IMG/VR virus record: IMGVR_UViG_3300020215_000003
DNA from: an uncultured virus (IMG/VR IMGVR_UViG_3300020215_000003)
Lineage: Duplodnaviria > Heunggongvirae > Uroviricota > Caudoviricetes
Strand: one strand, 5' to 3'
Length of the DNA stretch: 64,000 bases
Shown: piece by piece, positions 1-64,000 of the stretch
How positions within the stretch are numbered: position 1 is the stretch's first letter
Layout: every line of letters begins with the position of its first letter
The notes under the pieces: model-generated
Database searches by the model: none
Told to the model about the DNA's origin: nothing
What the model saw: only the letters and a program-made list of their open reading frames with translations
Made by a program: the position numbers and the translations under genes

Positions 1-259
1 CTTCCAGGGCTTGCTGGCGGGTCGTGTAGCGGCGCTGGTATTCGTCGTGCGGCCCGCCGAAGATCATCGTTTCGTACAAAAGCGGCGGGCCTTTGCCGTG
101 CTGGTGGTCGAGGCCGAGAAACACGGTGCTGACGCGCACCTCCCCAATCGTTTCTTGGGCAATGATCCTGTCTTGGCTGCTCTCGAACCACTTCGCCCAG
201 GTCATGAGGTCGGCGGGCTTGGGCACGCCAGCGGCGTCGAGGATGTACTTATCGCTCAT
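1..259 (-). CDS. Conserved phage hypothetical protein, runs off the window start
   Basis: Not in the ORF track. Manual translation from ATG 259 (GGAGG upstream) gives MSDKYILD...VSTVFLGLDH...PPLLYETMIFGG...YQRRY, a motif pattern common in phage proteins. Confidence 0.75.
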   Translation of the reverse strand, partial: MSDKYILDAAGVPKPADLMTWAKWFESSQDRIIAQETIGEVRVSTVFLGLDHQHGKGPPLLYETMIFGGPHDEYQRRYTTRQQALE

Positions 260-358
260 CGGGCCTCCAAAAATCCACCCCGCCCGGCCTCGGCTCCGCG
301 TGAGCGGGCGGCGGTGATGAGTCGCCGCAGAGGACACGGGCGGGGCAGAGGGAATGAC

Positions 359-814
359 TTACTCTTCGGCGAGGCCAAGCGCCTCTTTGGTCTCGTCGTT
401 GTCTGGATCGTTTATGTCGATGCCCTCGGCGTCGAGCTGCTCCATCACGTCAGCTTCGAGGGCGCAGTAGGCAAGACCAGACCAGTTGATAGCGCCGTCA
501 TTCGCAATGCCCTCTTTCCCGAATTGGTCTACGTAGGCATCTTGGTTCTCAGTGAAGAGGAGCGTTTTCTGCGCCTGCCAGGTGTAGATCACGCGCTCGT
601 TGCCGTCGATGGTCTCGTTGATGTGCTCGATGAGCCATTCGCGGAGCGGTTCGCCGGAGTTGCCGTCTTTGATTTGGTCGCGCAGCTCGTCCATGATGCT
701 ATGGGCGAGGCCGCGCACGTCGGCCCAATATTCGGCGCGGAGCACATGTTCCGCGTCCTTGACGATCTTCTCGGCCTCTTCGCGGGTCAGTTCGGAGAAA
801 GGCTTGGTCAACAT
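359..814 (-). CDS. Acidic early protein, candidate Ocr (T7 gp0.3)-like DNA mimic
   Basis: 151 aa with about 36 D/E versus about 13 K/R by hand count. LIEHINETIDGNERVIY resembles the Ocr segment LHDAIHMAADNAVPHYY. Strong RBS; early-operon position. Confidence 0.5.
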   Translation of the reverse strand: MLTKPFSELTREEAEKIVKDAEHVLRAEYWADVRGLAHSIMDELRDQIKDGNSGEPLREWLIEHINETIDGNERVIYTWQAQKTLLFTENQDAYVDQFGKEGIANDGAINWSGLAYCALEADVMEQLDAEGIDINDPDNDETKEALGLAEE

Positions 815-964
815 GGTTCATTCCCTCTTTTAGGAGTGCGGGGAGGTAATCAACCGCCCCAGTGCTCGCCTACGATGCCGGCGAGCGAAGGCAACACACA
901 AGAGTAGACGCGCCCACCGTGGGCACGTCAAGCGGTGCGGCTGTGCAGGTGCGCAGCCCATAGA

Positions 965-1248
965 TTTAGCGTGCCAGCTCAGCGTATGAGCGCCATCCGT
1001 CAACCGGCTCGCCTCGGAACCATCTCCCCTCTTTCTCCCAGAGGCGGGCATGGAACCCGGTTAGCTTCGCTGCCTCGGCCTCGCGCTTCGTGGCGAACGT
1101 GTCTAGCGTGCCGCCCCTGGACGATTTGAGCGCCCAGCGGCGGCCGTGCTTTTCGACGGTCCACGATGACGGCGGATCGGCGTCGTGTTCTTCTGGGGTA
1201 AGGTGCAGGGCCATTCGCGTTTCCTCCAAAGGGGTTTAGCGTGCCAGC
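965..1248. repeat. 14-bp direct repeat TTTAGCGTGCCAGC
   Basis: Exact copies at 965-978 and 1235-1248; each encodes the LAR-stop end of a gene. Confidence 0.85.
966..1214 (-). CDS. Hypothetical early protein
   Basis: ORF with GGAGGA upstream of ATG 1214 (MALHL...). Confidence 0.65.
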   Translation of the reverse strand: MALHLTPEEHDADPPSSWTVEKHGRRWALKSSRGGTLDTFATKREAEAAKLTGFHARLWEKEGRWFRGEPVDGWRSYAELAR

Positions 1249-1328
1249 GCTTCCGCAATGGCTAGTCCGCAGACAAGGGCGACCAGCGCCAGGGCGATAG
1301 CGCAGAGGCGGGGATAGTGGTTAGGCAT
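1236..1328 (-). CDS. 30-aa hydrophobic single-TM peptide
   Basis: Manual translation MPNHYPRLCAIALALVALVCGLAIAEALAR; fills the gap between neighbouring genes. Confidence 0.55.
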   Translation of the reverse strand: MPNHYPRLCAIALALVALVCGLAIAEALAR

Positions 1329-1331
1329 TGG

Positions 1332-1667
1332 CTAGGCTCCGGTGCCAGTGGCCTTTGCAATAGCCTTGCGCAGCACGTCTAAACGAAGCGTGGATACACG
1401 CCACGCCGCGCTTGCGCCAAGCTCCTCGAAAGCCTGCTTGCATGCCTCCAGCAAATCAGGCGCGGCCGCTATTAATCGTGCATCAGCCTCGGCAATGGCG
1501 TGGTCATTCGCTTCGCAGACCTCGGCTATCGTTTCTATGGCAACATCGACGCCCCGTTCCTCGGCGGCTTCCTTGCCAAGGTCCCGATTGATGCCGAACG
1601 CTCGCAAGCCGTTTAGCTTGTCGTCGGCGCTGTAGGTCCACGGTCCCGGTGTGTGTTTCGCTTGCAT
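1332..1667 (-). CDS. Phage hypothetical protein (HTPGPW...DARLIAAAPDLL family)
   Basis: Typical N- and C-terminal motifs; GGAGG RBS. Confidence 0.8.
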   Translation of the reverse strand: MQAKHTPGPWTYSADDKLNGLRAFGINRDLGKEAAEERGVDVAIETIAEVCEANDHAIAEADARLIAAAPDLLEACKQAFEELGASAAWRVSTLRLDVLRKAIAKATGTGA

Positions 1668-1751
1668 CGCTTATCCCTCCAGGGTTTGCCACCTGGCGCG
1701 CTCCGAAGTGAAGCGCGGCCCATTACGCGCCTTGCGGCGCGGGCTCTGAGT

Positions 1752-1979
1752 TTAGAACCTGGCGGCGCTCTTTTCCTTCGCCCATGTCAGCAGCGATTCC
1801 AGCTCTTTCAATACCTTGCGAGCGCCGATCGTCTGTTCATAGATGATCGGTGTATCTGGCTGGTCTAGTTCCCGGTCCATGTTCGCCACATGGCGGCGCA
1901 TGCGCGTGGTTTCTTCGGATAGTGCGTCGCGGATTGCGATAACCTCAGATTCGGTGAACGTCGCGGTAATGGTTCTCAT
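1752..1979 (-). CDS. Hypothetical early protein
   Basis: ORF preceded by GGAGGGAATGA. Confidence 0.65.
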   Translation of the reverse strand: MRTITATFTESEVIAIRDALSEETTRMRRHVANMDRELDQPDTPIIYEQTIGARKVLKELESLLTWAKEKSAARF

Positions 1980-2077
1980 TGTTCATTCCCTCCGAATATG
2001 GCCGGGTAATCAATCCGGCATACGGTTAAAGGCACTCACCATAGCGCCGGAGCATGCCGGCGCAGTAGTGAAAGCCC

Positions 2078-2602
2078 CTAAGCGGATTGCGCGTGGCGAG
2101 ACGTGCGGAAATGCTCGGGCGTGATTGTCGGCAGCGCGTCCCATGCCACTACGTCTTGTTCGATGCCGACCGCATAGGCGTCTATAGCGTTCGTCGTCAT
2201 GTCTCTGAGGAAGAACGCGATCGGATAGCCTGCGCCGTTCAGGACAACGCCGATAAACTCGAAACCGTAAAACTCCGCCTCCGCCTTGCCATGCTCTCCC
2301 TCAAACGTGACAGATGGATAGGCGCGGCTGATGCCGTGGCGCAGCGCAGCTCCTACCTTGATGGGGAGATGCGGTTCGCTTGGCGCGTGAAACATCCAGC
2401 CATTTGGCATGGTCTCTTTAGTCAGGACGAAAGAGAGGATGCGGAACCCGTTGGCGCGGGCACGCATCATGGCGACGTTGGATAGGTCGGAGCGGCGCTT
2501 TTGCTCGGCGCGGTTTGCCTTCTCCGCCTTGCGTAGCGCTTTCTTGGCGGCCTTTTCGGTCTCGCCCTCAAACCGGCCTAGCTCTGTCTCGATCGCAAAC
2601 AT
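2078..2602 (-). CDS. Hypothetical protein, first gene of the early operon
   Basis: ORF preceded by GAGGGAATGA; lies directly downstream of the promoter at 2667-2695. Confidence 0.7.
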   Translation of the reverse strand: MFAIETELGRFEGETEKAAKKALRKAEKANRAEQKRRSDLSNVAMMRARANGFRILSFVLTKETMPNGWMFHAPSEPHLPIKVGAALRHGISRAYPSVTFEGEHGKAEAEFYGFEFIGVVLNGAGYPIAFFLRDMTTNAIDAYAVGIEQDVVAWDALPTITPEHFRTSRHAQSA

Positions 2603-2666
2603 GGTCATTCCCTCTGTGCGGGACGAGTAATCAGCTCGTCCGCGGGTTGAATTGATCTACGCTCTA

Positions 2667-2695
2667 ACTATTACGTCGGCGAAAGAGATAGTCAA
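2667..2695 (-). promoter_or_regulatory. Sigma70-type promoter of the early operon
   Basis: TTGACT-17 nt-AATAGT on the minus strand. Confidence 0.6.
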
Positions 2696-2758
2696 GGGGG
2701 AGAGAAAGAAAAGACGTGAGACCGCAGAAAAGATTGATCTATTTCGCTGACGGGACAG

Positions 2759-2950
2759 TTAGTTTTGTGGGCGCGGTCTGCCGGGAGCCTGACGTTTGAA
2801 GCGCATCACGTCAGAACGGAGAAGGGCATAGGAGCGTTCGAGCTGCTTAGCGGGAAGGCGGCCAGCTCGAATGAATTGCCTGACGCGCGTAGGCGTGACA
2901 CCGATAATCCGGGCCGCCTCAGACACCGATAGGACATCATCAAGGGACAT
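2759..2950 (-). CDS. Excisionase/MerR-like helix-turn-helix protein (HTH_17 type)
   Basis: 63 aa, LSVSEAARIIGVTPTRVRQFIRAGRLPA...GRP; start re-assigned to ATG 2950. Confidence 0.85.
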   Translation of the reverse strand: MSLDDVLSVSEAARIIGVTPTRVRQFIRAGRLPAKQLERSYALLRSDVMRFKRQAPGRPRPQN

Positions 2951-2958
2951 CACGCAAG

Positions 2959-2987
2959 ATTCTATCGCCGACGAAAGAGAAAGCGAA
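2959..2987 (-). promoter_or_regulatory. Promoter for a near-leaderless HTH transcript
   Basis: TTCGCT-17 nt-TAGAAT ending 8 nt before the ATG; no SD sequence. Confidence 0.55.
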
Positions 2988-3149
2988 TGAAAATGAAAGA
3001 AGCATTTTCGCTGAGAGGGAACGGCAGCGACGCGCTGAACGGCGCCAGCACGCACACAAGACCGCAATAGCCGGCGCAACGGACGATGTAGCGCCGCTCT
3101 TTCCCGCCTCTTTACGCGCCGATTGCCCAGGCGATGCATAACAGAGGAG

Positions 3150-3249
3150 CCAGACACACCAGAGCAGATGGACCAGAGACACAAGAAGCGCCAGAGCCTA
3201 CCATCTGGCAGCTCTGGTAGCTCTGACAGGTCTGGTAGCTCTGGTAGGG
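3150..3249. repeat. CCAGA(G) copies followed by five degenerate 9-bp tandem units
   Basis: CCAGA at 3150, 3159, 3173, 3191, then CTGGCAGCT CTGGTAGCT CTGACAGGT CTGGTAGCT CTGGTAGGG at 3205-3249. Confidence 0.75.
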
Positions 3250-3631
3250 ACGAGCTCTTTCACCCATGCTTACCCGCTCTTTCGGCCATGCTTCAGACCA
3301 GAGGCGGAACAATGCCGAACCATAGCAGACACAAGGGCTTGCGGCCATTCGTCCCAGGCTATGCGTTAACCCTTCCGCTAACAGGACAAAGGCCCCCTCA
3401 GCCTGTCATTAGCATATGCTAGCTTCACATACCGCACGATACATGGCCACGCATAGCTAGTCGGGGTATATGCTTGCGTCATACTGGCCATGGGCTGTGC
3501 ATGGGCCAGAGACCCTACCCGGTTGGCCCCCAAACGTAGCCAGGACAGTAGTCATATGCCCCATCTGGAGTTTTTGACCCCCCTTTAGTTTTGGGGAGGC
3601 TCTAGGATCACGTCTGGCGCGTTTTGGTGGG

Positions 3632-4243
3632 TTAGGTGGCTTTGGAGTCGGGTTGAGGTGTTTGGAGCGGTTCTGGGGCATTCTGGGAGGAATCTGGACC
3701 TGTGTGGGTGTTCAGTACGTGGTGATCGACCGGCTCGAATCGCTTCCTGCCCATCTTGGCTGCCACTTGGTCGTAGCTGATCGGCCGGAATTCCCAGCAG
3801 TCCACGCCGACGTCGAAGGAGCGGCTGGTTTCGAGCTCGGGGAGGCTGCCGTGGCTGTGTCCGTGGAGGTGCCAGGAGCCGTGGTGCATGCAGTTCCAGG
3901 TACGGAAGGCGTAGTGGCAGAGGTAGATCTTCTGGTCACCAACCTTCAGGCCGAAGTAGTCCTTGATCCAGATCCAGCGGTCCAGTTTCTCCGCGACCCG
4001 CTCGTGGTTGCCGCGGATGAGGTAAATCTGCCCGTTGAGGCGTTCGGCGATCTTGCGGGCCTCCTCGACCGGACCCAGGGCGAAGTCGCCAAGGTGGTAT
4101 ACCCGGTCACCGGGACGGACACGCTCATTCCACCGCTCGATCATGAGATCGTTCATCTCGTCGAGCGAGGCGAACTGTTTGCGGAAGAGCAGGCAGTTCT
4201 TGTGGTTGAAGTGGGTGTCGGAAGTGAACCAGATGTCGTTCAT
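3632..4243 (-). CDS. Calcineurin-like metallophosphoesterase
   Basis: Motifs SDTHFNH, HLGDF, RGNHE, HGHSH and DVGVD. Confidence 0.92.
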   Translation of the reverse strand: MNDIWFTSDTHFNHKNCLLFRKQFASLDEMNDLMIERWNERVRPGDRVYHLGDFALGPVEEARKIAERLNGQIYLIRGNHERVAEKLDRWIWIKDYFGLKVGDQKIYLCHYAFRTWNCMHHGSWHLHGHSHGSLPELETSRSFDVGVDCWEFRPISYDQVAAKMGRKRFEPVDHHVLNTHTGPDSSQNAPEPLQTPQPDSKAT

Positions 4244-4497
4244 GGGCGTTTCGAGGCTTGCTTCCAGAAGGACTCAATGTCGGAGCGGAGGCGGTCAAAG
4301 GTGAGGTCGGTGTTGTCGCCCCAGTCGAGGTCGTATTTGGTCAGGGCTTTGATGTCCCCTGGTTGCAGGTAGAGCGCCCGCGCTTGCTTGCCTTCATCCC
4401 ATCTATCGTCGCGGTCCAGTTCCAGCGCTCCGAAGTGGCGTAAGTTGTAGCTGCGGTCGCCGATGCGCAGGATGCCGTCGTTGATTTCCCAGGTCAT
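4240..4497 (-). CDS. Hypothetical protein
   Basis: Start MTWEIND at 4497 with GAGG RBS; ATGA overlaps at both ends. Confidence 0.6.
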   Translation of the reverse strand: MTWEINDGILRIGDRSYNLRHFGALELDRDDRWDEGKQARALYLQPGDIKALTKYDLDWGDNTDLTFDRLRSDIESFWKQASKRP

Positions 4498-4691
4498 TTC
4501 GCCTCCTCGTGTTCCTTGGCCTCTTCCCATGTCGGTGTGGGGGCGATGGCTTCGCCGAATGTTTGGTTGATGTGGCGGCGCCGGGCCATTTCTTCCTCGT
4601 AGCACTCCCGGCAGAGGCGCAGGTGCATGGGGCCGATCGGAACCAGCTTCAGAGGACCAGGGGAGGAGCACCGCTTGCCGTCGCAGGTCAT
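4494..4691 (-). CDS. Hypothetical Cys-containing protein
   Basis: CxxxxC and CxxC motifs; coupled to the next gene. Confidence 0.6.
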   Translation of the reverse strand: MTCDGKRCSSPGPLKLVPIGPMHLRLCRECYEEEMARRRHINQTFGEAIAPTPTWEEAKEHEEAK

Positions 4692-4871
4692 TTCTCGGCT
4701 TCCTCGTTGGAGCGCGCCTCGTCCGCGGCAAGATCAATGGCCTGAGCAAGCACCTTGGCGGCTTGCCAGCTTTCTTATCTTGTGGCGGAGATGGGTCAGC
4801 CCCAGGAGCGTGATGGAAACCTCGTCGTACTCCAGGGACACGACCACATCTTCGGTCTCGACGTTGCCCAT
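4688..4871 (-). pseudogene. Small gene with an apparent frameshift near 4775
   Basis: MGNVETEDVV...HKIR continues in another frame as WQAAKVLAQAIDLAADEARSNEEAEK-stop, which overlaps the next ATG. Confidence 0.45.
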
Positions 4872-4883
4872 TGACGCAACTCC

Positions 4884-5177
4884 TTAGTAATACTCGCATT
4901 CCAGGCCGGTTGCTTGCTCAACGAGTGCGCGGATCTTGTGCAGGTCCTCTTTCGCCGGCGCGTGCTCGACGCTCTCGACCCACCGCGTCAGCCGGCCGAT
5001 CTTCGAGATGGTCTCGATCTTCTCCAGCACCGCGGCACCAACGAGGCGGTCGATGAACGCCACGATGGGATCGACGACCTGATCGGATGGGCCCATGCCT
5101 ACCACGATCCCGGCCGGCGTGTGCGTGTATTCGATGGGCAGAAGCCGTTTCAGTTCAGCGATTTGCGTGTCGGTCAT
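4884..5177 (-). CDS. Hypothetical protein
   Basis: ORF in operon context with an RBS. Confidence 0.6.
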   Translation of the reverse strand: MTDTQIAELKRLLPIEYTHTPAGIVVGMGPSDQVVDPIVAFIDRLVGAAVLEKIETISKIGRLTRWVESVEHAPAKEDLHKIRALVEQATGLECEYY

Positions 5178-5185
5178 CGTGGCCC

Positions 5186-5521
5186 TCAGTCATTGGCTTT
5201 GCGGGTGATTGGCTCGTCGGCCATCCGTGCCTCGGCCTTTTTCATGATCTCGGCCACCGCCGGCGCCTCATCGCCGAACATCTCAGTGAGAGCGTCGGTG
5301 TCCGAGCTGCGGATTTGGATCTGGTTGCCGCTGGCCTTGGGGACAAAAGGCTGTCCGTCCATCGCCATGGCGTCGCCCTGATAGCTTGGTTGGTACACGA
5401 CATTATTGTGACGGTCGCGTCCGACGCCGGCGTCGTCAAAGATCACAAGGCATGGCAGGCATACGCAGTTATCCGTGAGCCCCTTGCCGCAGATCGGGCA
5501 ATTGCGCTGACCACCGTCCAT
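5186..5521 (-). CDS. Hypothetical zinc-ribbon protein
   Basis: CPIC...CLPC; GAGGAG RBS. Confidence 0.65.
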   Translation of the reverse strand: MDGGQRNCPICGKGLTDNCVCLPCLVIFDDAGVGRDRHNNVVYQPSYQGDAMAMDGQPFVPKASGNQIQIRSSDTDALTEMFGDEAPAVAEIMKKAEARMADEPITRKAND

Positions 5522-5607
5522 AATCGAATCTCCTCAAATTAGCGTCACCTAACCTCTTGGCATGTGTCTTGCAAGTTGTTGTGCTACCATGCTTTTAGGA
5601 GGGTGCC

Positions 5608-5760
5608 GTGAACGACCTTGCGGTGATAAAGGCCCTGCTGAACCCCACTTTGCTCTCAAGCGAGGCAGTGCGGCGCTTGTCGATCAGGAAGCAGAAGTAC
5701 GTGCCCCTGCGTAAGAAGCTGCTCAAGGCCCCGCCTCCGGTGCAGGTGTCGCTGCGGTGA
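5608..5760 (+). CDS. 50-aa basic protein, opposite in direction to the surrounding operon
   Basis: TGcTACCAT extended -10 at 5582-5590, AGGAGG at 5597-5602, GTG at 5608; MNDLAVIKALLNPTLLSSEAVRRLSIRKQKYVPLRKKLLKAPPPVQVSLR. Confidence 0.55.
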   Translation: MNDLAVIKALLNPTLLSSEAVRRLSIRKQKYVPLRKKLLKAPPPVQVSLR

Positions 5761-5975
5761 CGGGGTTCATGATCTGGTCGTAGGCTTGGCTCACTGTTGC
5801 TTTGGAGCATTCGGGACAGATGTCAACATCAACGTCATTGACGCCTGTTTTGTGCGGCGTCACACTGACCCCGAACATCACACCAAGCCTCGCATCCGAC
5901 CACGCGCTCGGTGTATAGGCGGCAGCCATTCTCCGGCATTTCCTTGCCGCAGTAGTCGCAGAACTTCTTCAGCAT
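5723..5975 (-). pseudogene. Zinc-finger protein with an apparent frameshift near 5897
   Basis: MLKKFCDYCGKEM... and ...DICPECSK... are in different frames but together give the two CxxC pairs of one protein. Confidence 0.55.
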
Positions 5976-6170
5976 GAACTCTCCTTCGCCGGTTCGGCCA
6001 CTTCGGATCTCGTCGGGGATCGTGGCCATCAGCACCTCAAGCGAGGTTCTGATGCCGAGAAAGGCTTGGTGGACCTCGCCGTCGTACTCGATGTCGTCAT
6101 TGGTCAGAATGTCCTGCTGCACATGGTCGCGCAGCTTTTCGATGCCATTCTTCACGAATTGCAGCGTCAT
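5969..6170 (-). pseudogene. Hypothetical gene with an apparent frameshift near 6005
   Basis: Removing one base gives ...EVAEPAKESSC-stop overlapping the downstream ATG; as written it is fused to the next gene. Confidence 0.4.
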
Positions 6171-6183
6171 GCGATTCTCCGGG

Positions 6184-6549
6184 TTAGTAATCTCTCCGCA
6201 TGGACGAGGTGAAGGCGTCGGCCATCTTCTCGGCCATCTTGTCCACGGGCATGTTCAGGATGCGGTCGGCGGTCTCGCGGATCAGCGCGTTCAGCTTCTC
6301 CATGAACGACGCATCGCTTTTGACGTACTCTCTGACCAGTTCCCGGGCGACTTCCGTGGTCGCTCGGTCGAAGGCAATCTCCAACTCCGTCTTACCCATG
6401 CCGTACTCGCCGGTTTTCTTGTTCAAGAGGTTGCTGATGGCCGAGCGCAGAAGGTTCTCCCGCACCTCTGGGGTGAGCGTGCCCATGATCGCCTGGGCGG
6501 TCGCCTCACGCAGGGCCACGGGGTCGAGTTGAATGGTCAGTTGGCTCAT
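6184..6549 (-). CDS. Hypothetical helical protein
   Basis: ORF with GAGGAG RBS. Confidence 0.7.
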   Translation of the reverse strand: MSQLTIQLDPVALREATAQAIMGTLTPEVRENLLRSAISNLLNKKTGEYGMGKTELEIAFDRATTEVARELVREYVKSDASFMEKLNALIRETADRILNMPVDKMAEKMADAFTSSMRRDY

Positions 6550-6791
6550 GCGTTTCTCCTCGGGAACTGCTTTGCAATGGCCGGGTGCACATAGATCGAG
6601 TTTCCGACCAGGTACATGGCAGGTTTTGCGGGCCCGTCATGGCCGATGCCCAGTGCACGACACGCCCTCTCGTCCTTTGGCTCCCACTCGAAGAACCGAT
6701 GCTTCGGAAACACCCAGTCGCGCTGCACGCACAGGTCCGAGACGTAGACCGGCATGCCTTCCACCATTCTCAGGGCTTCCTGCGGAGTCAT
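6546..6791 (-). CDS. Hypothetical protein
   Basis: ATGA-coupled ORF. Confidence 0.6.
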   Translation of the reverse strand: MTPQEALRMVEGMPVYVSDLCVQRDWVFPKHRFFEWEPKDERACRALGIGHDGPAKPAMYLVGNSIYVHPAIAKQFPRRNA

Positions 6792-6825
6792 TGGGCTCGC
6801 CAGAGGTCACGTCCGATAACGGGGT

Positions 6826-7080
6826 TTATGTTCGGTTTTCCGGTTGAGGAGTCTGGGTAAGGATCGGCCGGGCCCGGATGCGCGTCACCACGTCCTCGAT
6901 CTCCTGCCACTTCGCGTCCCGGCCGTAGTTGAACTGCAGCTCCTTGCGGAGAAGCAGGATTATCTGCTCGCGTTCTTCCTCGACCGCGGAGCGAATGGCG
7001 TCGTCGAGATCGGCGCATACATACACCGGCACTATCACTTCGGTTGGCTGTTCGTTCTGCATCGGTGTCGGTGCCATCAC
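6826..7080 (-). CDS. Hypothetical protein
   Basis: Coupled ORF containing AVEEEREQII. Confidence 0.5.
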   Translation of the reverse strand: MMAPTPMQNEQPTEVIVPVYVCADLDDAIRSAVEEEREQIILLLRKELQFNYGRDAKWQEIEDVVTRIRARPILTQTPQPENRT

Positions 7081-7268
7081 TTGCCACTCACTCGGCCCAA
7101 TAGATCGTTCAGAAAAGCGTTCTGTTTCGCACTGTGTTCCTTGGCCACTTCGTAAGCCTGCCGGAGCGACGACTTGAAGCTGCGCACGGTAATCTTCATC
7201 ACCGTGTCGTCCAGCCGAAGGCCGGGGTTCTTCTCCACGAGCCGCTGCCAGTAGTCATCGAACGTCAT
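7077..7268 (-). CDS. Hypothetical protein
   Basis: Coupled ORF. Confidence 0.6.
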   Translation of the reverse strand: MTFDDYWQRLVEKNPGLRLDDTVMKITVRSFKSSLRQAYEVAKEHSAKQNAFLNDLLGRVSGK

Positions 7269-7539
7269 GGCGCATCCCTTCGAGTTCCTTCACCTTGGCT
7301 CTGAGCCTCTCGCACTCCGGGCAGGTCCGGTTCACCAGCGCGATCCCCCGGGCCACCTTCCCGCGGCGGACGATGTAGCCCTTCTTCTCCAGCGCGTTGA
7401 GGTGCCCAACAACGCCGTGCGGCGTGGTGATGCCGAAGCGTTCTCCGATCTCGCGGATGCACGGAGGGAAGCCATCGCGGTCGATGGCTTCTGCGATGAA
7501 GCTGAGGATCGCAGATTGGCGTTCGGTGAGCTGGTTCAC
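7255..7539 (-). CDS. LexA-type winged-helix DNA-binding protein without the peptidase domain
   Basis: LTERQ..IL.FI...GFPPCIREIG..FG.....V..HL.ALEKKGYI.R....RGI; ends in CPEC plus a short coiled coil. Confidence 0.9.
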   Translation of the reverse strand: MNQLTERQSAILSFIAEAIDRDGFPPCIREIGERFGITTPHGVVGHLNALEKKGYIVRRGKVARGIALVNRTCPECERLRAKVKELEGMRHDVR

Positions 7540-8453
7540 GACGCCTCCTTCAGGAGTTCCCTGAGACGCTCAGACTGAAGGCGCCGCCGCACGCTCCAGC
7601 CAGTCATCACGGACTGGACGACCCTGCGCCGGGCTTCTTGCTCACGCTGAACTTGCATGGCGCGAAGCATTCTCTTGGCGAGATACTGGCCAGTCTCCAT
7701 CTCCGGGAAAAAGAGCCTGGACAGCGCCACCATCGCCTTCTCTTCGAGCTGGCGCACGCGCTCGCGCGAGACCTTTAGCCGCCTGCCGATCTCCTCCAGG
7801 GTGTACTCAGGCCCTTCGAACCCGTTGCGAAGCCGAAGGATCAGTTGATCCCGCTCGCGCAGCTTTCGAAGGTTGGCATTGAGCGCGTCGATCTCGTCGC
7901 GTTCGAACGACGGCCGCTGCGCAGGCGGTGCTGCGAGGAAGTCTCGCACCGTTTTGGCCCTCTGTTGCCTTCCAGACATTGGCAATTCTTTGTCGATGCT
8001 CTTCACTCGCAGCGCCGACTTTGCCCTTCGAACCGCCTCGTCCCAAGCTGCGTCTGCGGAGTCGCTCATCGCGGCTGGACGGACGTTCGAAGGCAGATGA
8101 ATCAGGCCGGAGTTGCGGTTCACCGCATGCTGGACGTAGCGATAAACGCTGGTGTAGGCGTAGGTGACGAACTTCACGCCGAAGCTCGGATCGAACAGCC
8201 GAATCGCGTGCAAAAAGCCGATAATGCCTTCCTGAAACAGATCGCACTCATCGCCGTAGCGCCACATCACGCGCTTCATCTTCCTGGTGATGTGCCGGAT
8301 CATCGGCAGGTACGACAGCACGAGCCGATCGCGTTCCGTTTGGGTCATGTCTGGCGTGGGGGACAGCCCGCGCGGTAGAGGGTTCTCTTTGCAGGTCCAG
8401 GTACAGAAGGGCCGCGGCAGATCGTGCATCTTGCCGCAGTACGTGCAGATCAT
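7536..8453 (-). CDS. Sigma70-family RNA polymerase sigma factor
   Basis: Region 2 DLFQEGIIGFLHAIRLFDPSFGVKFVTYA and region 4 YTLEEIGRRLKVSRERVRQLEEKAM; start re-assigned to ATG 8453. Confidence 0.93.
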   Translation of the reverse strand: MICTYCGKMHDLPRPFCTWTCKENPLPRGLSPTPDMTQTERDRLVLSYLPMIRHITRKMKRVMWRYGDECDLFQEGIIGFLHAIRLFDPSFGVKFVTYAYTSVYRYVQHAVNRNSGLIHLPSNVRPAAMSDSADAAWDEAVRRAKSALRVKSIDKELPMSGRQQRAKTVRDFLAAPPAQRPSFERDEIDALNANLRKLRERDQLILRLRNGFEGPEYTLEEIGRRLKVSRERVRQLEEKAMVALSRLFFPEMETGQYLAKRMLRAMQVQREQEARRRVVQSVMTGWSVRRRLQSERLRELLKEAS

Positions 8454-8511
8454 GTCGGCCTCGCCTCCCAGGAAGAGTGGGTTTGGAGACGAGAAGTTCG
8501 GAGTTGCTGCT

Positions 8512-8802
8512 TTAGCGAGCGCTGCTGACGACAAATATGCCCATGAAGATGGCGATGGTCGCAATCGCCCATCCGATGCGAGCGCCTTCGCTGTCCCCGC
8601 CAGCTAGACTTGAGCTTCCCATTGCGCCGATCGCGCCGAGAAAGAAGAAGCACACGCCGGCACCGATGAGAGTCGCAATCGAAAAGCCGGTGCGAGCGGT
8701 CGCAGCAGTGACGAACGCCGCGAACACGGACGCAACGATGATGACAGGGATGAGAAGCTCGTCCCGCTTGGGAGGCGGAGGCGGGCCAGGTGATGAAGAC
8801 AT
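8512..8802 (-). CDS. Small membrane protein with about three TM segments
   Basis: Three hydrophobic stretches after a proline-rich N-terminus. Confidence 0.65.
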   Translation of the reverse strand: MSSSPGPPPPPKRDELLIPVIIVASVFAAFVTAATARTGFSIATLIGAGVCFFFLGAIGAMGSSSLAGGDSEGARIGWAIATIAIFMGIFVVSSAR

Positions 8803-8807
8803 GGCAA

Positions 8808-9017
8808 TCAGGCTGATTTGCGGCGCTTGCCGGGCTTCGGTCCGGGCACCCCGCGCGGCACCCAGCCCAATTCCGGCTTGTCAAAGTGCTCGGCCACCGC
8901 CTGCACAACGACGTCAATGAGACCAATCCCGCGCTCCTGCGCCTCGGCGAGGATCAGATCGTACAGCTCGTCGCCGACCTTGACGCTGATGTAGTTTGGT
9001 GTCGCATTCTTTCGCAT
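8808..9017 (-). CDS. Ribbon-helix-helix-like DNA-binding protein, candidate repressor
   Basis: YISVKVGDELYDLILAEAQERGIGLIDVVVQAV pattern with a basic tail; first gene after the leftward TATAAT. Confidence 0.6.
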   Translation of the reverse strand: MRKNATPNYISVKVGDELYDLILAEAQERGIGLIDVVVQAVAEHFDKPELGWVPRGVPGPKPGKRRKSA

Positions 9018-9045
9018 CGTGACTTCCACTTTTTTCTTCTCCGCA

Positions 9046-9130
9046 ATTATAGTGGCAATCGGCGATTGGGAAACAAATCGCAAGAAAAATTATTTTCTCA
9101 ATTGACGAATAGCAGGAGCGTCGTTAAACT
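9046..9130. promoter_or_regulatory. Divergent promoter pair with palindromic operator candidates
   Basis: Minus strand TATAAT at 9046-9051. Plus strand TTGACG (9102-9107)-17 nt-TAAACT (9125-9130). Palindromes CAATCG-G-CGATTG at 9056-9068 and AGAAAA-ATTA-TTTTCT at 9083-9098. Confidence 0.75.
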
Positions 9131-9136
9131 CACCTC

Positions 9137-9533
9137 AGTTCACGCTCGCTGCCACCGAGCAAAACAGACCCAGGAGCGCGGGCGCGCGTCTTACGGCGAG
9201 CGTGAACTACTCAGTCTGAGAGCCGCCCCGCTCTTGGTTTTCGGGTCAACCCCATGCGTCTCTGCCCACGAGCATCTGGTACTCCAGCGGGATCTGGCGT
9301 CTCCGGGTCTCGTGGGCTTCATTCGCTCTTTGTTCCGGGGCGGGGCCGTTCGGGTGAACAGTGCCCGCTCCGCTTGATTCAAAAGAACCTCCACATCGAG
9401 AGGCGGCCAGAAGCTCGCAAGAATTTCCAGCCCGCCTGTGCCGCGCTCCCCGGAAGGCAGGAAAAACCAGAGAACCTGGGTTGGGTATCCGAAGGTCATA
9501 AAAGCCTTGAAAGCGTGGACAGGTTCTCCGGTT
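9137..9533 (+). ncRNA. Putative structured non-coding RNA of about 400 nt
   Basis: Begins at the expected transcription start. Stems 9137-9149/9196-9208 (13 bp), 9264-9272/9309-9317, 9333-9340/9448-9455 and 9470-9478/9520-9528. No credible ORF. Confidence 0.6.
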
Positions 9534-9535
9534 AT

Positions 9536-10492
9536 TTACCGGCGTCGGCCGCTGGTGATGGCTGCGGCTATCGGGGTGAGGTGGTCGGCCTGCTGACGCT
9601 GCCAGGCGTCGTAGTGCTTCTGGACGGTTCTCGGGCTATTGCCAAGGACATCCGCCACGTCGTCATTCGTGAAGCCCAGTTTGCGTCCGCGGCAGGCAAA
9701 AGAAGTGCGGGTGCAGTAGGCCGAGACGTTCCTTGGGACTCCCACTTTGTCGGCCAGCTTGCGGAACATATCCGCGAAGATCTGGCAGGTGTACGGCTTA
9801 CCCCTTCCGTTGACGAAGATGTGCTTCTGCCCGGGAAGTCGGATCCGGTAGAGCAAGCGCACCAGCTTCGCCGCTACGGGTTCAAGGGGGATCACTCGTG
9901 TCTTTCCGGTCTTGGTTCTCTCAGGGGGGAGGATGACCCTCTCCAGACCTGGGGTCCAGTCCACGTCGGTGAACAGGGCCTCACGCATCTCGCAGGTTCT
10001 CGATCCGGTGCGCCAGAGGAAGAACAAGGCCGCGCGGAAGCGGTAGCGGCTCTTTGGGTGGAAATGACCCCTGCGCGACTCCCGGATCACCCCCAGGAAC
10101 TCGTCTTTGAACAACGGCCGGCGCACGGGTTTGCTGGGGATCAGGTCAGACGGGCGGCGCAAGCGCGGCAAGCGGAGCTTGGGCCATTGCCTGTCTGCCC
10201 AACGGAAGCAGGCCACGACAGCGCCTGCGGCATCTTCGATGGTGTAGCCCGATTTCCATTCGGGGTGGTCGATGAGCCATCGGCAGATGTGGTTGTCGGT
10301 CATGTCCTCGGCGTGTTCATCGCCGAAGTGATCCACGAACGACGTACAGCGACGGTGGTAGCGGTCGTAGACCTTGGCGTTCTTGATCTTGCCGGTGCGC
10401 AGGCGATAGCGCCGGTCATTCAAGAACGCATCGACGACGGCGCGTACGGTAAGCGTGCCGTTAGTGGCAGCGACGGATGTGCAAGTGGCCAA
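9536..10492 (-). CDS. Tyrosine recombinase/integrase, compact form of about 318 aa
   Basis: RTGSR..E, TKTG, AYCTR (HxxR position), LGN and KHY. Probable TTG start at 10492 with AAAGGGA 8 nt upstream; the track ORF extends to 10771. Confidence 0.9.
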   Translation of the reverse strand: MATCTSVAATNGTLTVRAVVDAFLNDRRYRLRTGKIKNAKVYDRYHRRCTSFVDHFGDEHAEDMTDNHICRWLIDHPEWKSGYTIEDAAGAVVACFRWADRQWPKLRLPRLRRPSDLIPSKPVRRPLFKDEFLGVIRESRRGHFHPKSRYRFRAALFFLWRTGSRTCEMREALFTDVDWTPGLERVILPPERTKTGKTRVIPLEPVAAKLVRLLYRIRLPGQKHIFVNGRGKPYTCQIFADMFRKLADKVGVPRNVSAYCTRTSFACRGRKLGFTNDDVADVLGNSPRTVQKHYDAWQRQQADHLTPIAAAITSGRRR

Positions 10493-10496
10493 GGCG

Positions 10497-10660
10497 GGCG
10501 TCCCTTTACCACTGAGAAGGCAGGACGCCTTACCCGTTGCCCCATTGCGCTCGCGCAGGGGGCAACGGATATTCTTCCGTCCCTTTTGCAGAAGGCAAAG
10601 TGGACGGACGTTCCTTCGACCGGGGAGCGCACGATAAGCGCGCACTGGATGCGGCCCCGG
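10497..10660. other. Four consecutive hairpins upstream of the recombinase core
   Basis: Stems 10497-10503/10523-10529, 10534-10543/10559-10568, 10576-10582/10602-10608 and 10620-10625/10655-10660. Confidence 0.6.
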
Positions 10661-10845
10661 TTCGTTTCCTCCCCCTGCTGGACCCGTCTTGGGTTTGCAG
10701 CGTGCCTTGGGAGAGAGCGTCCAACGCGCGAGTTTAGCCTTCGCGATGGTTTCTGGAAGGTGATTGTTCACGAAATCGAAAGGCTAGCAAACGCTAGTTG
10801 AGGCCATAGCGGAGCGGATTTTCAGACACACAGGACAGGTGGGGA

Positions 10846-11118
10846 ATGGAAGAGATCCAAGTCCGAACCTGCGTTCGCTGCCGCAAGCGCCACAAGACGC
10901 GCTCTGGCCGTGGGCTGTGCCGTGGGTGCTGGAACGATCCGAGCGTGCGGAGGCTGTTCCCTCCGGTGGCGACCTTCGGTGGCGATGAGGCTGGCGACAT
11001 CGGACACAAGGTTCTGCGCGAGATGCGTGCTGACTGCGACCACGAGGACACCGAACGCATCGACCCCCTGTCCGTTGGGTGCAAGGACTGCGGGGTGGTG
11101 CTGACGAGGGAGGAGTGA
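10846..11118 (+). CDS. Zinc-finger hypothetical protein
   Basis: CVRC...GRGLCRGC and CKDC. Confidence 0.65.
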   Translation: MEEIQVRTCVRCRKRHKTRSGRGLCRGCWNDPSVRRLFPPVATFGGDEAGDIGHKVLREMRADCDHEDTERIDPLSVGCKDCGVVLTREE

Positions 11119-11121
11119 CAA

Positions 11122-11478
11122 ATGGTGAAGAAGGCCAAGGGTTTGTTTGACCTCAAGAAGCTTACGGCAGCTCCGTGGGGTTGCATTCAGGCTTGCGTTA
11201 CGGCAGACAAATCACCTCGCCTGATGATAGGGCGCGGTGACAGCGACGCAACCAAAGAAGTGACGATCAGCGACATCAGGTTCATCATTCACGCCCGAGT
11301 GGCCTTCGAGATCCAAATGAAGAGAAAGTGGACCGCCTCTCGGGATTTCGATGGATGGTGCGTGATTGATGACGCCTGCATGATCGTGACCACGGCCGAA
11401 TGCCCGACGTTTTACCCGGACCCGATCTCAGCACTGATCGCTGCGGAAGAGTGGCAATCGGCCAAGGAATCGAAGTGA
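11122..11478 (+). CDS. Hypothetical protein, paralog 1 of a three-member family
   Basis: Shares DLxKLTxAPW, FIxxARxAF and DPxxALxxAxxW with 23997 and 58439; GGAGGAG RBS. Confidence 0.75.
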   Translation: MVKKAKGLFDLKKLTAAPWGCIQACVTADKSPRLMIGRGDSDATKEVTISDIRFIIHARVAFEIQMKRKWTASRDFDGWCVIDDACMIVTTAECPTFYPDPISALIAAEEWQSAKESK

Positions 11479-11651
11479 CCAACCCCTTCACTGACACCGA
11501 CGACCCCTGCCCCTGCGTCCTGGACCTGGGCGAGCCCGACCCCGAGTGCCCGTACTGCGAGGACGGGGAGCTGACGCGGGAAGGGGCTATTCAACTGGCC
11601 TACGAACGGGCGGTTGCTGACGCGGACCACCTGGCGCTGATGCTCGAATGA
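11475..11651 (+). CDS. Small Cys-rich acidic protein
   Basis: GTGA-coupled; CPC...CPYC. Confidence 0.55.
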   Translation: MTNPFTDTDDPCPCVLDLGEPDPECPYCEDGELTREGAIQLAYERAVADADHLALMLE

Positions 11652-11673
11652 ATCCCCACAAGGAGAACCTGCA

Positions 11674-12084
11674 ATGACCGTGAACACAGTGACAACAAGA
11701 GACGCGGCCAAGATGCTGCGGGACGAAGCCAAAGTGCTTCTGGACCTGGCGAGCGGGCTAGAGAACCAGCGCAAGCATCGTGTGCCAGCGGAAGAGAACC
11801 TCGACATCCAGCGGGCGGTCGAGGAGCTGCACGACACCGTTGGCGAGAACAACTTCTCAATCCACATGGAGATGGATGTTTTCGATGCCACGCCGACGGT
11901 CAAGTGGGCCGTCTACATTGGCGAGGTTGGTCCTCACAAGCCGACACGCTACAGCGCCACGACGCTCGACGAGGCGTTGAGTGTGGCATGCGGCGCCTTC
12001 AACGCGTTGTTGTCAAAACAACCCGCACACCCTCTGGAAGATGTGCAGTCTGCTTTGCAGCCTATGGCATCGATGCCTTACTGA
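11674..12084 (+). CDS. Hypothetical protein
   Basis: AAGGAG RBS. Confidence 0.7.
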   Translation: MTVNTVTTRDAAKMLRDEAKVLLDLASGLENQRKHRVPAEENLDIQRAVEELHDTVGENNFSIHMEMDVFDATPTVKWAVYIGEVGPHKPTRYSATTLDEALSVACGAFNALLSKQPAHPLEDVQSALQPMASMPY

Positions 12085-12136
12085 TCCGTCTGAGCCGGTG
12101 TGTTACCGGCTGGCCCGCCCTGGGCGGCGGGCATTT

Positions 12137-12289
12137 GCCAACCTGGGCTGGCACGGAGACCAGCACGTTACTGCTGACAAGTTGCCGCTTCAAAACAAGA
12201 GCAAGCGGATTGCAGTCAGCGAAACGGATGTCATGTCCGGCCATGCGGCCGGAAACAAGCATAGTCGGTTCGACTCCGGCAGGTTGGCC
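12137..12289 (+). ncRNA. Oversized tRNA-like cloverleaf RNA
   Basis: Acceptor GCCAACCT/AGGTTGGC (8 bp), D-arm GCTGG-CACGGAGA-CCAGC, T-arm GTCGG-TTCGACT-CCGGC; extended anticodon and variable arms; no encoded CCA. Confidence 0.7.
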
Positions 12290-12327
12290 TGCGCTGCATC
12301 CTTCCAGCATTACAAGGAGCATTTTCG

Positions 12328-13236
12328 ATGGCCGCGACCCTTATCCAAGAAACAGACTCTATCGACGTATCGTGCCTCTCCATGCTCATCTACGGGCCTC
12401 CTGGGGCCTGGAAAACCTCGATCGCTCAGACCGCCAGCAAGCCGCTGACATTAGACCTCGATCGCGGCGCCCACCGCTCGAACTTCCGCAAGGCGGTGAT
12501 GCGTTTCGACACCTGGGCGGACCTGGCCCACGCCAAAGCCGAGATCGACAAGCATCAAACCATCGTGGTTGACACCGTGGGCCGGCTGCTCGACATGCTC
12601 ACGGCCGACATCGTGTCCTGCAACGCCAAGCACGGTTCCGCACTCGCTGGCCTGACCTTGCAGGGCTACGGGGTCCTCAAGTCGCGTTTCGCTCTGTGGG
12701 CTGGCCAGCTCCGTCAGGCTGGCAAGGACCTGGTGTTCATCGCGCACGAGAAGGAAGAGAAGGACGGGGACTACCGCATCATGCGGGCGGACATCACCGG
12801 GGGCAGCTACACGGAAGTCATGAAGTTCACTGACCTCGTGGGCTACCTGACCGTGCGGAACGGCCGCCGCATCCTCGATTTCAATTCGACGGATCAGTAC
12901 GTGGGCAAGAACGCGGCTGGGTGGGACGCCATGCAGGTCCCCAACCTTTCCGAGCGGCCGACGTTCCTGGCGGACCTCATCGCTGACGCCAAGGAGAAGA
13001 TCGGCAAGACGTCGCAGACGTCGGCAGTGCTCGCTAAGGCGGTCGAGGACTGGTCGGTGCGCCTCGACAACCTCGACGGCATGGAGCAGCTCAATGGCAT
13101 CCTGGCGGAAGCCAAGGCGCTTCCAGAAGCGGCCAAGAAACAGGTCTGGGACCTCATCAAGAAACACGCCGATAACAGCGGCTGGTCCTGGGATGCCAAG
13201 GCCAAGAAGTTCGTCGAGAGGGGGGCCGCAGCGTGA
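12328..13236 (+). CDS. Sak4-like (AAA_24) single-strand annealing ATPase
   Basis: LIYGPPGAWKT Walker A, IVVDTV Walker B, FIAHEKE, DLVGYL and GKN. Confidence 0.88.
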   Translation: MAATLIQETDSIDVSCLSMLIYGPPGAWKTSIAQTASKPLTLDLDRGAHRSNFRKAVMRFDTWADLAHAKAEIDKHQTIVVDTVGRLLDMLTADIVSCNAKHGSALAGLTLQGYGVLKSRFALWAGQLRQAGKDLVFIAHEKEEKDGDYRIMRADITGGSYTEVMKFTDLVGYLTVRNGRRILDFNSTDQYVGKNAAGWDAMQVPNLSERPTFLADLIADAKEKIGKTSQTSAVLAKAVEDWSVRLDNLDGMEQLNGILAEAKALPEAAKKQVWDLIKKHADNSGWSWDAKAKKFVERGAAA

Positions 13237-13889
13237 TCCGGCTCTCCGCAACAACCCTTGAAGCCTACCGCCGTGTCGTCGAGACCGAGTACGCCAGCGA
13301 GTCAGAGCTGATCGCCTCGATCCGCGGTGAGCGCATTCCCGAGACGTGGCAGATGGCCGCAGGGTCGGCCTGGGACAATTTGCTGTCTGGCGCCGGCGAG
13401 GTCGCGGTGTTCAACGTCGATGAGACGACGTACCACGCTTGCGGCGGCTTCACGTTCAAAGAGGACCACGTAGAGGCCGCTCGCAAGCATTTAGGGCCGG
13501 GTCTGTGGCAGGTGAAGGTCGAGAAGTTCATCGACTCATCTCTGGGACCCGTGTGCCTGGTTGCCAAGGTGGACAAGGTGCGGGGGCTGTTCGTGGACGA
13601 GGTGAAGGCCAAGTTCTCGACCGTGGACGCGCGGAATTACGAGCGGTCGCTGCAATGGAAGCTGTACCTGTTGTGCCACGAGGCGGCGGCCGTGCGCTAC
13701 TCGCTGTTCGACTTCGCCAATCCTGACAAGGCACGCTACTGCGATCTGCGCGACATCGTGAGCTTCCGCTTCTGGCGCTACCGGGGCCTCGAGCAGGAGT
13801 GCCGGCAGTGGGTGGAGGGCTTCCTGGATTGGGCGTCGTCGAGGGGGCTGATGCCGTTCTTGCAGCGGCCGTCATTGGAGGCGGCTTAA
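13233..13889 (+). CDS. PD-(D/E)XK exonuclease partner of Sak4
   Basis: LSATTL N-terminus, AKVD...DEVK and QWKLY (QxxxY). Confidence 0.75.
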   Translation: MIRLSATTLEAYRRVVETEYASESELIASIRGERIPETWQMAAGSAWDNLLSGAGEVAVFNVDETTYHACGGFTFKEDHVEAARKHLGPGLWQVKVEKFIDSSLGPVCLVAKVDKVRGLFVDEVKAKFSTVDARNYERSLQWKLYLLCHEAAAVRYSLFDFANPDKARYCDLRDIVSFRFWRYRGLEQECRQWVEGFLDWASSRGLMPFLQRPSLEAA

Positions 13890-13891
13890 AG

Positions 13892-14089
13892 GTGGAACTC
13901 CTACCCGCCATCCTTCTGTTGGCCCGAGAATACGACCTGTGCAAAGACGCATGGCGGGTGACGATCCCTCTCAAGCACGGGCAGGTGATTCTCTTGGAGT
14001 GCGGCCTGGACGATCTGGAGAGGCTGCACGCAGCGGTCCGGGCCGCACTGGTCAAGGTGTCGATGAAGCGAATGGAGGCTGAAGCATGA
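13892..14089 (+). CDS. Hypothetical protein
   Basis: GTG start after GGAGG; coupled to the next gene. Confidence 0.5.
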   Translation: MELLPAILLLAREYDLCKDAWRVTIPLKHGQVILLECGLDDLERLHAAVRAALVKVSMKRMEAEA

Positions 14090-14334
14090 AGGTGAAAGCC
14101 AAGAAGCGAACGAAGAGGAAGTCTGGAGCAACTGTCGTTTGGATGCTGCGCGGCCCCACGGATATGAGCGACGTCTACTTTTACGCGCGGAACCCACGCA
14201 ATGTTGACAACGAGTGCACGTACCTGACAACTCTTTGCCGCACAACGTTTAAGAAGCGATTCGGATACATCCCTGAGCCGGGTTCGACCTTTCGCGTTCG
14301 TGTGACCATCGAAGCGGTCAAGGAGGCCAAGTGA
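14086..14334 (+). CDS. Small basic hypothetical protein
   Basis: GGAGG RBS; ATGA coupling. Confidence 0.6.
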   Translation: MKVKAKKRTKRKSGATVVWMLRGPTDMSDVYFYARNPRNVDNECTYLTTLCRTTFKKRFGYIPEPGSTFRVRVTIEAVKEAK

Positions 14335-14472
14335 TGTTTACGCTCTACGTGTTTCATCCGGTGGATGGGTGGGTCGAGGTGCTCGCAGACCGGGACCTGG
14401 AGTTCTTGAAGCTCGTGGCTTCTAAGTGCTCAGGGCCGACAGAGATCATGGGGTGGTGAAAGGAGCAGGACG

Positions 14473-15228
14473 ATGAGTGAGCTGGTCACAACTACAGAGC
14501 ATCCGGCCGAGGTTGTTCAAGTAGAGGAACAAGACGGCCTCGATCACCTCCAGGTTATCGCGCGCTACCCATACCAGATGGAGAAGTGCCAGCAGGAGCT
14601 TGTCGGCTGGTGTGGCCGCAAGATTGAGATCCTGCAAGCTGAGGCCGCTGACCTCGCTGAGAACCTGGAGATTGCCAGGACGAACAAATGGGGCACCGGC
14701 GGCCTTCACCGCGCTCATGCTCGCACCATCGCCCGTATCGACTTCTACCGGAAGATGCAGGCGGCTCTTGAGGCCGGGTACTGCATCGTTCCGAACTTCC
14801 CGGTCGAGATGTTCGCCATCCGCACGGACAGACGCAAGCCGGCCAAAATGCTGACACCTCATTTCTCGAGAACGCATGAGCAGCAGGCAATGAAGCTGCC
14901 GGTCGGCGAGGGTGAGTTCAAGAACCCGTTCCCCAGCGTCTACTTCAACGAATACGAAATGGGCGAGGGCAAGAAAGAGAAGTGGTACTTCGCCAAAGAC
15001 TGGCAGGAAATGGAGTTCCCGTTCGTTGCTGCCAAACCACAGATCTTAGATGCGACCGCTCGCGCCCTCGCTGACAAGGTATTCGACGAGATCGGCGTCC
15101 TCCCAGGAAAACGCAAGCGGCAGGACCCCATCGTGGTCGGTCGCATCATCGACCCGCGAAGCAACAAGTGGAACAAGATTGTCGTCACCTTCCTCATCGC
15201 ATGGTGGGTGGACACGCGAGCTCTTTGA
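14473..15228 (+). CDS. Hypothetical protein
   Basis: 251-aa ORF with AAGGAG RBS. Confidence 0.75.
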   Translation: MSELVTTTEHPAEVVQVEEQDGLDHLQVIARYPYQMEKCQQELVGWCGRKIEILQAEAADLAENLEIARTNKWGTGGLHRAHARTIARIDFYRKMQAALEAGYCIVPNFPVEMFAIRTDRRKPAKMLTPHFSRTHEQQAMKLPVGEGEFKNPFPSVYFNEYEMGEGKKEKWYFAKDWQEMEFPFVAAKPQILDATARALADKVFDEIGVLPGKRKRQDPIVVGRIIDPRSNKWNKIVVTFLIAWWVDTRAL

Positions 15229-15292
15229 CAACCAACGGAGGCCGCTCATGGACGAGCGCAACAGGCCGAGCATGACGCATAGGGCATGCAGG

Positions 15293-15331
15293 AGCCGCGG
15301 CCCGCCCTGGGCAAGTGGGCGGGTCGCGGCT
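15293..15331 (+). promoter_or_regulatory. Strong intergenic hairpin before the replication gene
   Basis: AGCCGCGGCCCGCCC/GGGCGGGTCGCGGCT, 15 bp with one G-U pair; no U-tract. Confidence 0.55.
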
Positions 15332-15404
15332 GGGACCGGAAAGCTGCTCGGCGACCGATGGACGGTCGCCGTTAAGGATTCTGAGCAGGATGGATTCGTG
15401 AGTC

Positions 15405-16325
15405 ATGGCAGGCGATTGGATCAAGATCGAAAAGAGCACCTTGGACAAGCCTGAAATTATGGCCATCGCGTCCAAGCTCTCGTTGTCGCACGAGCTTGTT
15501 TTCGCCAAGTGCGTCAAGCTGTGGTCGTGGATGGACACCCATTCCAGCGACGGTTTTTGCAAGGGCGTGAATGTTTCATGGGTTGACGTGTTCGTGCAGG
15601 TGCCAGGCTTCGGACAAGCCATGCTCGATGTTGGCTGGCTGAGAGACCGAAGCGGGGCGCTAGAGTTCCCTAACTTCAACAGGCATTGCGGTGACACGGC
15701 AAAGTCAAGGGCCGCGTCCTTCAAACGCCAGATCAAGCATCGAGAGAAGCGAAAGAACGGCCAGATACCAGGTACGCTGCGTCGGCATGTCTTAGAGCGG
15801 GATCGGGACACGTGCGTTTACTGTGGCTGGAATCCATCGAAAGGCACGTCTCCGAACGATCCTCAACTAGACACCCTGAGCATCGACCATGTTGTTCCCG
15901 TCTGCGCTGGCGGCCCCACTACGAAAGACAATCTAGTGACCGCCTGCATGCGGTGCAATATCGCTAAGAATGGCCGCTCTCTCGAAGAATCTGGCTTCGC
16001 GTTGAAGTATGTGACCGACAAATGCAATGAAGAAGTGTTACAAAAACGTGACACCTCTTCTCTTATCTCTTCTCCTTCTTTTGTTCCTCCTTCTTTGGAA
16101 GAAGTTAGGAATTACTGCGCGCAGAGAAACAGCCCCATAGACCCAGAGCAGTTCCATGCCCACTACACGGCCAATGGCTGGGTACAGGGGCACAGGAACA
16201 AGCCGATCCGGGACTGGAAGGCGGCGGTGATTACGTGGGAGCGGAAGCGGAAAGAGCATGGCTCAGAGCCGTTTGCTCCGCGGAAGGAGTCGATCGCGGA
16301 GAAGATTGCGAGGCTCAGCAAATGA
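15405..16325 (+). CDS. Phage replication initiator with an internal HNH domain
   Basis: N-terminus MAGDWIK...DKPE; central CVYCG...IDHVVP..AGG....NLVTAC..CN..K; C-terminus FVPPSLEEV...F..HY.ANGW...DWKAA..TW. Confidence 0.8.
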   Translation: MAGDWIKIEKSTLDKPEIMAIASKLSLSHELVFAKCVKLWSWMDTHSSDGFCKGVNVSWVDVFVQVPGFGQAMLDVGWLRDRSGALEFPNFNRHCGDTAKSRAASFKRQIKHREKRKNGQIPGTLRRHVLERDRDTCVYCGWNPSKGTSPNDPQLDTLSIDHVVPVCAGGPTTKDNLVTACMRCNIAKNGRSLEESGFALKYVTDKCNEEVLQKRDTSSLISSPSFVPPSLEEVRNYCAQRNSPIDPEQFHAHYTANGWVQGHRNKPIRDWKAAVITWERKRKEHGSEPFAPRKESIAEKIARLSK

Positions 16326-17620
16326 CCACGTGGCAAGGATGTTACGACGCCGGCTGGAAGGGCCTCATCGTTGAGGACGCCTTCGCTCACCCGGCGAAGT
16401 TCTCGCGCAACCTCATCGGCCGCATCTACCGGCACATGATCGAACGCGGCTGGCTCGCGCCGGGCATGACGGTCGTGGACCCGTTCGGCGGCGTGGCCCT
16501 CGGGGCGCTGGACGCGATGGCGAACGGGCTGCACTGGCGCGGGTGCGAACTCGAAAGCCGCTTTGTCACGCTCGGCCAGGCCAACATCGCCGAATGGACG
16601 CGCCGATTCGGGCATAGTCAGGGCTGGGGTACGGCGCAATTGATACAAGGCGACTCACGGCGGCTGGGTGATGCGCTTGCGTTGCCAAGAGCGCGAGCGG
16701 CCCACCCCCTCCCGACGGGGAGTGTGGAAGCCGTCGTGAGTTCGCCCCCTTATTCAGAGGGTTGCGCTAGGACCGGAGGCAAAGACCTCCATCCAGAGCG
16801 GATTGACGGCGGGAAGATAGGCGTCGTCCTCGAATCCTACGGCTCCTCCCCCGGCCAACTCGGAGCCATGCCTGCTGGGTCGGTCGAGGCGGTGGTGTCG
16901 AGTCCGCCGTATGCGGATCATCTGGGCGACGGATCCAACGGCATTGACACGACCAAAATGCAGCGGGCGTCATCCGGTCAGAAGCGAGGCCCGGGCACAA
17001 AACACGAGAAAACCTTCCAATCTCAGGCCGGCGGCTACAGCAAAGGCCTGGGCAACCTCGGCAACCTCCGCCCCGGCAGCGTCGATGCGTGTGTGTCGTC
17101 GCCCCCGTATGAGGGGAGCCTGGATCGTGGCGTCGTCGATCCTGCAGAGCGGGTGCAGCTTGCTCGTGAAATGGGCATCAGCAACGCCGAGCATATCTCG
17201 CCGATTGACATGGAGCGCATTGGCAAACGCTCTCAGGGGGACTACGGGCGGACTGACGGCCAGCTCGGCGGCGAGTCGTCCGAAACCTTCTGGTCTGCCG
17301 CCCGCGAAATAGTCCTGCAATGCGCCGCGATCCTGCGCCCAGGTGGCGTGGCCGCTTTCGTCACGAAAGATTTCGTCCGCGACAAGAAGCGCGTCCCCTT
17401 CTCCGCCGATTGGGTGAAGCTGTGCGAGGCGTGCGGGTTCCGGCTGGTCGAGTGGGTCAAGGCGTCGCTGGTCAAGGACCTCGGCTCGCACGCGGACCTC
17501 TACGGCGACGTGCATCACCGCAAGGTCGAGAGGAAATCTTTCTTCCGCAGACTCGCTGAGAAGAAAGGCAGTCCAAGGATCGACGAGGAGGACGTGTTGT
17601 TTTTGGAGGCCGCAAAGTGA
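16322..17620 (+). CDS. DNA amino-methyltransferase (N4-C/N6-A type) with three SPPY modules
   Basis: HPAKF, VVDPFGG (SAM binding), GCELE, GDSR, three SSPPY and LRPGG; start ATG 16322. Confidence 0.85.
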   Translation: MTTWQGCYDAGWKGLIVEDAFAHPAKFSRNLIGRIYRHMIERGWLAPGMTVVDPFGGVALGALDAMANGLHWRGCELESRFVTLGQANIAEWTRRFGHSQGWGTAQLIQGDSRRLGDALALPRARAAHPLPTGSVEAVVSSPPYSEGCARTGGKDLHPERIDGGKIGVVLESYGSSPGQLGAMPAGSVEAVVSSPPYADHLGDGSNGIDTTKMQRASSGQKRGPGTKHEKTFQSQAGGYSKGLGNLGNLRPGSVDACVSSPPYEGSLDRGVVDPAERVQLAREMGISNAEHISPIDMERIGKRSQGDYGRTDGQLGGESSETFWSAAREIVLQCAAILRPGGVAAFVTKDFVRDKKRVPFSADWVKLCEACGFRLVEWVKASLVKDLGSHADLYGDVHHRKVERKSFFRRLAEKKGSPRIDEEDVLFLEAAK

Positions 17621-18309
17621 CCACCGACGAATGGGCCTCCTGGGTCGAGTACCACGCCACCCTGCACCGGATCGCAGACGACCAGGATCTGCGCATGATG
17701 CAGCTCTGGCGCGAGGTATTCGAGTCCAGGAACTACACCGCAGAAGAACTCCGGGCTGCCTCGCTGCACCTGTCCATGACCCAGCCAAAGACTTGGCGCA
17801 GCGAGCACCTGGAGTTCCTCCTGGAGCACGTCGCCGGACGACGCCGGCAGGAAGCGGTCGCGGCGCGGCACGCAGAGCAAGGCGAGTATTCGTACTGCGC
17901 CTTGTGCCGCGGCTCGGGATTGATCGGGGGCGTTCCCCATCTGACCGACGTGAAAAGCGGCGAGTGGGTGCATCCATTCCGCAGGGGGGCGGTAGTGTGC
18001 CGGTGCTCCAAGGGGGCGGGGTGGAGGTCTGGGTACGAGCAGAACGTGGAGCGGCGCCGGAGCAAGAACCTACGGCCGATGCCGCCGCAACTCACCATCG
18101 ACGAGTACGAGCTGCGCAACGCCGGCTGGAAGATGCAGCTCGAGGATTTCGAGCAGAAGCGCAAGGCCGAGAAGCGGGCCCGGGAAGAGACGCGCGAGCA
18201 CGACCGCAAGCGCGGGCGGATCGGCCTCATCGGGTCGGTGGTGGAGCGGGTGGTGGCGAAGGTCGAGTCCGCTACCGTGCCCGAGGTGCCGGATGAGTGC
18301 CCGTTCTGA
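17617..18309 (+). CDS. Replication-associated protein, possible helicase loader with zinc finger
   Basis: Follows the initiator gene; CALCRGSG...CRC motif. Confidence 0.5.
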   Translation: MTTDEWASWVEYHATLHRIADDQDLRMMQLWREVFESRNYTAEELRAASLHLSMTQPKTWRSEHLEFLLEHVAGRRRQEAVAARHAEQGEYSYCALCRGSGLIGGVPHLTDVKSGEWVHPFRRGAVVCRCSKGAGWRSGYEQNVERRRSKNLRPMPPQLTIDEYELRNAGWKMQLEDFEQKRKAEKRAREETREHDRKRGRIGLIGSVVERVVAKVESATVPEVPDECPF

Positions 18310-18490
18310 CCCCGTAGAGCCTCTGCCCCTGATCCGCTGCGGGCGCTGCGCCAAGGTGCGCGATGCCAAGGTGCATCCGTGCGACACGTGCAAGGACCCG
18401 GAGTTCGAGTTGATCTTCGCCAGCCGAGAGGACCGGGAGCGGTGGCTGGAGGAGCAGAAGCATCCCAGGAGGAAGCATGGCCGCAAATAG
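18293..18490 (+). CDS. Small zinc-ribbon protein
   Basis: CGRC...CDTC. Confidence 0.5.
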
Positions 18491-19526
18491 TGCCATTGAG
18501 TGGACGGACGCGAGTTGGAATTGCCTGGCAGGCTGCGAGGCGATCAGCCCCGGATGCGCGCGGTGCTATGCCGCCACCATGACGCGCCGGCTCGAAGCGA
18601 TGGGCCAGAAGGCTTACGCCGGCCTCACGACGGACAAGCATTTCAACGGCACGGTGCGCTGCCTGCCGGAGAAACTGACGATCCCGCTCCGCTGGAAGAA
18701 GCCGCGCCGCATCTTCGTGAACAGCATGAGCGACCTGTTTCATGAGGACGTGCCGTTTGAGTTTATCGCCATCGTGTTCGGGGTTATGGCAGCTTGCCAG
18801 CAGCACACGTTTCAAGTGTTGACGAAGCGCGCTGAGCGGATGCAAGAGATTCTGCCGGAAATAGCACATCCTCGGCTTCGTCACGTTCCAGACTATGCCC
18901 GGCATCTTGTTGAGCCACTGACCAAAGCGCCAAGAGTGCCGTGGCCACTCCCAAACGTCTGGCTTGGCGTCTCCGTCGAAGATCAGCAACGCGCGGACGA
19001 ACGAATCCCGCTGCTGCTCAAGACGCCGGCGGCGGTGCGGTTCCTGTCATGCGAACCCCTTCTAGGACCGTTGGACATTTACTACGGCCTGCAATCTGAG
19101 CGAGATTTGTACTCGCGCGATGATCGCTTCGGCATTCCGAATAACGCAAGCACCGCAAAGGTCGATTGGGTGATCGTCGGCGGCGAGTCCGGGCCGCACG
19201 CAAGGCCGATGCATCCCGACTGGGCGCGGTCACTGCGGGACCAGTGCCAGGCTGCCGGCGTACCGTTCTTCTTCAAGCAATGGGGCGAGTGGGCACCAAT
19301 CGAGAATCACCGCGTCATGGTGCCGAAAGCTCAAGGCGGCAACTACGGTATCCTTCCTGGCGGAGAAAAGGTGTTCGGAAGCGACTCTCGCCAATTGCAC
19401 ATATGGCCAGACAAGATTGGCCGGGACGATTCGTTTTCCTGTCTGAAGGTCGGCAAGAAAGCCGCTGGCCGGTTGCTCGACGGCCGCGAGTGGAATGAGT
19501 TCCCGGAGGTACGGTGCGGATTATAA
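18477..19526 (+). CDS. Phage Gp37/Gp68 family protein (DUF5131)
   Basis: IEWTD..WN...GC...[38 protein letters not shown] and FFFKQWG. Confidence 0.95.
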
Positions 19527-19951
19527 ACCCCGACCTCTTGCGGCGTTACTCAGGGGCCGGCATATGCGACCTCTGCGGCAAGCGCGTCCGCAACCGTCAT
19601 GGGCACCACATATTCCACCGTGGCCTCGGTGGCGGATTTCAGATCGACCTGGCCATCAACATACTCTCGGCTTGTGAAACCTTTGCCGGAGGCGACCACT
19701 GCCACGCCCTGATCCATGCGGCGAAGCTGACCATCTCAGGGAGGCGGGCGACCAGGGACGACCTGCTGATGATCGTGGCCCAGCGCGAGCGAACCACGGT
19801 GGACGACATCGTAGCGGTGATCCACATGCTCCGCAGGCTACCGAAGGGATCGTCAGCGGAGCGGATCGAAGAGGCGATACGGGAGCTGGATGCGTCAGCG
19901 GCGGAGCTGGCGCGACGGGAGCTGAGAGAGGCGAAGGTGTTGGCGGCTTAG
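19514..19951 (+). CDS. HNH-like nuclease
   Basis: CDLCG...[11 protein letters not shown]...N....C...CH..IH. Confidence 0.65.
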
Positions 19952-19961
19952 GAGGTAGGCG

Positions 19962-20159
19962 ATGGACAGGCACCCACCGAACCAATTCTGCGCCTGCGAC
20001 CGCTGCGAGGCGGCGCGAGAAGCCGAGGCGGACCGCGCCTTCGATGCGCCGGAGCCTGACTTCGGCCACTGCCACGAATGCGGCGCGCCGCTGATGGAGG
20101 AGGAGAACTACACCTGCGATTCGTGTGATGAGGAAATGGGCCTGGAGTTTATGCCGTGA
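19962..20159 (+). CDS. Small acidic zinc-finger protein
   Basis: AGGAGG RBS; several CxxC motifs. Confidence 0.6.
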   Translation: MDRHPPNQFCACDRCEAAREAEADRAFDAPEPDFGHCHECGAPLMEEENYTCDSCDEEMGLEFMP

Positions 20160-20395
20160 AGATCACCAGAGATGAGGGCGGCAAAGCCGTCCGCGAAGCA
20201 TGGGTTAATTACGTCCGCGAGACGGTCGCGGAGCCGAAGCCTTCTCATGTCGCGCCGTGGGAAGAACTGAGCGAGTGGGACAAGGAAGCCGACCGGCGCA
20301 TCTACGACGCCGTTCTGAAACTGCACGCCAAGCGCATGGCTGAACTCGTGGACGCGCTGGGCAGGCGACAACAGGAGGAGGACGACGGCCGATGA
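20156..20395 (+). CDS. Small protein with a RyR-repeat-like motif
   Basis: PSHVAPWEELSEWDKEADR. Confidence 0.55.
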   Translation: MKITRDEGGKAVREAWVNYVRETVAEPKPSHVAPWEELSEWDKEADRRIYDAVLKLHAKRMAELVDALGRRQQEEDDGR

Positions 20396-20727
20396 CCGAA
20401 TCAACAACCCTAGCTCATTCGATCCTGGACGACGAAGGCATCCCGCGCAAGGGGCCGTTCGACTTCCTGAGCATCGGCGACCGCGTGACGGCGCTACAGG
20501 CGAAGTGCCAAGCGATAGCCGCCGGCAACGCCGTTCTGCGGGCACAGCTCCAGCGGATAGACGTGTTGCTTGGGACGCTGCGGGCGCGTGCGGCGACCTG
20601 CAATCACAAGGCGGAGCGCGCGGCCGTGATGATGAGCCGGGACGCTGACTACCTGCACGGCCTTTACCACGCCACGAATGACGCGGCGAACGACCTGGAG
20701 AAGGCAATCAAAGGAGAAACGACATGA
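20392..20727 (+). CDS. Coiled-coil hypothetical protein
   Basis: Coupled ORF with GGAGGAGG upstream. Confidence 0.6.
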   Translation: MTESTTLAHSILDDEGIPRKGPFDFLSIGDRVTALQAKCQAIAAGNAVLRAQLQRIDVLLGTLRARAATCNHKAERAAVMMSRDADYLHGLYHATNDAANDLEKAIKGETT

Positions 20728-21155
20728 CCCGCGAGCAAATGAAGGAAGCCGCAGACAAGTCATGGGGCTTCGAGGCTGTGAAGCATCCGCGTTGTTGCCC
20801 ACACTGCGGCTGGCAATTCGACGCCCGCGAGAGCCGCTTGGTGCCGTCGCACAAGTGGCTGGACGCGCGTAACTTTGCGGAAGGCGACTTGTGCCCCGGC
20901 ATCGGCCAGGTGCCGCGCAACCCGGAGAGCGACAAGCGGCCACTGTGGAAGGACGAGACGAACAAGATGTTTCAGACGGTGACTCTGGTTCTTGACGACG
21001 GCAGGCGCGTGAGCTACACGGGCCGGGCGCAGATCGACGGCGACAAGCCGCTGCGAATCCTGGAGGTGACGTTCTCTCCTGCAAAGCCACTGCCAGAAGG
21101 AATGACGTGGGACATCATGCCCGAACCAACCGAAGGAAAGGACAAGAGCCGATGA
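20724..21155 (+). CDS. Hypothetical protein
   Basis: AAGGAG RBS; CPHC motif. Confidence 0.6.
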   Translation: MTREQMKEAADKSWGFEAVKHPRCCPHCGWQFDARESRLVPSHKWLDARNFAEGDLCPGIGQVPRNPESDKRPLWKDETNKMFQTVTLVLDDGRRVSYTGRAQIDGDKPLRILEVTFSPAKPLPEGMTWDIMPEPTEGKDKSR

Positions 21156-22069
21156 ACGACGATCCTTATTGGCCAGACATCAACGAACGATGCGGTGAGC
21201 CATTGAGTTCATTTCGGGACCAGCGGCCGTCTTGTACGTCTGATAAACGAAGTGGGCCTGATAAGCCCGACCTGACGGCCGCCAAATCACCCTGGCATGA
21301 ACGTGGTGAGCAACTGGAGTCAGAACAGGGCGCGTATGCCTCCTACGCTGCCTGGGAAGAATGGTTCGCCGCGAATGAAATGGACACGACCGACATCCTC
21401 GGCGACCTCGACGGCATTGAGAAAGCTCACCTGTATCGCCTCTTTGAGCATGCGGTTGAGCAATCTAAGCTAGCCACGGCGGAAGTGACGGCCCGTCCTC
21501 CTGCTACTCGCTCCGTTGCCGGTTCAGTCCGGGAGGCCAAGGCGGATGCAGTGGAAACGCAGGAGCCGCCTCCATCTTTGTGTGTCCCTTCCGATCCCCA
21601 AGCCCAACTCGCCTTGTCCGCCACGAACAAGATCCGCGAAGCGCGGCATGAAGGCAGGGGCCTCGTCACCATGTTCGAGTGCGAGGCATCCGCTCTGATC
21701 GCCCAGTACAACGAGCAGCTCTCCGAATCCATCAGCTACACCGAGACCGTCGATGCCATGCTCGACGGGATCATCCCGACACGCAAAGACCCCAAAGACC
21801 CGACGAGTCAACCGCTCTGGCTCAAGGAGCGGCTGCAGCTTCTCTTGGACCAGCTCGAAGATACGGCGGACAAGCTATCGGGCGTGTGGCTGCATCTCGA
21901 CTCCTGGGCCAGAGGCGAAGCGCCGTCGCTGGAGTTCGTGAAGGACGCGGCGGCGAGCATCCTGCGGCATCAGAAAGTGCCGGGATGGAAAGACGCGGAC
22001 CTTCAACGGAAGGCGGAAGGCGAAGTAGCCTCCGCCCCTCACCCGCCTGGAGAGGATGTGACGTTGTGA
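21152..22069 (+). CDS. Hypothetical protein
   Basis: ATGA-coupled long ORF. Confidence 0.55.
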   Translation: MNDDPYWPDINERCGEPLSSFRDQRPSCTSDKRSGPDKPDLTAAKSPWHERGEQLESEQGAYASYAAWEEWFAANEMDTTDILGDLDGIEKAHLYRLFEHAVEQSKLATAEVTARPPATRSVAGSVREAKADAVETQEPPPSLCVPSDPQAQLALSATNKIREARHEGRGLVTMFECEASALIAQYNEQLSESISYTETVDAMLDGIIPTRKDPKDPTSQPLWLKERLQLLLDQLEDTADKLSGVWLHLDSWARGEAPSLEFVKDAAASILRHQKVPGWKDADLQRKAEGEVASAPHPPGEDVTL

Positions 22070-22530
22070 CCGAGACGTACACCCATGCAACCGAATCAGA
22101 GAAGCTGTTCGTCGCCTGGCTTGAGCGGAAGTCCGCTGGCATTGAATGGTGTTCTTTGTGTTGGCTCGAAACAGCGGACGGCGACTGCGATGACCCTGAA
22201 TACTGCCCAGAGTGCGTCGAGATTCAGAGACGTGTTGAGAAGCACAACAAAACAGGCTTTACGCGCATCTGTTACGGCTCTGACTCAGAGGAAACCGACT
22301 CGCCGAAACGGTGTGAGCGGTGCGGATGCCTGCTCTACCATTCGCCAACAGAGTATTACCTCGAAGAAGAGATCGGCGTGATGGAGAAGCCAGGCCCAGT
22401 TTGTCCGTCCGACGCGGCGATCTGGCACAACATGCTGACAATGAACGGCTGCTATGGGCCATGCAATCGCGCAGAGTGGTGGCCGAAGATTGAGCCCCAT
22501 GCGAAACGGATGATGGCCGAGGCCCCCTAA
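22066..22530 (+). CDS. Cys-rich hypothetical protein
   Basis: GTGA-coupled; CSLC, CPEC and CERC. Confidence 0.6.
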   Translation: MTETYTHATESEKLFVAWLERKSAGIEWCSLCWLETADGDCDDPEYCPECVEIQRRVEKHNKTGFTRICYGSDSEETDSPKRCERCGCLLYHSPTEYYLEEEIGVMEKPGPVCPSDAAIWHNMLTMNGCYGPCNRAEWWPKIEPHAKRMMAEAP

Positions 22531-22593
22531 CCCCCACCCCCTCCCCGCGTCCGGCCCACGACGGCGGGCGGGGGACCATTGGAGGACCAGTCA

Positions 22594-22746
22594 ATGACAG
22601 GCATCGAGTTGATCGCTGCCGAGCGGCGACGCCAGATTGAGGAAGAAGGCTTCACCGCAGAGCGAGACGACGCTTACACGAGTGCCGAGCTTGCGACTCT
22701 TCCGGATTGGGACTTGAGAGGCGACGGTAAATCTGGACCTCCGTGA
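22594..22746 (+). pseudogene. Truncated member of the IAAERRRQ..EG...DD...ELA phage family
   Basis: GGAGG RBS; MTGIELIAAERRRQIEEEGFTAERDDAYTSAELA then stops at 50 aa. Confidence 0.5.
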
Positions 22747-22758
22747 AAGGACCCTCCG

Positions 22759-23128
22759 ATGCCTGACCGCCAACGCTGCCCACGCTGCGACGGACGCAAC
22801 ACGTTCCGGCACATGCAGACCGCCGCGAGCAACGACATGACCTGTCGAGACTGCAATCTCGTCTACTGCGGCAGTTGCAAGCGGACAGACGACCCCGACA
22901 AAGCCGCCCTCTCCGCCCGCGTGCAGGAGCTGGAGGCCGAAGGCGCGGCGATGCGGAAGGTGATCGAACACGGCTACCAGCCATTCGATCCGGGACATGA
23001 TGATCGACAGCGTAGAGGACGAGGGTAAGGTCTGGGAAGCGGCCGACCTGACGGACCAGGAGCAAGACGCCATCATCCGCGCGATCTGGGCGCAGTACAT
23101 CGGCATGCCGTTGAGGAGGGCGAAGTGA
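22759..23128 (+). pseudogene. Zinc-finger/coiled-coil gene with an apparent frameshift near 22968
   Basis: ...MRKVIE continues in another frame as TATSHSIRDMMIDSVEDEGKVWEAADL... Confidence 0.45.
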
Positions 23129-23215
23129 ACGCACTGACCCGAGAAGCGCTGAACCGAGAAGCCATCGCCTCGTGCAAGTTGGACGGCGAGACAAGCCGTC
23201 GGGGGAGGAAGTGAA

Positions 23216-23539
23216 GTGAGCGTATTCGCCGCCCTGTGCAAGGCGCACGGACTTCCTGAGCCGATCCCTGAGTACCGCTTTGACCCTCAGCGAAAGTGGA
23301 GGCTGGACTGGGCGTTCAACCCGGACGGCAACCGCGTCGGTCTTGAGGTGCAAGGAGGAACGTTCATCCAGGGGCGGCACTCGCGCGGGCCAGCGCTGCT
23401 CAAAGAGTACGAAAAGCTCAGAAGGCTCGCGGCTTTGGGTTGGCGGGTACTTTTCTGTACGCCTCAGCAGTTCGCGTCCGGGGAGATCCTGCCCGATCTG
23501 TGCGAGGCGATGACCTGGGCCACGGTTGGAGGCCCCTAG
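23216..23539 (+). CDS. DUF559/Vsr-like endonuclease
   Basis: PEYRF...RKWRLDWA...EVQGG...GRH...EK...GWRVL. Confidence 0.85.
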   Translation: MSVFAALCKAHGLPEPIPEYRFDPQRKWRLDWAFNPDGNRVGLEVQGGTFIQGRHSRGPALLKEYEKLRRLAALGWRVLFCTPQQFASGEILPDLCEAMTWATVGGP

Positions 23540-23555
23540 TGCGGGGGAGAAGCAA

Positions 23556-23831
23556 ATGCTCGCCATACACCTGAAGCAACTGAAGAACGGCAAGTGGGCA
23601 GCATGTGGCCCAGCGCTCAAATACTCCTCTGTCATCATCGAGAAGGACACGCCGGACGCAGCGTTCAATGCCGCCACGAAGTTCCTGGATGAGTACGAGC
23701 TGTTCCTTGACCACTTGTATGGCTGCTGCGATGAGGAGACGTGCCAAACATGCAAGAGCGACAAGGAAGCCGGTCGTGACGTAAGGGGATTTAGAACAGG
23801 CAATCGTCCGAAGCGCTACAACGCGAAGTGA
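23556..23831 (+). CDS. Hypothetical protein
   Basis: ORF with GGAG upstream. Confidence 0.55.
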   Translation: MLAIHLKQLKNGKWAACGPALKYSSVIIEKDTPDAAFNAATKFLDEYELFLDHLYGCCDEETCQTCKSDKEAGRDVRGFRTGNRPKRYNAK

Positions 23832-23845
23832 CCACGGAGCAAACG

Positions 23846-24007
23846 ATGGACCCGGACGACCTGCTCAAGAAACTTCCGATGCCCGTATTCATCGCTTGGG
23901 TCAAGGCGGCAATGGCGATCTACGAGTGCGGCCTGGAAGTGGCCTACAGCGACAACGAGATCATCGTCCTGCGGTATCGCAAGGGAGGAGCATCGAATGG
24001 GCATTGA
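23846..24007 (+). CDS. Small hypothetical protein
   Basis: Manual translation MDPDDLLKKLPMPVFIAWVKAAMAIYE...; fills an operon gap. Confidence 0.45.
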   Translation: MDPDDLLKKLPMPVFIAWVKAAMAIYECGLEVAYSDNEIIVLRYRKGGASNGH

Positions 24008-24428
24008 CCTGACAAAGCTCGCACCAGCGCCGTGGAGCATCCTTCGTGACCACGAGATCATCAAGGTTTTTCATCCAGAACTTGAGGAAGGAGCCGTGAT
24101 TGTTTTAGGTCCACCTCGCGGCGGCACCCACATGCACCCAGAGGTGTTCGCGAGCAACGAAATCGTCGGCTATGCCATGCCGGAGGCGCTAGAGTTCGTC
24201 GTGTTGGCACGAGAAGCCCTGGACGTGATGATGCAGCGCGGGTGGTATCCGGTCAAAGAGCAGCGCGGGTGGATCGTAGCAACGCAGGGCATGGCTGCCA
24301 GGCTGACTCCGACACTGTGGGACGGATGGAAGGCCATAGTGGCCCAAGACCCATTTACTGCTCTCGTAGAAGCGGACGCTTGGTACAGGACCAATGTCGA
24401 AAATACCTCGAAAGGTTGGGTGCGATGA
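23997..24428 (+). CDS. Hypothetical protein, paralog 2
   Basis: DLTKLAPAPW, EFVVLAREALDVMMQRGW and DPFTALVEADAWY. Confidence 0.75.
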   Translation: MGIDLTKLAPAPWSILRDHEIIKVFHPELEEGAVIVLGPPRGGTHMHPEVFASNEIVGYAMPEALEFVVLAREALDVMMQRGWYPVKEQRGWIVATQGMAARLTPTLWDGWKAIVAQDPFTALVEADAWYRTNVENTSKGWVR

Positions 24429-24736
24429 CGCAGCGTGAGTTCTGGCGCATCCTGGCGACGCGGAAGGGGCTGGGGTGGCAGTTGTACGATTGCGGCATGA
24501 TTCGGCGTGCTGGCGCGTTGAATGTTATTGATGTTGCGTGCCCAGTATGCGATGCAGCGAACGCAGTAGAGACGCAGTTCGGGCTTTTAGGCAACTACAG
24601 CATGGCGGCACATTTACTGGGCATCTCTTATCGTTTCGCGCATGCTGTTGCCATTGCAGCCGACAACAACCACGACCACGACCCCCGCATCCGGCGGCGG
24701 TTGCTCAGGACGCTGGGGCTGGAGGAGAAATCATGA
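24425..24736 (+). CDS. Hypothetical protein
   Basis: ATGA-coupled; CPVC...AADN. Confidence 0.6.
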   Translation: MTQREFWRILATRKGLGWQLYDCGMIRRAGALNVIDVACPVCDAANAVETQFGLLGNYSMAAHLLGISYRFAHAVAIAADNNHDHDPRIRRRLLRTLGLEEKS

Positions 24737-25212
24737 GCCTTGACGTGTATCTGAAAGTGCCTCGTGAAAGCCACGAAGAGGGCGAGCGGCGGTGGGACGG
24801 CCCAGACAAGTGCTGCTGCGACCACAAGCCTACCGGAGATGATCCGGGCGGTTCGTGCGTGTGGTGCATCCACTGCAATGCGTGGTTCCGGCCGCATTTG
24901 CGTGACGCTGGCTGTCCGTCCGCCAAGAGGATCTATGACTCAAACATAACGCACAACCTGAACACGATGGCGGAAGCGGCTGGCATATACAAAGCGTGCT
25001 GGCGACCTGACGAGATCGGCATCACCAAGGCGAAGCAACTGATTCCGCTGCTTCGGGACGGCCTTGCAAAACTGGAAGCTGATCCGAAGAAGTACGAGGC
25101 GTACAACTCACCGAACGGCTGGGGCCTCTACAGAAACTTCGTCCCTTGGGTGCGGAGCTACCTGTCCGCGTGCATCGACAATCCAGAAGCCGACGTTGAG
25201 GTATCTCGATGA
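24733..25212 (+). CDS. Conserved phage protein with a Cys-rich insertion
   Basis: MSLDVYL...NITHNL..MA..AG.Y...WRP...NGWG.Y pattern; GGAGGAG RBS. Confidence 0.75.
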   Translation: MSLDVYLKVPRESHEEGERRWDGPDKCCCDHKPTGDDPGGSCVWCIHCNAWFRPHLRDAGCPSAKRIYDSNITHNLNTMAEAAGIYKACWRPDEIGITKAKQLIPLLRDGLAKLEADPKKYEAYNSPNGWGLYRNFVPWVRSYLSACIDNPEADVEVSR

Positions 25213-25673
25213 CTCCCCTCCCCACCGATTACGCCCGCGATGCAGAGGCGGACCTGCGCGTCTGCGAGGCGGCAAGCCAAGGCCCGTGGCATGTAGACTT
25301 CCACTCATGGGACATCTACCGCGAGCTTCCTGGCGACGAGGACACCGGACGCAGAATTTTAATCGTAGAGGGCACGCATGACGCGGCCTATGCCGAAGAT
25401 CAGACGTGGGTGAAGAAAGACGATGCCGACTTTTGCGCCCTCGCGCGTGAAGCCCTGCCCGCCTACATCCGGCGCGCTGTGGCGGCGGAGGCGGAGAATC
25501 TGCGGCTGCGGTCTATGCTGGAGCGGTGGCAGCGCGAGTTCGCGGCGCTGAGGGAGTTCATGCACACGTCCCACCACGCCGTACCCGATTTCGTCAGCTC
25601 CGCGCAGAGGATCGCCGACGATGCGAAGGCCCTACTTGCACAGCCTCCACACGGCCATCGGGGTCCAGGTTGA
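25209..25673 (+). CDS. Ead/Ea22-like protein
   Basis: AASQGPW...DADFCALAREALP followed by a coiled coil. Confidence 0.6.
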   Translation: MTPLPTDYARDAEADLRVCEAASQGPWHVDFHSWDIYRELPGDEDTGRRILIVEGTHDAAYAEDQTWVKKDDADFCALAREALPAYIRRAVAAEAENLRLRSMLERWQREFAALREFMHTSHHAVPDFVSSAQRIADDAKALLAQPPHGHRGPG

Positions 25674-25693
25674 ACCTTTTTTCCATTTTTCTC

Positions 25694-25854
25694 TTGACCT
25701 GAACAGGTGGCCATGTAAGGTGAGGCTAGCGTAAAGCGAGGGCTGCGGTCTTGGGCCGCAGTTCACTAGGGGCTCACGGCGGGTAGCTGCCGCCCGAGTT
25801 GAACCCACATTCAACGCTGCCTGTGGGGGCTGCGGTCCAAGCACCGTTGCCCTC
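25694..25854 (+). promoter_or_regulatory. Late promoter candidate and structured 5' leader of the head operon
   Basis: TTGACC-16 nt-TAAGGT at 25694-25721; long stem 25738-25764/25827-25854 abutting the ATG. Confidence 0.55.
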
Positions 25855-26883
25855 ATGGCCGAACAACTCGAAACTCCTCAACCCGACACAACTCCCGAGA
25901 CCACGCCGGAAACCCCGGTCAGCGAACCGGCGCAACCAGCATCTCCCCCTCCAGCGCCATCGTGGCGCGAGCAACTCCGCTCGCAAGGCATCGAACTTCC
26001 CGACGACGACCAGCAAGCCATCCAGGCGGTGCAGAACTACTACCGCGCCGCGCAGCAGCATCAGCAGGTCGCGCCCTATCTGCCCTACGTGCAGACCTAC
26101 ATGCAGCACGCTCCGCAGTTCCAGCAATGGATGCAGGAGCAGTCGCGGCCCAAGGCGCAACCTCAACAGGACCAGCCCTGGTACTCGTCCTACTGGAACC
26201 CGCCCGAATACAACCCGAGCTGGCAGACGCAGGTGACGACGGACGCCCAGGGCAATTACGTCCCGGCGCCCGGCGCTCCGCCTGACGTGGCGGTGAAGTT
26301 CCAGCAGTACCAGCAATTCCGCCGCGATCAGGTCGAGAAGCTCCTGTCCAACCCGTACACGTTCTTCGAGCCGGCCATCCGTCAGCTCGCCCAGGAAGAG
26401 GCGCAGCGCATCACCCAGGAGCATCTTGGCAATCACCAGAGCGTCATCGCGGCCAACCAGTTCGTCGAGCAGAACGCGCCCTGGCTGTACGAGCAGAACC
26501 CGGACGGCGGCCTCAAGCGCGGCCCGAACGGCCAGCCCCAACTCAGCCAGTGGGGCCAACGCTTCCAGCAGTACGTCATGCAAGAAGATCAGCGGCAAAG
26601 GGCCCGCGGCTACTCGGACATCGCCGAGCAGCGCGACTACGCCATGGACCGGGTGATGCGCGACTACGCGATGTACGAATTGTCGCGCCAGCAACAGACG
26701 GGTCAACCCGCGCAGCCGGCCCAAACGCCTCTGCAAGCAGCGAATCAGCAATTCATCCAGAAGAACGCCGGCCGCGCCCCTGTGCGGCAGGGCGGCAACG
26801 CCAATCCTCCGAAACCCCCAGTGACACGAGCGAACCTGTACCAGGCAATGACCGAGCGCGCGGCAGCGGCCGGCGCTCTTTAG
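25855..26883 (+). CDS. Putative capsid scaffolding protein
   Basis: P/E/T-rich N-terminus and Q-rich helical body; directly upstream of the major capsid gene. Confidence 0.7.
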   Translation: MAEQLETPQPDTTPETTPETPVSEPAQPASPPPAPSWREQLRSQGIELPDDDQQAIQAVQNYYRAAQQHQQVAPYLPYVQTYMQHAPQFQQWMQEQSRPKAQPQQDQPWYSSYWNPPEYNPSWQTQVTTDAQGNYVPAPGAPPDVAVKFQQYQQFRRDQVEKLLSNPYTFFEPAIRQLAQEEAQRITQEHLGNHQSVIAANQFVEQNAPWLYEQNPDGGLKRGPNGQPQLSQWGQRFQQYVMQEDQRQRARGYSDIAEQRDYAMDRVMRDYAMYELSRQQQTGQPAQPAQTPLQAANQQFIQKNAGRAPVRQGGNANPPKPPVTRANLYQAMTERAAAAGAL

Positions 26884-26894
26884 GGGGTTAATAA

Positions 26895-27992
26895 ATGGCG
26901 ACCGAAATCCAACGCATCATCAACACCACGACCAATGAGTTCATCAAAGGCGAGGTGAACCAGCTTTTCCGCACGCGCCGCTTGTGGGCGATGATTAACT
27001 CGCGTGGCCTCATCAGCTACGGCCACGGCGGCGACAAGCTCGACTGGAAGGTGCGCTTCAAGCAAGGCTCCCTCCAGGGCTTCCAGTACGGCGACACCCT
27101 GACCTTCAGCCCCGTGGACCGTTGGGTCACGGCCCAACTCGAATACCGCGGCTACGCGATGGTCGATCAGCTCCACAAGATCGAAAAGCTCAAGAATCGC
27201 ACGAGCGCCGGCATCGTCAAGTATTACTCGGACCTGTCCAAGATCATGATGGACGAGTTCAAGGAAAAGCTCCCCGAGGAGCTGTACATCGACGGCAACG
27301 CCACCGGCAACACCAAGCGTTTCCACGGCATCGAGAGCTTCTTCGGGGTCTCGGGCGCCTCCGCTTCGGCGCCGATCGGCACCACGTCGGACACCTACGC
27401 CGGTCTTTCGACGGCCCTGGGCAACAAGGGCGGCTCGTGGTCGGGCACCTGGCCCGGTGGCAAGGGTGACGCGCATTACGACTACTTCGCGCCCTTGGTG
27501 GTGGACTACACCTCCGCGGTGGCGGCGGCTTCGGGTGGGTGGTCGGCCTCGACCAAGACCTGGCCGAACACCTGCGAGGAGGCTTTGGCCTTCGGGTTCA
27601 TCAAGGCCAAGAAGCTGTCGAAGAACCACACGCTGGATGTGTGCATCCTCAACGAGGAGCTGTTCCGGCAGTTCGCCAACAAGCAGCGCGACAAGGAGCA
27701 GATCACGATTTCGCGCGGCGACGGCTCCTCGGGCCTGGTGAAGCTGGGCTTCTCGGACGTGTTCAACTTCGACGGCGTGGACGTGACCTGGGAGTACGGC
27801 GTGCCCGCGGATGCGGGTTACGGTCTGCCCCTGGATCAGCTTGAGGTCTGCTCGATGCAGGACGAGCTGATTGTGGCGGACGGCCCGGACTACGACATCG
27901 CCACCAAGACCGACCGCTTCTCGCTGGATATGTTCGGCAACTTCAAGGTCGAGACGGTCAAGGGGTTCGTGAAGTTTGACAGCGTGACGTAA
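26895..27992 (+). CDS. Major capsid protein
   Basis: 365 aa; GG.K..W.V, YGDTL, E.LKN and LY.DG......F.G pattern of phage capsid proteins; strong codon bias; position. Confidence 0.85.
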   Translation: MATEIQRIINTTTNEFIKGEVNQLFRTRRLWAMINSRGLISYGHGGDKLDWKVRFKQGSLQGFQYGDTLTFSPVDRWVTAQLEYRGYAMVDQLHKIEKLKNRTSAGIVKYYSDLSKIMMDEFKEKLPEELYIDGNATGNTKRFHGIESFFGVSGASASAPIGTTSDTYAGLSTALGNKGGSWSGTWPGGKGDAHYDYFAPLVVDYTSAVAAASGGWSASTKTWPNTCEEALAFGFIKAKKLSKNHTLDVCILNEELFRQFANKQRDKEQITISRGDGSSGLVKLGFSDVFNFDGVDVTWEYGVPADAGYGLPLDQLEVCSMQDELIVADGPDYDIATKTDRFSLDMFGNFKVETVKGFVKFDSVT

Positions 27993-28033
27993 GCCTTTAC
28001 CTTCCAAACATTTGGCCTCCTTGGAGTTCATAC

Positions 28034-28654
28034 ATGCACGGCAGTCCTCCTTTTCCGCGTGGGACCACGCTGGTCAACGGTGGTTACACGATCAGTTCCT
28101 CGGACCTTCCGGGCTTGGCCATCGAAGGCAAGCACTGGACCTTCGAGGACATCGACTACAACTCGACCGAGACGGTCAAGCCCCACCGTTCTTCGCACTA
28201 CGTCCGGTGCGTGGCGGTGCGGAACATGGCATCTTTCGCCCTTCGTCCGAAGTCGGTCGTCACCTTCCAGGCCACCGCGGGCGTCAACCGCGCCCGGGTG
28301 GACGGCATGTGCGACGTGACGGCCGAGAAGTGCGCGGGTGTGGTGGACGAGTTCCTTTCGTCCACGGGCATCGTGCAGTACGACATCGGCTGGGTGGTGG
28401 TGGACGGGCCGTCCTTGGTGACGACTCCCCTTGAAGGCGATGCCAACAACCTGATTCCGGTCGGCACAATCCTCGTGGCCCTGACTGCGGTGACGTCCGG
28501 CGCCACCACGTCGGGCCGCGTGCGTCCGCAGGACCTGACTGGCGCGACGGCGGTCCTGGCGGGCCAGGCACTGAATCGCGTCGGCGAGGCGATGAGCGCC
28601 GTGACCACGGGCAATACCAACGCTGAGCTGCTCGCGTTCATTAAGGTCTGGTAA
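28034..28654 (+). CDS. Putative capsid decoration/cement protein
   Basis: Follows the capsid gene; GVVDEFL...GWVVVDGP. Confidence 0.6.
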   Translation: MHGSPPFPRGTTLVNGGYTISSSDLPGLAIEGKHWTFEDIDYNSTETVKPHRSSHYVRCVAVRNMASFALRPKSVVTFQATAGVNRARVDGMCDVTAEKCAGVVDEFLSSTGIVQYDIGWVVVDGPSLVTTPLEGDANNLIPVGTILVALTAVTSGATTSGRVRPQDLTGATAVLAGQALNRVGEAMSAVTTGNTNAELLAFIKVW

Positions 28655-28733
28655 CGAATCACTCCTTTAGGCGGGGGTGAGCCGCGAGGCGTGATTCAAG
28701 GCGCGTCTCGCGGACCTTTTCTCCGGTGACACA

Positions 28734-29441
28734 ATGCTTGCGACCGCCCCGGCGCTTCAGTTTCAGTTTCGCCCTGGCACGCAGGACCGGGACGTTTTCC
28801 AGGAAGTCGTTCAGGGCAACTGCTATCACCTGCCGCACTTCTTCGCTCCCGACGACATCATCATCGACGGCGGGGCCCACATTGGCTCCTTCGCGGTGGC
28901 CTGTGCAGGGCGTGGCGCGCGGCGGATCCACTGCTACGAGCCTGACAGGGACAACTTCCGCTACCTCACGGGGAACACCAATTCGCTCATCGGCGTCCGC
29001 CGCAGGCAATGCGCCTTGTGGCGCAGCGACTGCGAAGAGGAAGTGTGTTTCTCGGGCTACCCCGAAGGCTCAACCTGCTGCGGGACGGTGCTGCCCAACG
29101 TCACGGTAGGGGGGCAGAACAAGCGCGAGCCGGTGGCCACGGTGTCTCTGGACGAAGCGATCCGGGAAGCCACGGACGACGGCAAGGAGCGCGTGCGGCT
29201 TTTGAAGCTCGACATCGAAGGGTCGGAGTTCATCGTCCTGGGCACGAGCAAGAGATTGGACTTGGTGGACGAGATCATCGGGGAGGTTCACGAGGGCCTT
29301 CCGGGATCTTCAAGCAAGATGAAGCGCTTCGATGCGGAGTGCCTCAGTGAATACCTGGCGGACCAGGGCTTCAGTGTGAGCGTGTTCAAAGAGGCGTACT
29401 GGAACGCTCCGAAACTCAAGCTGATTAGTGCGAGGCGCTGA
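28734..29441 (+). CDS. FkbM-family SAM-dependent methyltransferase
   Basis: IIDGGAHIGSF, CYEP...NF, LLKLDIEGSE and GEVH. Confidence 0.92.
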   Translation: MLATAPALQFQFRPGTQDRDVFQEVVQGNCYHLPHFFAPDDIIIDGGAHIGSFAVACAGRGARRIHCYEPDRDNFRYLTGNTNSLIGVRRRQCALWRSDCEEEVCFSGYPEGSTCCGTVLPNVTVGGQNKREPVATVSLDEAIREATDDGKERVRLLKLDIEGSEFIVLGTSKRLDLVDEIIGEVHEGLPGSSSKMKRFDAECLSEYLADQGFSVSVFKEAYWNAPKLKLISARR

Positions 29442-29905
29442 TGCTCTACAAGGACGCCAACGTAATCGACGTGACGCTGAGCCTGGACACGAGCGCGTAC
29501 GGCGCTGGCGATGTGCTGGCGGACACGCAGATCATTGCCACGCAGACGGTGCGTGGTCCGGGGGCGTCGGCCAAGCTGGTGTCCATGACAGTCATTGACA
29601 AGGACGATCAAGCCGCCGCGGTGATGGACTTCTACTTCCTGGACCAGAACGTGTCGCTGGGCACGGAGAACGACGTGCCGAGCATCTCGGATGCGAATGC
29701 ACTGTCGATTCTTGGTCATGTGACAGTGGCGGCGGCGGACTGGAAGGACCTGGGCGGTTGCAAAGTGGCGACGATCGAGAACATCAACCTGATGCTCAAG
29801 GCGCGTTCGACATCCGAAGCCCTGTACATCGCCGCAACGACGGCGGGTACGCCGACGCAAACGGCCTCGGGCATCGTGGTCAGACTCGGCCTGGAGCAGC
29901 AGTAA
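29441..29905 (+). CDS. Putative virion protein, paralog of 49867-50316
   Basis: Shared SLDTSAYG.GDVLADTQ, NVSLGTEN..P.ISDAN, KDLGG and GTPT.TASG. Confidence 0.7.
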   Translation: MLYKDANVIDVTLSLDTSAYGAGDVLADTQIIATQTVRGPGASAKLVSMTVIDKDDQAAAVMDFYFLDQNVSLGTENDVPSISDANALSILGHVTVAAADWKDLGGCKVATIENINLMLKARSTSEALYIAATTAGTPTQTASGIVVRLGLEQQ

Positions 29906-29920
29906 CGGGGGGAATAGATC

Positions 29921-30505
29921 ATGGCGTTTTCCGACCAACTCAACAACAAGCTCCGTCTGGCCCTGGGCACGGGCGCTGCGCAGGAGCTTGAGGACGAAGT
30001 GGAGCAGCTCCAGGACCTGGACACAGCGGACCTGGCGAAGATCGACGGCATCACGAACGGCACGGTGGCCGCCTCCAAGGCGGTTGTCGTGGACACCAAC
30101 AAGGATGTGACCGGCTTTCGCAACGTCGATGCGACCGGCACGATCAAGTCGAGCGGCGCGACCTCGGGCATCGGCTACGCCACAGGCGCTGGCGGCACGG
30201 TGACGCAGGCCACGAACAAGTCAACCGGCGTGACGCTGAACAAGGTCTGCGGCCAGATCACGATGAACAACGCCGCTCTGGCGGCGGGCGCGGAAGTGGC
30301 GTTCACCCTGACCAACTCGGCGATTGCCGCGACGGATGTGGTGGCGGTCAGCATCGCCTCGGGCGGCGCTTCGGCGTCCTACGGCGTGGCGGTGACGGCG
30401 ACCGCGGCCGGATCGTGCGAGATCACGTTGGCGAACTGGTCGGCTGGCTCTCTGAGCGAGGCGGTGGTTCTCAACTTCGTGGTCATCAAGGGAGTGTCGG
30501 CTTAG
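29921..30505 (+). CDS. Putative head fiber/virion structural protein
   Basis: A/T/G-rich; GIGYATGAGGTVTQAT.K.TGVTLNK..GQITM. Confidence 0.65.
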   Translation: MAFSDQLNNKLRLALGTGAAQELEDEVEQLQDLDTADLAKIDGITNGTVAASKAVVVDTNKDVTGFRNVDATGTIKSSGATSGIGYATGAGGTVTQATNKSTGVTLNKVCGQITMNNAALAAGAEVAFTLTNSAIAATDVVAVSIASGGASASYGVAVTATAAGSCEITLANWSAGSLSEAVVLNFVVIKGVSA

Positions 30506-30521
30506 TTTTCGGAGGCCCCCA

Positions 30522-31076
30522 GTGACAGTGAGGAGCGCGACAAAACGATGCGGGCGCTGCCAACAGGAAAAGCCTGTTGATGCGTTCGGCGTCGTGCGCT
30601 CAAATCCGGACGGACGACGCGGCGTGTGCAAGGAGTGCTTCAACGGCAAAAGACGCGAGTGGATTGCACGGAATCACGAACGGGTGAAGGAGAACAAGCG
30701 GCGCGAGTATGAACTGAACCGCGACAAGTACAAGCAGTATTTCAATTCCGACAAAAGACGACTGCGCGTTTTTGAATGGAAACTACAGCGGTTCTTCGGG
30801 ATCACCATAGACGATTTTGAAGCAATGATGGACGCGCAGGCAGGGCGATGCGCGATTTGCAGGCGACTACCTGACGACATCAGCAATCATCGAAATAAGG
30901 TTCGTCTGCACGTTGATCACGATCACAAAGCCAAGAAGGGCCGCGGCCTCCTGTGCAACACATGCAACATGGGCCTAGGCGCATTTCGTGATTCCATCGA
31001 TGACCTCAAGAGCGCCATTCGCTATCTCGAAGAATCCAAACAGATCCTGTTTCTCCCGAAAGGTAACACAGCGTGA
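30522..31076 (+). CDS. Endonuclease VII-like (homing-type) nuclease
   Basis: GITIDDF..M...Q.G.CAIC...LHVDHDH...RGLLC..CN.GLG...D. Confidence 0.9.
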   Translation: MTVRSATKRCGRCQQEKPVDAFGVVRSNPDGRRGVCKECFNGKRREWIARNHERVKENKRREYELNRDKYKQYFNSDKRRLRVFEWKLQRFFGITIDDFEAMMDAQAGRCAICRRLPDDISNHRNKVRLHVDHDHKAKKGRGLLCNTCNMGLGAFRDSIDDLKSAIRYLEESKQILFLPKGNTA

Positions 31077-31936
31077 CCCCCCAGCGACTGAACGTGTATT
31101 TCGCTTTCTTCAGTTTCGGCGGAAATGGCGGCGTCTCTATGAGTCACCCGTCGATCCGCTCATGGTTCGCCACGACTTTGCTCACAGCAAAAAAGGATGA
31201 GCGGATCGACAAGGCGATGGAGGCGGACTACTCGGATACGCCACTGACCATGACCCGCAATCGTTCCGTCCGCGATGCAATCACGCGCGGCGCGGACGTC
31301 TTGGTGATGGTGGATTCGGACCAACATCCCGACCTGTACGTCCCGCATGGCGCGAAGCCGTTCTGGGACTCATCCTTCGACTTCCTCTACCAGCATCACC
31401 ACAAGGGCCCGGTGGTCATCGGCGCGCCCTATGGCGGGCCGCCTCCGGCAGAGAACGTCTACGTGTTCAAGTTTGGGGACATGGAAACGGGGACGCCGAA
31501 CTACGACTACTCGATCAAGCAGTTCAGTCGTGAGGAAGCGGCGCAGCGCTCTGGGATCGAGCCGGTGGCGGCGCTGCCCACGGGCCTCATCATGTTCGAC
31601 CTGCGTGTCTTTGACTACCTGAAGCCGCCCTACTTCTACTACGAGTACACCGACGAATACGAGCAGGAGAAGGCGTCAACGGAAGATGTGACCTGCACGC
31701 GCGACATCGGCATGGTCATCCAAGAGCGCCTGGGCTACGCGGCGGTGCATTGCAACTGGGACGCCTGGGCTGGGCACTACAAGCCCAAGTGCGTCGGCAA
31801 GCCCGCGCCCCTGTCCATCAGCCAAGTCAACCAGAAATACCGCGAAGCCGTCCTCCGCAATCAACCGCACAACGAGCGCATGGTCTACATCCGTCAACCC
31901 AAGTCCAACGGCGTGGAGATCAGGAATGGAGCTTGA
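31073..31936 (+). CDS. Glycosyltransferase, GT-A/GT2-like
   Basis: RNRSVRDA...DVLVMVDSD (DxD), PTGLIMFD..VF, TEDV and GH.K. Confidence 0.8.
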   Translation: MTPQRLNVYFAFFSFGGNGGVSMSHPSIRSWFATTLLTAKKDERIDKAMEADYSDTPLTMTRNRSVRDAITRGADVLVMVDSDQHPDLYVPHGAKPFWDSSFDFLYQHHHKGPVVIGAPYGGPPPAENVYVFKFGDMETGTPNYDYSIKQFSREEAAQRSGIEPVAALPTGLIMFDLRVFDYLKPPYFYYEYTDEYEQEKASTEDVTCTRDIGMVIQERLGYAAVHCNWDAWAGHYKPKCVGKPAPLSISQVNQKYREAVLRNQPHNERMVYIRQPKSNGVEIRNGA

Positions 31937-32162
31937 GCTGGCGACGATGAAGGACGTCATCGCCGAATTGAGCCGGCGGCAGATCGCCGTGTTCATCATC
32001 ACCGAGCAGCAGGACCCCAAGCGCGAAGGTTGCTTGCAGCGGCATGTGGACTGGAACTGCGGCCTGACGATGGCCCTGGGGATGCACAAGCTCGCGGAAG
32101 AGTACCTCCTGGAGGAGGTGGCGAAGGCAGAGACAGTGACGGAGGAGGAGGGTGATGGATGA
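31926..32162 (+). CDS. Hypothetical protein
   Basis: Overlapping operon ORF. Confidence 0.55.
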   Translation: MELELATMKDVIAELSRRQIAVFIITEQQDPKREGCLQRHVDWNCGLTMALGMHKLAEEYLLEEVAKAETVTEEEGDG

Positions 32163-32547
32163 CAAGGCATGGGCGGCGATCTTCGCCGGGGCCGCGTCGG
32201 TGCTGACGGTGATATTCGTCAAGGGCGGGCCGTACATCAAGACGCTCCTGACGATCAAGAGCAAGAAGGACAGCATTGCCCACGAGCTTGCCAGCAAGGG
32301 CCAAGAAGCGGTGATAGCGCTTCTGTCCGATCAGGTAGAGAGCTTGAGAGCGGAGGTCGCCGAGGTGCGGCAGGAGGCCAAGGACGCCGAGAAGGAATGT
32401 CACGAAAGATTCGAGAGGCTGGAGCGGGAGTCTCGCGAGGAGCGTCACGCGATGCGCAACGCCGAGCACAAGTGCATGCTGGAGCAGGCGCGGCTTCAGG
32501 CGGAACTCGACATCCTGAAGCGGCAGATCAAGGGCCAGGAGCAATGA
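32152..32547 (+). CDS. N-terminal TM plus coiled-coil protein (holin/spanin-like position)
   Basis: AWAAIFAGAASVLTVIFV followed by heptad repeats. Confidence 0.6.
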   Translation: MMDDKAWAAIFAGAASVLTVIFVKGGPYIKTLLTIKSKKDSIAHELASKGQEAVIALLSDQVESLRAEVAEVRQEAKDAEKECHERFERLERESREERHAMRNAEHKCMLEQARLQAELDILKRQIKGQEQ

Positions 32548-32732
32548 CCTACACCGTCCACTTCGCTGAGGGTCGGGGTTATGCCCTGAGCCGTGAAGAG
32601 GGCGGGGTGATGGAGTATTTCGCAGTGGGCCGGTGGGTGGTCGGGGTCAGGTACGTGCAGAACCTGGGGACCTTGCTCAACGGAGCGGGGCTGTCGCCGG
32701 GGATGGAGCTGAGGTTCGTGTGGCACAAGTAA
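32544..32732 (+). CDS. Small hypothetical protein
   Basis: ATGA-coupled with AGGAG upstream. Confidence 0.5.
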   Translation: MTYTVHFAEGRGYALSREEGGVMEYFAVGRWVVGVRYVQNLGTLLNGAGLSPGMELRFVWHK

Positions 32733-32813
32733 TCGAGTGGCTCGTGGCCGCCGTGGACTGGTTCGGGGACGTGGCAGAGACGTTCCTGGATGCGGTGCTT
32801 TGGGAGGAATGAA

Positions 32814-33479
32814 GTGAAGCCGTCACCGTGGGCACCGATCATTGGAATGGTTTTTGGCGTTGCCTTCACTTGGGGCATCCTCTGGCTCGGTGTGGATTAC
32901 GCCAGCCTTCGCGGAAAGGCGTCGGCGCAAGATGGAATCATCGAAGAGTTGCAAAAGGAGCGTGGCGATCTGTGGGAGCAGCGCGATGAAGCGCATCGGC
33001 AGCTCAGAGCCTTCAAAGAGAAGGCCGAGGTCTGGCGCGTGAAGGCGGAAGCCGGTGACGAGTTCATCGAACGCACAAACAAGCAAGCCGCCAAGCCGAT
33101 CCCGCCGGCTCGCGGGATTGAGTCCGACCCAAATGGCGGCGGACGATGTGAGCCGCCTCCCGAAAGGCCAATGGCCCAAGTCCCCACGCTGCCGCCCCAG
33201 ATATTCCCCCAGACCGGGAAGTTTTCCATTGGCGACAAGGTGGCATTCTACCACGAGAACCCGAACCCGGCAGACAGGTTCGTTTCGGTTGGCAGCGGCA
33301 TCATCGTGGGCAGGGAACGCGAGGCGTTCACGATCCGCTGGAAAAGCGCCATCGATGGCAAACTGCAATACGCCCCGTTCCTCGCTCGGGAACTGAGGCT
33401 GATTGAAGCCGCGCCGGTGGCGACGCTCCCCGTGATCTACAACGGCGACTGCGTGTGCAAGGACTGCTGCTGCAAATGA
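32814..33479 (+). CDS. Membrane-anchored coiled-coil protein with an SH3/KOW-like C-terminal domain
   Basis: TM IIGMVFGVAFTWGILWL, coiled coil, FSIGDKV. Confidence 0.6.
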   Translation: MKPSPWAPIIGMVFGVAFTWGILWLGVDYASLRGKASAQDGIIEELQKERGDLWEQRDEAHRQLRAFKEKAEVWRVKAEAGDEFIERTNKQAAKPIPPARGIESDPNGGGRCEPPPERPMAQVPTLPPQIFPQTGKFSIGDKVAFYHENPNPADRFVSVGSGIIVGREREAFTIRWKSAIDGKLQYAPFLARELRLIEAAPVATLPVIYNGDCVCKDCCCK

Positions 33480-33559
33480 TCTTGGGGCGAGCGGGCCGCC
33501 CCCGTGGCTGAGCCAGGAAGGGATAGACCCGGCCCGCCACTTTGAGCACGGAGGTTCGG

Positions 33560-33754
33560 ATGGAACTGTTTTGGCTTGTGTGGTTGGCGGGAGGCGCGCT
33601 TGCTGGCGCGACCATCATACTCCTCTTCGTCGGGGGGTTCATGGAGGAGAAGGACAAGGAAACTCATGATCTGCGCCAGCGCCTGCAAGCTGCTGAACAG
33701 GAAAAATACGAAGCGCTGCGACGAATCGAGGAAGCCAAGAAGGCTCTTGAGTGA
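33560..33754 (+). CDS. Small TM plus coiled-coil protein
   Basis: GGAGG RBS; LFWLVWLAGGALAGATIILLFV. Confidence 0.6.
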   Translation: MELFWLVWLAGGALAGATIILLFVGGFMEEKDKETHDLRQRLQAAEQEKYEALRRIEEAKKALE

Positions 33755-33757
33755 ACC

Positions 33758-34093
33758 ATGCTGCGACGATTGCTCGACTGGTGGCGCGGCAAGCCCAACT
33801 TGGGCAAGCGCTCGCCGAAATGGCGGAAGGTCAGGGCTGAGCACCTGAAAAGCTACCCATGCTGCGCGGCCTGCGGTGGAACCAAGAAGCTCGAAGTTCA
33901 TCACATACTTCCGTTCCACCTGTTCCCCGCGCAAGAGCTGTGCCGGGACAACCTGATGACGCTGTGCGAGGCCAGAGGCTGCCACCTCATCTTCGGCCAC
34001 GTTTGGAGTTGGAAGGGATGGAACCCGACTGCGGTAGAGGACGCTCTGAAGTTTCGTGAGAAAAGGCGAACGCTGGACTTCATCCTGAAGTGA
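33758..34093 (+). CDS. HNH endonuclease
   Basis: W..VR..HL...CAACG...EVHHI.P...NL.TLC...CH...GH. Confidence 0.88.
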   Translation: MLRRLLDWWRGKPNLGKRSPKWRKVRAEHLKSYPCCAACGGTKKLEVHHILPFHLFPAQELCRDNLMTLCEARGCHLIFGHVWSWKGWNPTAVEDALKFREKRRTLDFILK

Positions 34094-34100
34094 CGCTGCC

Positions 34101-35351
34101 ATGTCACGCTGCCTACTACTCCTGCTGCTGATCGCCTCGCCGGCGCTGGGCCAGTACACGCGCCCGGCGGACGGCTGACTGCTTCCGCCTAGCGCGGAGT
34201 TGCCGCGCCCCGGAAACGGACGTCCCGAATACGCGGACTACATCCCGGCCGATCTGGTTGCCGCGTCGGTCAAGATCCGCATGCAAGGCGGCTACGGCGG
34301 CTCTGGGACGGTGATCCACGTCGATCCGCAGCAAGGCGCTGCGATGGTGCTGACGAACAAGCACGTTGTCGAGAAGGGTAACGGCATCGCCATCGTCACC
34401 TTCCCCTCGGGTCACGAGTTCGAGGGAGAGGTGATCGGCTACGACAAGACGGGCGCGGATCTCGCGGCCATCGCCATTCCCGCTGACGCCTCGACGCCAT
34501 TCGTCCCGGTCGCCAAGAGCTACCCACTCAAGGGCACTGGCATCTGCCAAGTGGGCTACGGCGGCGGGCAGATGCAGCGCCGCAGTGGGTTCATTGCTGG
34601 CTACCGCGAAAGGTCGCCGCACTACAACCTGATGCTGAGCTTCCAGGTCATCAGCGGGGACAGCGGCTCGGGAGTGTTCATCCTTAAGACGAAGGAGCTG
34701 TGCGGCGTGGTCTGGGGCGGGCCGGACTACGACAACAGCGGCTATTTCGAGCCGCAAGCTGTCACCCTCGTAAACATCCACCGCTTCGTAGACGCTTGCC
34801 TGCCGAGGCTCTGCCCGCCGCGCCGAGGCTCGCCACGTCCGCCGTCAGGTGCTCGCCCGCCATCAGGCGTCCGCCCTCCGTCCGGCAACGGCCCGCCGAT
34901 CATCGAGGTGCCTCCTGGGAGTCCTGGACAGCCAACGCAACCCGTTCAGCCGCCGGCCGTGACGCCTCCTGAACGCACGGGGCCGGTGATCGACCGGATC
35001 CGTGACGAGATCAAGAAGGAGTTGGAGGCCGAGAAGAAGGCGCTCATTGCGGTGCTGATCCAGATTCAGACCGACATTGCTGAACTGAAGTCGCGGAAGG
35101 TGGACAAGGGAGAAAAAGGTGACCGTGGACCGGCTGGACCACAAGGACCGGCAGGCCCTCCGGGACGAGACGGCAAAGACGGAGACACAACGGCACTGCA
35201 AGCCGAAGTAGCGGCGCTACGAAACGAGCTAAACGCCCTGCGTGCTCAGCGGCAGATATGCGAGCTGCTCGACGCCAAGGGCACAGTGATCCAGCGTTCG
35301 GAGTTCGGCCCGGGGGAACCCTTGCGCATCCAACTAATCCCGGTGAAGTGA
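34101..35351 (+). CDS. Secreted trypsin-like serine protease with Pro-rich, coiled-coil and collagen-like tail; in-frame TGA at 34176
   Basis: Signal peptide MSRCLLLLLLIASPALG in frame with triad motifs LTNKHV, DLAAI and GDSGSG; Gly-X-Y run GEKGDRGPAGPQGPAGPPGRDGKDG. Confidence 0.85.
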
Positions 35352-35358
35352 TCGTTCC

Positions 35359-35664
35359 ATGGCAGAACCGATCCAGATCCCAGTACCGGGCGAGAGCCCA
35401 AAGGAGAACGAAATGGCTGTTGATGCAACCATCGAGAAAGTCTTGGACCAAGCGTTCGCCAAGACCCACGAAGTCTGGCTCGGCCAGATGGAGCGTGAGA
35501 ACGCCGGCACCGGCCTTCTGTCCGAAATCACGCGCGGCACGTTCGGCGCCGCGGCTTCGATGCAGGTCCAGCTCGCGAGCGGCATCCTGGCGCAGCGGTC
35601 GGCTCAGGCCCAGCCGCAGTCTCCGGGCGGCGCCGGCGTCTCCGGCGTCCCCGGCCAGAAGTAA
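35359..35664 (+). CDS. Hypothetical protein
   Basis: Operon ORF with typical codon usage. Confidence 0.6.
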   Translation: MAEPIQIPVPGESPKENEMAVDATIEKVLDQAFAKTHEVWLGQMERENAGTGLLSEITRGTFGAAASMQVQLASGILAQRSAQAQPQSPGGAGVSGVPGQK

Positions 35665-35674
35665 AGGCTGAGCG

Positions 35675-35962
35675 ATGGACATGGAAGAATCACGCCTGAC
35701 GCACCTGCGTCTCCGTCAAGCGATCTTGGCTGAGATGCAGGGCGCGTCCGGCGAAATCAAGAAGGTGCTGGATGAGCGAATCGCAAGCCTCAGCGCCGCC
35801 TTCAACCTCGACGCCAAGCGAGCCGAACTTGCTCGAATCAGCGAAGGCGGACAAGGTGGCCCTGGCGATGCTGCTGCAACGGGGGCAGCAGGAGCAGGAC
35901 ACGGACAAACTGGTGCTGGACAGCAACAAGCGGTGGCGGGAGAACCACCACCGGCTGTTTGA
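35675..35962 (+). CDS. Hypothetical protein overlapping the next gene
   Basis: Helical N-terminal half; 191-nt out-of-frame overlap. Confidence 0.45.
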   Translation: MDMEESRLTHLRLRQAILAEMQGASGEIKKVLDERIASLSAAFNLDAKRAELARISEGGQGGPGDAAATGAAGAGHGQTGAGQQQAVAGEPPPAV

Positions 35963-36266
35963 GGCACGCATGGAGAAGTTCGGCGCTAAGGGCGCTGGCA
36001 CGGGGAGCGAGGACGAAATGGGGCGGAACATCCTCATTGATTCCCCGACAACGGAGAACCACTACCACCAGCCACCGCCATCCGTGCCAGCACCGTCATC
36101 CGGCGTGGCGGGCCTGCTGACGAAGGCGGCTCTGACTGCGGCGCTTGTCGGTGGTGGCGGTGGCGTGGGCTACCTGCTGAACAACTGGCTCAAGCCATCA
36201 ACGAGCACGACGATCGAGAACACGAACGGCTTCCTGCTGAAGCTGTTGCCCAGCGAGAAGAAGTGA
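35772..36266 (+). CDS. C-terminally membrane-anchored protein
   Basis: AAGGTG upstream; hydrophobic AALTAALVGGGGGVGYLL. Confidence 0.65.
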   Translation: MSESQASAPPSTSTPSEPNLLESAKADKVALAMLLQRGQQEQDTDKLVLDSNKRWRENHHRLFEARMEKFGAKGAGTGSEDEMGRNILIDSPTTENHYHQPPPSVPAPSSGVAGLLTKAALTAALVGGGGGVGYLLNNWLKPSTSTTIENTNGFLLKLLPSEKK

Positions 36267-36272
36267 GAACCA

Positions 36273-36737
36273 GTGAGGCGACTGACCATCATCCTCTGCC
36301 TGTTCGCGTCTGGTTGTGGTCGCACCGACCCAGGATGGAGCGATGCCGAATGGGATCGCATCCACGCACAGAACGCCGAGCGGCGCAAGAAGGCCGCCGA
36401 GGATAGCGCGCGTCGGCTTGTGGAGCAAAAAGGCTATGGCGAGACGATGCGCAAACTTGCGGCACTGCCTCCGCCGGATGATTTCCAGATAGGCGACAGG
36501 GTTGACATCAACGCCTTTTACGAAGTTCGCTGCGCCACCGTCCTGGCGATTGCAGATGGCCTCTACACGGTGCGATACGACCGCCTAGTTGACAACCGCT
36601 ATCAGACGTTTACGCACCAATTTGTTCGCCGCGAACTGTCTCATGAACGGCGAGACGTATCGGTGCCTTCGCTTGACGGGAAGCGTTGGGAAACGGTTGC
36701 GGTGTACGTCAAGAATCTTCCGCCGGAGAAGCAATGA
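36273..36737 (+). CDS. Putative lipoprotein
   Basis: MRRLTIILCLFASG-C lipobox; FQIGDRV SH3-like motif. Confidence 0.7.
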   Translation: MRRLTIILCLFASGCGRTDPGWSDAEWDRIHAQNAERRKKAAEDSARRLVEQKGYGETMRKLAALPPPDDFQIGDRVDINAFYEVRCATVLAIADGLYTVRYDRLVDNRYQTFTHQFVRRELSHERRDVSVPSLDGKRWETVAVYVKNLPPEKQ

Positions 36738-36895
36738 ACCCGTCCGAGATCACGCGCCAGGACGAGTGCACGACGATGTACACCGCCGACGCCATTCGGG
36801 CGGATGAGTATTGGGGCGACGTGACTCCTGTGGTTCGGGAGAGGCCGCAGGAGGACGCCAGCGCTGGAGAGAAGGCCGGCGCTGGCTTTTGAACC

Positions 36896-37180
36896 ATGTA
36901 CACGACGCTCATAGTCCTGGTGACGCTGGCTGACGTGGCGATGTTCCCTTCGGAGGACATCTGCCGCAAGCAGTACGAACTCGCCGGCACATACCTGCGC
37001 GAGCGCGAGGCGGACCGGGATATGTGGGGCGGGTGGCAGCGTCACTAAGAGGTGCGTATCGCCCGTTTGAGGCATCAGGTGTGGTTCGCCGCGTGGTGGG
37101 TGACATGGAAGGACGCGACCTGGGACGACCGCATGCGCTGGGCAGTGAGGTTCCGGGAGATCCAGAGGGAACTCGAATGA
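36896..37180 (+). pseudogene. Trp-rich small gene interrupted by an in-frame TAA at 37046
   Basis: Reading frame continues after the stop to a TGA that overlaps the next ATG. Confidence 0.5.
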
Positions 37181-37617
37181 AACGCCGCTACCACCTCCTC
37201 GCCGCCGTCGCCGTCGCGGCGCTGATCTTCTGCCTCAACCTCCTGGTGAACGGCCAGACGCGCCTTGAGGAGACGAAGCCTTCAGGCGACATCACGGGCT
37301 ACTACTCGTGCAAGGGCATCGAAACCGGGGGCAAGCAGTACAGCGGGGTCTGCGTCATCTACCGGCGCGGGGAAGTCTACCTCGTGACCTGGACCACCTC
37401 GGGAGGCTCGTTCTCCGGCGTTGGTATTCGGGTCGGCGACACGCTTTCGGTGGGCTGGTCGGCTCCTGTCGAGGGGAAGGTACTGAAGGGCGTCAACCAG
37501 TACAAGCTCGACGGCAAGACCCTGAACGGACGCTGGGCGACGGCTCCCGGAAACGGGCAAGTGCAAACCGAGACGTTGGTGTGGCTCAAGGATCTCGACA
37601 AGGAAGAGGACGAGTGA
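37177..37617 (+). CDS. Secreted small beta-rich protein
   Basis: Signal peptide, then ITGYY..KG...G.QYSG...Y.VTW...GVG...LNGRW. Confidence 0.7.
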   Translation: MKRRYHLLAAVAVAALIFCLNLLVNGQTRLEETKPSGDITGYYSCKGIETGGKQYSGVCVIYRRGEVYLVTWTTSGGSFSGVGIRVGDTLSVGWSAPVEGKVLKGVNQYKLDGKTLNGRWATAPGNGQVQTETLVWLKDLDKEEDE

Positions 37618-37685
37618 AACTCCTTCTGTTGTCACTGGGGGGGAGAGCCCCGGGGAAGTCTTAGGACCAACCGGGGTGTTTCACC

Positions 37686-38183
37686 ATGCCGTCGTCACCA
37701 GAAGCCAAGAAAGCCCGCAAGGACCTGCGCAAGGGCCTAAAGGACGTATTCGACGGCCGGGACACGGAAGTAGATGTCGTCGAGCTGGCCCGGGCCCTGT
37801 GGCGCAAAGCCGGGGGCATGGACCAACTGGCAAGCCGGCTCTGGGAGGCATACGACTCGTCCGACCCCAAGAGCCAGTATGCCCAGCGCATGCTGAGCAT
37901 GTGCATGACGCTATGGACCACTGCGACTCCCAATGAAGAGGAGCGGAGCCGGTTCAAGAATCTGTCGGACGCGGAGTTGGAGCAGACGATCAAGGAAGCC
38001 ATGCCCACGGAATCGGAAGTGGTCAAGGCACTGGAAGCCAAGGTAGCCGTCCTCGAAAAGCTCGTGGAGGGCTACCGGCAACTGTACGGCGAACTAGATG
38101 CTCGACACGGTACTGACATGCCCGGAAGTGGACACGGCGAAGCTGAAGGCTTTGCTGGCGGAGAAAGCCTCCCGCCGGCTTGA
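37686..38183 (+). CDS. Putative terminase small subunit
   Basis: Helical 165 aa with NLSDAELE; overlaps the start of the large subunit. Confidence 0.55.
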   Translation: MPSSPEAKKARKDLRKGLKDVFDGRDTEVDVVELARALWRKAGGMDQLASRLWEAYDSSDPKSQYAQRMLSMCMTLWTTATPNEEERSRFKNLSDAELEQTIKEAMPTESEVVKALEAKVAVLEKLVEGYRQLYGELDARHGTDMPGSGHGEAEGFAGGESLPPA

Positions 38184-39705
38184 AGCCCTCAACCTCTACG
38201 AGCCCACACCCCTCCAGGCGCCGTTTCACCACTGCACCGCCGCCGAAAAAATCATTCGGGGCGGCAACCGCAGCGGGAAATCGGTCGCTTCCGCCGTGGA
38301 GTGCGCGCGCTGCGTCACGAACCAAGATCCCTTCAACAAGTACCCCAAGGAAGGCATCTGCTACGTCGTCGGCAAACAGGGACGCGAAGTCGGCCAGGTG
38401 TTGTGGCGCATGCTCGGTAGAGCAGGAGCATTCAAGATCATCCGCGACAAGGTGACGGGTCTGTGGCGCTCCTACCGGCCGTTCGACGAGTCCGATCTGG
38501 AAAGAGCCAAGGAAGCGCGTCCGTCCCCTCCCTTGATCCCGCCGCGGCTCATCTCGGAAATCGTCTGGGAGAACAAGAAAGAGAATCTGCCCAAGATCGT
38601 GCGACTCGTGACAGGGTGGGAGATTCACTTCTTCTCAGGGGAAGCGGCTCCTCCGCAGGGCACGACGGTTGACTTTGCCTGGTTCGACGAGGAAATCGAG
38701 CATAAGGCTTGGTACACGGAAGTCAGCGCGCGTCTGATCGACCGCAACGGCATCTTCCAGTGGTCCGCCACTCCTCAAGCCGGCACCGAGCAGCTCTATG
38801 AATTGCACTGCCGTGCCGAGGAGCAGAAGTTCCAGGCTGAGAAAACCATCGAGGAGTTCGAGCTGTCCTTCGAGGACAACCCTCACCTCACCAAGAAACA
38901 GAAAGACCTGTTCAAGGAGAAGATGTCGGAGGACGAGCGTTTGGTGCGCGTGCATGGTCAATTCGCCATGCTCACTTCCATCGTCTATCCCGAGTTCAAA
39001 GCCGACGTCCACGAGGTCGAATACTTCGACATCCCCGACACCTGGACGCGCTACGTCTCCATCGACCCCGGAAGGCAAATCTGCGCCGCGATGTTCCTGG
39101 CCGTGCCTCCCCCCGACAAGGGGGACTACGCCTACGGCTACGACGAGCTCTACATCCCCAACTGCGATGCGGAGCAGTTCGGCGAGCGCATGCGGGAGAA
39201 GTGCGGGGGGCAGACATTCCAAGCGTTCCTCATCGACCATCAGGAAGGCCGCAAGGTTGAAGCGGGATCGGGTCTGTCGATCGAGGAGCAGTATTCCCGC
39301 GCCCTACGGAAGCGCAAGATCGCCTCGGCGCTGACGGGAAGCATGTTCCTTCACGGAGACTCGAACAAACAAGCCGGTGTGGAGGCGTGCAGGTTGTGGC
39401 TGAGGCAGAGAGAAGAAGATGCCGAGCCGAAGCTGAGGATCATCAAGGGGCGGATGCCAAACTTCGTCATGGAGATCAAGCGCTATCGCTTCAAGCGTCT
39501 CCAGACGGTGAATGGAGCGATTGTCTCCGATGAGACCGATGACCGCGGGCGCTGCCATCTGATGCACTGCTTCAGATACCTCGTGCAGTACAACCCGCGC
39601 TATGTGAAGCCTCAGCCCAAAAGGGACAAGAACTACGCGGTGCTGGCGATGGAGCGGAAGCGCAAGAAGAAGGACCAGTACGTTCGGTTAGGACCAGGAG
39701 CTTAG
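38098..39705 (+). CDS. terL: Terminase large subunit
   Basis: Q..FH, GGNRSGKS (Walker A), FAWFDEE (Walker B), SATP, DNPHL, SIDPG and HLM..FRY. Confidence 0.95.
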   Translation: MLDTVLTCPEVDTAKLKALLAEKASRRLEALNLYEPTPLQAPFHHCTAAEKIIRGGNRSGKSVASAVECARCVTNQDPFNKYPKEGICYVVGKQGREVGQVLWRMLGRAGAFKIIRDKVTGLWRSYRPFDESDLERAKEARPSPPLIPPRLISEIVWENKKENLPKIVRLVTGWEIHFFSGEAAPPQGTTVDFAWFDEEIEHKAWYTEVSARLIDRNGIFQWSATPQAGTEQLYELHCRAEEQKFQAEKTIEEFELSFEDNPHLTKKQKDLFKEKMSEDERLVRVHGQFAMLTSIVYPEFKADVHEVEYFDIPDTWTRYVSIDPGRQICAAMFLAVPPPDKGDYAYGYDELYIPNCDAEQFGERMREKCGGQTFQAFLIDHQEGRKVEAGSGLSIEEQYSRALRKRKIASALTGSMFLHGDSNKQAGVEACRLWLRQREEDAEPKLRIIKGRMPNFVMEIKRYRFKRLQTVNGAIVSDETDDRGRCHLMHCFRYLVQYNPRYVKPQPKRDKNYAVLAMERKRKKKDQYVRLGPGA

Positions 39706-39709
39706 CCCC

Positions 39710-40120
39710 ATGATGCAAAAGACGTTCAACGGCCTCGGGATTGTGGATGTGGCGGTGAAGGCGAACGAAGCCTACGCGATTGCCACGGATGGAGAGCCGA
39801 CCTACGAAGAGGACCGCTGGGAAGCGGTTGCGGCCAAGGCGATCTGGCTGATGGACCCGCGCGAAGGTCGAGAGGTGGAAGTCTCAGCCAAGGACGCCGC
39901 GGCGGCGCTGTACCAGTCGTACATGGGTGCGCCCTCGGAGGACTATGCACTGTTCTTTCAGCAGCCCAAGCCAGTGAAGGTGGCTTGGGAGGCGGTGGCG
40001 CGATTCCTGTTCGACCTGCTTACGTCGGACGTTCCGACCTCAGTGACTTACGAGCTGGTCCGCCCCTGGGTGGAATCGCAATTAGGAGATCTTCATGAGT
40101 TGGAAAATGCCTCACGTTGA
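39710..40120 (+). CDS. Hypothetical protein
   Basis: AGGAG RBS. Confidence 0.6.
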   Translation: MMQKTFNGLGIVDVAVKANEAYAIATDGEPTYEEDRWEAVAAKAIWLMDPREGREVEVSAKDAAAALYQSYMGAPSEDYALFFQQPKPVKVAWEAVARFLFDLLTSDVPTSVTYELVRPWVESQLGDLHELENASR

Positions 40121-40439
40121 GCGCGGCACGACCGTTCGCTGGCACGACGGTGGTGATCTTGGCGAGCAGTGGGTGCCGGCCATCGTGACCAAGGTCAACG
40201 ACGTCTCTGGCGAGCACGCGCGGCATGTGTGTCTCGCGGTGATCTATGCGGACAACATGTACTTCGTGGTCAAGGACGGCGTGCATCATCACGACGATCC
40301 GACCACTACGGACGCTGAAAAAACGCACGCGGGAACCTGGACTTACACCGACGAGCACAAGCGCATCGGCGAACTCCAGGCGCGTGTGGCGGCTCTGGAA
40401 GTGTTGCTCGAACCGGCCCCCAAGAAAACTGAGAAATGA
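40095..40439 (+). CDS. Hypothetical protein
   Basis: PAIVTKV...GVHH.DDP...GTW pattern; coupled to the portal gene. Confidence 0.65.
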   Translation: MSWKMPHVERGTTVRWHDGGDLGEQWVPAIVTKVNDVSGEHARHVCLAVIYADNMYFVVKDGVHHHDDPTTTDAEKTHAGTWTYTDEHKRIGELQARVAALEVLLEPAPKKTEK

Positions 40440-42892
40440 CCGAAACCCCATACAAGGCGATCAAAGAGCACTGGCTCAAGAAGATCCGGCTGGGCTTGGA
40501 TCACAAGAAGGATTTCCAGAAGGACGCCGACGAAGGAATGAAGTTCTTCAACGGCCCTTACGACTTCCTTTACGATCTCAAGCGCTCCGAGATGAAGGGG
40601 GATTTCGTCTACGCCGGCCCCGAAGGGATGCCGCGCCCAAGATTTTGTATGACCCACAACAAGGTCGCCGAAGCGATCCAGTTGTTCGGGCCGTACCTGT
40701 ATCACACGAACCCCGTCAGAACGATCACTCCTCGTCAGCTATTCATGCCGAGCGTCGAGTTGTTCGGAGATCCGAACGACCCGATGGTGCAGGCGCAGCA
40801 CGCGATGACGGTGCAGCAAGTAGTGGTGGGAAAGCACACGGACCAGACGCGCGCTGATCTGATGCTGGCCTACCAGAACTACACCCCTGTCGCCACGGAC
40901 CTGAAGTCGAACGCACGCCGGACCATCGACGAGGCGTTCATCAAGGGCATGGGTCTGTTGCGGACGCAGGTCTACCAACCCCCGGGAACTCCGTGGAAGA
41001 TGGTCGCCAGTTTCCACGAGTCGGTGGACAACTATGTCATGGACCCGGACGTGGAGAACCGGGACGACTGCAAGTGGACCGCGCTGTGGTGCCTCCAACC
41101 CGCATGGCAGGTCGAGGAAGAATACGGCCTGCCTCCGGGGTCACTGAGGGGCAAAGGCTCAGCCGAGAGCTACGACGAGAAGGCTACTCAGGAGACCAAA
41201 CCTCCAGCGCATTCGGATAAGCAGAACGGCCGCACCAACGACCTGATCGGCTACTGGAAGGTGTGGTCGAAGATGGGCCTTGGGGGGAAACTGTCCGGCA
41301 TCGATCCGTCGGTGTACGAGGTCGATGTGCATGGCAACTACGTGTTCCTGGCGATCTGCGAGAAGTGCGACTACCCGCTCAACATCCCCCCGGAATTGTG
41401 GGCGGACCCGATGCAGGTGGGCGAGCGAGTGCAGTGGGAGACGCCTTATTGGGCGGACGACGCCTGGCCCTGCACACCGTTCATCTTCCATGAAGTGCCG
41501 CGCAAGATCTGGCCCATGAGCCACTTCAAGCCCGCCATGGGAGAGCTGAAGTTCCTCAACTGGGTGTACTCGTTCCTGGCCTCGAAGGTGGGAACAGCTT
41601 GTCGGGACCTGATCGTCTGCGCCAAGAGAGCCTCGGAGGAGATCAAGCGGGCGATTGTGAGCGGGACGGACTACGAGCTGATCGAGATTGAAGCGTCCAC
41701 CGGAAAGATCGGTGAGATCGTCGAGTTCCTTCAGCATCCTCCGTTTCATGGCGACATCCTGAAGGTCGTCATGATGGTCAACGAAGCCTTCGAGAGGCGG
41801 GTGGGGCTCACGGAGCTGATGTACGGCTCAACCCCGGTGCAGATGCGGTCTGCGGAAGAGGCCGCGGTCAAGGCGAACCAACTTCGGGTGCGGCCGGATG
41901 ATTTGGCGAACAAGGTCGAAGATGCGATGACCGATGTGGCGCGCCGGGAAGCGCTGGCGGCGCGGTGGAACCTGGAACCGCAGGACGTGGAGCCGATCTT
42001 GGGTCCGGTTGGGGCACAACTCTGGGGGCAGTTCGTGACCCCGACCGACCCGAGCATGCTTCTGCATCAACTGGAATACCGCATCGAAGCGGGTTCAGCC
42101 CGGAAGCCGAACAAGGACAAGCAAGTCGGGGACGCGACCGCGGCGATGCAGAACGTGTTCCAGCCGCTGTTCCAGTATTCGATGCAGTCCGGGGACGTGG
42201 GCCCGACCAACGCAGTCTTGGAGATGTGGGCCAAGGCCAATGACATCGAGCCTGAGAAGCTGATGCTCCAGCCCCCGATGATGCCACCAGTCGATCCGGC
42301 AACGGGGATGCCGATGGCGCCCACGCCCGACCCGATGGCTCAACCGATGCCTGCCGAACCAATGATGCAGGAGCCGGCGCTGCCAGCATTGCCCGAGTTG
42401 CCGCCTGTTCCTCCGACCCCGCCGGTGACGGTGAACATCAACGTGGTGGGTCAGCCGCAGCAGTCGTTCAACGTGACGACTCCGCAGCAGACGATCAACG
42501 TCCAGTCCCCACCGCAGACGGTGAATGTGGGGATGCCCACCGTCACCGTGCCCCCAGCGCAGGTGACGGTGCAGCCAGCGGTGCCGAACATCAACGTCCA
42601 GCCAGCGAATCCGGCGATCAACGTGGCTGCATCTCCGCCGAACATCAACGTGCAGCCGCCGCCGATCCAGATTCCTCCCGCGCCTCCCGCGGTGGTGAAC
42701 GTGCAGACGCCGCCGCCGATCGTGAACGTAGCCCCACCGCCGGCTCCGGTGGTGAACGTGCAGGTGCCCGAACGTCAGCCGGAAGAGACGGAGTACGAGG
42801 TCGTGCGGGATGGAGCCAACGACGTCATGGGCATCAAGAAGGTGCCAAAGAAGAAACCTGACGAGGACAAGCCCAAGAGGAAGGGTAAGTAG
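40436..42892 (+). CDS. Portal protein with a long Pro/Val/Asn-rich C-terminal extension
   Basis: 818 aa downstream of TerL; YVMDPD, GLTELMYG...RSAEEA and IEAGS.RKPN as in podovirus-type portals. Confidence 0.8.
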   Translation: MTETPYKAIKEHWLKKIRLGLDHKKDFQKDADEGMKFFNGPYDFLYDLKRSEMKGDFVYAGPEGMPRPRFCMTHNKVAEAIQLFGPYLYHTNPVRTITPRQLFMPSVELFGDPNDPMVQAQHAMTVQQVVVGKHTDQTRADLMLAYQNYTPVATDLKSNARRTIDEAFIKGMGLLRTQVYQPPGTPWKMVASFHESVDNYVMDPDVENRDDCKWTALWCLQPAWQVEEEYGLPPGSLRGKGSAESYDEKATQETKPPAHSDKQNGRTNDLIGYWKVWSKMGLGGKLSGIDPSVYEVDVHGNYVFLAICEKCDYPLNIPPELWADPMQVGERVQWETPYWADDAWPCTPFIFHEVPRKIWPMSHFKPAMGELKFLNWVYSFLASKVGTACRDLIVCAKRASEEIKRAIVSGTDYELIEIEASTGKIGEIVEFLQHPPFHGDILKVVMMVNEAFERRVGLTELMYGSTPVQMRSAEEAAVKANQLRVRPDDLANKVEDAMTDVARREALAARWNLEPQDVEPILGPVGAQLWGQFVTPTDPSMLLHQLEYRIEAGSARKPNKDKQVGDATAAMQNVFQPLFQYSMQSGDVGPTNAVLEMWAKANDIEPEKLMLQPPMMPPVDPATGMPMAPTPDPMAQPMPAEPMMQEPALPALPELPPVPPTPPVTVNINVVGQPQQSFNVTTPQQTINVQSPPQTVNVGMPTVTVPPAQVTVQPAVPNINVQPANPAINVAASPPNINVQPPPIQIPPAPPAVVNVQTPPPIVNVAPPPAPVVNVQVPERQPEETEYEVVRDGANDVMGIKKVPKKKPDEDKPKRKGK

Positions 42893-43503
42893 TGGCCGGC
42901 ATCTGCACAGCTTCGACGCGCGATTCCGGCGGCTCGTGTGAGCACCTCACGCTCACCGTGTCGCTGGATGGGGATTCGTTCACGTTCAAAGCCGGCCACC
43001 ACGACCCCGCTCCGCTGACGAGCGACGAAAAGCTCGACCTCTTGAGGAAGCTCGCTCGCTGGCACAAAAGCAAAGGCGCAGACCTGGCGGCGTTTCTGGG
43101 GCGGGTGCTACTCGGCGAGGAGGCGACGAACGTGCAACAGCAAGACCTGCTCACGCGCGATGTGACCAAAACCAACATCGGCACGGCTTACGTCAACGTT
43201 CCTCCGGGGGCCAACGGCGAACGAGTCCTGATCGACTTCACCGGATGCACTCAGTACCGCTTGCGGCTGTGGGCTAACTTCGCCGGCACCGGCCCCTGGC
43301 AGGTGCGCATCGTGCGCGACAGCGACAACGCCGTGCTTTATGAATCTCCGTCTCTGACGCAGAGCGGCGAGCGGGAGCTGGACAGCGGCTGGCAGAATCT
43401 TCCGGCCGCCGCGAGCGGCGCTATCGAGGTGAGGTTGCAGGCAAAATCAACGACGGCCGCCGATGACCCGATCTTCCATCGCTGCACGCTTGGAAAGAAG
43501 TAA
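42892..43503 (+). CDS. Putative virion protein
   Basis: Coupled to the portal gene; beta-rich C-terminal half. Confidence 0.6.
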   Translation: MAGICTASTRDSGGSCEHLTLTVSLDGDSFTFKAGHHDPAPLTSDEKLDLLRKLARWHKSKGADLAAFLGRVLLGEEATNVQQQDLLTRDVTKTNIGTAYVNVPPGANGERVLIDFTGCTQYRLRLWANFAGTGPWQVRIVRDSDNAVLYESPSLTQSGERELDSGWQNLPAAASGAIEVRLQAKSTTAADDPIFHRCTLGKK

Positions 43504-43519
43504 ATGGGGGGCGATTTTC

Positions 43520-43699
43520 ATGAACCGTCGCAGTTTCTTCAGGCGCGCTATGGGCTGCCTCGCTGGCTTGGCCGGCTTGGCATCCAAAAGCGAAGCTCTG
43601 CATGTGGCTGGCTGCATTAAGAAGGTTGGCTTTGTCTTTGGCAATGTAGTCAAAGATGGGTCTGGTTTAACGGTATCGCTTTCGAGCTTGGCGAAGTAA
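43520..43699 (+). CDS. 59-aa peptide with a twin-arginine (Tat) signal
   Basis: MNRRSFFRRAMGCLAGLAGLA...; C-terminal half matches a segment of the next gene. Confidence 0.6.
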   Translation: MNRRSFFRRAMGCLAGLAGLASKSEALHVAGCIKKVGFVFGNVVKDGSGLTVSLSSLAK

Positions 43700-44833
43700 A
43701 TGGCCCTGCAAACCATCGCTGGACGCGGAGCGTACTTGCCACGGCACTTGTACATCTCTCGCGGTCCGTTCCTCAATTCGGCCGTCATCGACGCTACGGG
43801 CGAGAAGATCGCCTACATCGGTCGGGTCTGGAACAAGGACGGCAGCTCCAAGAACATCAACAAGGTCGGCTTTCTATTCGGCTCCGTCACCAAGGCCGGC
43901 GGATCTGGCCTGACCGTCTCGCTCCAGGACGTGAGCCTGACTTCCGGTCCGGTCTTTCAGCCAGACGAGACCCAGGATCAAACGGTGGCGATTGCCAACG
44001 GCGATGCGGGGTTCACGTCGAATGCGTGGTATCAGACCGGGGCGCTGTCGGCGACGCGCACGGTATCGCCTGGCGACCTGTTGGCGGTGGTCATCGAATA
44101 CGACGGGTCCGGTCGGCTGGGAGCGGATGCGGTCAATGTCCGCTGCCTTGCTCAAGCGGACTCTTCTGGCTTCAACATGCCTGGCGTGGTGCTCAAGTCT
44201 GGCGGGTCTTGGAGCGACACCACTGACATCCCGAACGTCATCCTGGAGTTCGACGACGGCACCTTCGGCACGCTTGACGGTGGATTCCCGTTGTCGGCAA
44301 CCAGCAGCGCAGCGTTCAAACAGGACACGGGCACGGCGGACGAGTACGCGATGGAGTTCAGCGTACCGTTCCCTTGCAAGGCGGATGGTTGCTGGCTGAC
44401 CCACGCCTTGAGCGCCAACACGTCGAACTACGAAATCGTGCTCTATGAGGGCACGACCGTCAAGACAACGGTGACGGTGGACGCCAACGCTGTGAAGGCC
44501 GCAGGAGACTCGCCGCGTTTCGCGTGGTTCGCGTTCTCCTCGCAAATCTCGCTTACAGCGAACACGACCTACTATCTGGCGGTCAAACCGACGCAGACCA
44601 CCAGCACAGTGACGCTCCATTACTTCGACGTTGCAGCGGCCAATCACTTCCAGGCTCACGACGGCGGGACAGCGTTCAGGTTCGCAACTCGCCTGGATGA
44701 AGGCGCATGGGCAGCGGCGACGACGACTCGGCGGCCGTACATGGGGATTCGGCTGTGTGCGTTTGATGACGGGGTTGGCGGCGGGAGTGGCGGCGGCCTG
44801 AAGATTGTTGGCTGCGGGGGGTTGGCAGGATGA
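43700..44833 (+). CDS. Putative virion beta-sandwich/receptor-binding protein
   Basis: 377 aa, T/G/A/S-rich, two apparent beta domains, Gly-rich C-terminus. Confidence 0.65.
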   Translation: MALQTIAGRGAYLPRHLYISRGPFLNSAVIDATGEKIAYIGRVWNKDGSSKNINKVGFLFGSVTKAGGSGLTVSLQDVSLTSGPVFQPDETQDQTVAIANGDAGFTSNAWYQTGALSATRTVSPGDLLAVVIEYDGSGRLGADAVNVRCLAQADSSGFNMPGVVLKSGGSWSDTTDIPNVILEFDDGTFGTLDGGFPLSATSSAAFKQDTGTADEYAMEFSVPFPCKADGCWLTHALSANTSNYEIVLYEGTTVKTTVTVDANAVKAAGDSPRFAWFAFSSQISLTANTTYYLAVKPTQTTSTVTLHYFDVAAANHFQAHDGGTAFRFATRLDEGAWAAATTTRRPYMGIRLCAFDDGVGGGSGGGLKIVGCGGLAG

Positions 44834-46311
44834 GCTATCTCGGAGATTTTGCCGCTGGCGACACAGTTGATTTCAACTTCACAACCCGTCGTTTCTCGAC
44901 GGGCGCTCCGCACCAACTCGCGGGTACGCCAGCGGTGCGCGTCTACAAGGGATCGTCCACGACGGAGGATGACTCTGGCATCACGCTCACGGTTGACTTC
45001 GACTCGCGCACCGGCCTGAACCACGTCACCATCGATACTTCGGCGGACGGGACGTTCTACGCAGACGGCGGACAGTTCGAGGTGGTCATTACGGCTGGAA
45101 CGGTGGACAGCGTATCGGTGGTTGGGGAAGTGGTGGGGCGATTCACCCTGCGAGCGCAGGCGAGCTTGTACCCGACGACAGCGGGCCGCAAGCTCGACGT
45201 GACAGCAGCGGGTGAGGCTGGCATCGATTGGAACAACATCGGCAGTCCGACCACGGTCGTCAATTTGTCGGGAACGACGGTAAAGACCGCGACCGACGTG
45301 GAAACGGACACGGCTGACATCCAATCGCGTCTGCCTGCGGCACTGGTGAGCGGGCGCATGGACAGCAACATGCAGGCCGCGGCGAACGGGGTCATTACCG
45401 CAGCGGTTATCGCTGACAGCGCGATCGACCGTGCGACGTTCGCTGCGGACACCGGCATGCAAACGGTGCGCAGCAACACCGCTCAAGCAGGTGGGGCCAG
45501 CACGATCACCCTGGACGCCTCGGCAAGCGCCACCAACGACATTTACAACGACCACCTCATCTACCTCACCGGGGGCACGGGCGCAGGACAGGCCGCGTTC
45601 ATCACCGACTATGTGGGCGCGACCAAGGTCGCCACGATCAAGCCGGCCTGGGTCACTGCGCCGGATAACACCACGACGTTCGCCATCATCCCTGCGGCGA
45701 GCCTCTGGCACCAGATCATGGCCGATCATGTGGTGAGCGGCTCCACCGGCGCATCGCTCAACGCCGCTGGCTCTGCGGGCGATCCCTGGACCACAGCACT
45801 TCCGGGGGCTTACGGCGCGGGCACAGCCGGGAAGATCATCGGGGACAACCTCAACGCCACGGTGTCGAGCAGGGCGAGCCAGACATCGCTCGATACGCTC
45901 GACGACTACGTGGACTCGGAAGTGGCTGCGATCAAGGCCAAGACGGATCAGCTCACGTTCACGACGGCCAACAAGGTAGATGCGACCATTCAGGCCGCAG
46001 GCGACTTTGCTCAGGGTGCAGCAGACAAGGCATGGTCATCTGGCACCAGAACTCTCACCGCCATTGGCTCGGGCGTCATCGCTGCGGCGGAACTCAACAA
46101 CATCGCGGACGCGCTGCTCAAGCGCGATTGGTCAAGCGTCTCTGGTGAAGCCGCGCGGTCAGTCCTCAACGCCCTGCGCAAGCTCCGCAACGAATGGTCG
46201 ATCAGCGGCACGACCCTGACGGTGAAGAAAGAGGATGATTCTACCACAGCTTACACGCAGACGCTGACTGCAACGGCCGGAGCGGACCCGATTACGGCAG
46301 TGGATAACTGA
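44830..46311 (+). CDS. Putative tail fiber/virion protein
   Basis: 493 aa, A/T-rich; AQAG...TITLDA.ASA..D.Y and AGDPW...LPG.Y..GTAG. Confidence 0.7.
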   Translation: MSYLGDFAAGDTVDFNFTTRRFSTGAPHQLAGTPAVRVYKGSSTTEDDSGITLTVDFDSRTGLNHVTIDTSADGTFYADGGQFEVVITAGTVDSVSVVGEVVGRFTLRAQASLYPTTAGRKLDVTAAGEAGIDWNNIGSPTTVVNLSGTTVKTATDVETDTADIQSRLPAALVSGRMDSNMQAAANGVITAAVIADSAIDRATFAADTGMQTVRSNTAQAGGASTITLDASASATNDIYNDHLIYLTGGTGAGQAAFITDYVGATKVATIKPAWVTAPDNTTTFAIIPAASLWHQIMADHVVSGSTGASLNAAGSAGDPWTTALPGAYGAGTAGKIIGDNLNATVSSRASQTSLDTLDDYVDSEVAAIKAKTDQLTFTTANKVDATIQAAGDFAQGAADKAWSSGTRTLTAIGSGVIAAAELNNIADALLKRDWSSVSGEAARSVLNALRKLRNEWSISGTTLTVKKEDDSTTAYTQTLTATAGADPITAVDN

Positions 46312-46312
46312 C

Positions 46313-46609
46313 GTGGCTCAACATGGCTTCCTGGATTTCGTCGGCTATCCGGTTGGCGTGCCGGACACAGAGCCGGAAGTCGGCTACCGCGGCATCGTCG
46401 ATTGGACGGGTCTGCCTGCGGGAGCGGTGACAAGCGGGCCCCGATGTGGCCTGGTCGGCATCATCGACTGGACCGGCATCCCGTGTGGTGGTGGTACGAC
46501 GGCCCGGCGCCGAGGTGCGGTGAAGAAGAAAAAGCGACTCGCCGACTGGAAACGCCGGCATGACGACGAACTGATCCTGGCGATGGTCTTGGGACTTGAG
46601 GACGAATGA
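46313..46609 (+). CDS. Small protein with three internal repeats
   Basis: GFLDFVGYP, GIVDWTGLP and GIIDWTGIP; ends DDELILAMVL. Confidence 0.6.
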   Translation: MAQHGFLDFVGYPVGVPDTEPEVGYRGIVDWTGLPAGAVTSGPRCGLVGIIDWTGIPCGGGTTARRRGAVKKKKRLADWKRRHDDELILAMVLGLEDE

Positions 46610-47121
46610 TGTGCCCGAAGTGCAATGAACGCGAAGGCATCCCCTTCCTCGAAGGGCTGTGCAGACTCTGCGATATGTTCCAGTCCCAGACTCCTCCTCA
46701 ATCGAGGAGCGACCGCGAGTTCCTCATGGGCTCGGCCAACGGCTCTCAGTTCGAGAAGAACCCCGCCATGGGGGACTACTACGCCAAGAAAGCCAAGAAG
46801 GCCGGGGTCTCCCTCGCAGGCAAGGTCTACAAGCACAGCCTGGCGCGCTACGCCGGCGACCCCAGAGCATGGGTGTCGGACCGGGGGGACGTGAAGCGCA
46901 TCTGCGAGCAAGAGGGCTGGGGGTGCAACGGCGCTGTGCAGAACAAGCTGCGCGAGCAAGAACCTCCGAAGCCGGTGGACATCGCGCCGCACCTCTTGAA
47001 GAAGTACGTCAAGCAAGAGCTGAAGAAGGAAGGCGGACCAGTGACCCCCAGACGACTAGAGGACGTGACGGAGCGGGTGAAGAACAAGATCAAACGAGGC
47101 TCAAAGAAGAGGGGGGCATAA
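46606..47121 (+). CDS. Hypothetical basic protein with N-terminal CxxC motifs
   Basis: Coupled ORF; LARY.GDPRAWV. Confidence 0.65.
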   Translation: MMCPKCNEREGIPFLEGLCRLCDMFQSQTPPQSRSDREFLMGSANGSQFEKNPAMGDYYAKKAKKAGVSLAGKVYKHSLARYAGDPRAWVSDRGDVKRICEQEGWGCNGAVQNKLREQEPPKPVDIAPHLLKKYVKQELKKEGGPVTPRRLEDVTERVKNKIKRGSKKRGA

Positions 47122-47122
47122 G

Positions 47123-47542
47123 GTGGCGACGTTCAACAAGATAAATTCGTTCGTGGAGGCAGTTGCGGAGGAAGTGCATCAACTCGCCAGCGACACCTTG
47201 AAGGTCATGCTGACCAACACCGCGCCGGTGGCCACGAACACCGTGAAGGCCAACCTCACCGAAATCTCGGCCGGCAACGGCTACACCGCGGGCGGTACAC
47301 AAGCCAGCCAGTCGAGCAGTGCGCAGTCCTCGGGCACGTACAAACTCGTGCTCGGGGACGTGACGTTCACTGCGTCGGGTGGGTCGATTGGACCGCTCAG
47401 ATACGTCGTGCTTTACAACGACACGGCCACGAATGACGAGTTGATCGGCTGGTGGGACTACGGCTCGTCGATCACTCTGGCGGATGGCGAGTCTCTCACC
47501 GTGGACTTCTCGGCAGTCAATGGCGTACTCACGATCACATAA
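47123..47542 (+). CDS. Conserved phage structural protein
   Basis: FNK...F...H.L.SDTLKV.L...GY.AGG...LI.WWDYG...L..GE. Confidence 0.75.
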   Translation: MATFNKINSFVEAVAEEVHQLASDTLKVMLTNTAPVATNTVKANLTEISAGNGYTAGGTQASQSSSAQSSGTYKLVLGDVTFTASGGSIGPLRYVVLYNDTATNDELIGWWDYGSSITLADGESLTVDFSAVNGVLTIT

Positions 47543-48717
47543 TGGCCGTCTCCCATGTAGGATCGCAGGCGGGCTCGGGGGCCAGCACGACTGGCCTCAC
47601 GCTCCTCATACCGGCCGGCACCCAGACGGACGACGTGCTGTTCCTGTCGCTCATGAACGCAGGCGCAGCAGCGGACGCGACGGTGGCGGACAACGACTCC
47701 GGTGGGAACACCTGGGCCCTGATGCACGGACGCGACAACGGCACCGCCAGAGCAGCGGTGTGGTGGAAGCGCGCCACCGCGAATACAGCCTCCAAGACCA
47801 TCACCATCTCGGGCTGCACGGACTCATGCTCGGGAGGGGTTTCGGTCTACCGGGGGGCGTCAACCGGGACTCCCTACGAAGAGGCGGGGAGCCAGCTCAG
47901 AGGGTCGGGCAACGAGACTGCCACGGGGATCACGACGACCCAGAACGGGGCGATGGTATGCTTCTCGGTTTTCAACCATACCAACGACAACTCGCTCCTG
48001 TCGAACGTCTCGACGACCAGTCCTGGAACCCTGACGACGCGCTTTCAGCACCTGAGTTCGGGAGGGAACGACTCATCGTGCGCGCATGCGAGCGAGGTGC
48101 TGACCACCGCTGGGGCGACGGGAGACTTCACCTGGTCCCAAGCAGATGCAGCTACGACGGTCATCAAGTGGGCGGTCGTTCCACCGACTTTGACGAGTTA
48201 CACAATCGAGGCCGAGGCCGCGGCTTTTATCCTCACAGGGCAGGACATCCTTTTCCAGAGGGTCATGGTTGCGGAGGTGGGGGCGTTTGTTCTGACCGGG
48301 CAAGATGTGTCGTTCGGGAGCGCACGCACTCTCGACGCGGGGTTTGGCGCGTTCACCCTGACGGGGCAGAATGCGAACCTCCTGTATCATCGGGTGCTCA
48401 CTGCCGGGACGGGGGAGTTCCTGTTCACGGGGCAGGACGTTGGCATCGGTCGCCCAAGGTCGATCATCGCCGACACGGGCGAGTTCACCCTGACAAGTCA
48501 GGATGCGACGTTCCGCAGGACGTACATCATGGTCGCGGACGCGGGGAGCTTCACCCTGACGGGTCAGGACGTGACTTTCACCGCAGAGGCCCTGCCGGAT
48601 GCAACGCCAATTCGCGTGGATGAATCCCGTGCGGGGTTCACGCGCGTCGAGGTGAGCGGGACCACACATGGCCGCGTGGACGATGGAGACATAAGCCGCC
48701 GCTTGAGGCCGGAGTGA
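47542..48717 (+). CDS. Virion fiber-like protein with six roughly 20-aa C-terminal repeats
   Basis: TAATG coupling; repeats of consensus A..G.F.LTGQD at about 48200-48590. Confidence 0.7.
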   Translation: MAVSHVGSQAGSGASTTGLTLLIPAGTQTDDVLFLSLMNAGAAADATVADNDSGGNTWALMHGRDNGTARAAVWWKRATANTASKTITISGCTDSCSGGVSVYRGASTGTPYEEAGSQLRGSGNETATGITTTQNGAMVCFSVFNHTNDNSLLSNVSTTSPGTLTTRFQHLSSGGNDSSCAHASEVLTTAGATGDFTWSQADAATTVIKWAVVPPTLTSYTIEAEAAAFILTGQDILFQRVMVAEVGAFVLTGQDVSFGSARTLDAGFGAFTLTGQNANLLYHRVLTAGTGEFLFTGQDVGIGRPRSIIADTGEFTLTSQDATFRRTYIMVADAGSFTLTGQDVTFTAEALPDATPIRVDESRAGFTRVEVSGTTHGRVDDGDISRRLRPE

Positions 48718-48720
48718 CCG

Positions 48721-49854
48721 ATGCCGCTGACGACATACATGGACCTGGTTCAGCATGCGTTAGATTACCTCAACGCATCTACCTCTCCCGAGATGGAGAG
48801 GGCCGCGCGCCGCTCTGTACAGGCGGCGTATCAGGACATCGTGAACTTCAAGCGCTGGTCGTACTACATGCACGAAGGGCGATTAGCGACCGTAGCCCCA
48901 TACTCGACGGGCACGGTGGTCTACACGAACAGTACGAGAGAACTGACCCTGACCGGCGGAACCTGGCCAACGTGGGCGGCGCGCGGAGTGGTGCGCTTCA
49001 GCGACGTCTATTACCAGGTCTCCGAGAGGACCAGCAGCACGGTCATCAAGCTCAACTCCGCCTCCAACCCTGGGGAGGATGTGGCGAGCACGACGTTCGA
49101 GATCTGGCGCGACTGCTTCTCCTTGCCGACGGACTTTCAATCGATGGGCCAGGTGGTCATCGTCGGCAACTCGATGATGCTCGACTACATCCACCCAAAT
49201 GACTGGCTTCAGTCGCAGAGGATCTACCACGGTGGGTCCACCCCTTCGATCTACACGATCACCGGAGACCCCGATTTCCAGAACGGCATGGCCATCCGCT
49301 TCTTCCCGTTCCCCGACAGTGCTTACACCCTGGCGTACCTCTACCAGAGGCGTCCGAGGGACCTGAAGATCCTGGAGGAGTCAGCGGGGACCGTCTCGAC
49401 CACGAGTGGCTCGACGACGGTGACTGGATCTGGGACGGCATTTACGAGCGGTATGGTGGGGTCGGTGATCCGCTTTGGCACGACCGCGGTGGGGGACAAG
49501 CCCACGGGTTTGTCGGGGGCGGCGCCCTACCATATCGAGAGAATCATCACGGCGTATTCGAGCGCCACGTCGGTGACGATTGACGCAGATCCGGGTGAAA
49601 GTTTGTCGTCGGTGGTGTATAGTGTAAGTGACCCTGCGGACCTTGAACCCGGGGCCATGACGACGTTCCTTTACCGAAGCATCGAGCATCACTGCCGGCT
49701 GATCCGCAGGATGCCCACGACGAATGTGGACGAGGGACGTTATCGAGACGCCTTGATTCTCGCGCAAGAAGCCGATTCGCGCAGCTTTTCCCCCCGCCTA
49801 AATGGAGTGACTTACTATCCGCAACGACTTGCGGATATGCCCGTCACCTTTTAG
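48721..49854 (+). CDS. Head-tail adaptor (tail tubular A-like) with inserted beta domains
   Basis: TYMDLV...L, W.Y, SLP.DF, P..YTI and FFP.PD.AY...Y.Y. Confidence 0.7.
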   Translation: MPLTTYMDLVQHALDYLNASTSPEMERAARRSVQAAYQDIVNFKRWSYYMHEGRLATVAPYSTGTVVYTNSTRELTLTGGTWPTWAARGVVRFSDVYYQVSERTSSTVIKLNSASNPGEDVASTTFEIWRDCFSLPTDFQSMGQVVIVGNSMMLDYIHPNDWLQSQRIYHGGSTPSIYTITGDPDFQNGMAIRFFPFPDSAYTLAYLYQRRPRDLKILEESAGTVSTTSGSTTVTGSGTAFTSGMVGSVIRFGTTAVGDKPTGLSGAAPYHIERIITAYSSATSVTIDADPGESLSSVVYSVSDPADLEPGAMTTFLYRSIEHHCRLIRRMPTTNVDEGRYRDALILAQEADSRSFSPRLNGVTYYPQRLADMPVTF

Positions 49855-49866
49855 GCCGGGGAAGTC

Positions 49867-50316
49867 ATGCCGTTTGGACTCGCCGAACTCACCTTCTCCC
49901 TGGACACCTCCGCCTACGGTTCAGGAGACGTCCTCGCCGACACTCAGGAATTGGCCTCCTTCTTCCCCGCCTCGGGGCACACGGTCGTCCTGCGCTCGGT
50001 CGTCTTGATCGACGAGGATGACCAGGGCATCGCTCTGGACCTGCACTTCTTCGATTCCAACGTCAGCCTGGGAACAGAGAACGCCGCGCCCAACATCTCG
50101 GACGCCAACCTGCGCACGAGTCTGGGGTCGATTGCCATTGCGGGCGGCGACTACAAGGACCTGGGTGGCGCGCGGTCGGCGACGTTGCGCGGGCTGGATT
50201 TGTTCCTGAAGGGCGCGGCTGGATCGACGAGTTTGTGGGTGGGGGCAGTGACCGGAGGCACCCCGACACACACGGCCTCGGGATTGCGCTTGAGGCTTGG
50301 GTACGAGTGGCATTAA
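49867..50316 (+). CDS. Putative virion protein, paralog of 29441-29905
   Basis: Collinear similarity over the full length. Confidence 0.7.
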   Translation: MPFGLAELTFSLDTSAYGSGDVLADTQELASFFPASGHTVVLRSVVLIDEDDQGIALDLHFFDSNVSLGTENAAPNISDANLRTSLGSIAIAGGDYKDLGGARSATLRGLDLFLKGAAGSTSLWVGAVTGGTPTHTASGLRLRLGYEWH

Positions 50317-50328
50317 CAGGAGACGATC

Positions 50329-50793
50329 ATGGGGGTTCCCCGTGTTTATACCGGATATGGCGCGGCGGCGGTCGGCACGAACCTGACGTTGGTGACGCTG
50401 ATCGGCGCGACCAACATTCGCCCCGGCCTGTCGTACTTGTCCATCGGCTGCAGTGCCGCGCCCGTGGATGCAGCGACAAAGTTCCGCGTTCTGCGCTGCA
50501 CCACTACCGGCACGCCGAGCGCGTCTGTCACACCGCAAGCGAACGATCCGGGCGACCCTGCTTCCTTATGCACGGTGGGCGGCGGTGCGTTTGGCGGTGC
50601 CAACGAACCCACCTACACTGCGGCGGCGATCAATCGCACATGGAACCTGAACCAACGCAACACGCTTCAGTGGGGTGCCTATCCGGGACGTGAGATCATG
50701 GTGCCAGCGACGGCCAACAATGGCCTGGGCATCCGCTCCATCGCGTCTACAGGCTCGGCGGAACACGAGGCGATGATTGAGTGGATCGAATGA
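50329..50793 (+). CDS. Putative virion protein
   Basis: AGGAG RBS; beta-rich. Confidence 0.65.
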   Translation: MGVPRVYTGYGAAAVGTNLTLVTLIGATNIRPGLSYLSIGCSAAPVDAATKFRVLRCTTTGTPSASVTPQANDPGDPASLCTVGGGAFGGANEPTYTAAAINRTWNLNQRNTLQWGAYPGREIMVPATANNGLGIRSIASTGSAEHEAMIEWIE

Positions 50794-51068
50794 GGCGCAG
50801 CAGCATTCACGCAGACGGGTTCGTCATTGTGGACGACCGGCAAGTGGCGGACACGCTTCAATGCGTTCACTGCATGGCCCACTTCGAGGTGGTTCCGGGG
50901 AGCGGGAACAAGCGAGGTTTCTGTACGAAGTGCGCCGGGCCGACGTGTTCTCCGAAGTGCTCGGGGAAATGCGTGCCTGCAGAACAATGGCTCACGAATG
51001 TCGAGAAGGGGCTGCCGGAGGATTTCGTGCCGGTGATTGTGTCGGTGCCGAGGAGCATCCATGGCTGA
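50790..51068 (+). CDS. Cys-rich zinc-binding protein
   Basis: CVHC, CTKC and CSPKC...C. Confidence 0.65.
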   Translation: MRRSSIHADGFVIVDDRQVADTLQCVHCMAHFEVVPGSGNKRGFCTKCAGPTCSPKCSGKCVPAEQWLTNVEKGLPEDFVPVIVSVPRSIHG

Positions 51069-51240
51069 GCCTGCCCGCCCCGTGATGGTCATCGAGGACT
51101 TTCCGGGGCTACTCACCAACGCGGATCCGGTTGATTACCCGCCTGGAGGCGCGGAGGAGCAGGTTAACGCCTGCTCTCACCGCGTTGGTGAGCTGGTGGT
51201 CCGTAGGGGCCTTGCCGAGGTTACGTTTGAGGGGAACTAG
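51061..51240 (+). CDS. 59-aa protein resembling the N-terminus of tail nozzle/stabilization proteins
   Basis: GAGGAG RBS; IEDFPGL.TNADP...PPG.A..Q.N......GEL..RRG. Confidence 0.6.
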   Translation: MAEPARPVMVIEDFPGLLTNADPVDYPPGGAEEQVNACSHRVGELVVRRGLAEVTFEGN

Positions 51241-51293
51241 ACCACCTGCGCAAAATGCGCAGGTGGTCTATCAATGTTTTCTGGGGTTTTCTG

Positions 51294-51809
51294 ATGTTCG
51301 TCGGTTACGTTGCCCTAAGCTCTGCGGTCCGCGGCACGCACGTCACGAAGAACTCGTCGAGTGTGCCGACGAACGCTGACTCCACCCCGACGTTCCGGGT
51401 CTACGGGCCCTCGGGGACGCTGATGACCAACGGCACCGGCTCATTGACCCAGAAGGACACTGGGTCGATCACCGGGGCCACGAATGCCACGCCAATCGTC
51501 ATCACGAGCACGAACCACAAGCTATCAACCGGGAACCGGGTCACCATCACCGGGGTCCAGGGCAACACGGCAGCCAACGGCACGTTCAACGTCACCGTGC
51601 TCACGGCCAACACGTTCTCGCTGGATAGCTCGGTTGGCAACGGCAGCTATACCAGCGGCGGATCATGGAATCTCAGCGGGGTGTATGACTTCTCGATCAC
51701 TCCCACTGCGGCGAATGGGTATGCGTCGGGCAGCACTTACCTCGTCCTGGTGACGGACATCGTGAGTTCAGTGACCAAGGTGGGGACGTATCGGTTCACG
51801 GTGACATGA
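51294..51809 (+). CDS. Virion protein with an E1-FCCH-like beta domain
   Basis: ITGATNATPIVIT...H.L.TG..VTI.GV.GNTAANGT; the same domain occurs in 53487-55730. Confidence 0.7.
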   Translation: MFVGYVALSSAVRGTHVTKNSSSVPTNADSTPTFRVYGPSGTLMTNGTGSLTQKDTGSITGATNATPIVITSTNHKLSTGNRVTITGVQGNTAANGTFNVTVLTANTFSLDSSVGNGSYTSGGSWNLSGVYDFSITPTAANGYASGSTYLVLVTDIVSSVTKVGTYRFTVT

Positions 51810-52231
51810 GTTATCTCGGGCGAGCGCAGCTTGGCCAGACCATCTGCCCGTACCTTCAGTGCGTGGATGCGTCCGGTTCTCCGGTGCTCCCTGACGACCC
51901 ACCCCAGATCAAGATTCGCGCCTCGACGGGCAACATCATCATCGTGGCTGCGGAAATGCCCCTGGTCGAGCGCTTCGTGCAGACGGGACTCTTCAAGTAC
52001 CCGCTGTACCTGGGATCGCAGTACACGACGGGTCTGTACGAGGTGAACTACTACTACCGCTCGGGGGCGCACTACGGTCTGGAGTCGGACAACTTCGAGA
52101 TCGTACCAGCGGGTCACGCGGACGGGCAGGTCTTAAACATGCACTTCTACAACCGCCCGCATGCGCAGTTCATCGTGTACGGCACCGAGACCGGGGCCAT
52201 CGTTCGCGGACGAAAACCCACCGTGAGGTAG
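51806..52231 (+). CDS. Hypothetical virion protein
   Basis: ATGA-coupled; MSYLG start as in 44830. Confidence 0.6.
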   Translation: MSYLGRAQLGQTICPYLQCVDASGSPVLPDDPPQIKIRASTGNIIIVAAEMPLVERFVQTGLFKYPLYLGSQYTTGLYEVNYYYRSGAHYGLESDNFEIVPAGHADGQVLNMHFYNRPHAQFIVYGTETGAIVRGRKPTVR

Positions 52232-52233
52232 AC

Positions 52234-52764
52234 GTGCAAGGAGTGATCCTGAGCGGGTGGTTCGAGGTTCACTGCGAGGGTGAGTGCGTGCGCATTAGCA
52301 ACGGCATCACCCAGCAGGGCCTCAACCATGCGCTTCTGAAGCACTTCAACCCATCGCTTCAGGCACAGACTTGGTATGCGGGACTCATCGACGACGTGGG
52401 GTTCACGGGGATCTCGGATTCGGACACGCACGCGAGTCATTCGGGATGGTCGGAATTGACCAGCCTTGCTTCAGCGGACCGAGCGCGAATCCGCATGGCC
52501 ACCCCGACCTCGAAGGTGGCGATCCACAGCCCACTTGCGGTCGGGGAGAACGCGATTGACCTGTTGCCTCTGGTTCCCGGATCGTCTCACCCCGCGGCCG
52601 TGAAGATCCGGGGGGTGTTCATGGCCAACATCGCCACGGTGGGGAGCACGAGTTCGGGCGGGGTGCTCTGGTCCACGGGGCTCTTCGACGCGCCCCGGAC
52701 TTACCAGGCTGGGGCAAGGCTGACCATCGTTTACGGCTGCACGGCATCGGAGCGTTCGACGTGA
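52234..52764 (+). CDS. Putative tail protein, tandem paralog A
   Basis: NGIT..GL, DT..SH.GW, IRG.F and LWSTGLF shared with the next gene. Confidence 0.7.
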   Translation: MQGVILSGWFEVHCEGECVRISNGITQQGLNHALLKHFNPSLQAQTWYAGLIDDVGFTGISDSDTHASHSGWSELTSLASADRARIRMATPTSKVAIHSPLAVGENAIDLLPLVPGSSHPAAVKIRGVFMANIATVGSTSSGGVLWSTGLFDAPRTYQAGARLTIVYGCTASERST

Positions 52765-53282
52765 GCGCGGAGTTCCATGTCACCTGGGAAGGGAACGACG
52801 GCGAGCGCTGGGAGGAGACGGTCCCCAACGGCATCACCGACGAAGGACTCACGGCGCTACTTGCTTCGGCGCTTGTTCTGAGCCAGGCAGCTACTTGGAA
52901 GATGGGGCTCATCTACGGAAGCGGGGGGGATGGGCTGACAACCCCGGTGTTCTCAGCGGTGGCGGCGACGGACACGAGCACGAGTCATCCGGGGTGGGCG
53001 AGGTATGGGTCGTTTGCCGAAGTGGGTTCATCGACCTCGCACTCGACTTCTCCGGCGTTCAGCGTAAGCGGCACGACGGTCACGATGAGTTCACCCCTGG
53101 CGTTCACCATGAACACCTCGTACCGGGGGAACGTGTATATCCGGGGGATTTTCCTGATTACCCAATCTCCTGCGGGACTCTGGAGCACGGGGTTGTTTTC
53201 CTCGGCGCGTCAGGTGGGTCACGGGGGCGGGATTCTGACGGTCAAGTACAGTTGCTCGGCTGCGGCCGGCATTACTCCATGA
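52761..53282 (+). CDS. Putative tail protein, tandem paralog B
   Basis: Same motif series as the previous gene. Confidence 0.7.
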   Translation: MSAEFHVTWEGNDGERWEETVPNGITDEGLTALLASALVLSQAATWKMGLIYGSGGDGLTTPVFSAVAATDTSTSHPGWARYGSFAEVGSSTSHSTSPAFSVSGTTVTMSSPLAFTMNTSYRGNVYIRGIFLITQSPAGLWSTGLFSSARQVGHGGGILTVKYSCSAAAGITP

Positions 53283-53289
53283 GGCATTT

Positions 53290-53487
53290 ATGGTCTACGC
53301 AAGTGTGCATCTTCCCGTTCCGCAGAGGGACGTGAGCCGGATCTACCAGACCAACCTGACGGTGGCGGCGCTGCCGAATCCGGGTGGTCATGAGGAGATC
53401 GACCAGACCTTCGTCATCACGCAGAAATCGGTGCCCGAAGTGTCATCGGGCAATGACGACAACATCAGCAGCGGCCGGAGCAGCTAG
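53290..53487 (+). CDS. Small hypothetical protein
   Basis: GAGG upstream; abuts the next gene. Confidence 0.45.
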   Translation: MVYASVHLPVPQRDVSRIYQTNLTVAALPNPGGHEEIDQTFVITQKSVPEVSSGNDDNISSGRSS

Positions 53488-55730
53488 TGGAGAGCTTTGC
53501 CGAGACGCCTGAAGGGCTGTTGTTCGTGGCCAACGGCTTCGACCCCGTGCAGCGCTGGGATGGGCTCACGGGGCAGATGGAAGCGGTGGGTCTGACTGCG
53601 CCCACAGTGGCTCCGGTCATGGCCAAGTCCGGCACCGGGGCAATCGTGGGCGACTACTACGCCTACTTGCGCTACGTGGACCGCTTTGGGCTGGTCTCGA
53701 ATCTCTCTCCGATCTCCAACCTCCTGACGATCTCCGCTGCGTCAGGCAACGTCACAGGGGCCACAAACAAGACCCCCATCAGGATCACCACGGAGGCGGC
53801 GCACGGTTTGTCCTCGGGGGCCACGGTCAAGATCAGCGGAGTCGGGGGGAATACGGCAGCCAATGGGACCTGGACGATCACGGTGAAGTCCTCGACGACC
53901 TTCGACCTGCGCCGAAGCTCGGGGAATGGCACGTACACGGGCAGCGGGGAATGGCAGAGCGGGGCGGGGACGATCACCTTCTCCTCTCTTCAGGTTCCAA
54001 CGGACTCCAAGGTGGTGCGCCGCCAAATCCTGCGCAACACCGACGGCCAGACGACGACGTTCTACGTGGACCTGGACACGACGGACCTCACGAGCACCTC
54101 CCTGACCTCAACGAAGGATGACGACACCCTTTCCGCGAGAACCTCGCAGGCGCTTCTGGGCCTCAATGGAAATGCCCTGGCCAACCGGCATAACATTCCG
54201 CCGAACCACAAGGCAGTTCTGGCGCATCACCTGAACCGGATGTTTCTGTTTGTCGAGAAGGAATACAGCCAGGGCATGGCCAAGGTGACGTTCGGCTCGA
54301 CCACAGTAACAGGGGTCGGGACCAAGTGGACCTCCAGCATGGCCTCGCGCGTACTCTACATCGTGGGGGCCACCCGAAGCTACACGATCAGCTCGGTCAA
54401 CTCGACGGCTCAGACTCTGACCCTGAGCTCCGCTTATCAGGACCCCACTGATGAGTTCGCGGCCTACGCGATCTTCTCTGCGCCCGCAGAACGCAAGACC
54501 CTCTACTGGTCTGAGGCTAACCTGCCCGAGTCCTGGCCTCCCGTGAACGCAGCCACCATTCAGGAGGACGGGGACGAAGGGACTGGCTTAATGCCGATGC
54601 GCTCGTTCCTCTACATCCTGGAGCGACGACATATCTACAAGCTGAGCTTCGCCGAGGACCCAGCGCTGGACGGGGAAATCTACCTCGCTGCCAACCGTGG
54701 GTGCATCAACAACCGTTGTTGGGTGCAGGTCGATGACGTGGCGTACATGCTCGACGAGTTCGGGGTCCACAAGTTTGTCGGCAACGCAGAATCCGAGCAC
54801 CTCTCGACCCCTGTGCAGCCTTTGTTCGGCACCGATCAGGAGGACTCGCCCTGGAAGATCAACTGGCGGGCCAGCGAATACTTCCACGCAGTTCTCTACC
54901 GGCCTCAAGAGACGATTCGCTGGTTCGTGACTCTTTCAGGGATGGGCACGCCCAGACATGCGCTGGTCTACAACTACCGCCTTCAGCGGTGGTGGCTTGA
55001 AGAGTACCCCGAACCAATCGGTGGCTCCTGTCTTGGTCAAGTGAGCAACGTGACGGAGATGTTCCTGGGGGGCGCGAGCAAGAAGGTCTATGCGTTCTGG
55101 AAGCGGACCACGGACATCGTGAACCCCGGCGCCGGGACGGTACGAGGCACAGTGACGTCAAGCGGAGTCCTGTCGATCACGGATACTCAGGCGACGTTTC
55201 CTACATGTCTCAACGCGCCTCTGGCGATCGTGCATGGCACGGGTAAGGGTCAGGTCAGGAAGATCGTGGCGCAGTCGGGGACGACTCTCACGGTGGATCA
55301 GCCTTGGCTGGTGAGGCCGGACACGACGAGCGTTTACCAGATCGGGGGGATTTCCTGGAAGTTCAAGACCGGCTGGTTCCGTTTGAGTCACGCTCCTGAG
55401 ATGGAGGACCGGCAGCTTGAGATTGCGTTTGGGCCCACGGTGGACCCGGCGATCATGGACATGCGCCTGTTCTACAACTTCCAAGCTACCGCTGAGTACC
55501 AGCAAGTAAGGCACTCGAAGGATTCTGGTGGAGGAATCGAAACGATAAAGAACGACCCGATTCTGTCGATCCACATGGACAACGACGATACGGGGCTTGT
55601 GGTTCACAAGCTTCCGGGGACCAGAGAGCATCTGAGCCGGGGCAAGAAGTTCAGCCAGGTCGAGTTGTCTGGGGTGACGAACAAGGACGAAGTGATCGTG
55701 CGTCAGCTTCAGTACGACGGGGTGCAGTGA
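53487..55730 (+). CDS. Tail nozzle / DNA stabilization protein (tail tubular B-like)
   Basis: 747 aa; ANGFD...RWDG...GL.AP, NRMF, LYWSE...PESWP, GC...R and YNY...RW; upstream of the ejection-protein genes. Confidence 0.75.
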   Translation: MESFAETPEGLLFVANGFDPVQRWDGLTGQMEAVGLTAPTVAPVMAKSGTGAIVGDYYAYLRYVDRFGLVSNLSPISNLLTISAASGNVTGATNKTPIRITTEAAHGLSSGATVKISGVGGNTAANGTWTITVKSSTTFDLRRSSGNGTYTGSGEWQSGAGTITFSSLQVPTDSKVVRRQILRNTDGQTTTFYVDLDTTDLTSTSLTSTKDDDTLSARTSQALLGLNGNALANRHNIPPNHKAVLAHHLNRMFLFVEKEYSQGMAKVTFGSTTVTGVGTKWTSSMASRVLYIVGATRSYTISSVNSTAQTLTLSSAYQDPTDEFAAYAIFSAPAERKTLYWSEANLPESWPPVNAATIQEDGDEGTGLMPMRSFLYILERRHIYKLSFAEDPALDGEIYLAANRGCINNRCWVQVDDVAYMLDEFGVHKFVGNAESEHLSTPVQPLFGTDQEDSPWKINWRASEYFHAVLYRPQETIRWFVTLSGMGTPRHALVYNYRLQRWWLEEYPEPIGGSCLGQVSNVTEMFLGGASKKVYAFWKRTTDIVNPGAGTVRGTVTSSGVLSITDTQATFPTCLNAPLAIVHGTGKGQVRKIVAQSGTTLTVDQPWLVRPDTTSVYQIGGISWKFKTGWFRLSHAPEMEDRQLEIAFGPTVDPAIMDMRLFYNFQATAEYQQVRHSKDSGGGIETIKNDPILSIHMDNDDTGLVVHKLPGTREHLSRGKKFSQVELSGVTNKDEVIVRQLQYDGVQ

Positions 55731-56218
55731 TGTTCGCACAGCAGCGCATTCGCCTTCTGCGCGAGGAGAAATGGACGCCTGACGAACTGGCGCGAGAGAT
55801 CTACGCCATGATGGGGCCGGATGTTCCCCTTGAGCATCACGGCCAGATCACGCTTCATGCCCCGGCGAACGGCGCGCCTCTGGTCATCAAGGGTCTTGCG
55901 GTGGGAGACGTGATTATCCAGTTACCCAATCGAGAGGGAGCGGTGGAAGATGACGACGCCCCGGTGCTCGACGTGGTGGCTGCGGAAACGGACAGCACAA
56001 CCGAAAACCAACGGACCGGGATCGCCGGGGAGATTCTGTCTGGGACGCACCCGGACTACTCCGTGCGGATTTACCCCGAAGGGCTGTCGGCAGATACCGA
56101 AACCGTGACCGTTAAACAGCTATCCGGTGTCTCTGGGGTGGCGCTGCAAGCGGGAACCTGGGTCATCGTCTACGTGGACGTGAACGGGGACTACTTCATG
56201 AACGTGCCGGTGTGGTGA
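55727..56218 (+). CDS. Hypothetical virion protein
   Basis: Coupled ORF. Confidence 0.6.
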   Translation: MMFAQQRIRLLREEKWTPDELAREIYAMMGPDVPLEHHGQITLHAPANGAPLVIKGLAVGDVIIQLPNREGAVEDDDAPVLDVVAAETDSTTENQRTGIAGEILSGTHPDYSVRIYPEGLSADTETVTVKQLSGVSGVALQAGTWVIVYVDVNGDYFMNVPVW

Positions 56219-57103
56219 ATGGCAGGTACATGGGAAGGACGAAAGCTGTTTCTCCCCTCACGCAAACTGGTGACGGGGAGCCTGAGCAAGACCTACACCC
56301 TGAACGACGGTGCGGGCACGGTCTCCGTGACGATGCAGAACATGCAGCCGACCATTGCTTTCGACTGGACCGGGCGTCAGGTCGGTCTCGACACAGACAT
56401 CGCGTTCTATCCCTTGGCCTGGCTGAGGTCGAACGTAACCATCGGAGGCTCGGACACGGATGCGGGGGGCGGGGCGAAGCTCCCAAACGTGGTGATCTTC
56501 AACACCGACCCCTTCGGAGCGATTGCCGAAGGCCTCGGGGACATTGCTTCGAACCTGGCGCGCTTGGACGTGTTTGCGTCCCTGCCGCAGTTCACCTACG
56601 GGAGCCACAACCAGGAATGGATGAGCACCTCGCTCTACCAGACCGACTACACCGTGGTCTCCGACACCGCAGTCCTGGCTCCGGGGTCCTACGGGAACCT
56701 CGTGAAGCAAGTGACGGCCTCGCACTGGATCGGGGGCAACGTGATCGAGCTGATCGCCATGACTCCCCAGGTCACAGGCAAAACCACGGGCTATGCCCTG
56801 CACGTGAACGCAAGCGGCACCTGGAGAACAGCGGACGCGGTGAACATGATAAGCGCGGCGCGGAGTCAGAGGTCGGCGAACATGGCGCGCTTCAATCGGT
56901 TCAAGACGGTGGTCTTGTACTACGATCCGTCAACGAGCACTCTTCCAACGGGGTTCCCGACGAGCATCACCCGGACGAGGAACGAGGACATCACGGACGC
57001 GACCAGCGAGGCGGATTTCGTGTACTGCGGGGCCTTCAGTGTGGCGGATGGAAACATGCGGCGTGAGGTCAGAAACAGGGTGGCGAGCTTCTTCGGAGTG
57101 TAA
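56219..57103 (+). CDS. Hypothetical virion protein
   Basis: 294-aa ORF abutting the previous gene. Confidence 0.65.
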   Translation: MAGTWEGRKLFLPSRKLVTGSLSKTYTLNDGAGTVSVTMQNMQPTIAFDWTGRQVGLDTDIAFYPLAWLRSNVTIGGSDTDAGGGAKLPNVVIFNTDPFGAIAEGLGDIASNLARLDVFASLPQFTYGSHNQEWMSTSLYQTDYTVVSDTAVLAPGSYGNLVKQVTASHWIGGNVIELIAMTPQVTGKTTGYALHVNASGTWRTADAVNMISAARSQRSANMARFNRFKTVVLYYDPSTSTLPTGFPTSITRTRNEDITDATSEADFVYCGAFSVADGNMRREVRNRVASFFGV

Positions 57104-57114
57104 AGGGGGCGATC

Positions 57115-58428
57115 ATGTACGGCGGTGGCGCATTCGGCGGCGGTGGCGGGTTTGGCATGGCTGGCTCTTACGGCGGGGGCAGCCGCGCAGGGTCTAGCTA
57201 CGGCTCCTACGGTGGCGGTTCCACCAGTTTCAGTTCTGCCCCGAGATCCTCTTCGTACTACGGCTACAGCCACGGCACTCCGGGGGCGCGGCCGAGTTCA
57301 CATGCTGGGGTCATGGGGGGCATCAGCCCGAGTGCCACGGCTTCGTCGCTCTTGGGGTCGATGGGTCCTGGAAGAGCCGGGAGCAGTCTTGGATGGAGCA
57401 TGCTCGGTCACATGGGGCCAGGGGTCTCTCCTGCCTCGGCGCTGGCCTCAGCGGTACGCGGGTCAATCCTGACGACTCCGGGAGAGGCACGCGGAGCGGT
57501 GAGCGGACTCACCACGCGACCGACTCCAGGACCGACGACCGCCAGCATCCGCGCTCGCGGGTCGGCTGGTGGCTCGGCCGGTGGCGGATCATCCGGTGGC
57601 GGAGGTGGTGGCACGGTGACTCCTCCCTCTCCGGTTGGAGGGCCCGTGGACAGCCGCGGCAAGGGAAAGGCTGCAGGCAAAGCGAGTGCTGGCAAGACGG
57701 CCAGTGGGAAGTCTGTCCTCTCGCAGGCTGTTGAGTCAGGCGCTGGGTGGTCGAACACGGCTGGTTGGGCACCGAGCTATTCGACGCCTTTGACGGAGCT
57801 GAACGCGAAGCAGCAGAACACGATGGACCTGGTGAGCTACCTCAACACCCTCTCCAGCCCGGCGGACTACAACCCGTATGTGGGTTGGGTTGCAGCCATG
57901 GGGCGGGAGCCGACTCTTGATTCGTATTCCCCAGAGGCGTTCAACGCTCGTCTGGACAACATGAAGGCCATGGGCCGACCGGCCCCGAGTGGGCCACTCT
58001 TCAGCGGGGTCAGCCCCTTCGATCAAACGGCCTGGGACGACCACCTCGCCAGGGCGGGTCAGCGCGGGGCGCACAACTGGGAGATGGTGCCGATCCCGTG
58101 GGCGCCGGGGCAGTACAGCAGCGTTGCTCAGGTGTTCGACAGTTATATGGCCATGCAGCCAGACTTGGCGCAAGCCAGGACAATGGCCCAGCCGTACCTC
58201 GGGACCGCCCCCGCCCCGCGCACGGGCGTGGAGGCACGCACAGAGCCGGCCTACGACGTCCCGGGCTACACCGTGACGGACGAAAACCCGCTCATTCAGG
58301 CGCTGAATCCCGGCACGCCGGCCCCAGCAGCGGCTCCAATGGCCCCGAGCATGCCGCCCAAGCAGCCGACGGCTGGTCCGACTCAGCCGCGTGGGCGGAA
58401 TCGTGGTATAACGCAGACAAAGAAATAA
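57115..58428 (+). CDS. Gly/Ser-rich putative ejection (pilot) protein
   Basis: Low-complexity G/S N-terminal half; position after the nozzle gene. Confidence 0.55.
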   Translation: MYGGGAFGGGGGFGMAGSYGGGSRAGSSYGSYGGGSTSFSSAPRSSSYYGYSHGTPGARPSSHAGVMGGISPSATASSLLGSMGPGRAGSSLGWSMLGHMGPGVSPASALASAVRGSILTTPGEARGAVSGLTTRPTPGPTTASIRARGSAGGSAGGGSSGGGGGGTVTPPSPVGGPVDSRGKGKAAGKASAGKTASGKSVLSQAVESGAGWSNTAGWAPSYSTPLTELNAKQQNTMDLVSYLNTLSSPADYNPYVGWVAAMGREPTLDSYSPEAFNARLDNMKAMGRPAPSGPLFSGVSPFDQTAWDDHLARAGQRGAHNWEMVPIPWAPGQYSSVAQVFDSYMAMQPDLAQARTMAQPYLGTAPAPRTGVEARTEPAYDVPGYTVTDENPLIQALNPGTPAPAAAPMAPSMPPKQPTAGPTQPRGRNRGITQTKK

Positions 58429-58438
58429 GGTGATCTGA

Positions 58439-58807
58439 ATGGACCTGGAGAAGCTAACTCCGGCACCGTGGTCGTCAAATGTTCCTTCCGGCAATGAAAC
58501 GGAAGCCGTGTTCGCCTCTGGAAAGATGATCCTGGAGTGCATCGTTAACCGCCACTACCAAACGTGTGAGGCGGATGCCGAGTTCATCGCCCTTGCCCGC
58601 AATGCCTTCGACGTGATGATGCGGCGAAAGTGGTGGGTAGAGCCGATTGGAGGAGGCGATCTCGGCTGGGCGGTGTTTGAAGAGGTCGAGCGGGACGGCA
58701 ACTTGCGCCACCCTCCCGTGTGGATGGAAGCCGACCCGGCGTTTGACCCTTTCACAGCCCTCGTCGAAGCGGACAAGTGGTACAAAGCAAACGTCGAAAA
58801 GAGGTGA
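58439..58807 (+). CDS. Hypothetical protein, paralog 3, inserted among ejection genes
   Basis: DLEKLTPAPW, EFIALARNAFDVMMRRKW and DPFTALVEADKWYKANVE. Confidence 0.75.
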   Translation: MDLEKLTPAPWSSNVPSGNETEAVFASGKMILECIVNRHYQTCEADAEFIALARNAFDVMMRRKWWVEPIGGGDLGWAVFEEVERDGNLRHPPVWMEADPAFDPFTALVEADKWYKANVEKR

Positions 58808-59434
58808 GTGATGTTTTCCGGATCTTCTTCATGGACCTTTCCGACTGGTGGTGGGTGGGCGGCGGGGACTCCTCCCTTGCACGGCATGCCCGCGCCGATG
58901 CATTACCTTCACCCTCGGGGGGTCTTGGGACACTCGATGGACCGGGCGGAACTCGACAACGCCCGCACCGCGAATGAGCTGGCCAAAGCCCAAGAAGCAA
59001 GGCGCGCCCAAGCCTTCGGGATGCTCTCGAAGCACGTCTCGGGGGGCAGAAGTGGCGGGGATGGCCCACGACCCAACATCGACACGAATCCGATCTGGGA
59101 CACGCGCATGACCCAGCAGATGGTCAACTCTGCCCGGGCCTACAACGACCAGCGCACCGGGACCGCAGTGGCCGACATGGAGGAGAGTACCGCTGCACGA
59201 GGGTTTGGGCCGCAGTCTCCCCTCATTCAGGCGCTGCGGACCAATCTTGCGATGCAGAACATGGCTGCCAATTCCCAAGCGGGGACGGACATCCGCATGC
59301 GGACGACTGGGGAGAACGCTTCCCACCGTTTGGCGGCGCAGAAGGCGTATGAAGAAGAGATCACCCGCCGAAGGGCGATCGAGCAGGAAGAGTACAACGC
59401 GCTGTTACAGGCGCTCATGGGGTTCGCAGCATAA
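58808..59434 (+). CDS. Putative ejection protein
   Basis: A/Q/R-rich helical composition, AARGFG..S; position. Confidence 0.55.
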   Translation: MMFSGSSSWTFPTGGGWAAGTPPLHGMPAPMHYLHPRGVLGHSMDRAELDNARTANELAKAQEARRAQAFGMLSKHVSGGRSGGDGPRPNIDTNPIWDTRMTQQMVNSARAYNDQRTGTAVADMEESTAARGFGPQSPLIQALRTNLAMQNMAANSQAGTDIRMRTTGENASHRLAAQKAYEEEITRRRAIEQEEYNALLQALMGFAA

Positions 59435-59446
59435 ATGGAGTGACCA

Positions 59447-60652
59447 ATGCCATACGGCAATCCTCTGGCATACGCGGCTGATTACGGGGTGGGGCAGACG
59501 CCGGCGCAGATGGACCGGCTTCAGCACCAAGCCCACTTCATGGGGCCGCTTCAGTATCCGGACCAAGAACAGTTGCGCGCCCGCTTGCATCAATGGTCGC
59601 AGATCATGAACCAGATGCAGCCAGTGGCGGAGCGCAACCAGCAGAGGCTCACGGAGCTGAACCGCGCCGCGCCTCCTGCCGCAGGGGGAGCAGGGCAGGC
59701 ACCCATCGTCGAGGACTACCCGAGTCAGGCTCCCCGGCAGGTGCCGCGCAACAACACAGCGCCCATTGGTGCCACCCCGCCTAATGTGCCTGGGAATCCG
59801 GTCATGGAGATGTGGGGCGGCAACGTCCCCTCTCCTGGGTTCTTCATGGGCGAGTTCCAGAACTACCAGGGCAACCCCTTCCACCGCTCGGATCGCCTGA
59901 TCCAAGAAGGGCGGAGGATGGACCTGTACCAGCACTTGCTCAACGCGGCCCAGCAGGCACAGCAGCACGGGGACGATTACCTTCAGCGGCAGCAGCGGCT
60001 GGACACGGACCGGCAGATCGGCATTGGGCAACTGGGGCTGGGGGCTGCGGAGCTGTTCGGCTCGAACGGCACTCCTGGGTCACTGGGCATGCGGGCAGCG
60101 GAGAACTCGCGCCGGGAGCGTGAGAGCAACTTCCAGATGTCGCCCGAAGGACTCGGGAGCGCAACGCTGTCGGCGATGCTGACGCGAGACGCCTCGGGGT
60201 CGGTGCAACCTCGGGACGTGGTGCCACTATTCCGGGAGTTGCTGGCGAACGGCAATGGACAGGGTGGTGGTACTGCCCAGCCGCCTCTTGTCCAAGAGAT
60301 GCGCCGGCGAATGACGCACACCCTCCCGGGTCAACCGCCGCAGCGCATGCCCCTGACGAGCTTCGTGTCGCAGGTCGCGGGCATTCCCGGGATGAACCTG
60401 AACGAGAACATCGCGGACGTGATCGAGTTCATGCAGCAGAACTACCCGGAGTTCAACAGTTGGATGGAGCAGAACAACTGGACGAACAACCCGCACAACC
60501 AAGCGCGGCGGCTGCTCATCGAAGCCATCAACTCACGTGCTCCGGGGGCTGCTCAGAGAATCGGCGGTTGGCCGCACGAGATTTACCGTCTGCCGCCTGA
60601 CATCATTCAGCGGCTGCGCGGGACGCAGCAGACGCCGTTGAACGCACGCTAG
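59447..60652 (+). CDS. Putative ejection protein
   Basis: Q/P/N-rich 401 aa; GGAG RBS. Confidence 0.55.
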   Translation: MPYGNPLAYAADYGVGQTPAQMDRLQHQAHFMGPLQYPDQEQLRARLHQWSQIMNQMQPVAERNQQRLTELNRAAPPAAGGAGQAPIVEDYPSQAPRQVPRNNTAPIGATPPNVPGNPVMEMWGGNVPSPGFFMGEFQNYQGNPFHRSDRLIQEGRRMDLYQHLLNAAQQAQQHGDDYLQRQQRLDTDRQIGIGQLGLGAAELFGSNGTPGSLGMRAAENSRRERESNFQMSPEGLGSATLSAMLTRDASGSVQPRDVVPLFRELLANGNGQGGGTAQPPLVQEMRRRMTHTLPGQPPQRMPLTSFVSQVAGIPGMNLNENIADVIEFMQQNYPEFNSWMEQNNWTNNPHNQARRLLIEAINSRAPGAAQRIGGWPHEIYRLPPDIIQRLRGTQQTPLNAR

Positions 60653-60828
60653 TCCCGAAAGCCGAGCCAGCCAATGCCGCAGACAGCGGCGGAAATGATA
60701 CCGGCGATGGCGATGCTGGCGAACAAGCCTGGTTCGGGAACTCCGAAGCCATTGCCGACGATGACAGCCACGGCGACCAGGAAGCCGCCGATGCCAAGGA
60801 TCAGGGAGTAACGCTGTCCGTTGTTCAT
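60649..60828 (-). CDS. Two-TM membrane protein, candidate superinfection-exclusion factor
   Basis: Opposite strand, two hydrophobic helices, own promoter. Confidence 0.6.
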   Translation of the reverse strand: MNNGQRYSLILGIGGFLVAVAVIVGNGFGVPEPGLFASIAIAGIISAAVCGIGWLGFRD

Positions 60829-60837
60829 CGCCCCCAA

Positions 60838-60867
60838 ATCCTAGCCCTTCTGCCGGAGGGAAGTCAA
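60838..60867 (-). promoter_or_regulatory. Sigma70-type promoter for the antisense membrane gene
   Basis: TTGACT-18 nt-TAGGAT, ending 9 nt before ATG 60828. Confidence 0.6.
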
Positions 60868-60869
60868 GT

Positions 60870-62258
60870 ATGCCTCAATACGCTGCACCAATCGAAGCCT
60901 TCGGCTCCCGCGCCGGGGGCGCGCTCGGAGCCACCACAGGCGCTACCTCGGGCGGATTTCTCGGCCGCCTCGGCGAGGTATTGTCCCCCCTCGATTGGCC
61001 TCGGAGGGCCGCAGCCAACCTGTTCGCCGCTCCTTCGCGGGCGATGGACACTGGGGACGCCTCGCACCTCTGGGGCGCGGTTCCGGGCGCGGCAGGGGCC
61101 GTCCTGGGTGGGGTAATGGGCGGGCCTCTGGGAATCCTCGTCGGCTCCCTCCTCGCCGGGGGACTACAGGGCATGGGCCAGGCCACGGGAAGCGAGGTGT
61201 TTGACGCGCCCAATGTCTCGGACCTGACGGGGACGGAGGACTTCGCGCCCAACCTTCTGGTGGGGATGCTCACGGACCCGCTCACGTTCGCCGGGGGGAT
61301 CGGAGGCGCAGCCGCAGGGGCCAAGACAGGGGGTAAGATCGGACGAGGTATCGGGGAATCGCTTGAGGCTGCAGCCAACTTCCGTGGACCTGCTTATCCC
61401 GGAGGGTTCGAGAAGATCGTCGAGGCCGTGCGCGCGGCCAATCCTTCTTTGACGGACGACGCGATCCGTCAGACCTACGGACACCTGGACAACCCGAGGC
61501 TCCTGGGCGAGATGCCGCCGCAGAGTTCATTCCTGGGCGAAGGGGTTGAGCGCACCGCATTTCTGCGCCCGGAGACCGAGGGAGGCGGGGTGCTCACGTT
61601 CGCCAAGAGCGATCCGAACTTCATCAACACTCATCATGGCGGGTTCGGCAAATCCGCTTACGAGGCTGGTCAACCACCCCCGACGCGCATCGACACGCCT
61701 CTCATGAACCCTGCGGTGCGCTCGGTGCCGGTTGGTCCAATCCGCGCAGAAGTTTCGCCGCAGCTCAAAACCGCGGATCAGGTCTACGAGGACATCACCG
61801 GATTCTCGATGGACACAGCCCCAACCTCGCCCACGATGAACAGCGCGGACTTCCAGGCGATGGAGCATCTGGCCAAAGCCCGCGTTGACATCATGGATGC
61901 GCTGGACCAGCAAGGCTTGCGGCCGGCGGACCTGCACTACGGCAACATCGGCCTTGGCCAGGAAGGGTGGAAGATCCTTGACCCAGGCTCTGTGCATCCG
62001 TGGGGCAAATCGGGGTTCGCGCCGCGCGTCCCCGAGATGGAAATGGAGGAGCCAGGCTTCATCAGCAATTTGCTGTTGCGCTTGCTCGGCTCGGACAAGG
62101 CCGTGAGACGGGAGATCATGGAGCAACTCGCGCGTCACGGCGAAGCTCCCCCGGTCAGGCTTCCCGGTGTAACGCCATTGCCCGACATGATGACGCCACG
62201 AGCTGAGCCGGTTACGCCGTTCTCGTCCAGCGCTATGACCCCACTTGCTCGCATGTGA
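60870..62258 (+). CDS. Putative ejection protein fused to a protein kinase-like domain
   Basis: Gly-rich hydrophobic N-terminus with DPLTF; C-terminal half has FLGEGVERTAF, DLHYGNIG and KILDPG. Confidence 0.7.
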   Translation: MPQYAAPIEAFGSRAGGALGATTGATSGGFLGRLGEVLSPLDWPRRAAANLFAAPSRAMDTGDASHLWGAVPGAAGAVLGGVMGGPLGILVGSLLAGGLQGMGQATGSEVFDAPNVSDLTGTEDFAPNLLVGMLTDPLTFAGGIGGAAAGAKTGGKIGRGIGESLEAAANFRGPAYPGGFEKIVEAVRAANPSLTDDAIRQTYGHLDNPRLLGEMPPQSSFLGEGVERTAFLRPETEGGGVLTFAKSDPNFINTHHGGFGKSAYEAGQPPPTRIDTPLMNPAVRSVPVGPIRAEVSPQLKTADQVYEDITGFSMDTAPTSPTMNSADFQAMEHLAKARVDIMDALDQQGLRPADLHYGNIGLGQEGWKILDPGSVHPWGKSGFAPRVPEMEMEEPGFISNLLLRLLGSDKAVRREIMEQLARHGEAPPVRLPGVTPLPDMMTPRAEPVTPFSSSAMTPLARM

Positions 62259-62265
62259 GGCTCTG

Positions 62266-64000
62266 ATGCTTCCATTCCCTGACCCATTCGACATCTTCCG
62301 CCGACCCCTCGCACCCATCGCCGCGCGGACACCCTCTATCCCTCCCCTGACTCCGGAGGAAGAATCCTCCATCCTGGGGCAGATCGGCCACGGTGCGCTA
62401 TCGGGTCTGTCCTACGTGGGTGGGGCGCTCAACAAACCCGGCAGGGCCATCCGTGGACTCCTGGGTGGTCAGCCAAGGGAGATGCTCAACGTCATCCCCT
62501 TCTCGGATGCGCTGGGGATCACCGACCCCACTCAAGAAGTGCGCGGCACGGACCTGATCGGCGCAGGCAAAGACACGTCATTCTTCTCCCCCGAAGGGAT
62601 AGCAGGGTTCGGCACGGAGATCCTTCTTGATCCCCTGACGTACATGACGTTCGGGGCCTCGGCAGTGAACAAGCTCGGACATGCTGCGAAGAAGGTCGGG
62701 GTCTTGCCCAAGGGAGCGCAAGGAAGATTGGCCGGGGTCTCAGGGGACGCGGCGCAGAAGCTGGCGGACAACCTGGGTGTGGATGTAGGAGAGGTGGCGG
62801 GGAAGAAACTCGGTGGGCACGTAGGGTTTCATCTTCCGCTCACGGAAGCGCGCGGGAGTGCGGACCTGACCAAGCCTTTGCAGATGGGGTCGGACCTTCT
62901 GGGGATGCTTCCCGGCTCGAACGTGGTCAAGGCCACGGGTCAGGTTCTGGGAGAAGTGACGGCCCCATTGCGCCGAGGGGTCCGGGCGATGTTCGATCCA
63001 TCGGTGATGGGTCAGTGGCACAGCGATAAAGCGCAAGAACTCGGACGGAGCGTGTTTGCTGCCCGGAACGCTGCCCGGGCATCAGCACTTGAGGGGGGCG
63101 TGGCCCCGGTGGTCAGAGCAATGGGCGAGGATGCCCTGACAGACCCCCAAGGGCTGCGCACATTGCTCGAAGGCACAGGGCCCGCCTCCCAAGGGGCACA
63201 ACGAGCAGCACAGATCGCCCGCGAGGCGCTGGCCGCTTCTCACGCGAGGGCGGTCAACGAAGGGGTGGACGTCGGGCGCCTGGAGAATTATCTGGGCCGC
63301 CAGGCTACACGCCCGGAGATTGACGTGGGGCGACCTGGAGGGCACGGGACAGGACACCCTCTAGGTCTGGGCGCAAGTTCGCTCATGGCGCGCACCGAGG
63401 TCATCGGGGACCTTCCGACTGAGACCGTGGAAAGGATGGTCCGAGATCCGCGCATCAGCAGCTCGGCGCGTACAGCCAACGCCGCAGACGCAGAGGCGAT
63501 CCTGCGCACGGAGTACGGTCTGACGGCGAACAAGGCTTTCGACGTGGCGCCGTGGCTCTACTCGCTTCACCCCGATCGGCTGAAGATCGGCTACTTCAAC
63601 AAGCACGCGCTCACGGACTACGAGACCAGCCTGGTAGGACTGGATGAAGTGGCAGGCACAGCCCAAGCGATGAAGAACTTCATTACCCAGAACGCCACCG
63701 ATGTTGCAGGACCTGGAGCGAAGCGCATCGGGGACGTGATTCGGGAGATGGGGCTGACGGAGAAAGCGGAGTTCGACATCTTCCAGAAGCTGGGTACACC
63801 AGCAAAGCAGTACATTCCCCAGGATGTGGCCGATGCGCTGGTGCGGGCGACCAAACCCTTCACGATGCCCGAGACCTTGGAGCCGGTCAAGCGCGCGTGG
63901 GACTCGATCCTCAACCTCACGAAGTCCTGGCTCACCCAAGCCTTCCCCAGTTTCCACGTCAGAAACCTCATGTCGGGGATGTGGCAGAACTACGTCATCA
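62266..64000 (+). CDS. Large internal virion/ejection protein, runs off the window end
   Basis: Not in the ORF track. From ATG 62266 MLPFPDPF...LNKPGRAIRGLL...ILLDPLTY; near the window end PSFHVRN. Confidence 0.7.
   Translation, partial: MLPFPDPFDIFRRPLAPIAARTPSIPPLTPEEESSILGQIGHGALSGLSYVGGALNKPGRAIRGLLGGQPREMLNVIPFSDALGITDPTQEVRGTDLIGAGKDTSFFSPEGIAGFGTEILLDPLTYMTFGASAVNKLGHAAKKVGVLPKGAQGRLAGVSGDAAQKLADNLGVDVGEVAGKKLGGHVGFHLPLTEARGSADLTKPLQMGSDLLGMLPGSNVVKATGQVLGEVTAPLRRGVRAMFDPSVMGQWHSDKAQELGRSVFAARNAARASALEGGVAPVVRAMGEDALTDPQGLRTLLEGTGPASQGAQRAAQIAREALAASHARAVNEGVDVGRLENYLGRQATRPEIDVGRPGGHGTGHPLGLGASSLMARTEVIGDLPTETVERMVRDPRISSSARTANAADAEAILRTEYGLTANKAFDVAPWLYSLHPDRLKIGYFNKHALTDYETSLVGLDEVAGTAQAMKNFITQNATDVAGPGAKRIGDVIREMGLTEKAEFDIFQKLGTPAKQYIPQDVADALVRATKPFTMPETLEPVKRAWDSILNLTKSWLTQAFPSFHVRNLMSGMWQNYVI

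Follow-up and report, generated by a model that had tools for sequence, protein, structure and literature searches.

In phage lambda, a hairpin that follows the integrase gene terminates int transcripts and controls the stability of int mRNA from its 3′ side (sib/tI). A tRNA gene downstream of int is a classic landmark of the phage attachment site (attP), and phages integrate into tRNA, tmRNA and 4.5S RNA genes. IS110 elements carry their RNA in the upstream non-coding end of the element, and integron attC sites and the attP(+) of CTX phage are recombined as folded single-stranded DNA. Simple tyrosine recombinases with a core-binding (CB) and a catalytic (CAT) domain also mobilise phages: one article counts 27 such phages against 410 with an arm-binding domain, Brujita Int being the studied example (PMC8138268). 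One published phage has its attP inside ffs, the gene for 4.5S RNA, at a distance of 74 nt from the int terminus (PMC12540744).

The locus described here belongs to a tailed dsDNA phage of about 67 kb from a soil metagenome and was analysed within a stretch of 64,000 nt (64 kb) of its DNA, referred to below as the window. A preliminary description of this DNA had set a compact tyrosine recombinase beside a promoter-driven, structured RNA of about 400 nt, and had raised the idea that this RNA could be a cofactor or guide of the enzyme. In our preferred reading, which we hold with about as much belief as doubt, positions 9018–9535 instead form an ordinary flank on the 3′ side of an arm-less integrase gene in a temperate phage, with a terminator, back-to-back promoters and a probable attP, and contain no dedicated RNA partner.

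The recombinase and its family

Genes judged real in positions 1–10492 all point leftward and those from 10846 on nearly all point rightward, so that the left arm of this tailed temperate phage opens with int. The gene content includes terminase, head and tail genes, Sak4 and an HTH_17 Xis-like ORF. Three of the loci collected (L001, L019 and L024) are the same virus as the window, and the nearest virus record (G001) stops at about window position 6605, without the int locus. In sequencing run X2, unitigs break at 9133–9162 and at 11537–11566, with a depth of 39.4 between the breaks and 42.8–42.9 outside them, a pattern that suggests to us a bubble produced by a minor variant allele rather than an att junction; a variant allele of about 92% identity is seen in runs X1 and X3. 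Run X3 has almost no cover over 9113–9510 at a depth of 2–4, which we do not count as a finding.

The integrase gene occupies 9536..10492 on the minus strand and encodes 318 aa with a core-binding and a catalytic domain only. Its TTG start at 10492 agrees with an independent 318-aa gene call (P0001) and with the N-termini of homologs. The protein matches PF00589 (E 3.8e-12; 46.8 bits against a cut-off of 27.1) and the phrog_1 integrase family (E 2.2e-25); the search for other domains gave a sub-threshold HTH_23 and neither of the IS110-type domains PF01548 and PF02371. The AF2 model (pLDDT 94.1) places helices at residues 16–102 and the catalytic domain at 129–314. An arm-binding domain is absent, the model having 15 residues before the first CB helix, and profile alignments start at query residues 25–30, corresponding to residue 81 of full-length lambda Int or residue 13 of its 75–356 construct (XerD, 8–279). 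The best structural matches from Foldseek were XerH, XerA, lambda Int 75–356, Tn1549 Int 82–397, Cre and Brujita Int, the first five with a probability of 1.00. As modelled, Int is a canonical two-domain tyrosine recombinase, with a DNA-recombinase fold and no extra domain.

The catalytic residues R165, R262 and Y294 (Arg-I, Arg-II and the Tyr nucleophile) are invariant in the homolog alignment A1, and are kept in 153, 154 and 147 of 155 family members, respectively. Profile alignment to solved recombinases pairs Y259 and N285 with the His residues of HxxR and LGH/W. Tyr at the first of these positions is the family rule (137/155, with His in 3), while Asn at the second is rare (8/155, against 118 with His, 15 with Gln and 6 with Trp). 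The small size from a TTG start, the missing arm-binding domain and the Tyr and Asn at the HxxR and LGH positions, all proposed in the preliminary description, are thus borne out by the gene call and homolog N-termini, by the alignment together with the fold model, and by the alignment to solved enzymes.

Enzymes that have Tyr where HxxR has His make up a family of 447 clusters at E ≤ 1e-30. Close homologs of the phage recombinase (P0002, P0003 and P0004) share 62, 53 and 49% identity with it, and the DNA encoding them was found neither in viral contigs nor among 11 metagenome loci. No tblastn match to the family appeared at E ≤ 1e-8 in 50,697 GenBank phage records; a threshold of 1e-2 brought up merely partial matches of 25–28% there, and a plasmid search gave two weak matches. 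An integrase pattern search over one genome for each of 185,579 species returned three pattern matches, none of them a relative, and in the phylum of a MAG titled Planctomycetaceae (G004) 2 of 401 genomes had distant family matches only (E ~1e-39). A degenerate pattern picked out 13 stretches on viral contigs, two of which are family members, namely the window's own virus (L024) and L025. At locus L010, three tandem genes match the family profile (E 8e-112, 4e-83 and 1e-97) and all carry the Y-x-x-R-H motif, so that the wider family includes trio-type elements.

Promoter-like sites and hairpins in the 3′ flank

The non-coding gap 3′ of int (9018–9535, about 450 nt) holds three separate hairpins in otherwise unstructured sequence. 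It is bounded by a small leftward gene (8808..9017, minus strand, ATG at 9017, GC3 0.79) that has weak family matches only, and whose 69-aa product we read as ribbon-helix-helix-like by sequence pattern alone, with the support of no tool. This gene opens the next leftward block, which encodes a membrane protein, a sigma-70 factor and a LexA-DBD protein, the neighbours' domains being Sigma70_r2/r4 and LexA_DNA_bind. A 102-aa ORF that spans the gap (9191..9499, minus strand) was rejected as a gene: its GC1/2/3 values are 0.56/0.59/0.67, real genes having a GC3 of about 0.79, it has no Pfam or PHROG match, and a homolog search of 5.8 billion clusters returned only the ORF itself. The earlier view that the gap contains no credible ORF stands.

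The sole AT-rich stretch of the locus (9040–9135, GC 0.41) carries one promoter-like site per strand. On the minus strand, a perfect TATAAT (9046..9051), one of two copies in 64 kb on both strands together, precedes the ATG of the next leftward gene by 29 nt and has no good −35; it may drive the leftward operon with its small DNA-binding protein, sigma factor and LexA-DBD protein. On the plus strand, a sigma-70-like TTGACG-17-TAAACT (9102..9130) has 9 of 12 consensus matches and points toward the 3′ end of int. This site is where it had been described and is the only one of its kind in 8500–11200 (shuffles, mean 0.4), but it is not exceptional, since 12 sites with 9/12 matches, and none better, occur on both strands of the 64 kb.

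The first hairpin, HP1 (9137..9208), has perfect 13-bp arms (9137–9149 / 9196–9208) around a 46-nt spacer, and begins, as first noticed, where transcription from the plus-strand promoter-like site would be expected to start (+1). It is among the four perfect inverted repeats of at least 11 bp (loop up to 80) in 64 kb, folds with a z of −3.08 on the plus and −2.64 on the minus strand, and has no U tail on either. The second, HP2 (9264..9317, plus strand), consists of a 9-bp perfect outer stem, a partly paired internal region, a 4-bp inner stem and a 6-nt loop. The plus-strand fold (−32.1 kcal/mol, z −4.28) is stabler than that of the minus strand (−26.1 kcal/mol, z −3.07), and the 12 nt that follow HP2, with six T on the plus and one on the minus strand, narrowly miss the rule for a terminator.

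The third hairpin, HP3 (9462..9536, minus strand), stands directly after the int stop codon and combines a 14-bp outer stem with a small inner hairpin. It folds better on the minus strand (z −5.44) than on the plus strand (z −3.98), and a single G·U pair of its outer stem on the minus strand becomes an A·C mismatch on the plus strand. The minus strand continues from it with U5 and the plus strand with UUAUUUAC, the 12-nt tails containing six and four T, respectively. All three terminator-like sites flagged in the gap are on the minus strand; one falls within HP3 (9479..9467), and a small terminator-like hairpin is predicted at 9404..9387. Read from the int stop codon, the 14-bp stem followed by U5 has the form of an intrinsic (Rho-independent) terminator. 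HP3 is probably the int terminator, perhaps a bidirectional one that may also stop a convergent plus-strand transcript.

Whereas HP1 to HP3 reach z values of −3 to −5 on both strands, which favours the reading of the gap as an ordinary integrase flank, the spacers 9209–9263 and 9318–9461 fold no better than shuffles (z 0 to −0.8; −0.02 on the plus and −0.8 on the minus strand for the longer). The whole stretch scores z −2.0 (plus) and −2.29 (minus), standing at merely the 12th and 7th percentile, respectively, of 319 sliding 400-nt windows of the same phage, and its global minimum free energy fold does not retain the 13-bp stem of HP1. These values contradict the single structured RNA of about 400 nt put forward in the preliminary description. 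Nor do G-U pairs favour the plus strand, as had been argued there, given the minus-strand G·U of HP3. The structure is local and not strand-specific, and the strand preference is mixed. Neither GGAGCGCGGG nor the 13-mer arm nor GCCCACGAG is enriched in the window; matches with at most two mismatches to the 9-nt repeat unit of 3204–3248, which agrees with the HP2 loop in 7 of its 9 nt, occur at background (166 vs 147 ± 11).

Part of this evidence suits a plus-strand sRNA gene, which we consider possible though doubtful and which would accord with the antisense regulator or the unrelated phage ncRNA given as alternatives in the preliminary description. Its transcript would start at about 9137, carry HP1 as a protective 5′ stem-loop, end at HP2 (about 190 nt) or HP3 (about 400 nt) and regulate phage genes. 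In its long form it would be an antisense RNA against the 3′ UTR and terminator of int, possibly leading to decay, and in its short form it could act in trans; in either form the RNA would be independent of recombination chemistry. The 9/12 promoter with its optimal 17-bp spacer in the only AT-rich stretch, the perfect stem at the expected +1, the lack of an ORF in the gap, the 6 kcal/mol by which HP2 is stabler on the strand that alone has a U-rich tail, and the UUAUUUAC behind HP3 all agree with such a gene. However, promoter matches of equal quality recur through the 64 kb, the HP2 tail stays just below the terminator rule, HP3 prefers the minus strand, no Rfam family is found, nothing similar lies beside any relative compared (≤38% identity), and a search for RNA sequencing runs containing the locus gave none. 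If the gap is an ordinary integrase flank, the same promoter, should it fire, would yield a short RNA convergent with int, with its end at HP2 or HP3 and a cis effect on int expression.

HP2 and HP3 are also the two domains that had been drawn as stem, two-sided internal loop and stem. Both hairpins exist and both left loops contain GGTA, but the supposed internal loop of HP2 is largely paired on the plus strand. Such loops would be central to an RNA cofactor or guide, a reading to which we give very little credence, in which a plus-strand RNA binds Int and its internal loops provide site choice or architecture, replacing the arm-binding domain much as an IS110 bridge RNA would. A non-coding, hairpin-rich stretch is indeed physically linked to an arm-less recombinase, and in run X2 the gap from 9163 on shares a unitig bubble with int (9163–11536), which would fit gap and int travelling together as a module, provided that the bubble represents a variant allele. 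Yet the four loop strands match 8800–11000 by complementarity over 6–7 nt at most, at or below the level of shuffled loops (donor side only), and the proposed RNA lies downstream of the gene and converges on it. The enzyme itself has the predicted canonical fold of a DNA-binding tyrosine recombinase with no added domain, and arm-less phage integrases work without RNA, as Brujita Int does (PMC8138268).

The 54-nt succession of stem, unpaired centre and stem in HP2, with a stability that differs between strands, further raises the prospect of a folded ssDNA substrate, in which one strand of HP1, HP2 or HP3 would mimic a core site and be recombined as single-stranded DNA. We judge this highly improbable. 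The element is a tailed dsDNA phage of about 67 kb with terminase, head and tail genes, and the recombinase matches no integron-integrase model: the IntI-specific TIGR02249 and NF011946 are absent from the five NCBIfam matches of P0001 and occur, weakly, in the distant P0005 only. Nor do the hairpin arms fit the attC R-box consensus, as compared by eye.

Flanks of relatives and candidate attachment sites

Flanks were compared in 10 relatives with at least 600 nt downstream of the recombinase gene and 23–38% identity to the phage recombinase. Four of the 10 have a tRNA gene on the strand of int, 99–416 nt after its stop, namely tRNA-Val(GAC) in L006, L007 and L025 and tRNA-His in L002. Since the record that contains L002 is a virus with direct terminal repeats, the tRNA there is phage-borne; L025 and L007 share just the tRNA and 127 nt of int. 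Because relatives carry a tRNA at the same place after int, attP of the present phage probably lies in the gap, where HP2 is the best candidate; its DNA forms an imperfect dyad around a 6-bp centre and is thus a candidate recombinase core site.

Several points count against the gap as an ordinary integrase flank with attP inside it. The tRNA argument rests on relatives of 23–38% identity, this phage's own gap contains neither a tRNA nor a tRNA fragment, and the relatives' tRNAs do not match it, the longest shared runs being 8–11 nt. Upstream of the int start, two strong hairpins stand side by side (10531–10571 and 10576–10608, both strands, z −5 to −6) and are at least equal as core-site candidates; the window 10201–10600 is the second most stable of the 319 400-nt windows on the plus strand, and 10576–10608 forms a 13-bp imperfect dyad around about 7 bp, which makes it an alternative candidate core site. 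The proposed attP has no known attB. A few tens of bp should suffice for an arm-less integrase, so that an attP does not explain 450 nt, and the plus-strand signals look coherent with a transcription unit (17-bp spacing, stem at +1, HP2 and HP3 tails).

With few candidates per genome scored, 9084–10900 had no match at E ≤ 1e-4 in 401 genomes from the phylum of a MAG titled Acidobacteriaceae (G008), and 9084–9540, searched on the same terms in five further genomes at E ≤ 0.1, had one chance-level match of 22 nt (E 0.04). No junction contigs for att appeared in four runs. As a separate route to the host, the phage's DUF5131 protein was tried and set aside as uninformative, its 545 relatives (37–54% identity) being spread over many phyla.

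These searches bear on the reading in which the phage integrates at a host non-coding RNA gene and carries a copy or fragment of that gene in the gap, so that promoter, structure and terminator would belong to it. The whole tRNA genes that relatives carry at the same place and the published ffs precedent (PMC12540744) speak for this reading. It is nonetheless improbable, as no Rfam family is found in the gap even at E up to 10, the gap holds no tRNA, and the genomes searched gave nothing beyond the chance-level match.

The Infernal check that had been suggested against Rfam gave no support for a known RNA. With Rfam 15, no match reached the gathering score in 64 kb, and at E up to 10 the six matches within 8900–10900 (E 4.7–9.1) belong to eukaryotic families; two overlap 9010–9140 and none falls in 9141–9535. 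Sequence similarity to the gap was absent from 13 relative loci (≤38% identity; best E 1.2), long-spaced inverted repeats comparable to those of the gap were absent from the 10 downstream flanks (≤38% identity), and a covariance model of 9137–9340 run against 18 sources (relatives ≤38% identity) found only itself, the next match having an E of 1.6. Together with chance-level loop complementarity, the lack of a consistent strand signal and the canonical fold, these results leave the RNA cofactor or guide of the preliminary description unsupported. That a plus-strand RNA from about 9137 is the dedicated partner of the arm-less lineage with Tyr for His, in the architectural or site-selecting role that falls to arm-binding domains and accessory proteins in other phage integrases, would in our estimation be a great surprise, and the locus is not strong enough as a lead to outrank ordinary integrase flanks.

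Comparison with described recombination systems

Bridge (seek) RNAs of IS110/IS1111 elements offer a likeness in the non-coding stretch that adjoins the recombinase and in the two-sided loops that can be drawn in it (PMC11208158; bioRxiv 10.64898/2026.10.21.760802). The enzymes differ, with DEDD/RuvC-like and Tnp domains (PF01548 and PF02371) there and PF00589 here; the position and orientation of the RNA are opposite, and complementarity between loops and DNA is here not above chance. A limited literature search brought up no report of a tyrosine recombinase with an RNA partner, though one may still be in print, and in the 2026 preprint on prokaryotic non-coding space (bioRxiv 10.64898/2026.10.21.760802) the words 'integrase' and 'tyrosine' have no occurrences. 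Were such a partner nevertheless real, it would give the first RNA-assisted tyrosine recombinase and extend RNA-programmed recombination beyond IS110.

Integron IntI with attC and XerCD with CTX phage are likewise tyrosine recombinases, acting on hairpin-shaped sites with unpaired centres, but P0001 matches no IntI-specific model, and the present element is a dsDNA tailed phage without a cassette array. RIT-type (recombinase-in-trio) simple recombinases (PMC3414803 and PMC8138268) have a candidate counterpart in the L010 trio of the wider family, whereas the phage gene stands alone and its product shares 28–32% identity with those of the L010 genes. Simple integrases of the Brujita type (the IntBrujita subgroup) are also phage-borne CB and CAT proteins without an arm-binding domain, and such enzymes integrate phages (PMC8138268). 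Beyond the superfamily no sequence relationship to them was detected, Brujita Int (5vfz) ranking 39th by fold and being absent from the sequence matches. The Brujita group comes from mycobacteriophages and the present phage from a soil metagenome, and the family described here carries Tyr for the HxxR His.

If the reading of the gap as an ordinary flank is right, the locus enlarges by one the small set of arm-less (simple) tyrosine integrases known from phages, and draws attention to a large uncultured family in which Tyr replaces the HxxR His. As tools for genome engineering, compact integrases that use short sites hold practical interest.

The int-attP-sib/tI region of lambda compares as follows. 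Lambda Int has an arm-binding domain and acts on an attP of about 240 bp with arm sites, unlike the arm-less enzyme and the candidate attP found here, and the present locus has in addition a convergent promoter-like site. A transcript from that site may act on int in a manner like sib/tI retroregulation and would have no part in the chemistry of recombination. In both phages, int is followed by a few hundred non-coding bases with a long hairpin and, in lambda certainly and here probably, the attachment site.

Gene layout and coding content of the gap

The contig derives from a tailed, temperate-looking phage of soil metagenomes (~61% G+C), in which all genes judged real in 1-10492 point leftward and nearly all from 10846 on point rightward. 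The right arm carries genes for a Sak4-like ATPase, a DUF5131 protein, endonuclease VII, and the large subunit of the terminase, together with those for the head and tail. The left arm contains, in order, the tyrosine recombinase gene int (9536..10492, minus strand), the gap directly 3′ of it (9018-9535), a 69-aa gene, a small membrane-like ORF, a sigma-70 factor (Sigma70_r2/r4), and a 94-aa protein with a LexA DNA-binding domain; the nearest virus record, G001, ends at position ~6605. Within 7255-8564, the phage-encoded sigma-70-type factor is 342 aa long with a Cys-rich N-terminus, and its gene is overlapped by 4 nt by that of the 94-aa protein, which has only the LexA DNA-binding domain, without a protease domain. 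Also in the left arm, 6.5 kb from int, lies a gene-poor kilobase of lower G+C (2609-3631) with a small ORF (2759-3184, minus strand) that carries an excisionase-type domain, HTH_17, in its C-terminal portion (E 1.9e-9), five tandem 9-nt units (3204-3248), two 18-nt repeats (3254-3293), and promoter-like sites at 2667-2695 (minus) and 2880-2908 (plus). This region could be an origin with iterons or a Xis/regulatory region.

No gene was found in the gap, in agreement with the preliminary description, which saw no credible ORF there. A 102-aa minus-strand ORF was rejected as a gene: its codon bias is weak, it matches no family, and its sole homolog is itself. The Rfam comparison suggested earlier returned no family at gathering score in the whole 64-kb window and, at E ≤ 10 in 8900-10900, only six chance-level matches, none within 9141-9535 and two overlapping the AT-rich left end of the gap (9010-9140).

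Two back-to-back promoter-like sites occupy an AT-rich zone at 9040-9135 (G+C 0.41). The plus-strand promoter proposed earlier, TTGACG-17-TAAACT, is present with 9/12 matches, but it is plausible rather than compelling, since 12 sites in the window score 9/12 and none scores better. On the minus strand, a perfect TATAAT (9051..9046), one of only two in 64 kb, lies 29 nt upstream of the ATG of the next gene, without a good -35 element. On either side of the promoter zone, a 12-nt sequence at 9170-9181, within the HP1 loop (see below), is the exact reverse complement of 8928-8939 inside the next gene (17 nt at 88%; 12 nt reached in 2 of 200 shuffles), a pair that could be a paired operator or chance.

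Hairpins and putative transcription signals downstream of int

As anatomy, the earlier observation is largely right; as a single structured RNA of ~400 nt (9137-9533), it is wrong. Three hairpins are found in the gap. HP1 (9137-9208) has the perfect 13-bp arms described previously, around a 46-nt spacer (z -3.1 on the plus strand, -2.6 on the minus strand). HP2 (9264-9317) combines a perfect 9-bp outer stem with inner pairs (z -4.3 and -3.1), and HP3 (9462-9536) a 14-bp outer stem with a small inner hairpin (z -4.0 and -5.4). Inverted repeats in the gap exceed chance, since only four perfect ones of at least 11 bp with loops of up to 80 nt occur in 64 kb, HP1 among them, and 12-mers with at most one mismatch pair up eight times in the gap vs. 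0.33 in 30 shuffles. The spacers between the hairpins are unstructured (z between -0.02 and -0.8), the whole stretch has z = -2.0 and -2.3 vs. shuffles and ranks at the 12th (plus) and 7th (minus) percentile among 319 sliding 400-nt windows of the same phage, and the global MFE fold loses the 13-bp stem of HP1. The other three perfect inverted repeats of the window, at 51112-51192, 51238-51270, and 31150-31210, are 13-15 bp long; that at 51238-51270, upstream of a gene with a weak major-tail-protein match, is predicted to be a strong terminator because it comes after a stop codon and before a T-rich run.

A terminator is expected to have a T-rich tail after its stem on the strand concerned. 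In the 12 nt after the stem, HP1 has 3 T on the plus strand and 4 on the minus strand, HP2 has 6 and 1, and HP3 has 4 and 6. On the minus strand HP3 adjoins the int stop codon and leads into U5, the signature of an int terminator. Its outer stem has its single wobble pair on the minus strand, an A·C mismatch on the plus strand, so the earlier argument from G-U pairs leaves the strand undecided; the three terminator-like sites found by scan in the gap are all on the minus strand. HP2, however, is clearly better on the plus strand (-32.1 vs. -26.1 kcal/mol), with a U-rich tail there only; after HP3 the plus strand reads UUAUUUAC, and HP1 starts at the expected +1 of the plus-strand promoter-like site. 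A coherent plus-strand unit is therefore possible, and a short convergent sRNA that runs ~190 nt to HP2 or ~400 nt to HP3 is a live, though tentative, alternative. The most likely reading, held with moderate confidence, is that the gap is an ordinary integrase 3′ flank, which would combine the int terminator, back-to-back promoters, a probable attP, and palindromes acting in cis.

Probable attachment site, proposed guide RNA, and population variation

A tRNA gene adjoining int is a classic mark of attP in tRNA-targeting integrases. Four of ten related recombinase loci (L006, L007, L025, and L002) have a complete tRNA gene, its 5′ end facing int, a short distance beyond int on the same strand: tRNA-Val(GAC) in L006 (1331-1404) and L007 (5958-6031), both ~165 nt after the stop, and in L025 (2050-2123, 416 nt), and tRNA-His in L002 (4993-5066, 99 nt). 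The int genes of L006 and L007 are ~72% identical, and their tRNA plus 60 nt upstream is near-identical, while L025 and L007 have only the tRNA and 127 nt of int in common. The L002 tRNA belongs to the phage genome, as its virus record has direct terminal repeats. By position, the attachment site of the family probably sits in the stretch that follows int. In this phage the gap contains neither a tRNA nor a tRNA fragment, and the phage's integration target would therefore be of another kind. There are two alternative candidate core sites: the HP2 dyad (9264-9317), whose arms, read from the sequence, match at 7/11 inner positions around a 6-bp centre, and a hairpin upstream of int (10576-10608) with a 13-bp arm pair matching at 11/13 around ~7 bp.

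The latter, a loxP-like dyad, is the second hairpin of a very stable adjacent pair (10531-10608; z between -5 and -6 for either strand) that lies 40-115 nt ahead of the int start. Among the 319 sliding 400-nt windows, 10201-10600 has the second most stable plus-strand fold. A U-rich run follows each of the two hairpins on that strand, so they could stop transcription antisense through int before it reaches the rightward early genes.

That the RNA might serve the recombinase as cofactor or guide, as the preliminary description ventured, has the adjacency of the gap to int in its favour and nothing further. The two-sided internal loops drawn at 9264-9317 and 9470-9528 lie in hairpins that do exist, but most of the HP2 "loop" is base-paired in the plus strand, and no match of the four loop strands to the surrounding 2.2 kb exceeds 6-7 nt, a length that shuffled loops reach as well. 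A recognisable RNA would be expected beside the homologs P0002-P0004 (49-62% identity); the flank tests covered relatives only 23-38% identical, and in these the gap had no sequence similarity to 13 related loci (best E 1.2) and comparable long-spaced repeats were found in 0/10 relatives whose downstream sequence extends for 600 nt or more, a few of which have one ordinary short-loop hairpin downstream of int. A covariance model of 9137-9340 found only itself in 18 sources, the next best match being the reverse strand of HP2 (E 1.6). Apart from the DNA-recombinase fold, the protein contains no domain, and literature searches gave, among the matches listed, RNA-guided recombination for IS110-type enzymes only. 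We regard a cofactor or guide as very improbable.

The assembly graph of one metagenome run containing the phage (X2) is interrupted at 9133-9162 and 11537-11566, and the depth is 39.4 between these breaks vs. 42.8-42.9 outside. We interpret the pattern as a bubble caused by a minor variant that diverges across 9163-11536; this span, which takes in most of the gap, int with its upstream hairpins, and two small genes, suggests a variant of the entire int module. A 194-nt contig from another run (X1) is 92% identical to 9613-9806 of int, and 12 of the 14 listed differences fall at third codon positions (frame from coordinates), indicating that int is under purifying selection.

A simple recombinase from an uncultured family

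The int reading frame is open from 10771, and its start is placed at TTG 10492 because an independent gene call (P0001) and every homolog's N-terminus agree on it, as does codon-position G+C (GC3 0.58 upstream of 10492 vs. 0.79), which bears out the compact 318-aa protein proposed earlier. P0001 matches PF00589 (tyrosine recombinase; 46.8 bits vs. a cut-off of 27.1) and phrog_1, and a six-homolog profile aligns to XerA, XerD, Tn1549 Int, and lambda Int. The absence of an arm-binding domain was also confirmed, as the alignment enters full-length lambda Int only at residue 81. Modelled with AlphaFold2 from 60 family members (pLDDT 94.1), the protein is predicted to consist of a helical core-binding domain (16-102) and a catalytic domain (129-314), without additions; the structures that best match the model are XerH, XerA, lambda Int 75-356, Tn1549 Int 82-397, IntI4, Cre, and Brujita Int. 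In profile alignments with solved enzymes, Tyr259 and Asn285 align with the His of HxxR and of LGH, respectively, as first noticed.

A word-indexed search with P0001 gave only six relatives, while an exhaustive profile search gave 61,975 proteins at E ≤ 0.001, 6,747 at 1e-10, and 447 clusters at 1e-30. In an alignment of 155 members (the best 150 sequences plus P0002-P0006), Arg-I is present in 153, Arg-II in 154, and the Tyr nucleophile in 147; the first His position is Tyr in 137 and His in 3, and the second is His in 118, Gln in 15, Asn in 8, and Trp in 6. These counts make Tyr-for-His a hallmark of the family and Asn a feature peculiar to the small clade of the query. No member was found at E ≤ 1e-8 in 50,697 GenBank phage records, phages and plasmids yield only distant matches, and a scan for the family motif, covering 185,579 species by one genome each, gave three pattern matches and no relatives. 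Distant members also occur as tandem or fused long ORFs of 518 and 710 aa (L004, 3649-7251).

The family to which the recombinase belongs is sizeable, uncultured, and distinguished by Tyr at the HxxR His position. At locus L010 (311-3768), three tandem, slightly overlapping recombinase genes, all distant members with Y-x-x-R-H, resemble recombinase-in-trio elements and link the wider family to them, as those elements are described in PMC3414803 and PMC8138268. The recombinase itself is a further member of an already known class, the simple phage integrases. According to PMC8138268, simple recombinases with only core-binding and catalytic domains are a minority in phages (27 phages vs. 410 with an arm-binding domain), and Brujita Int is their studied example.
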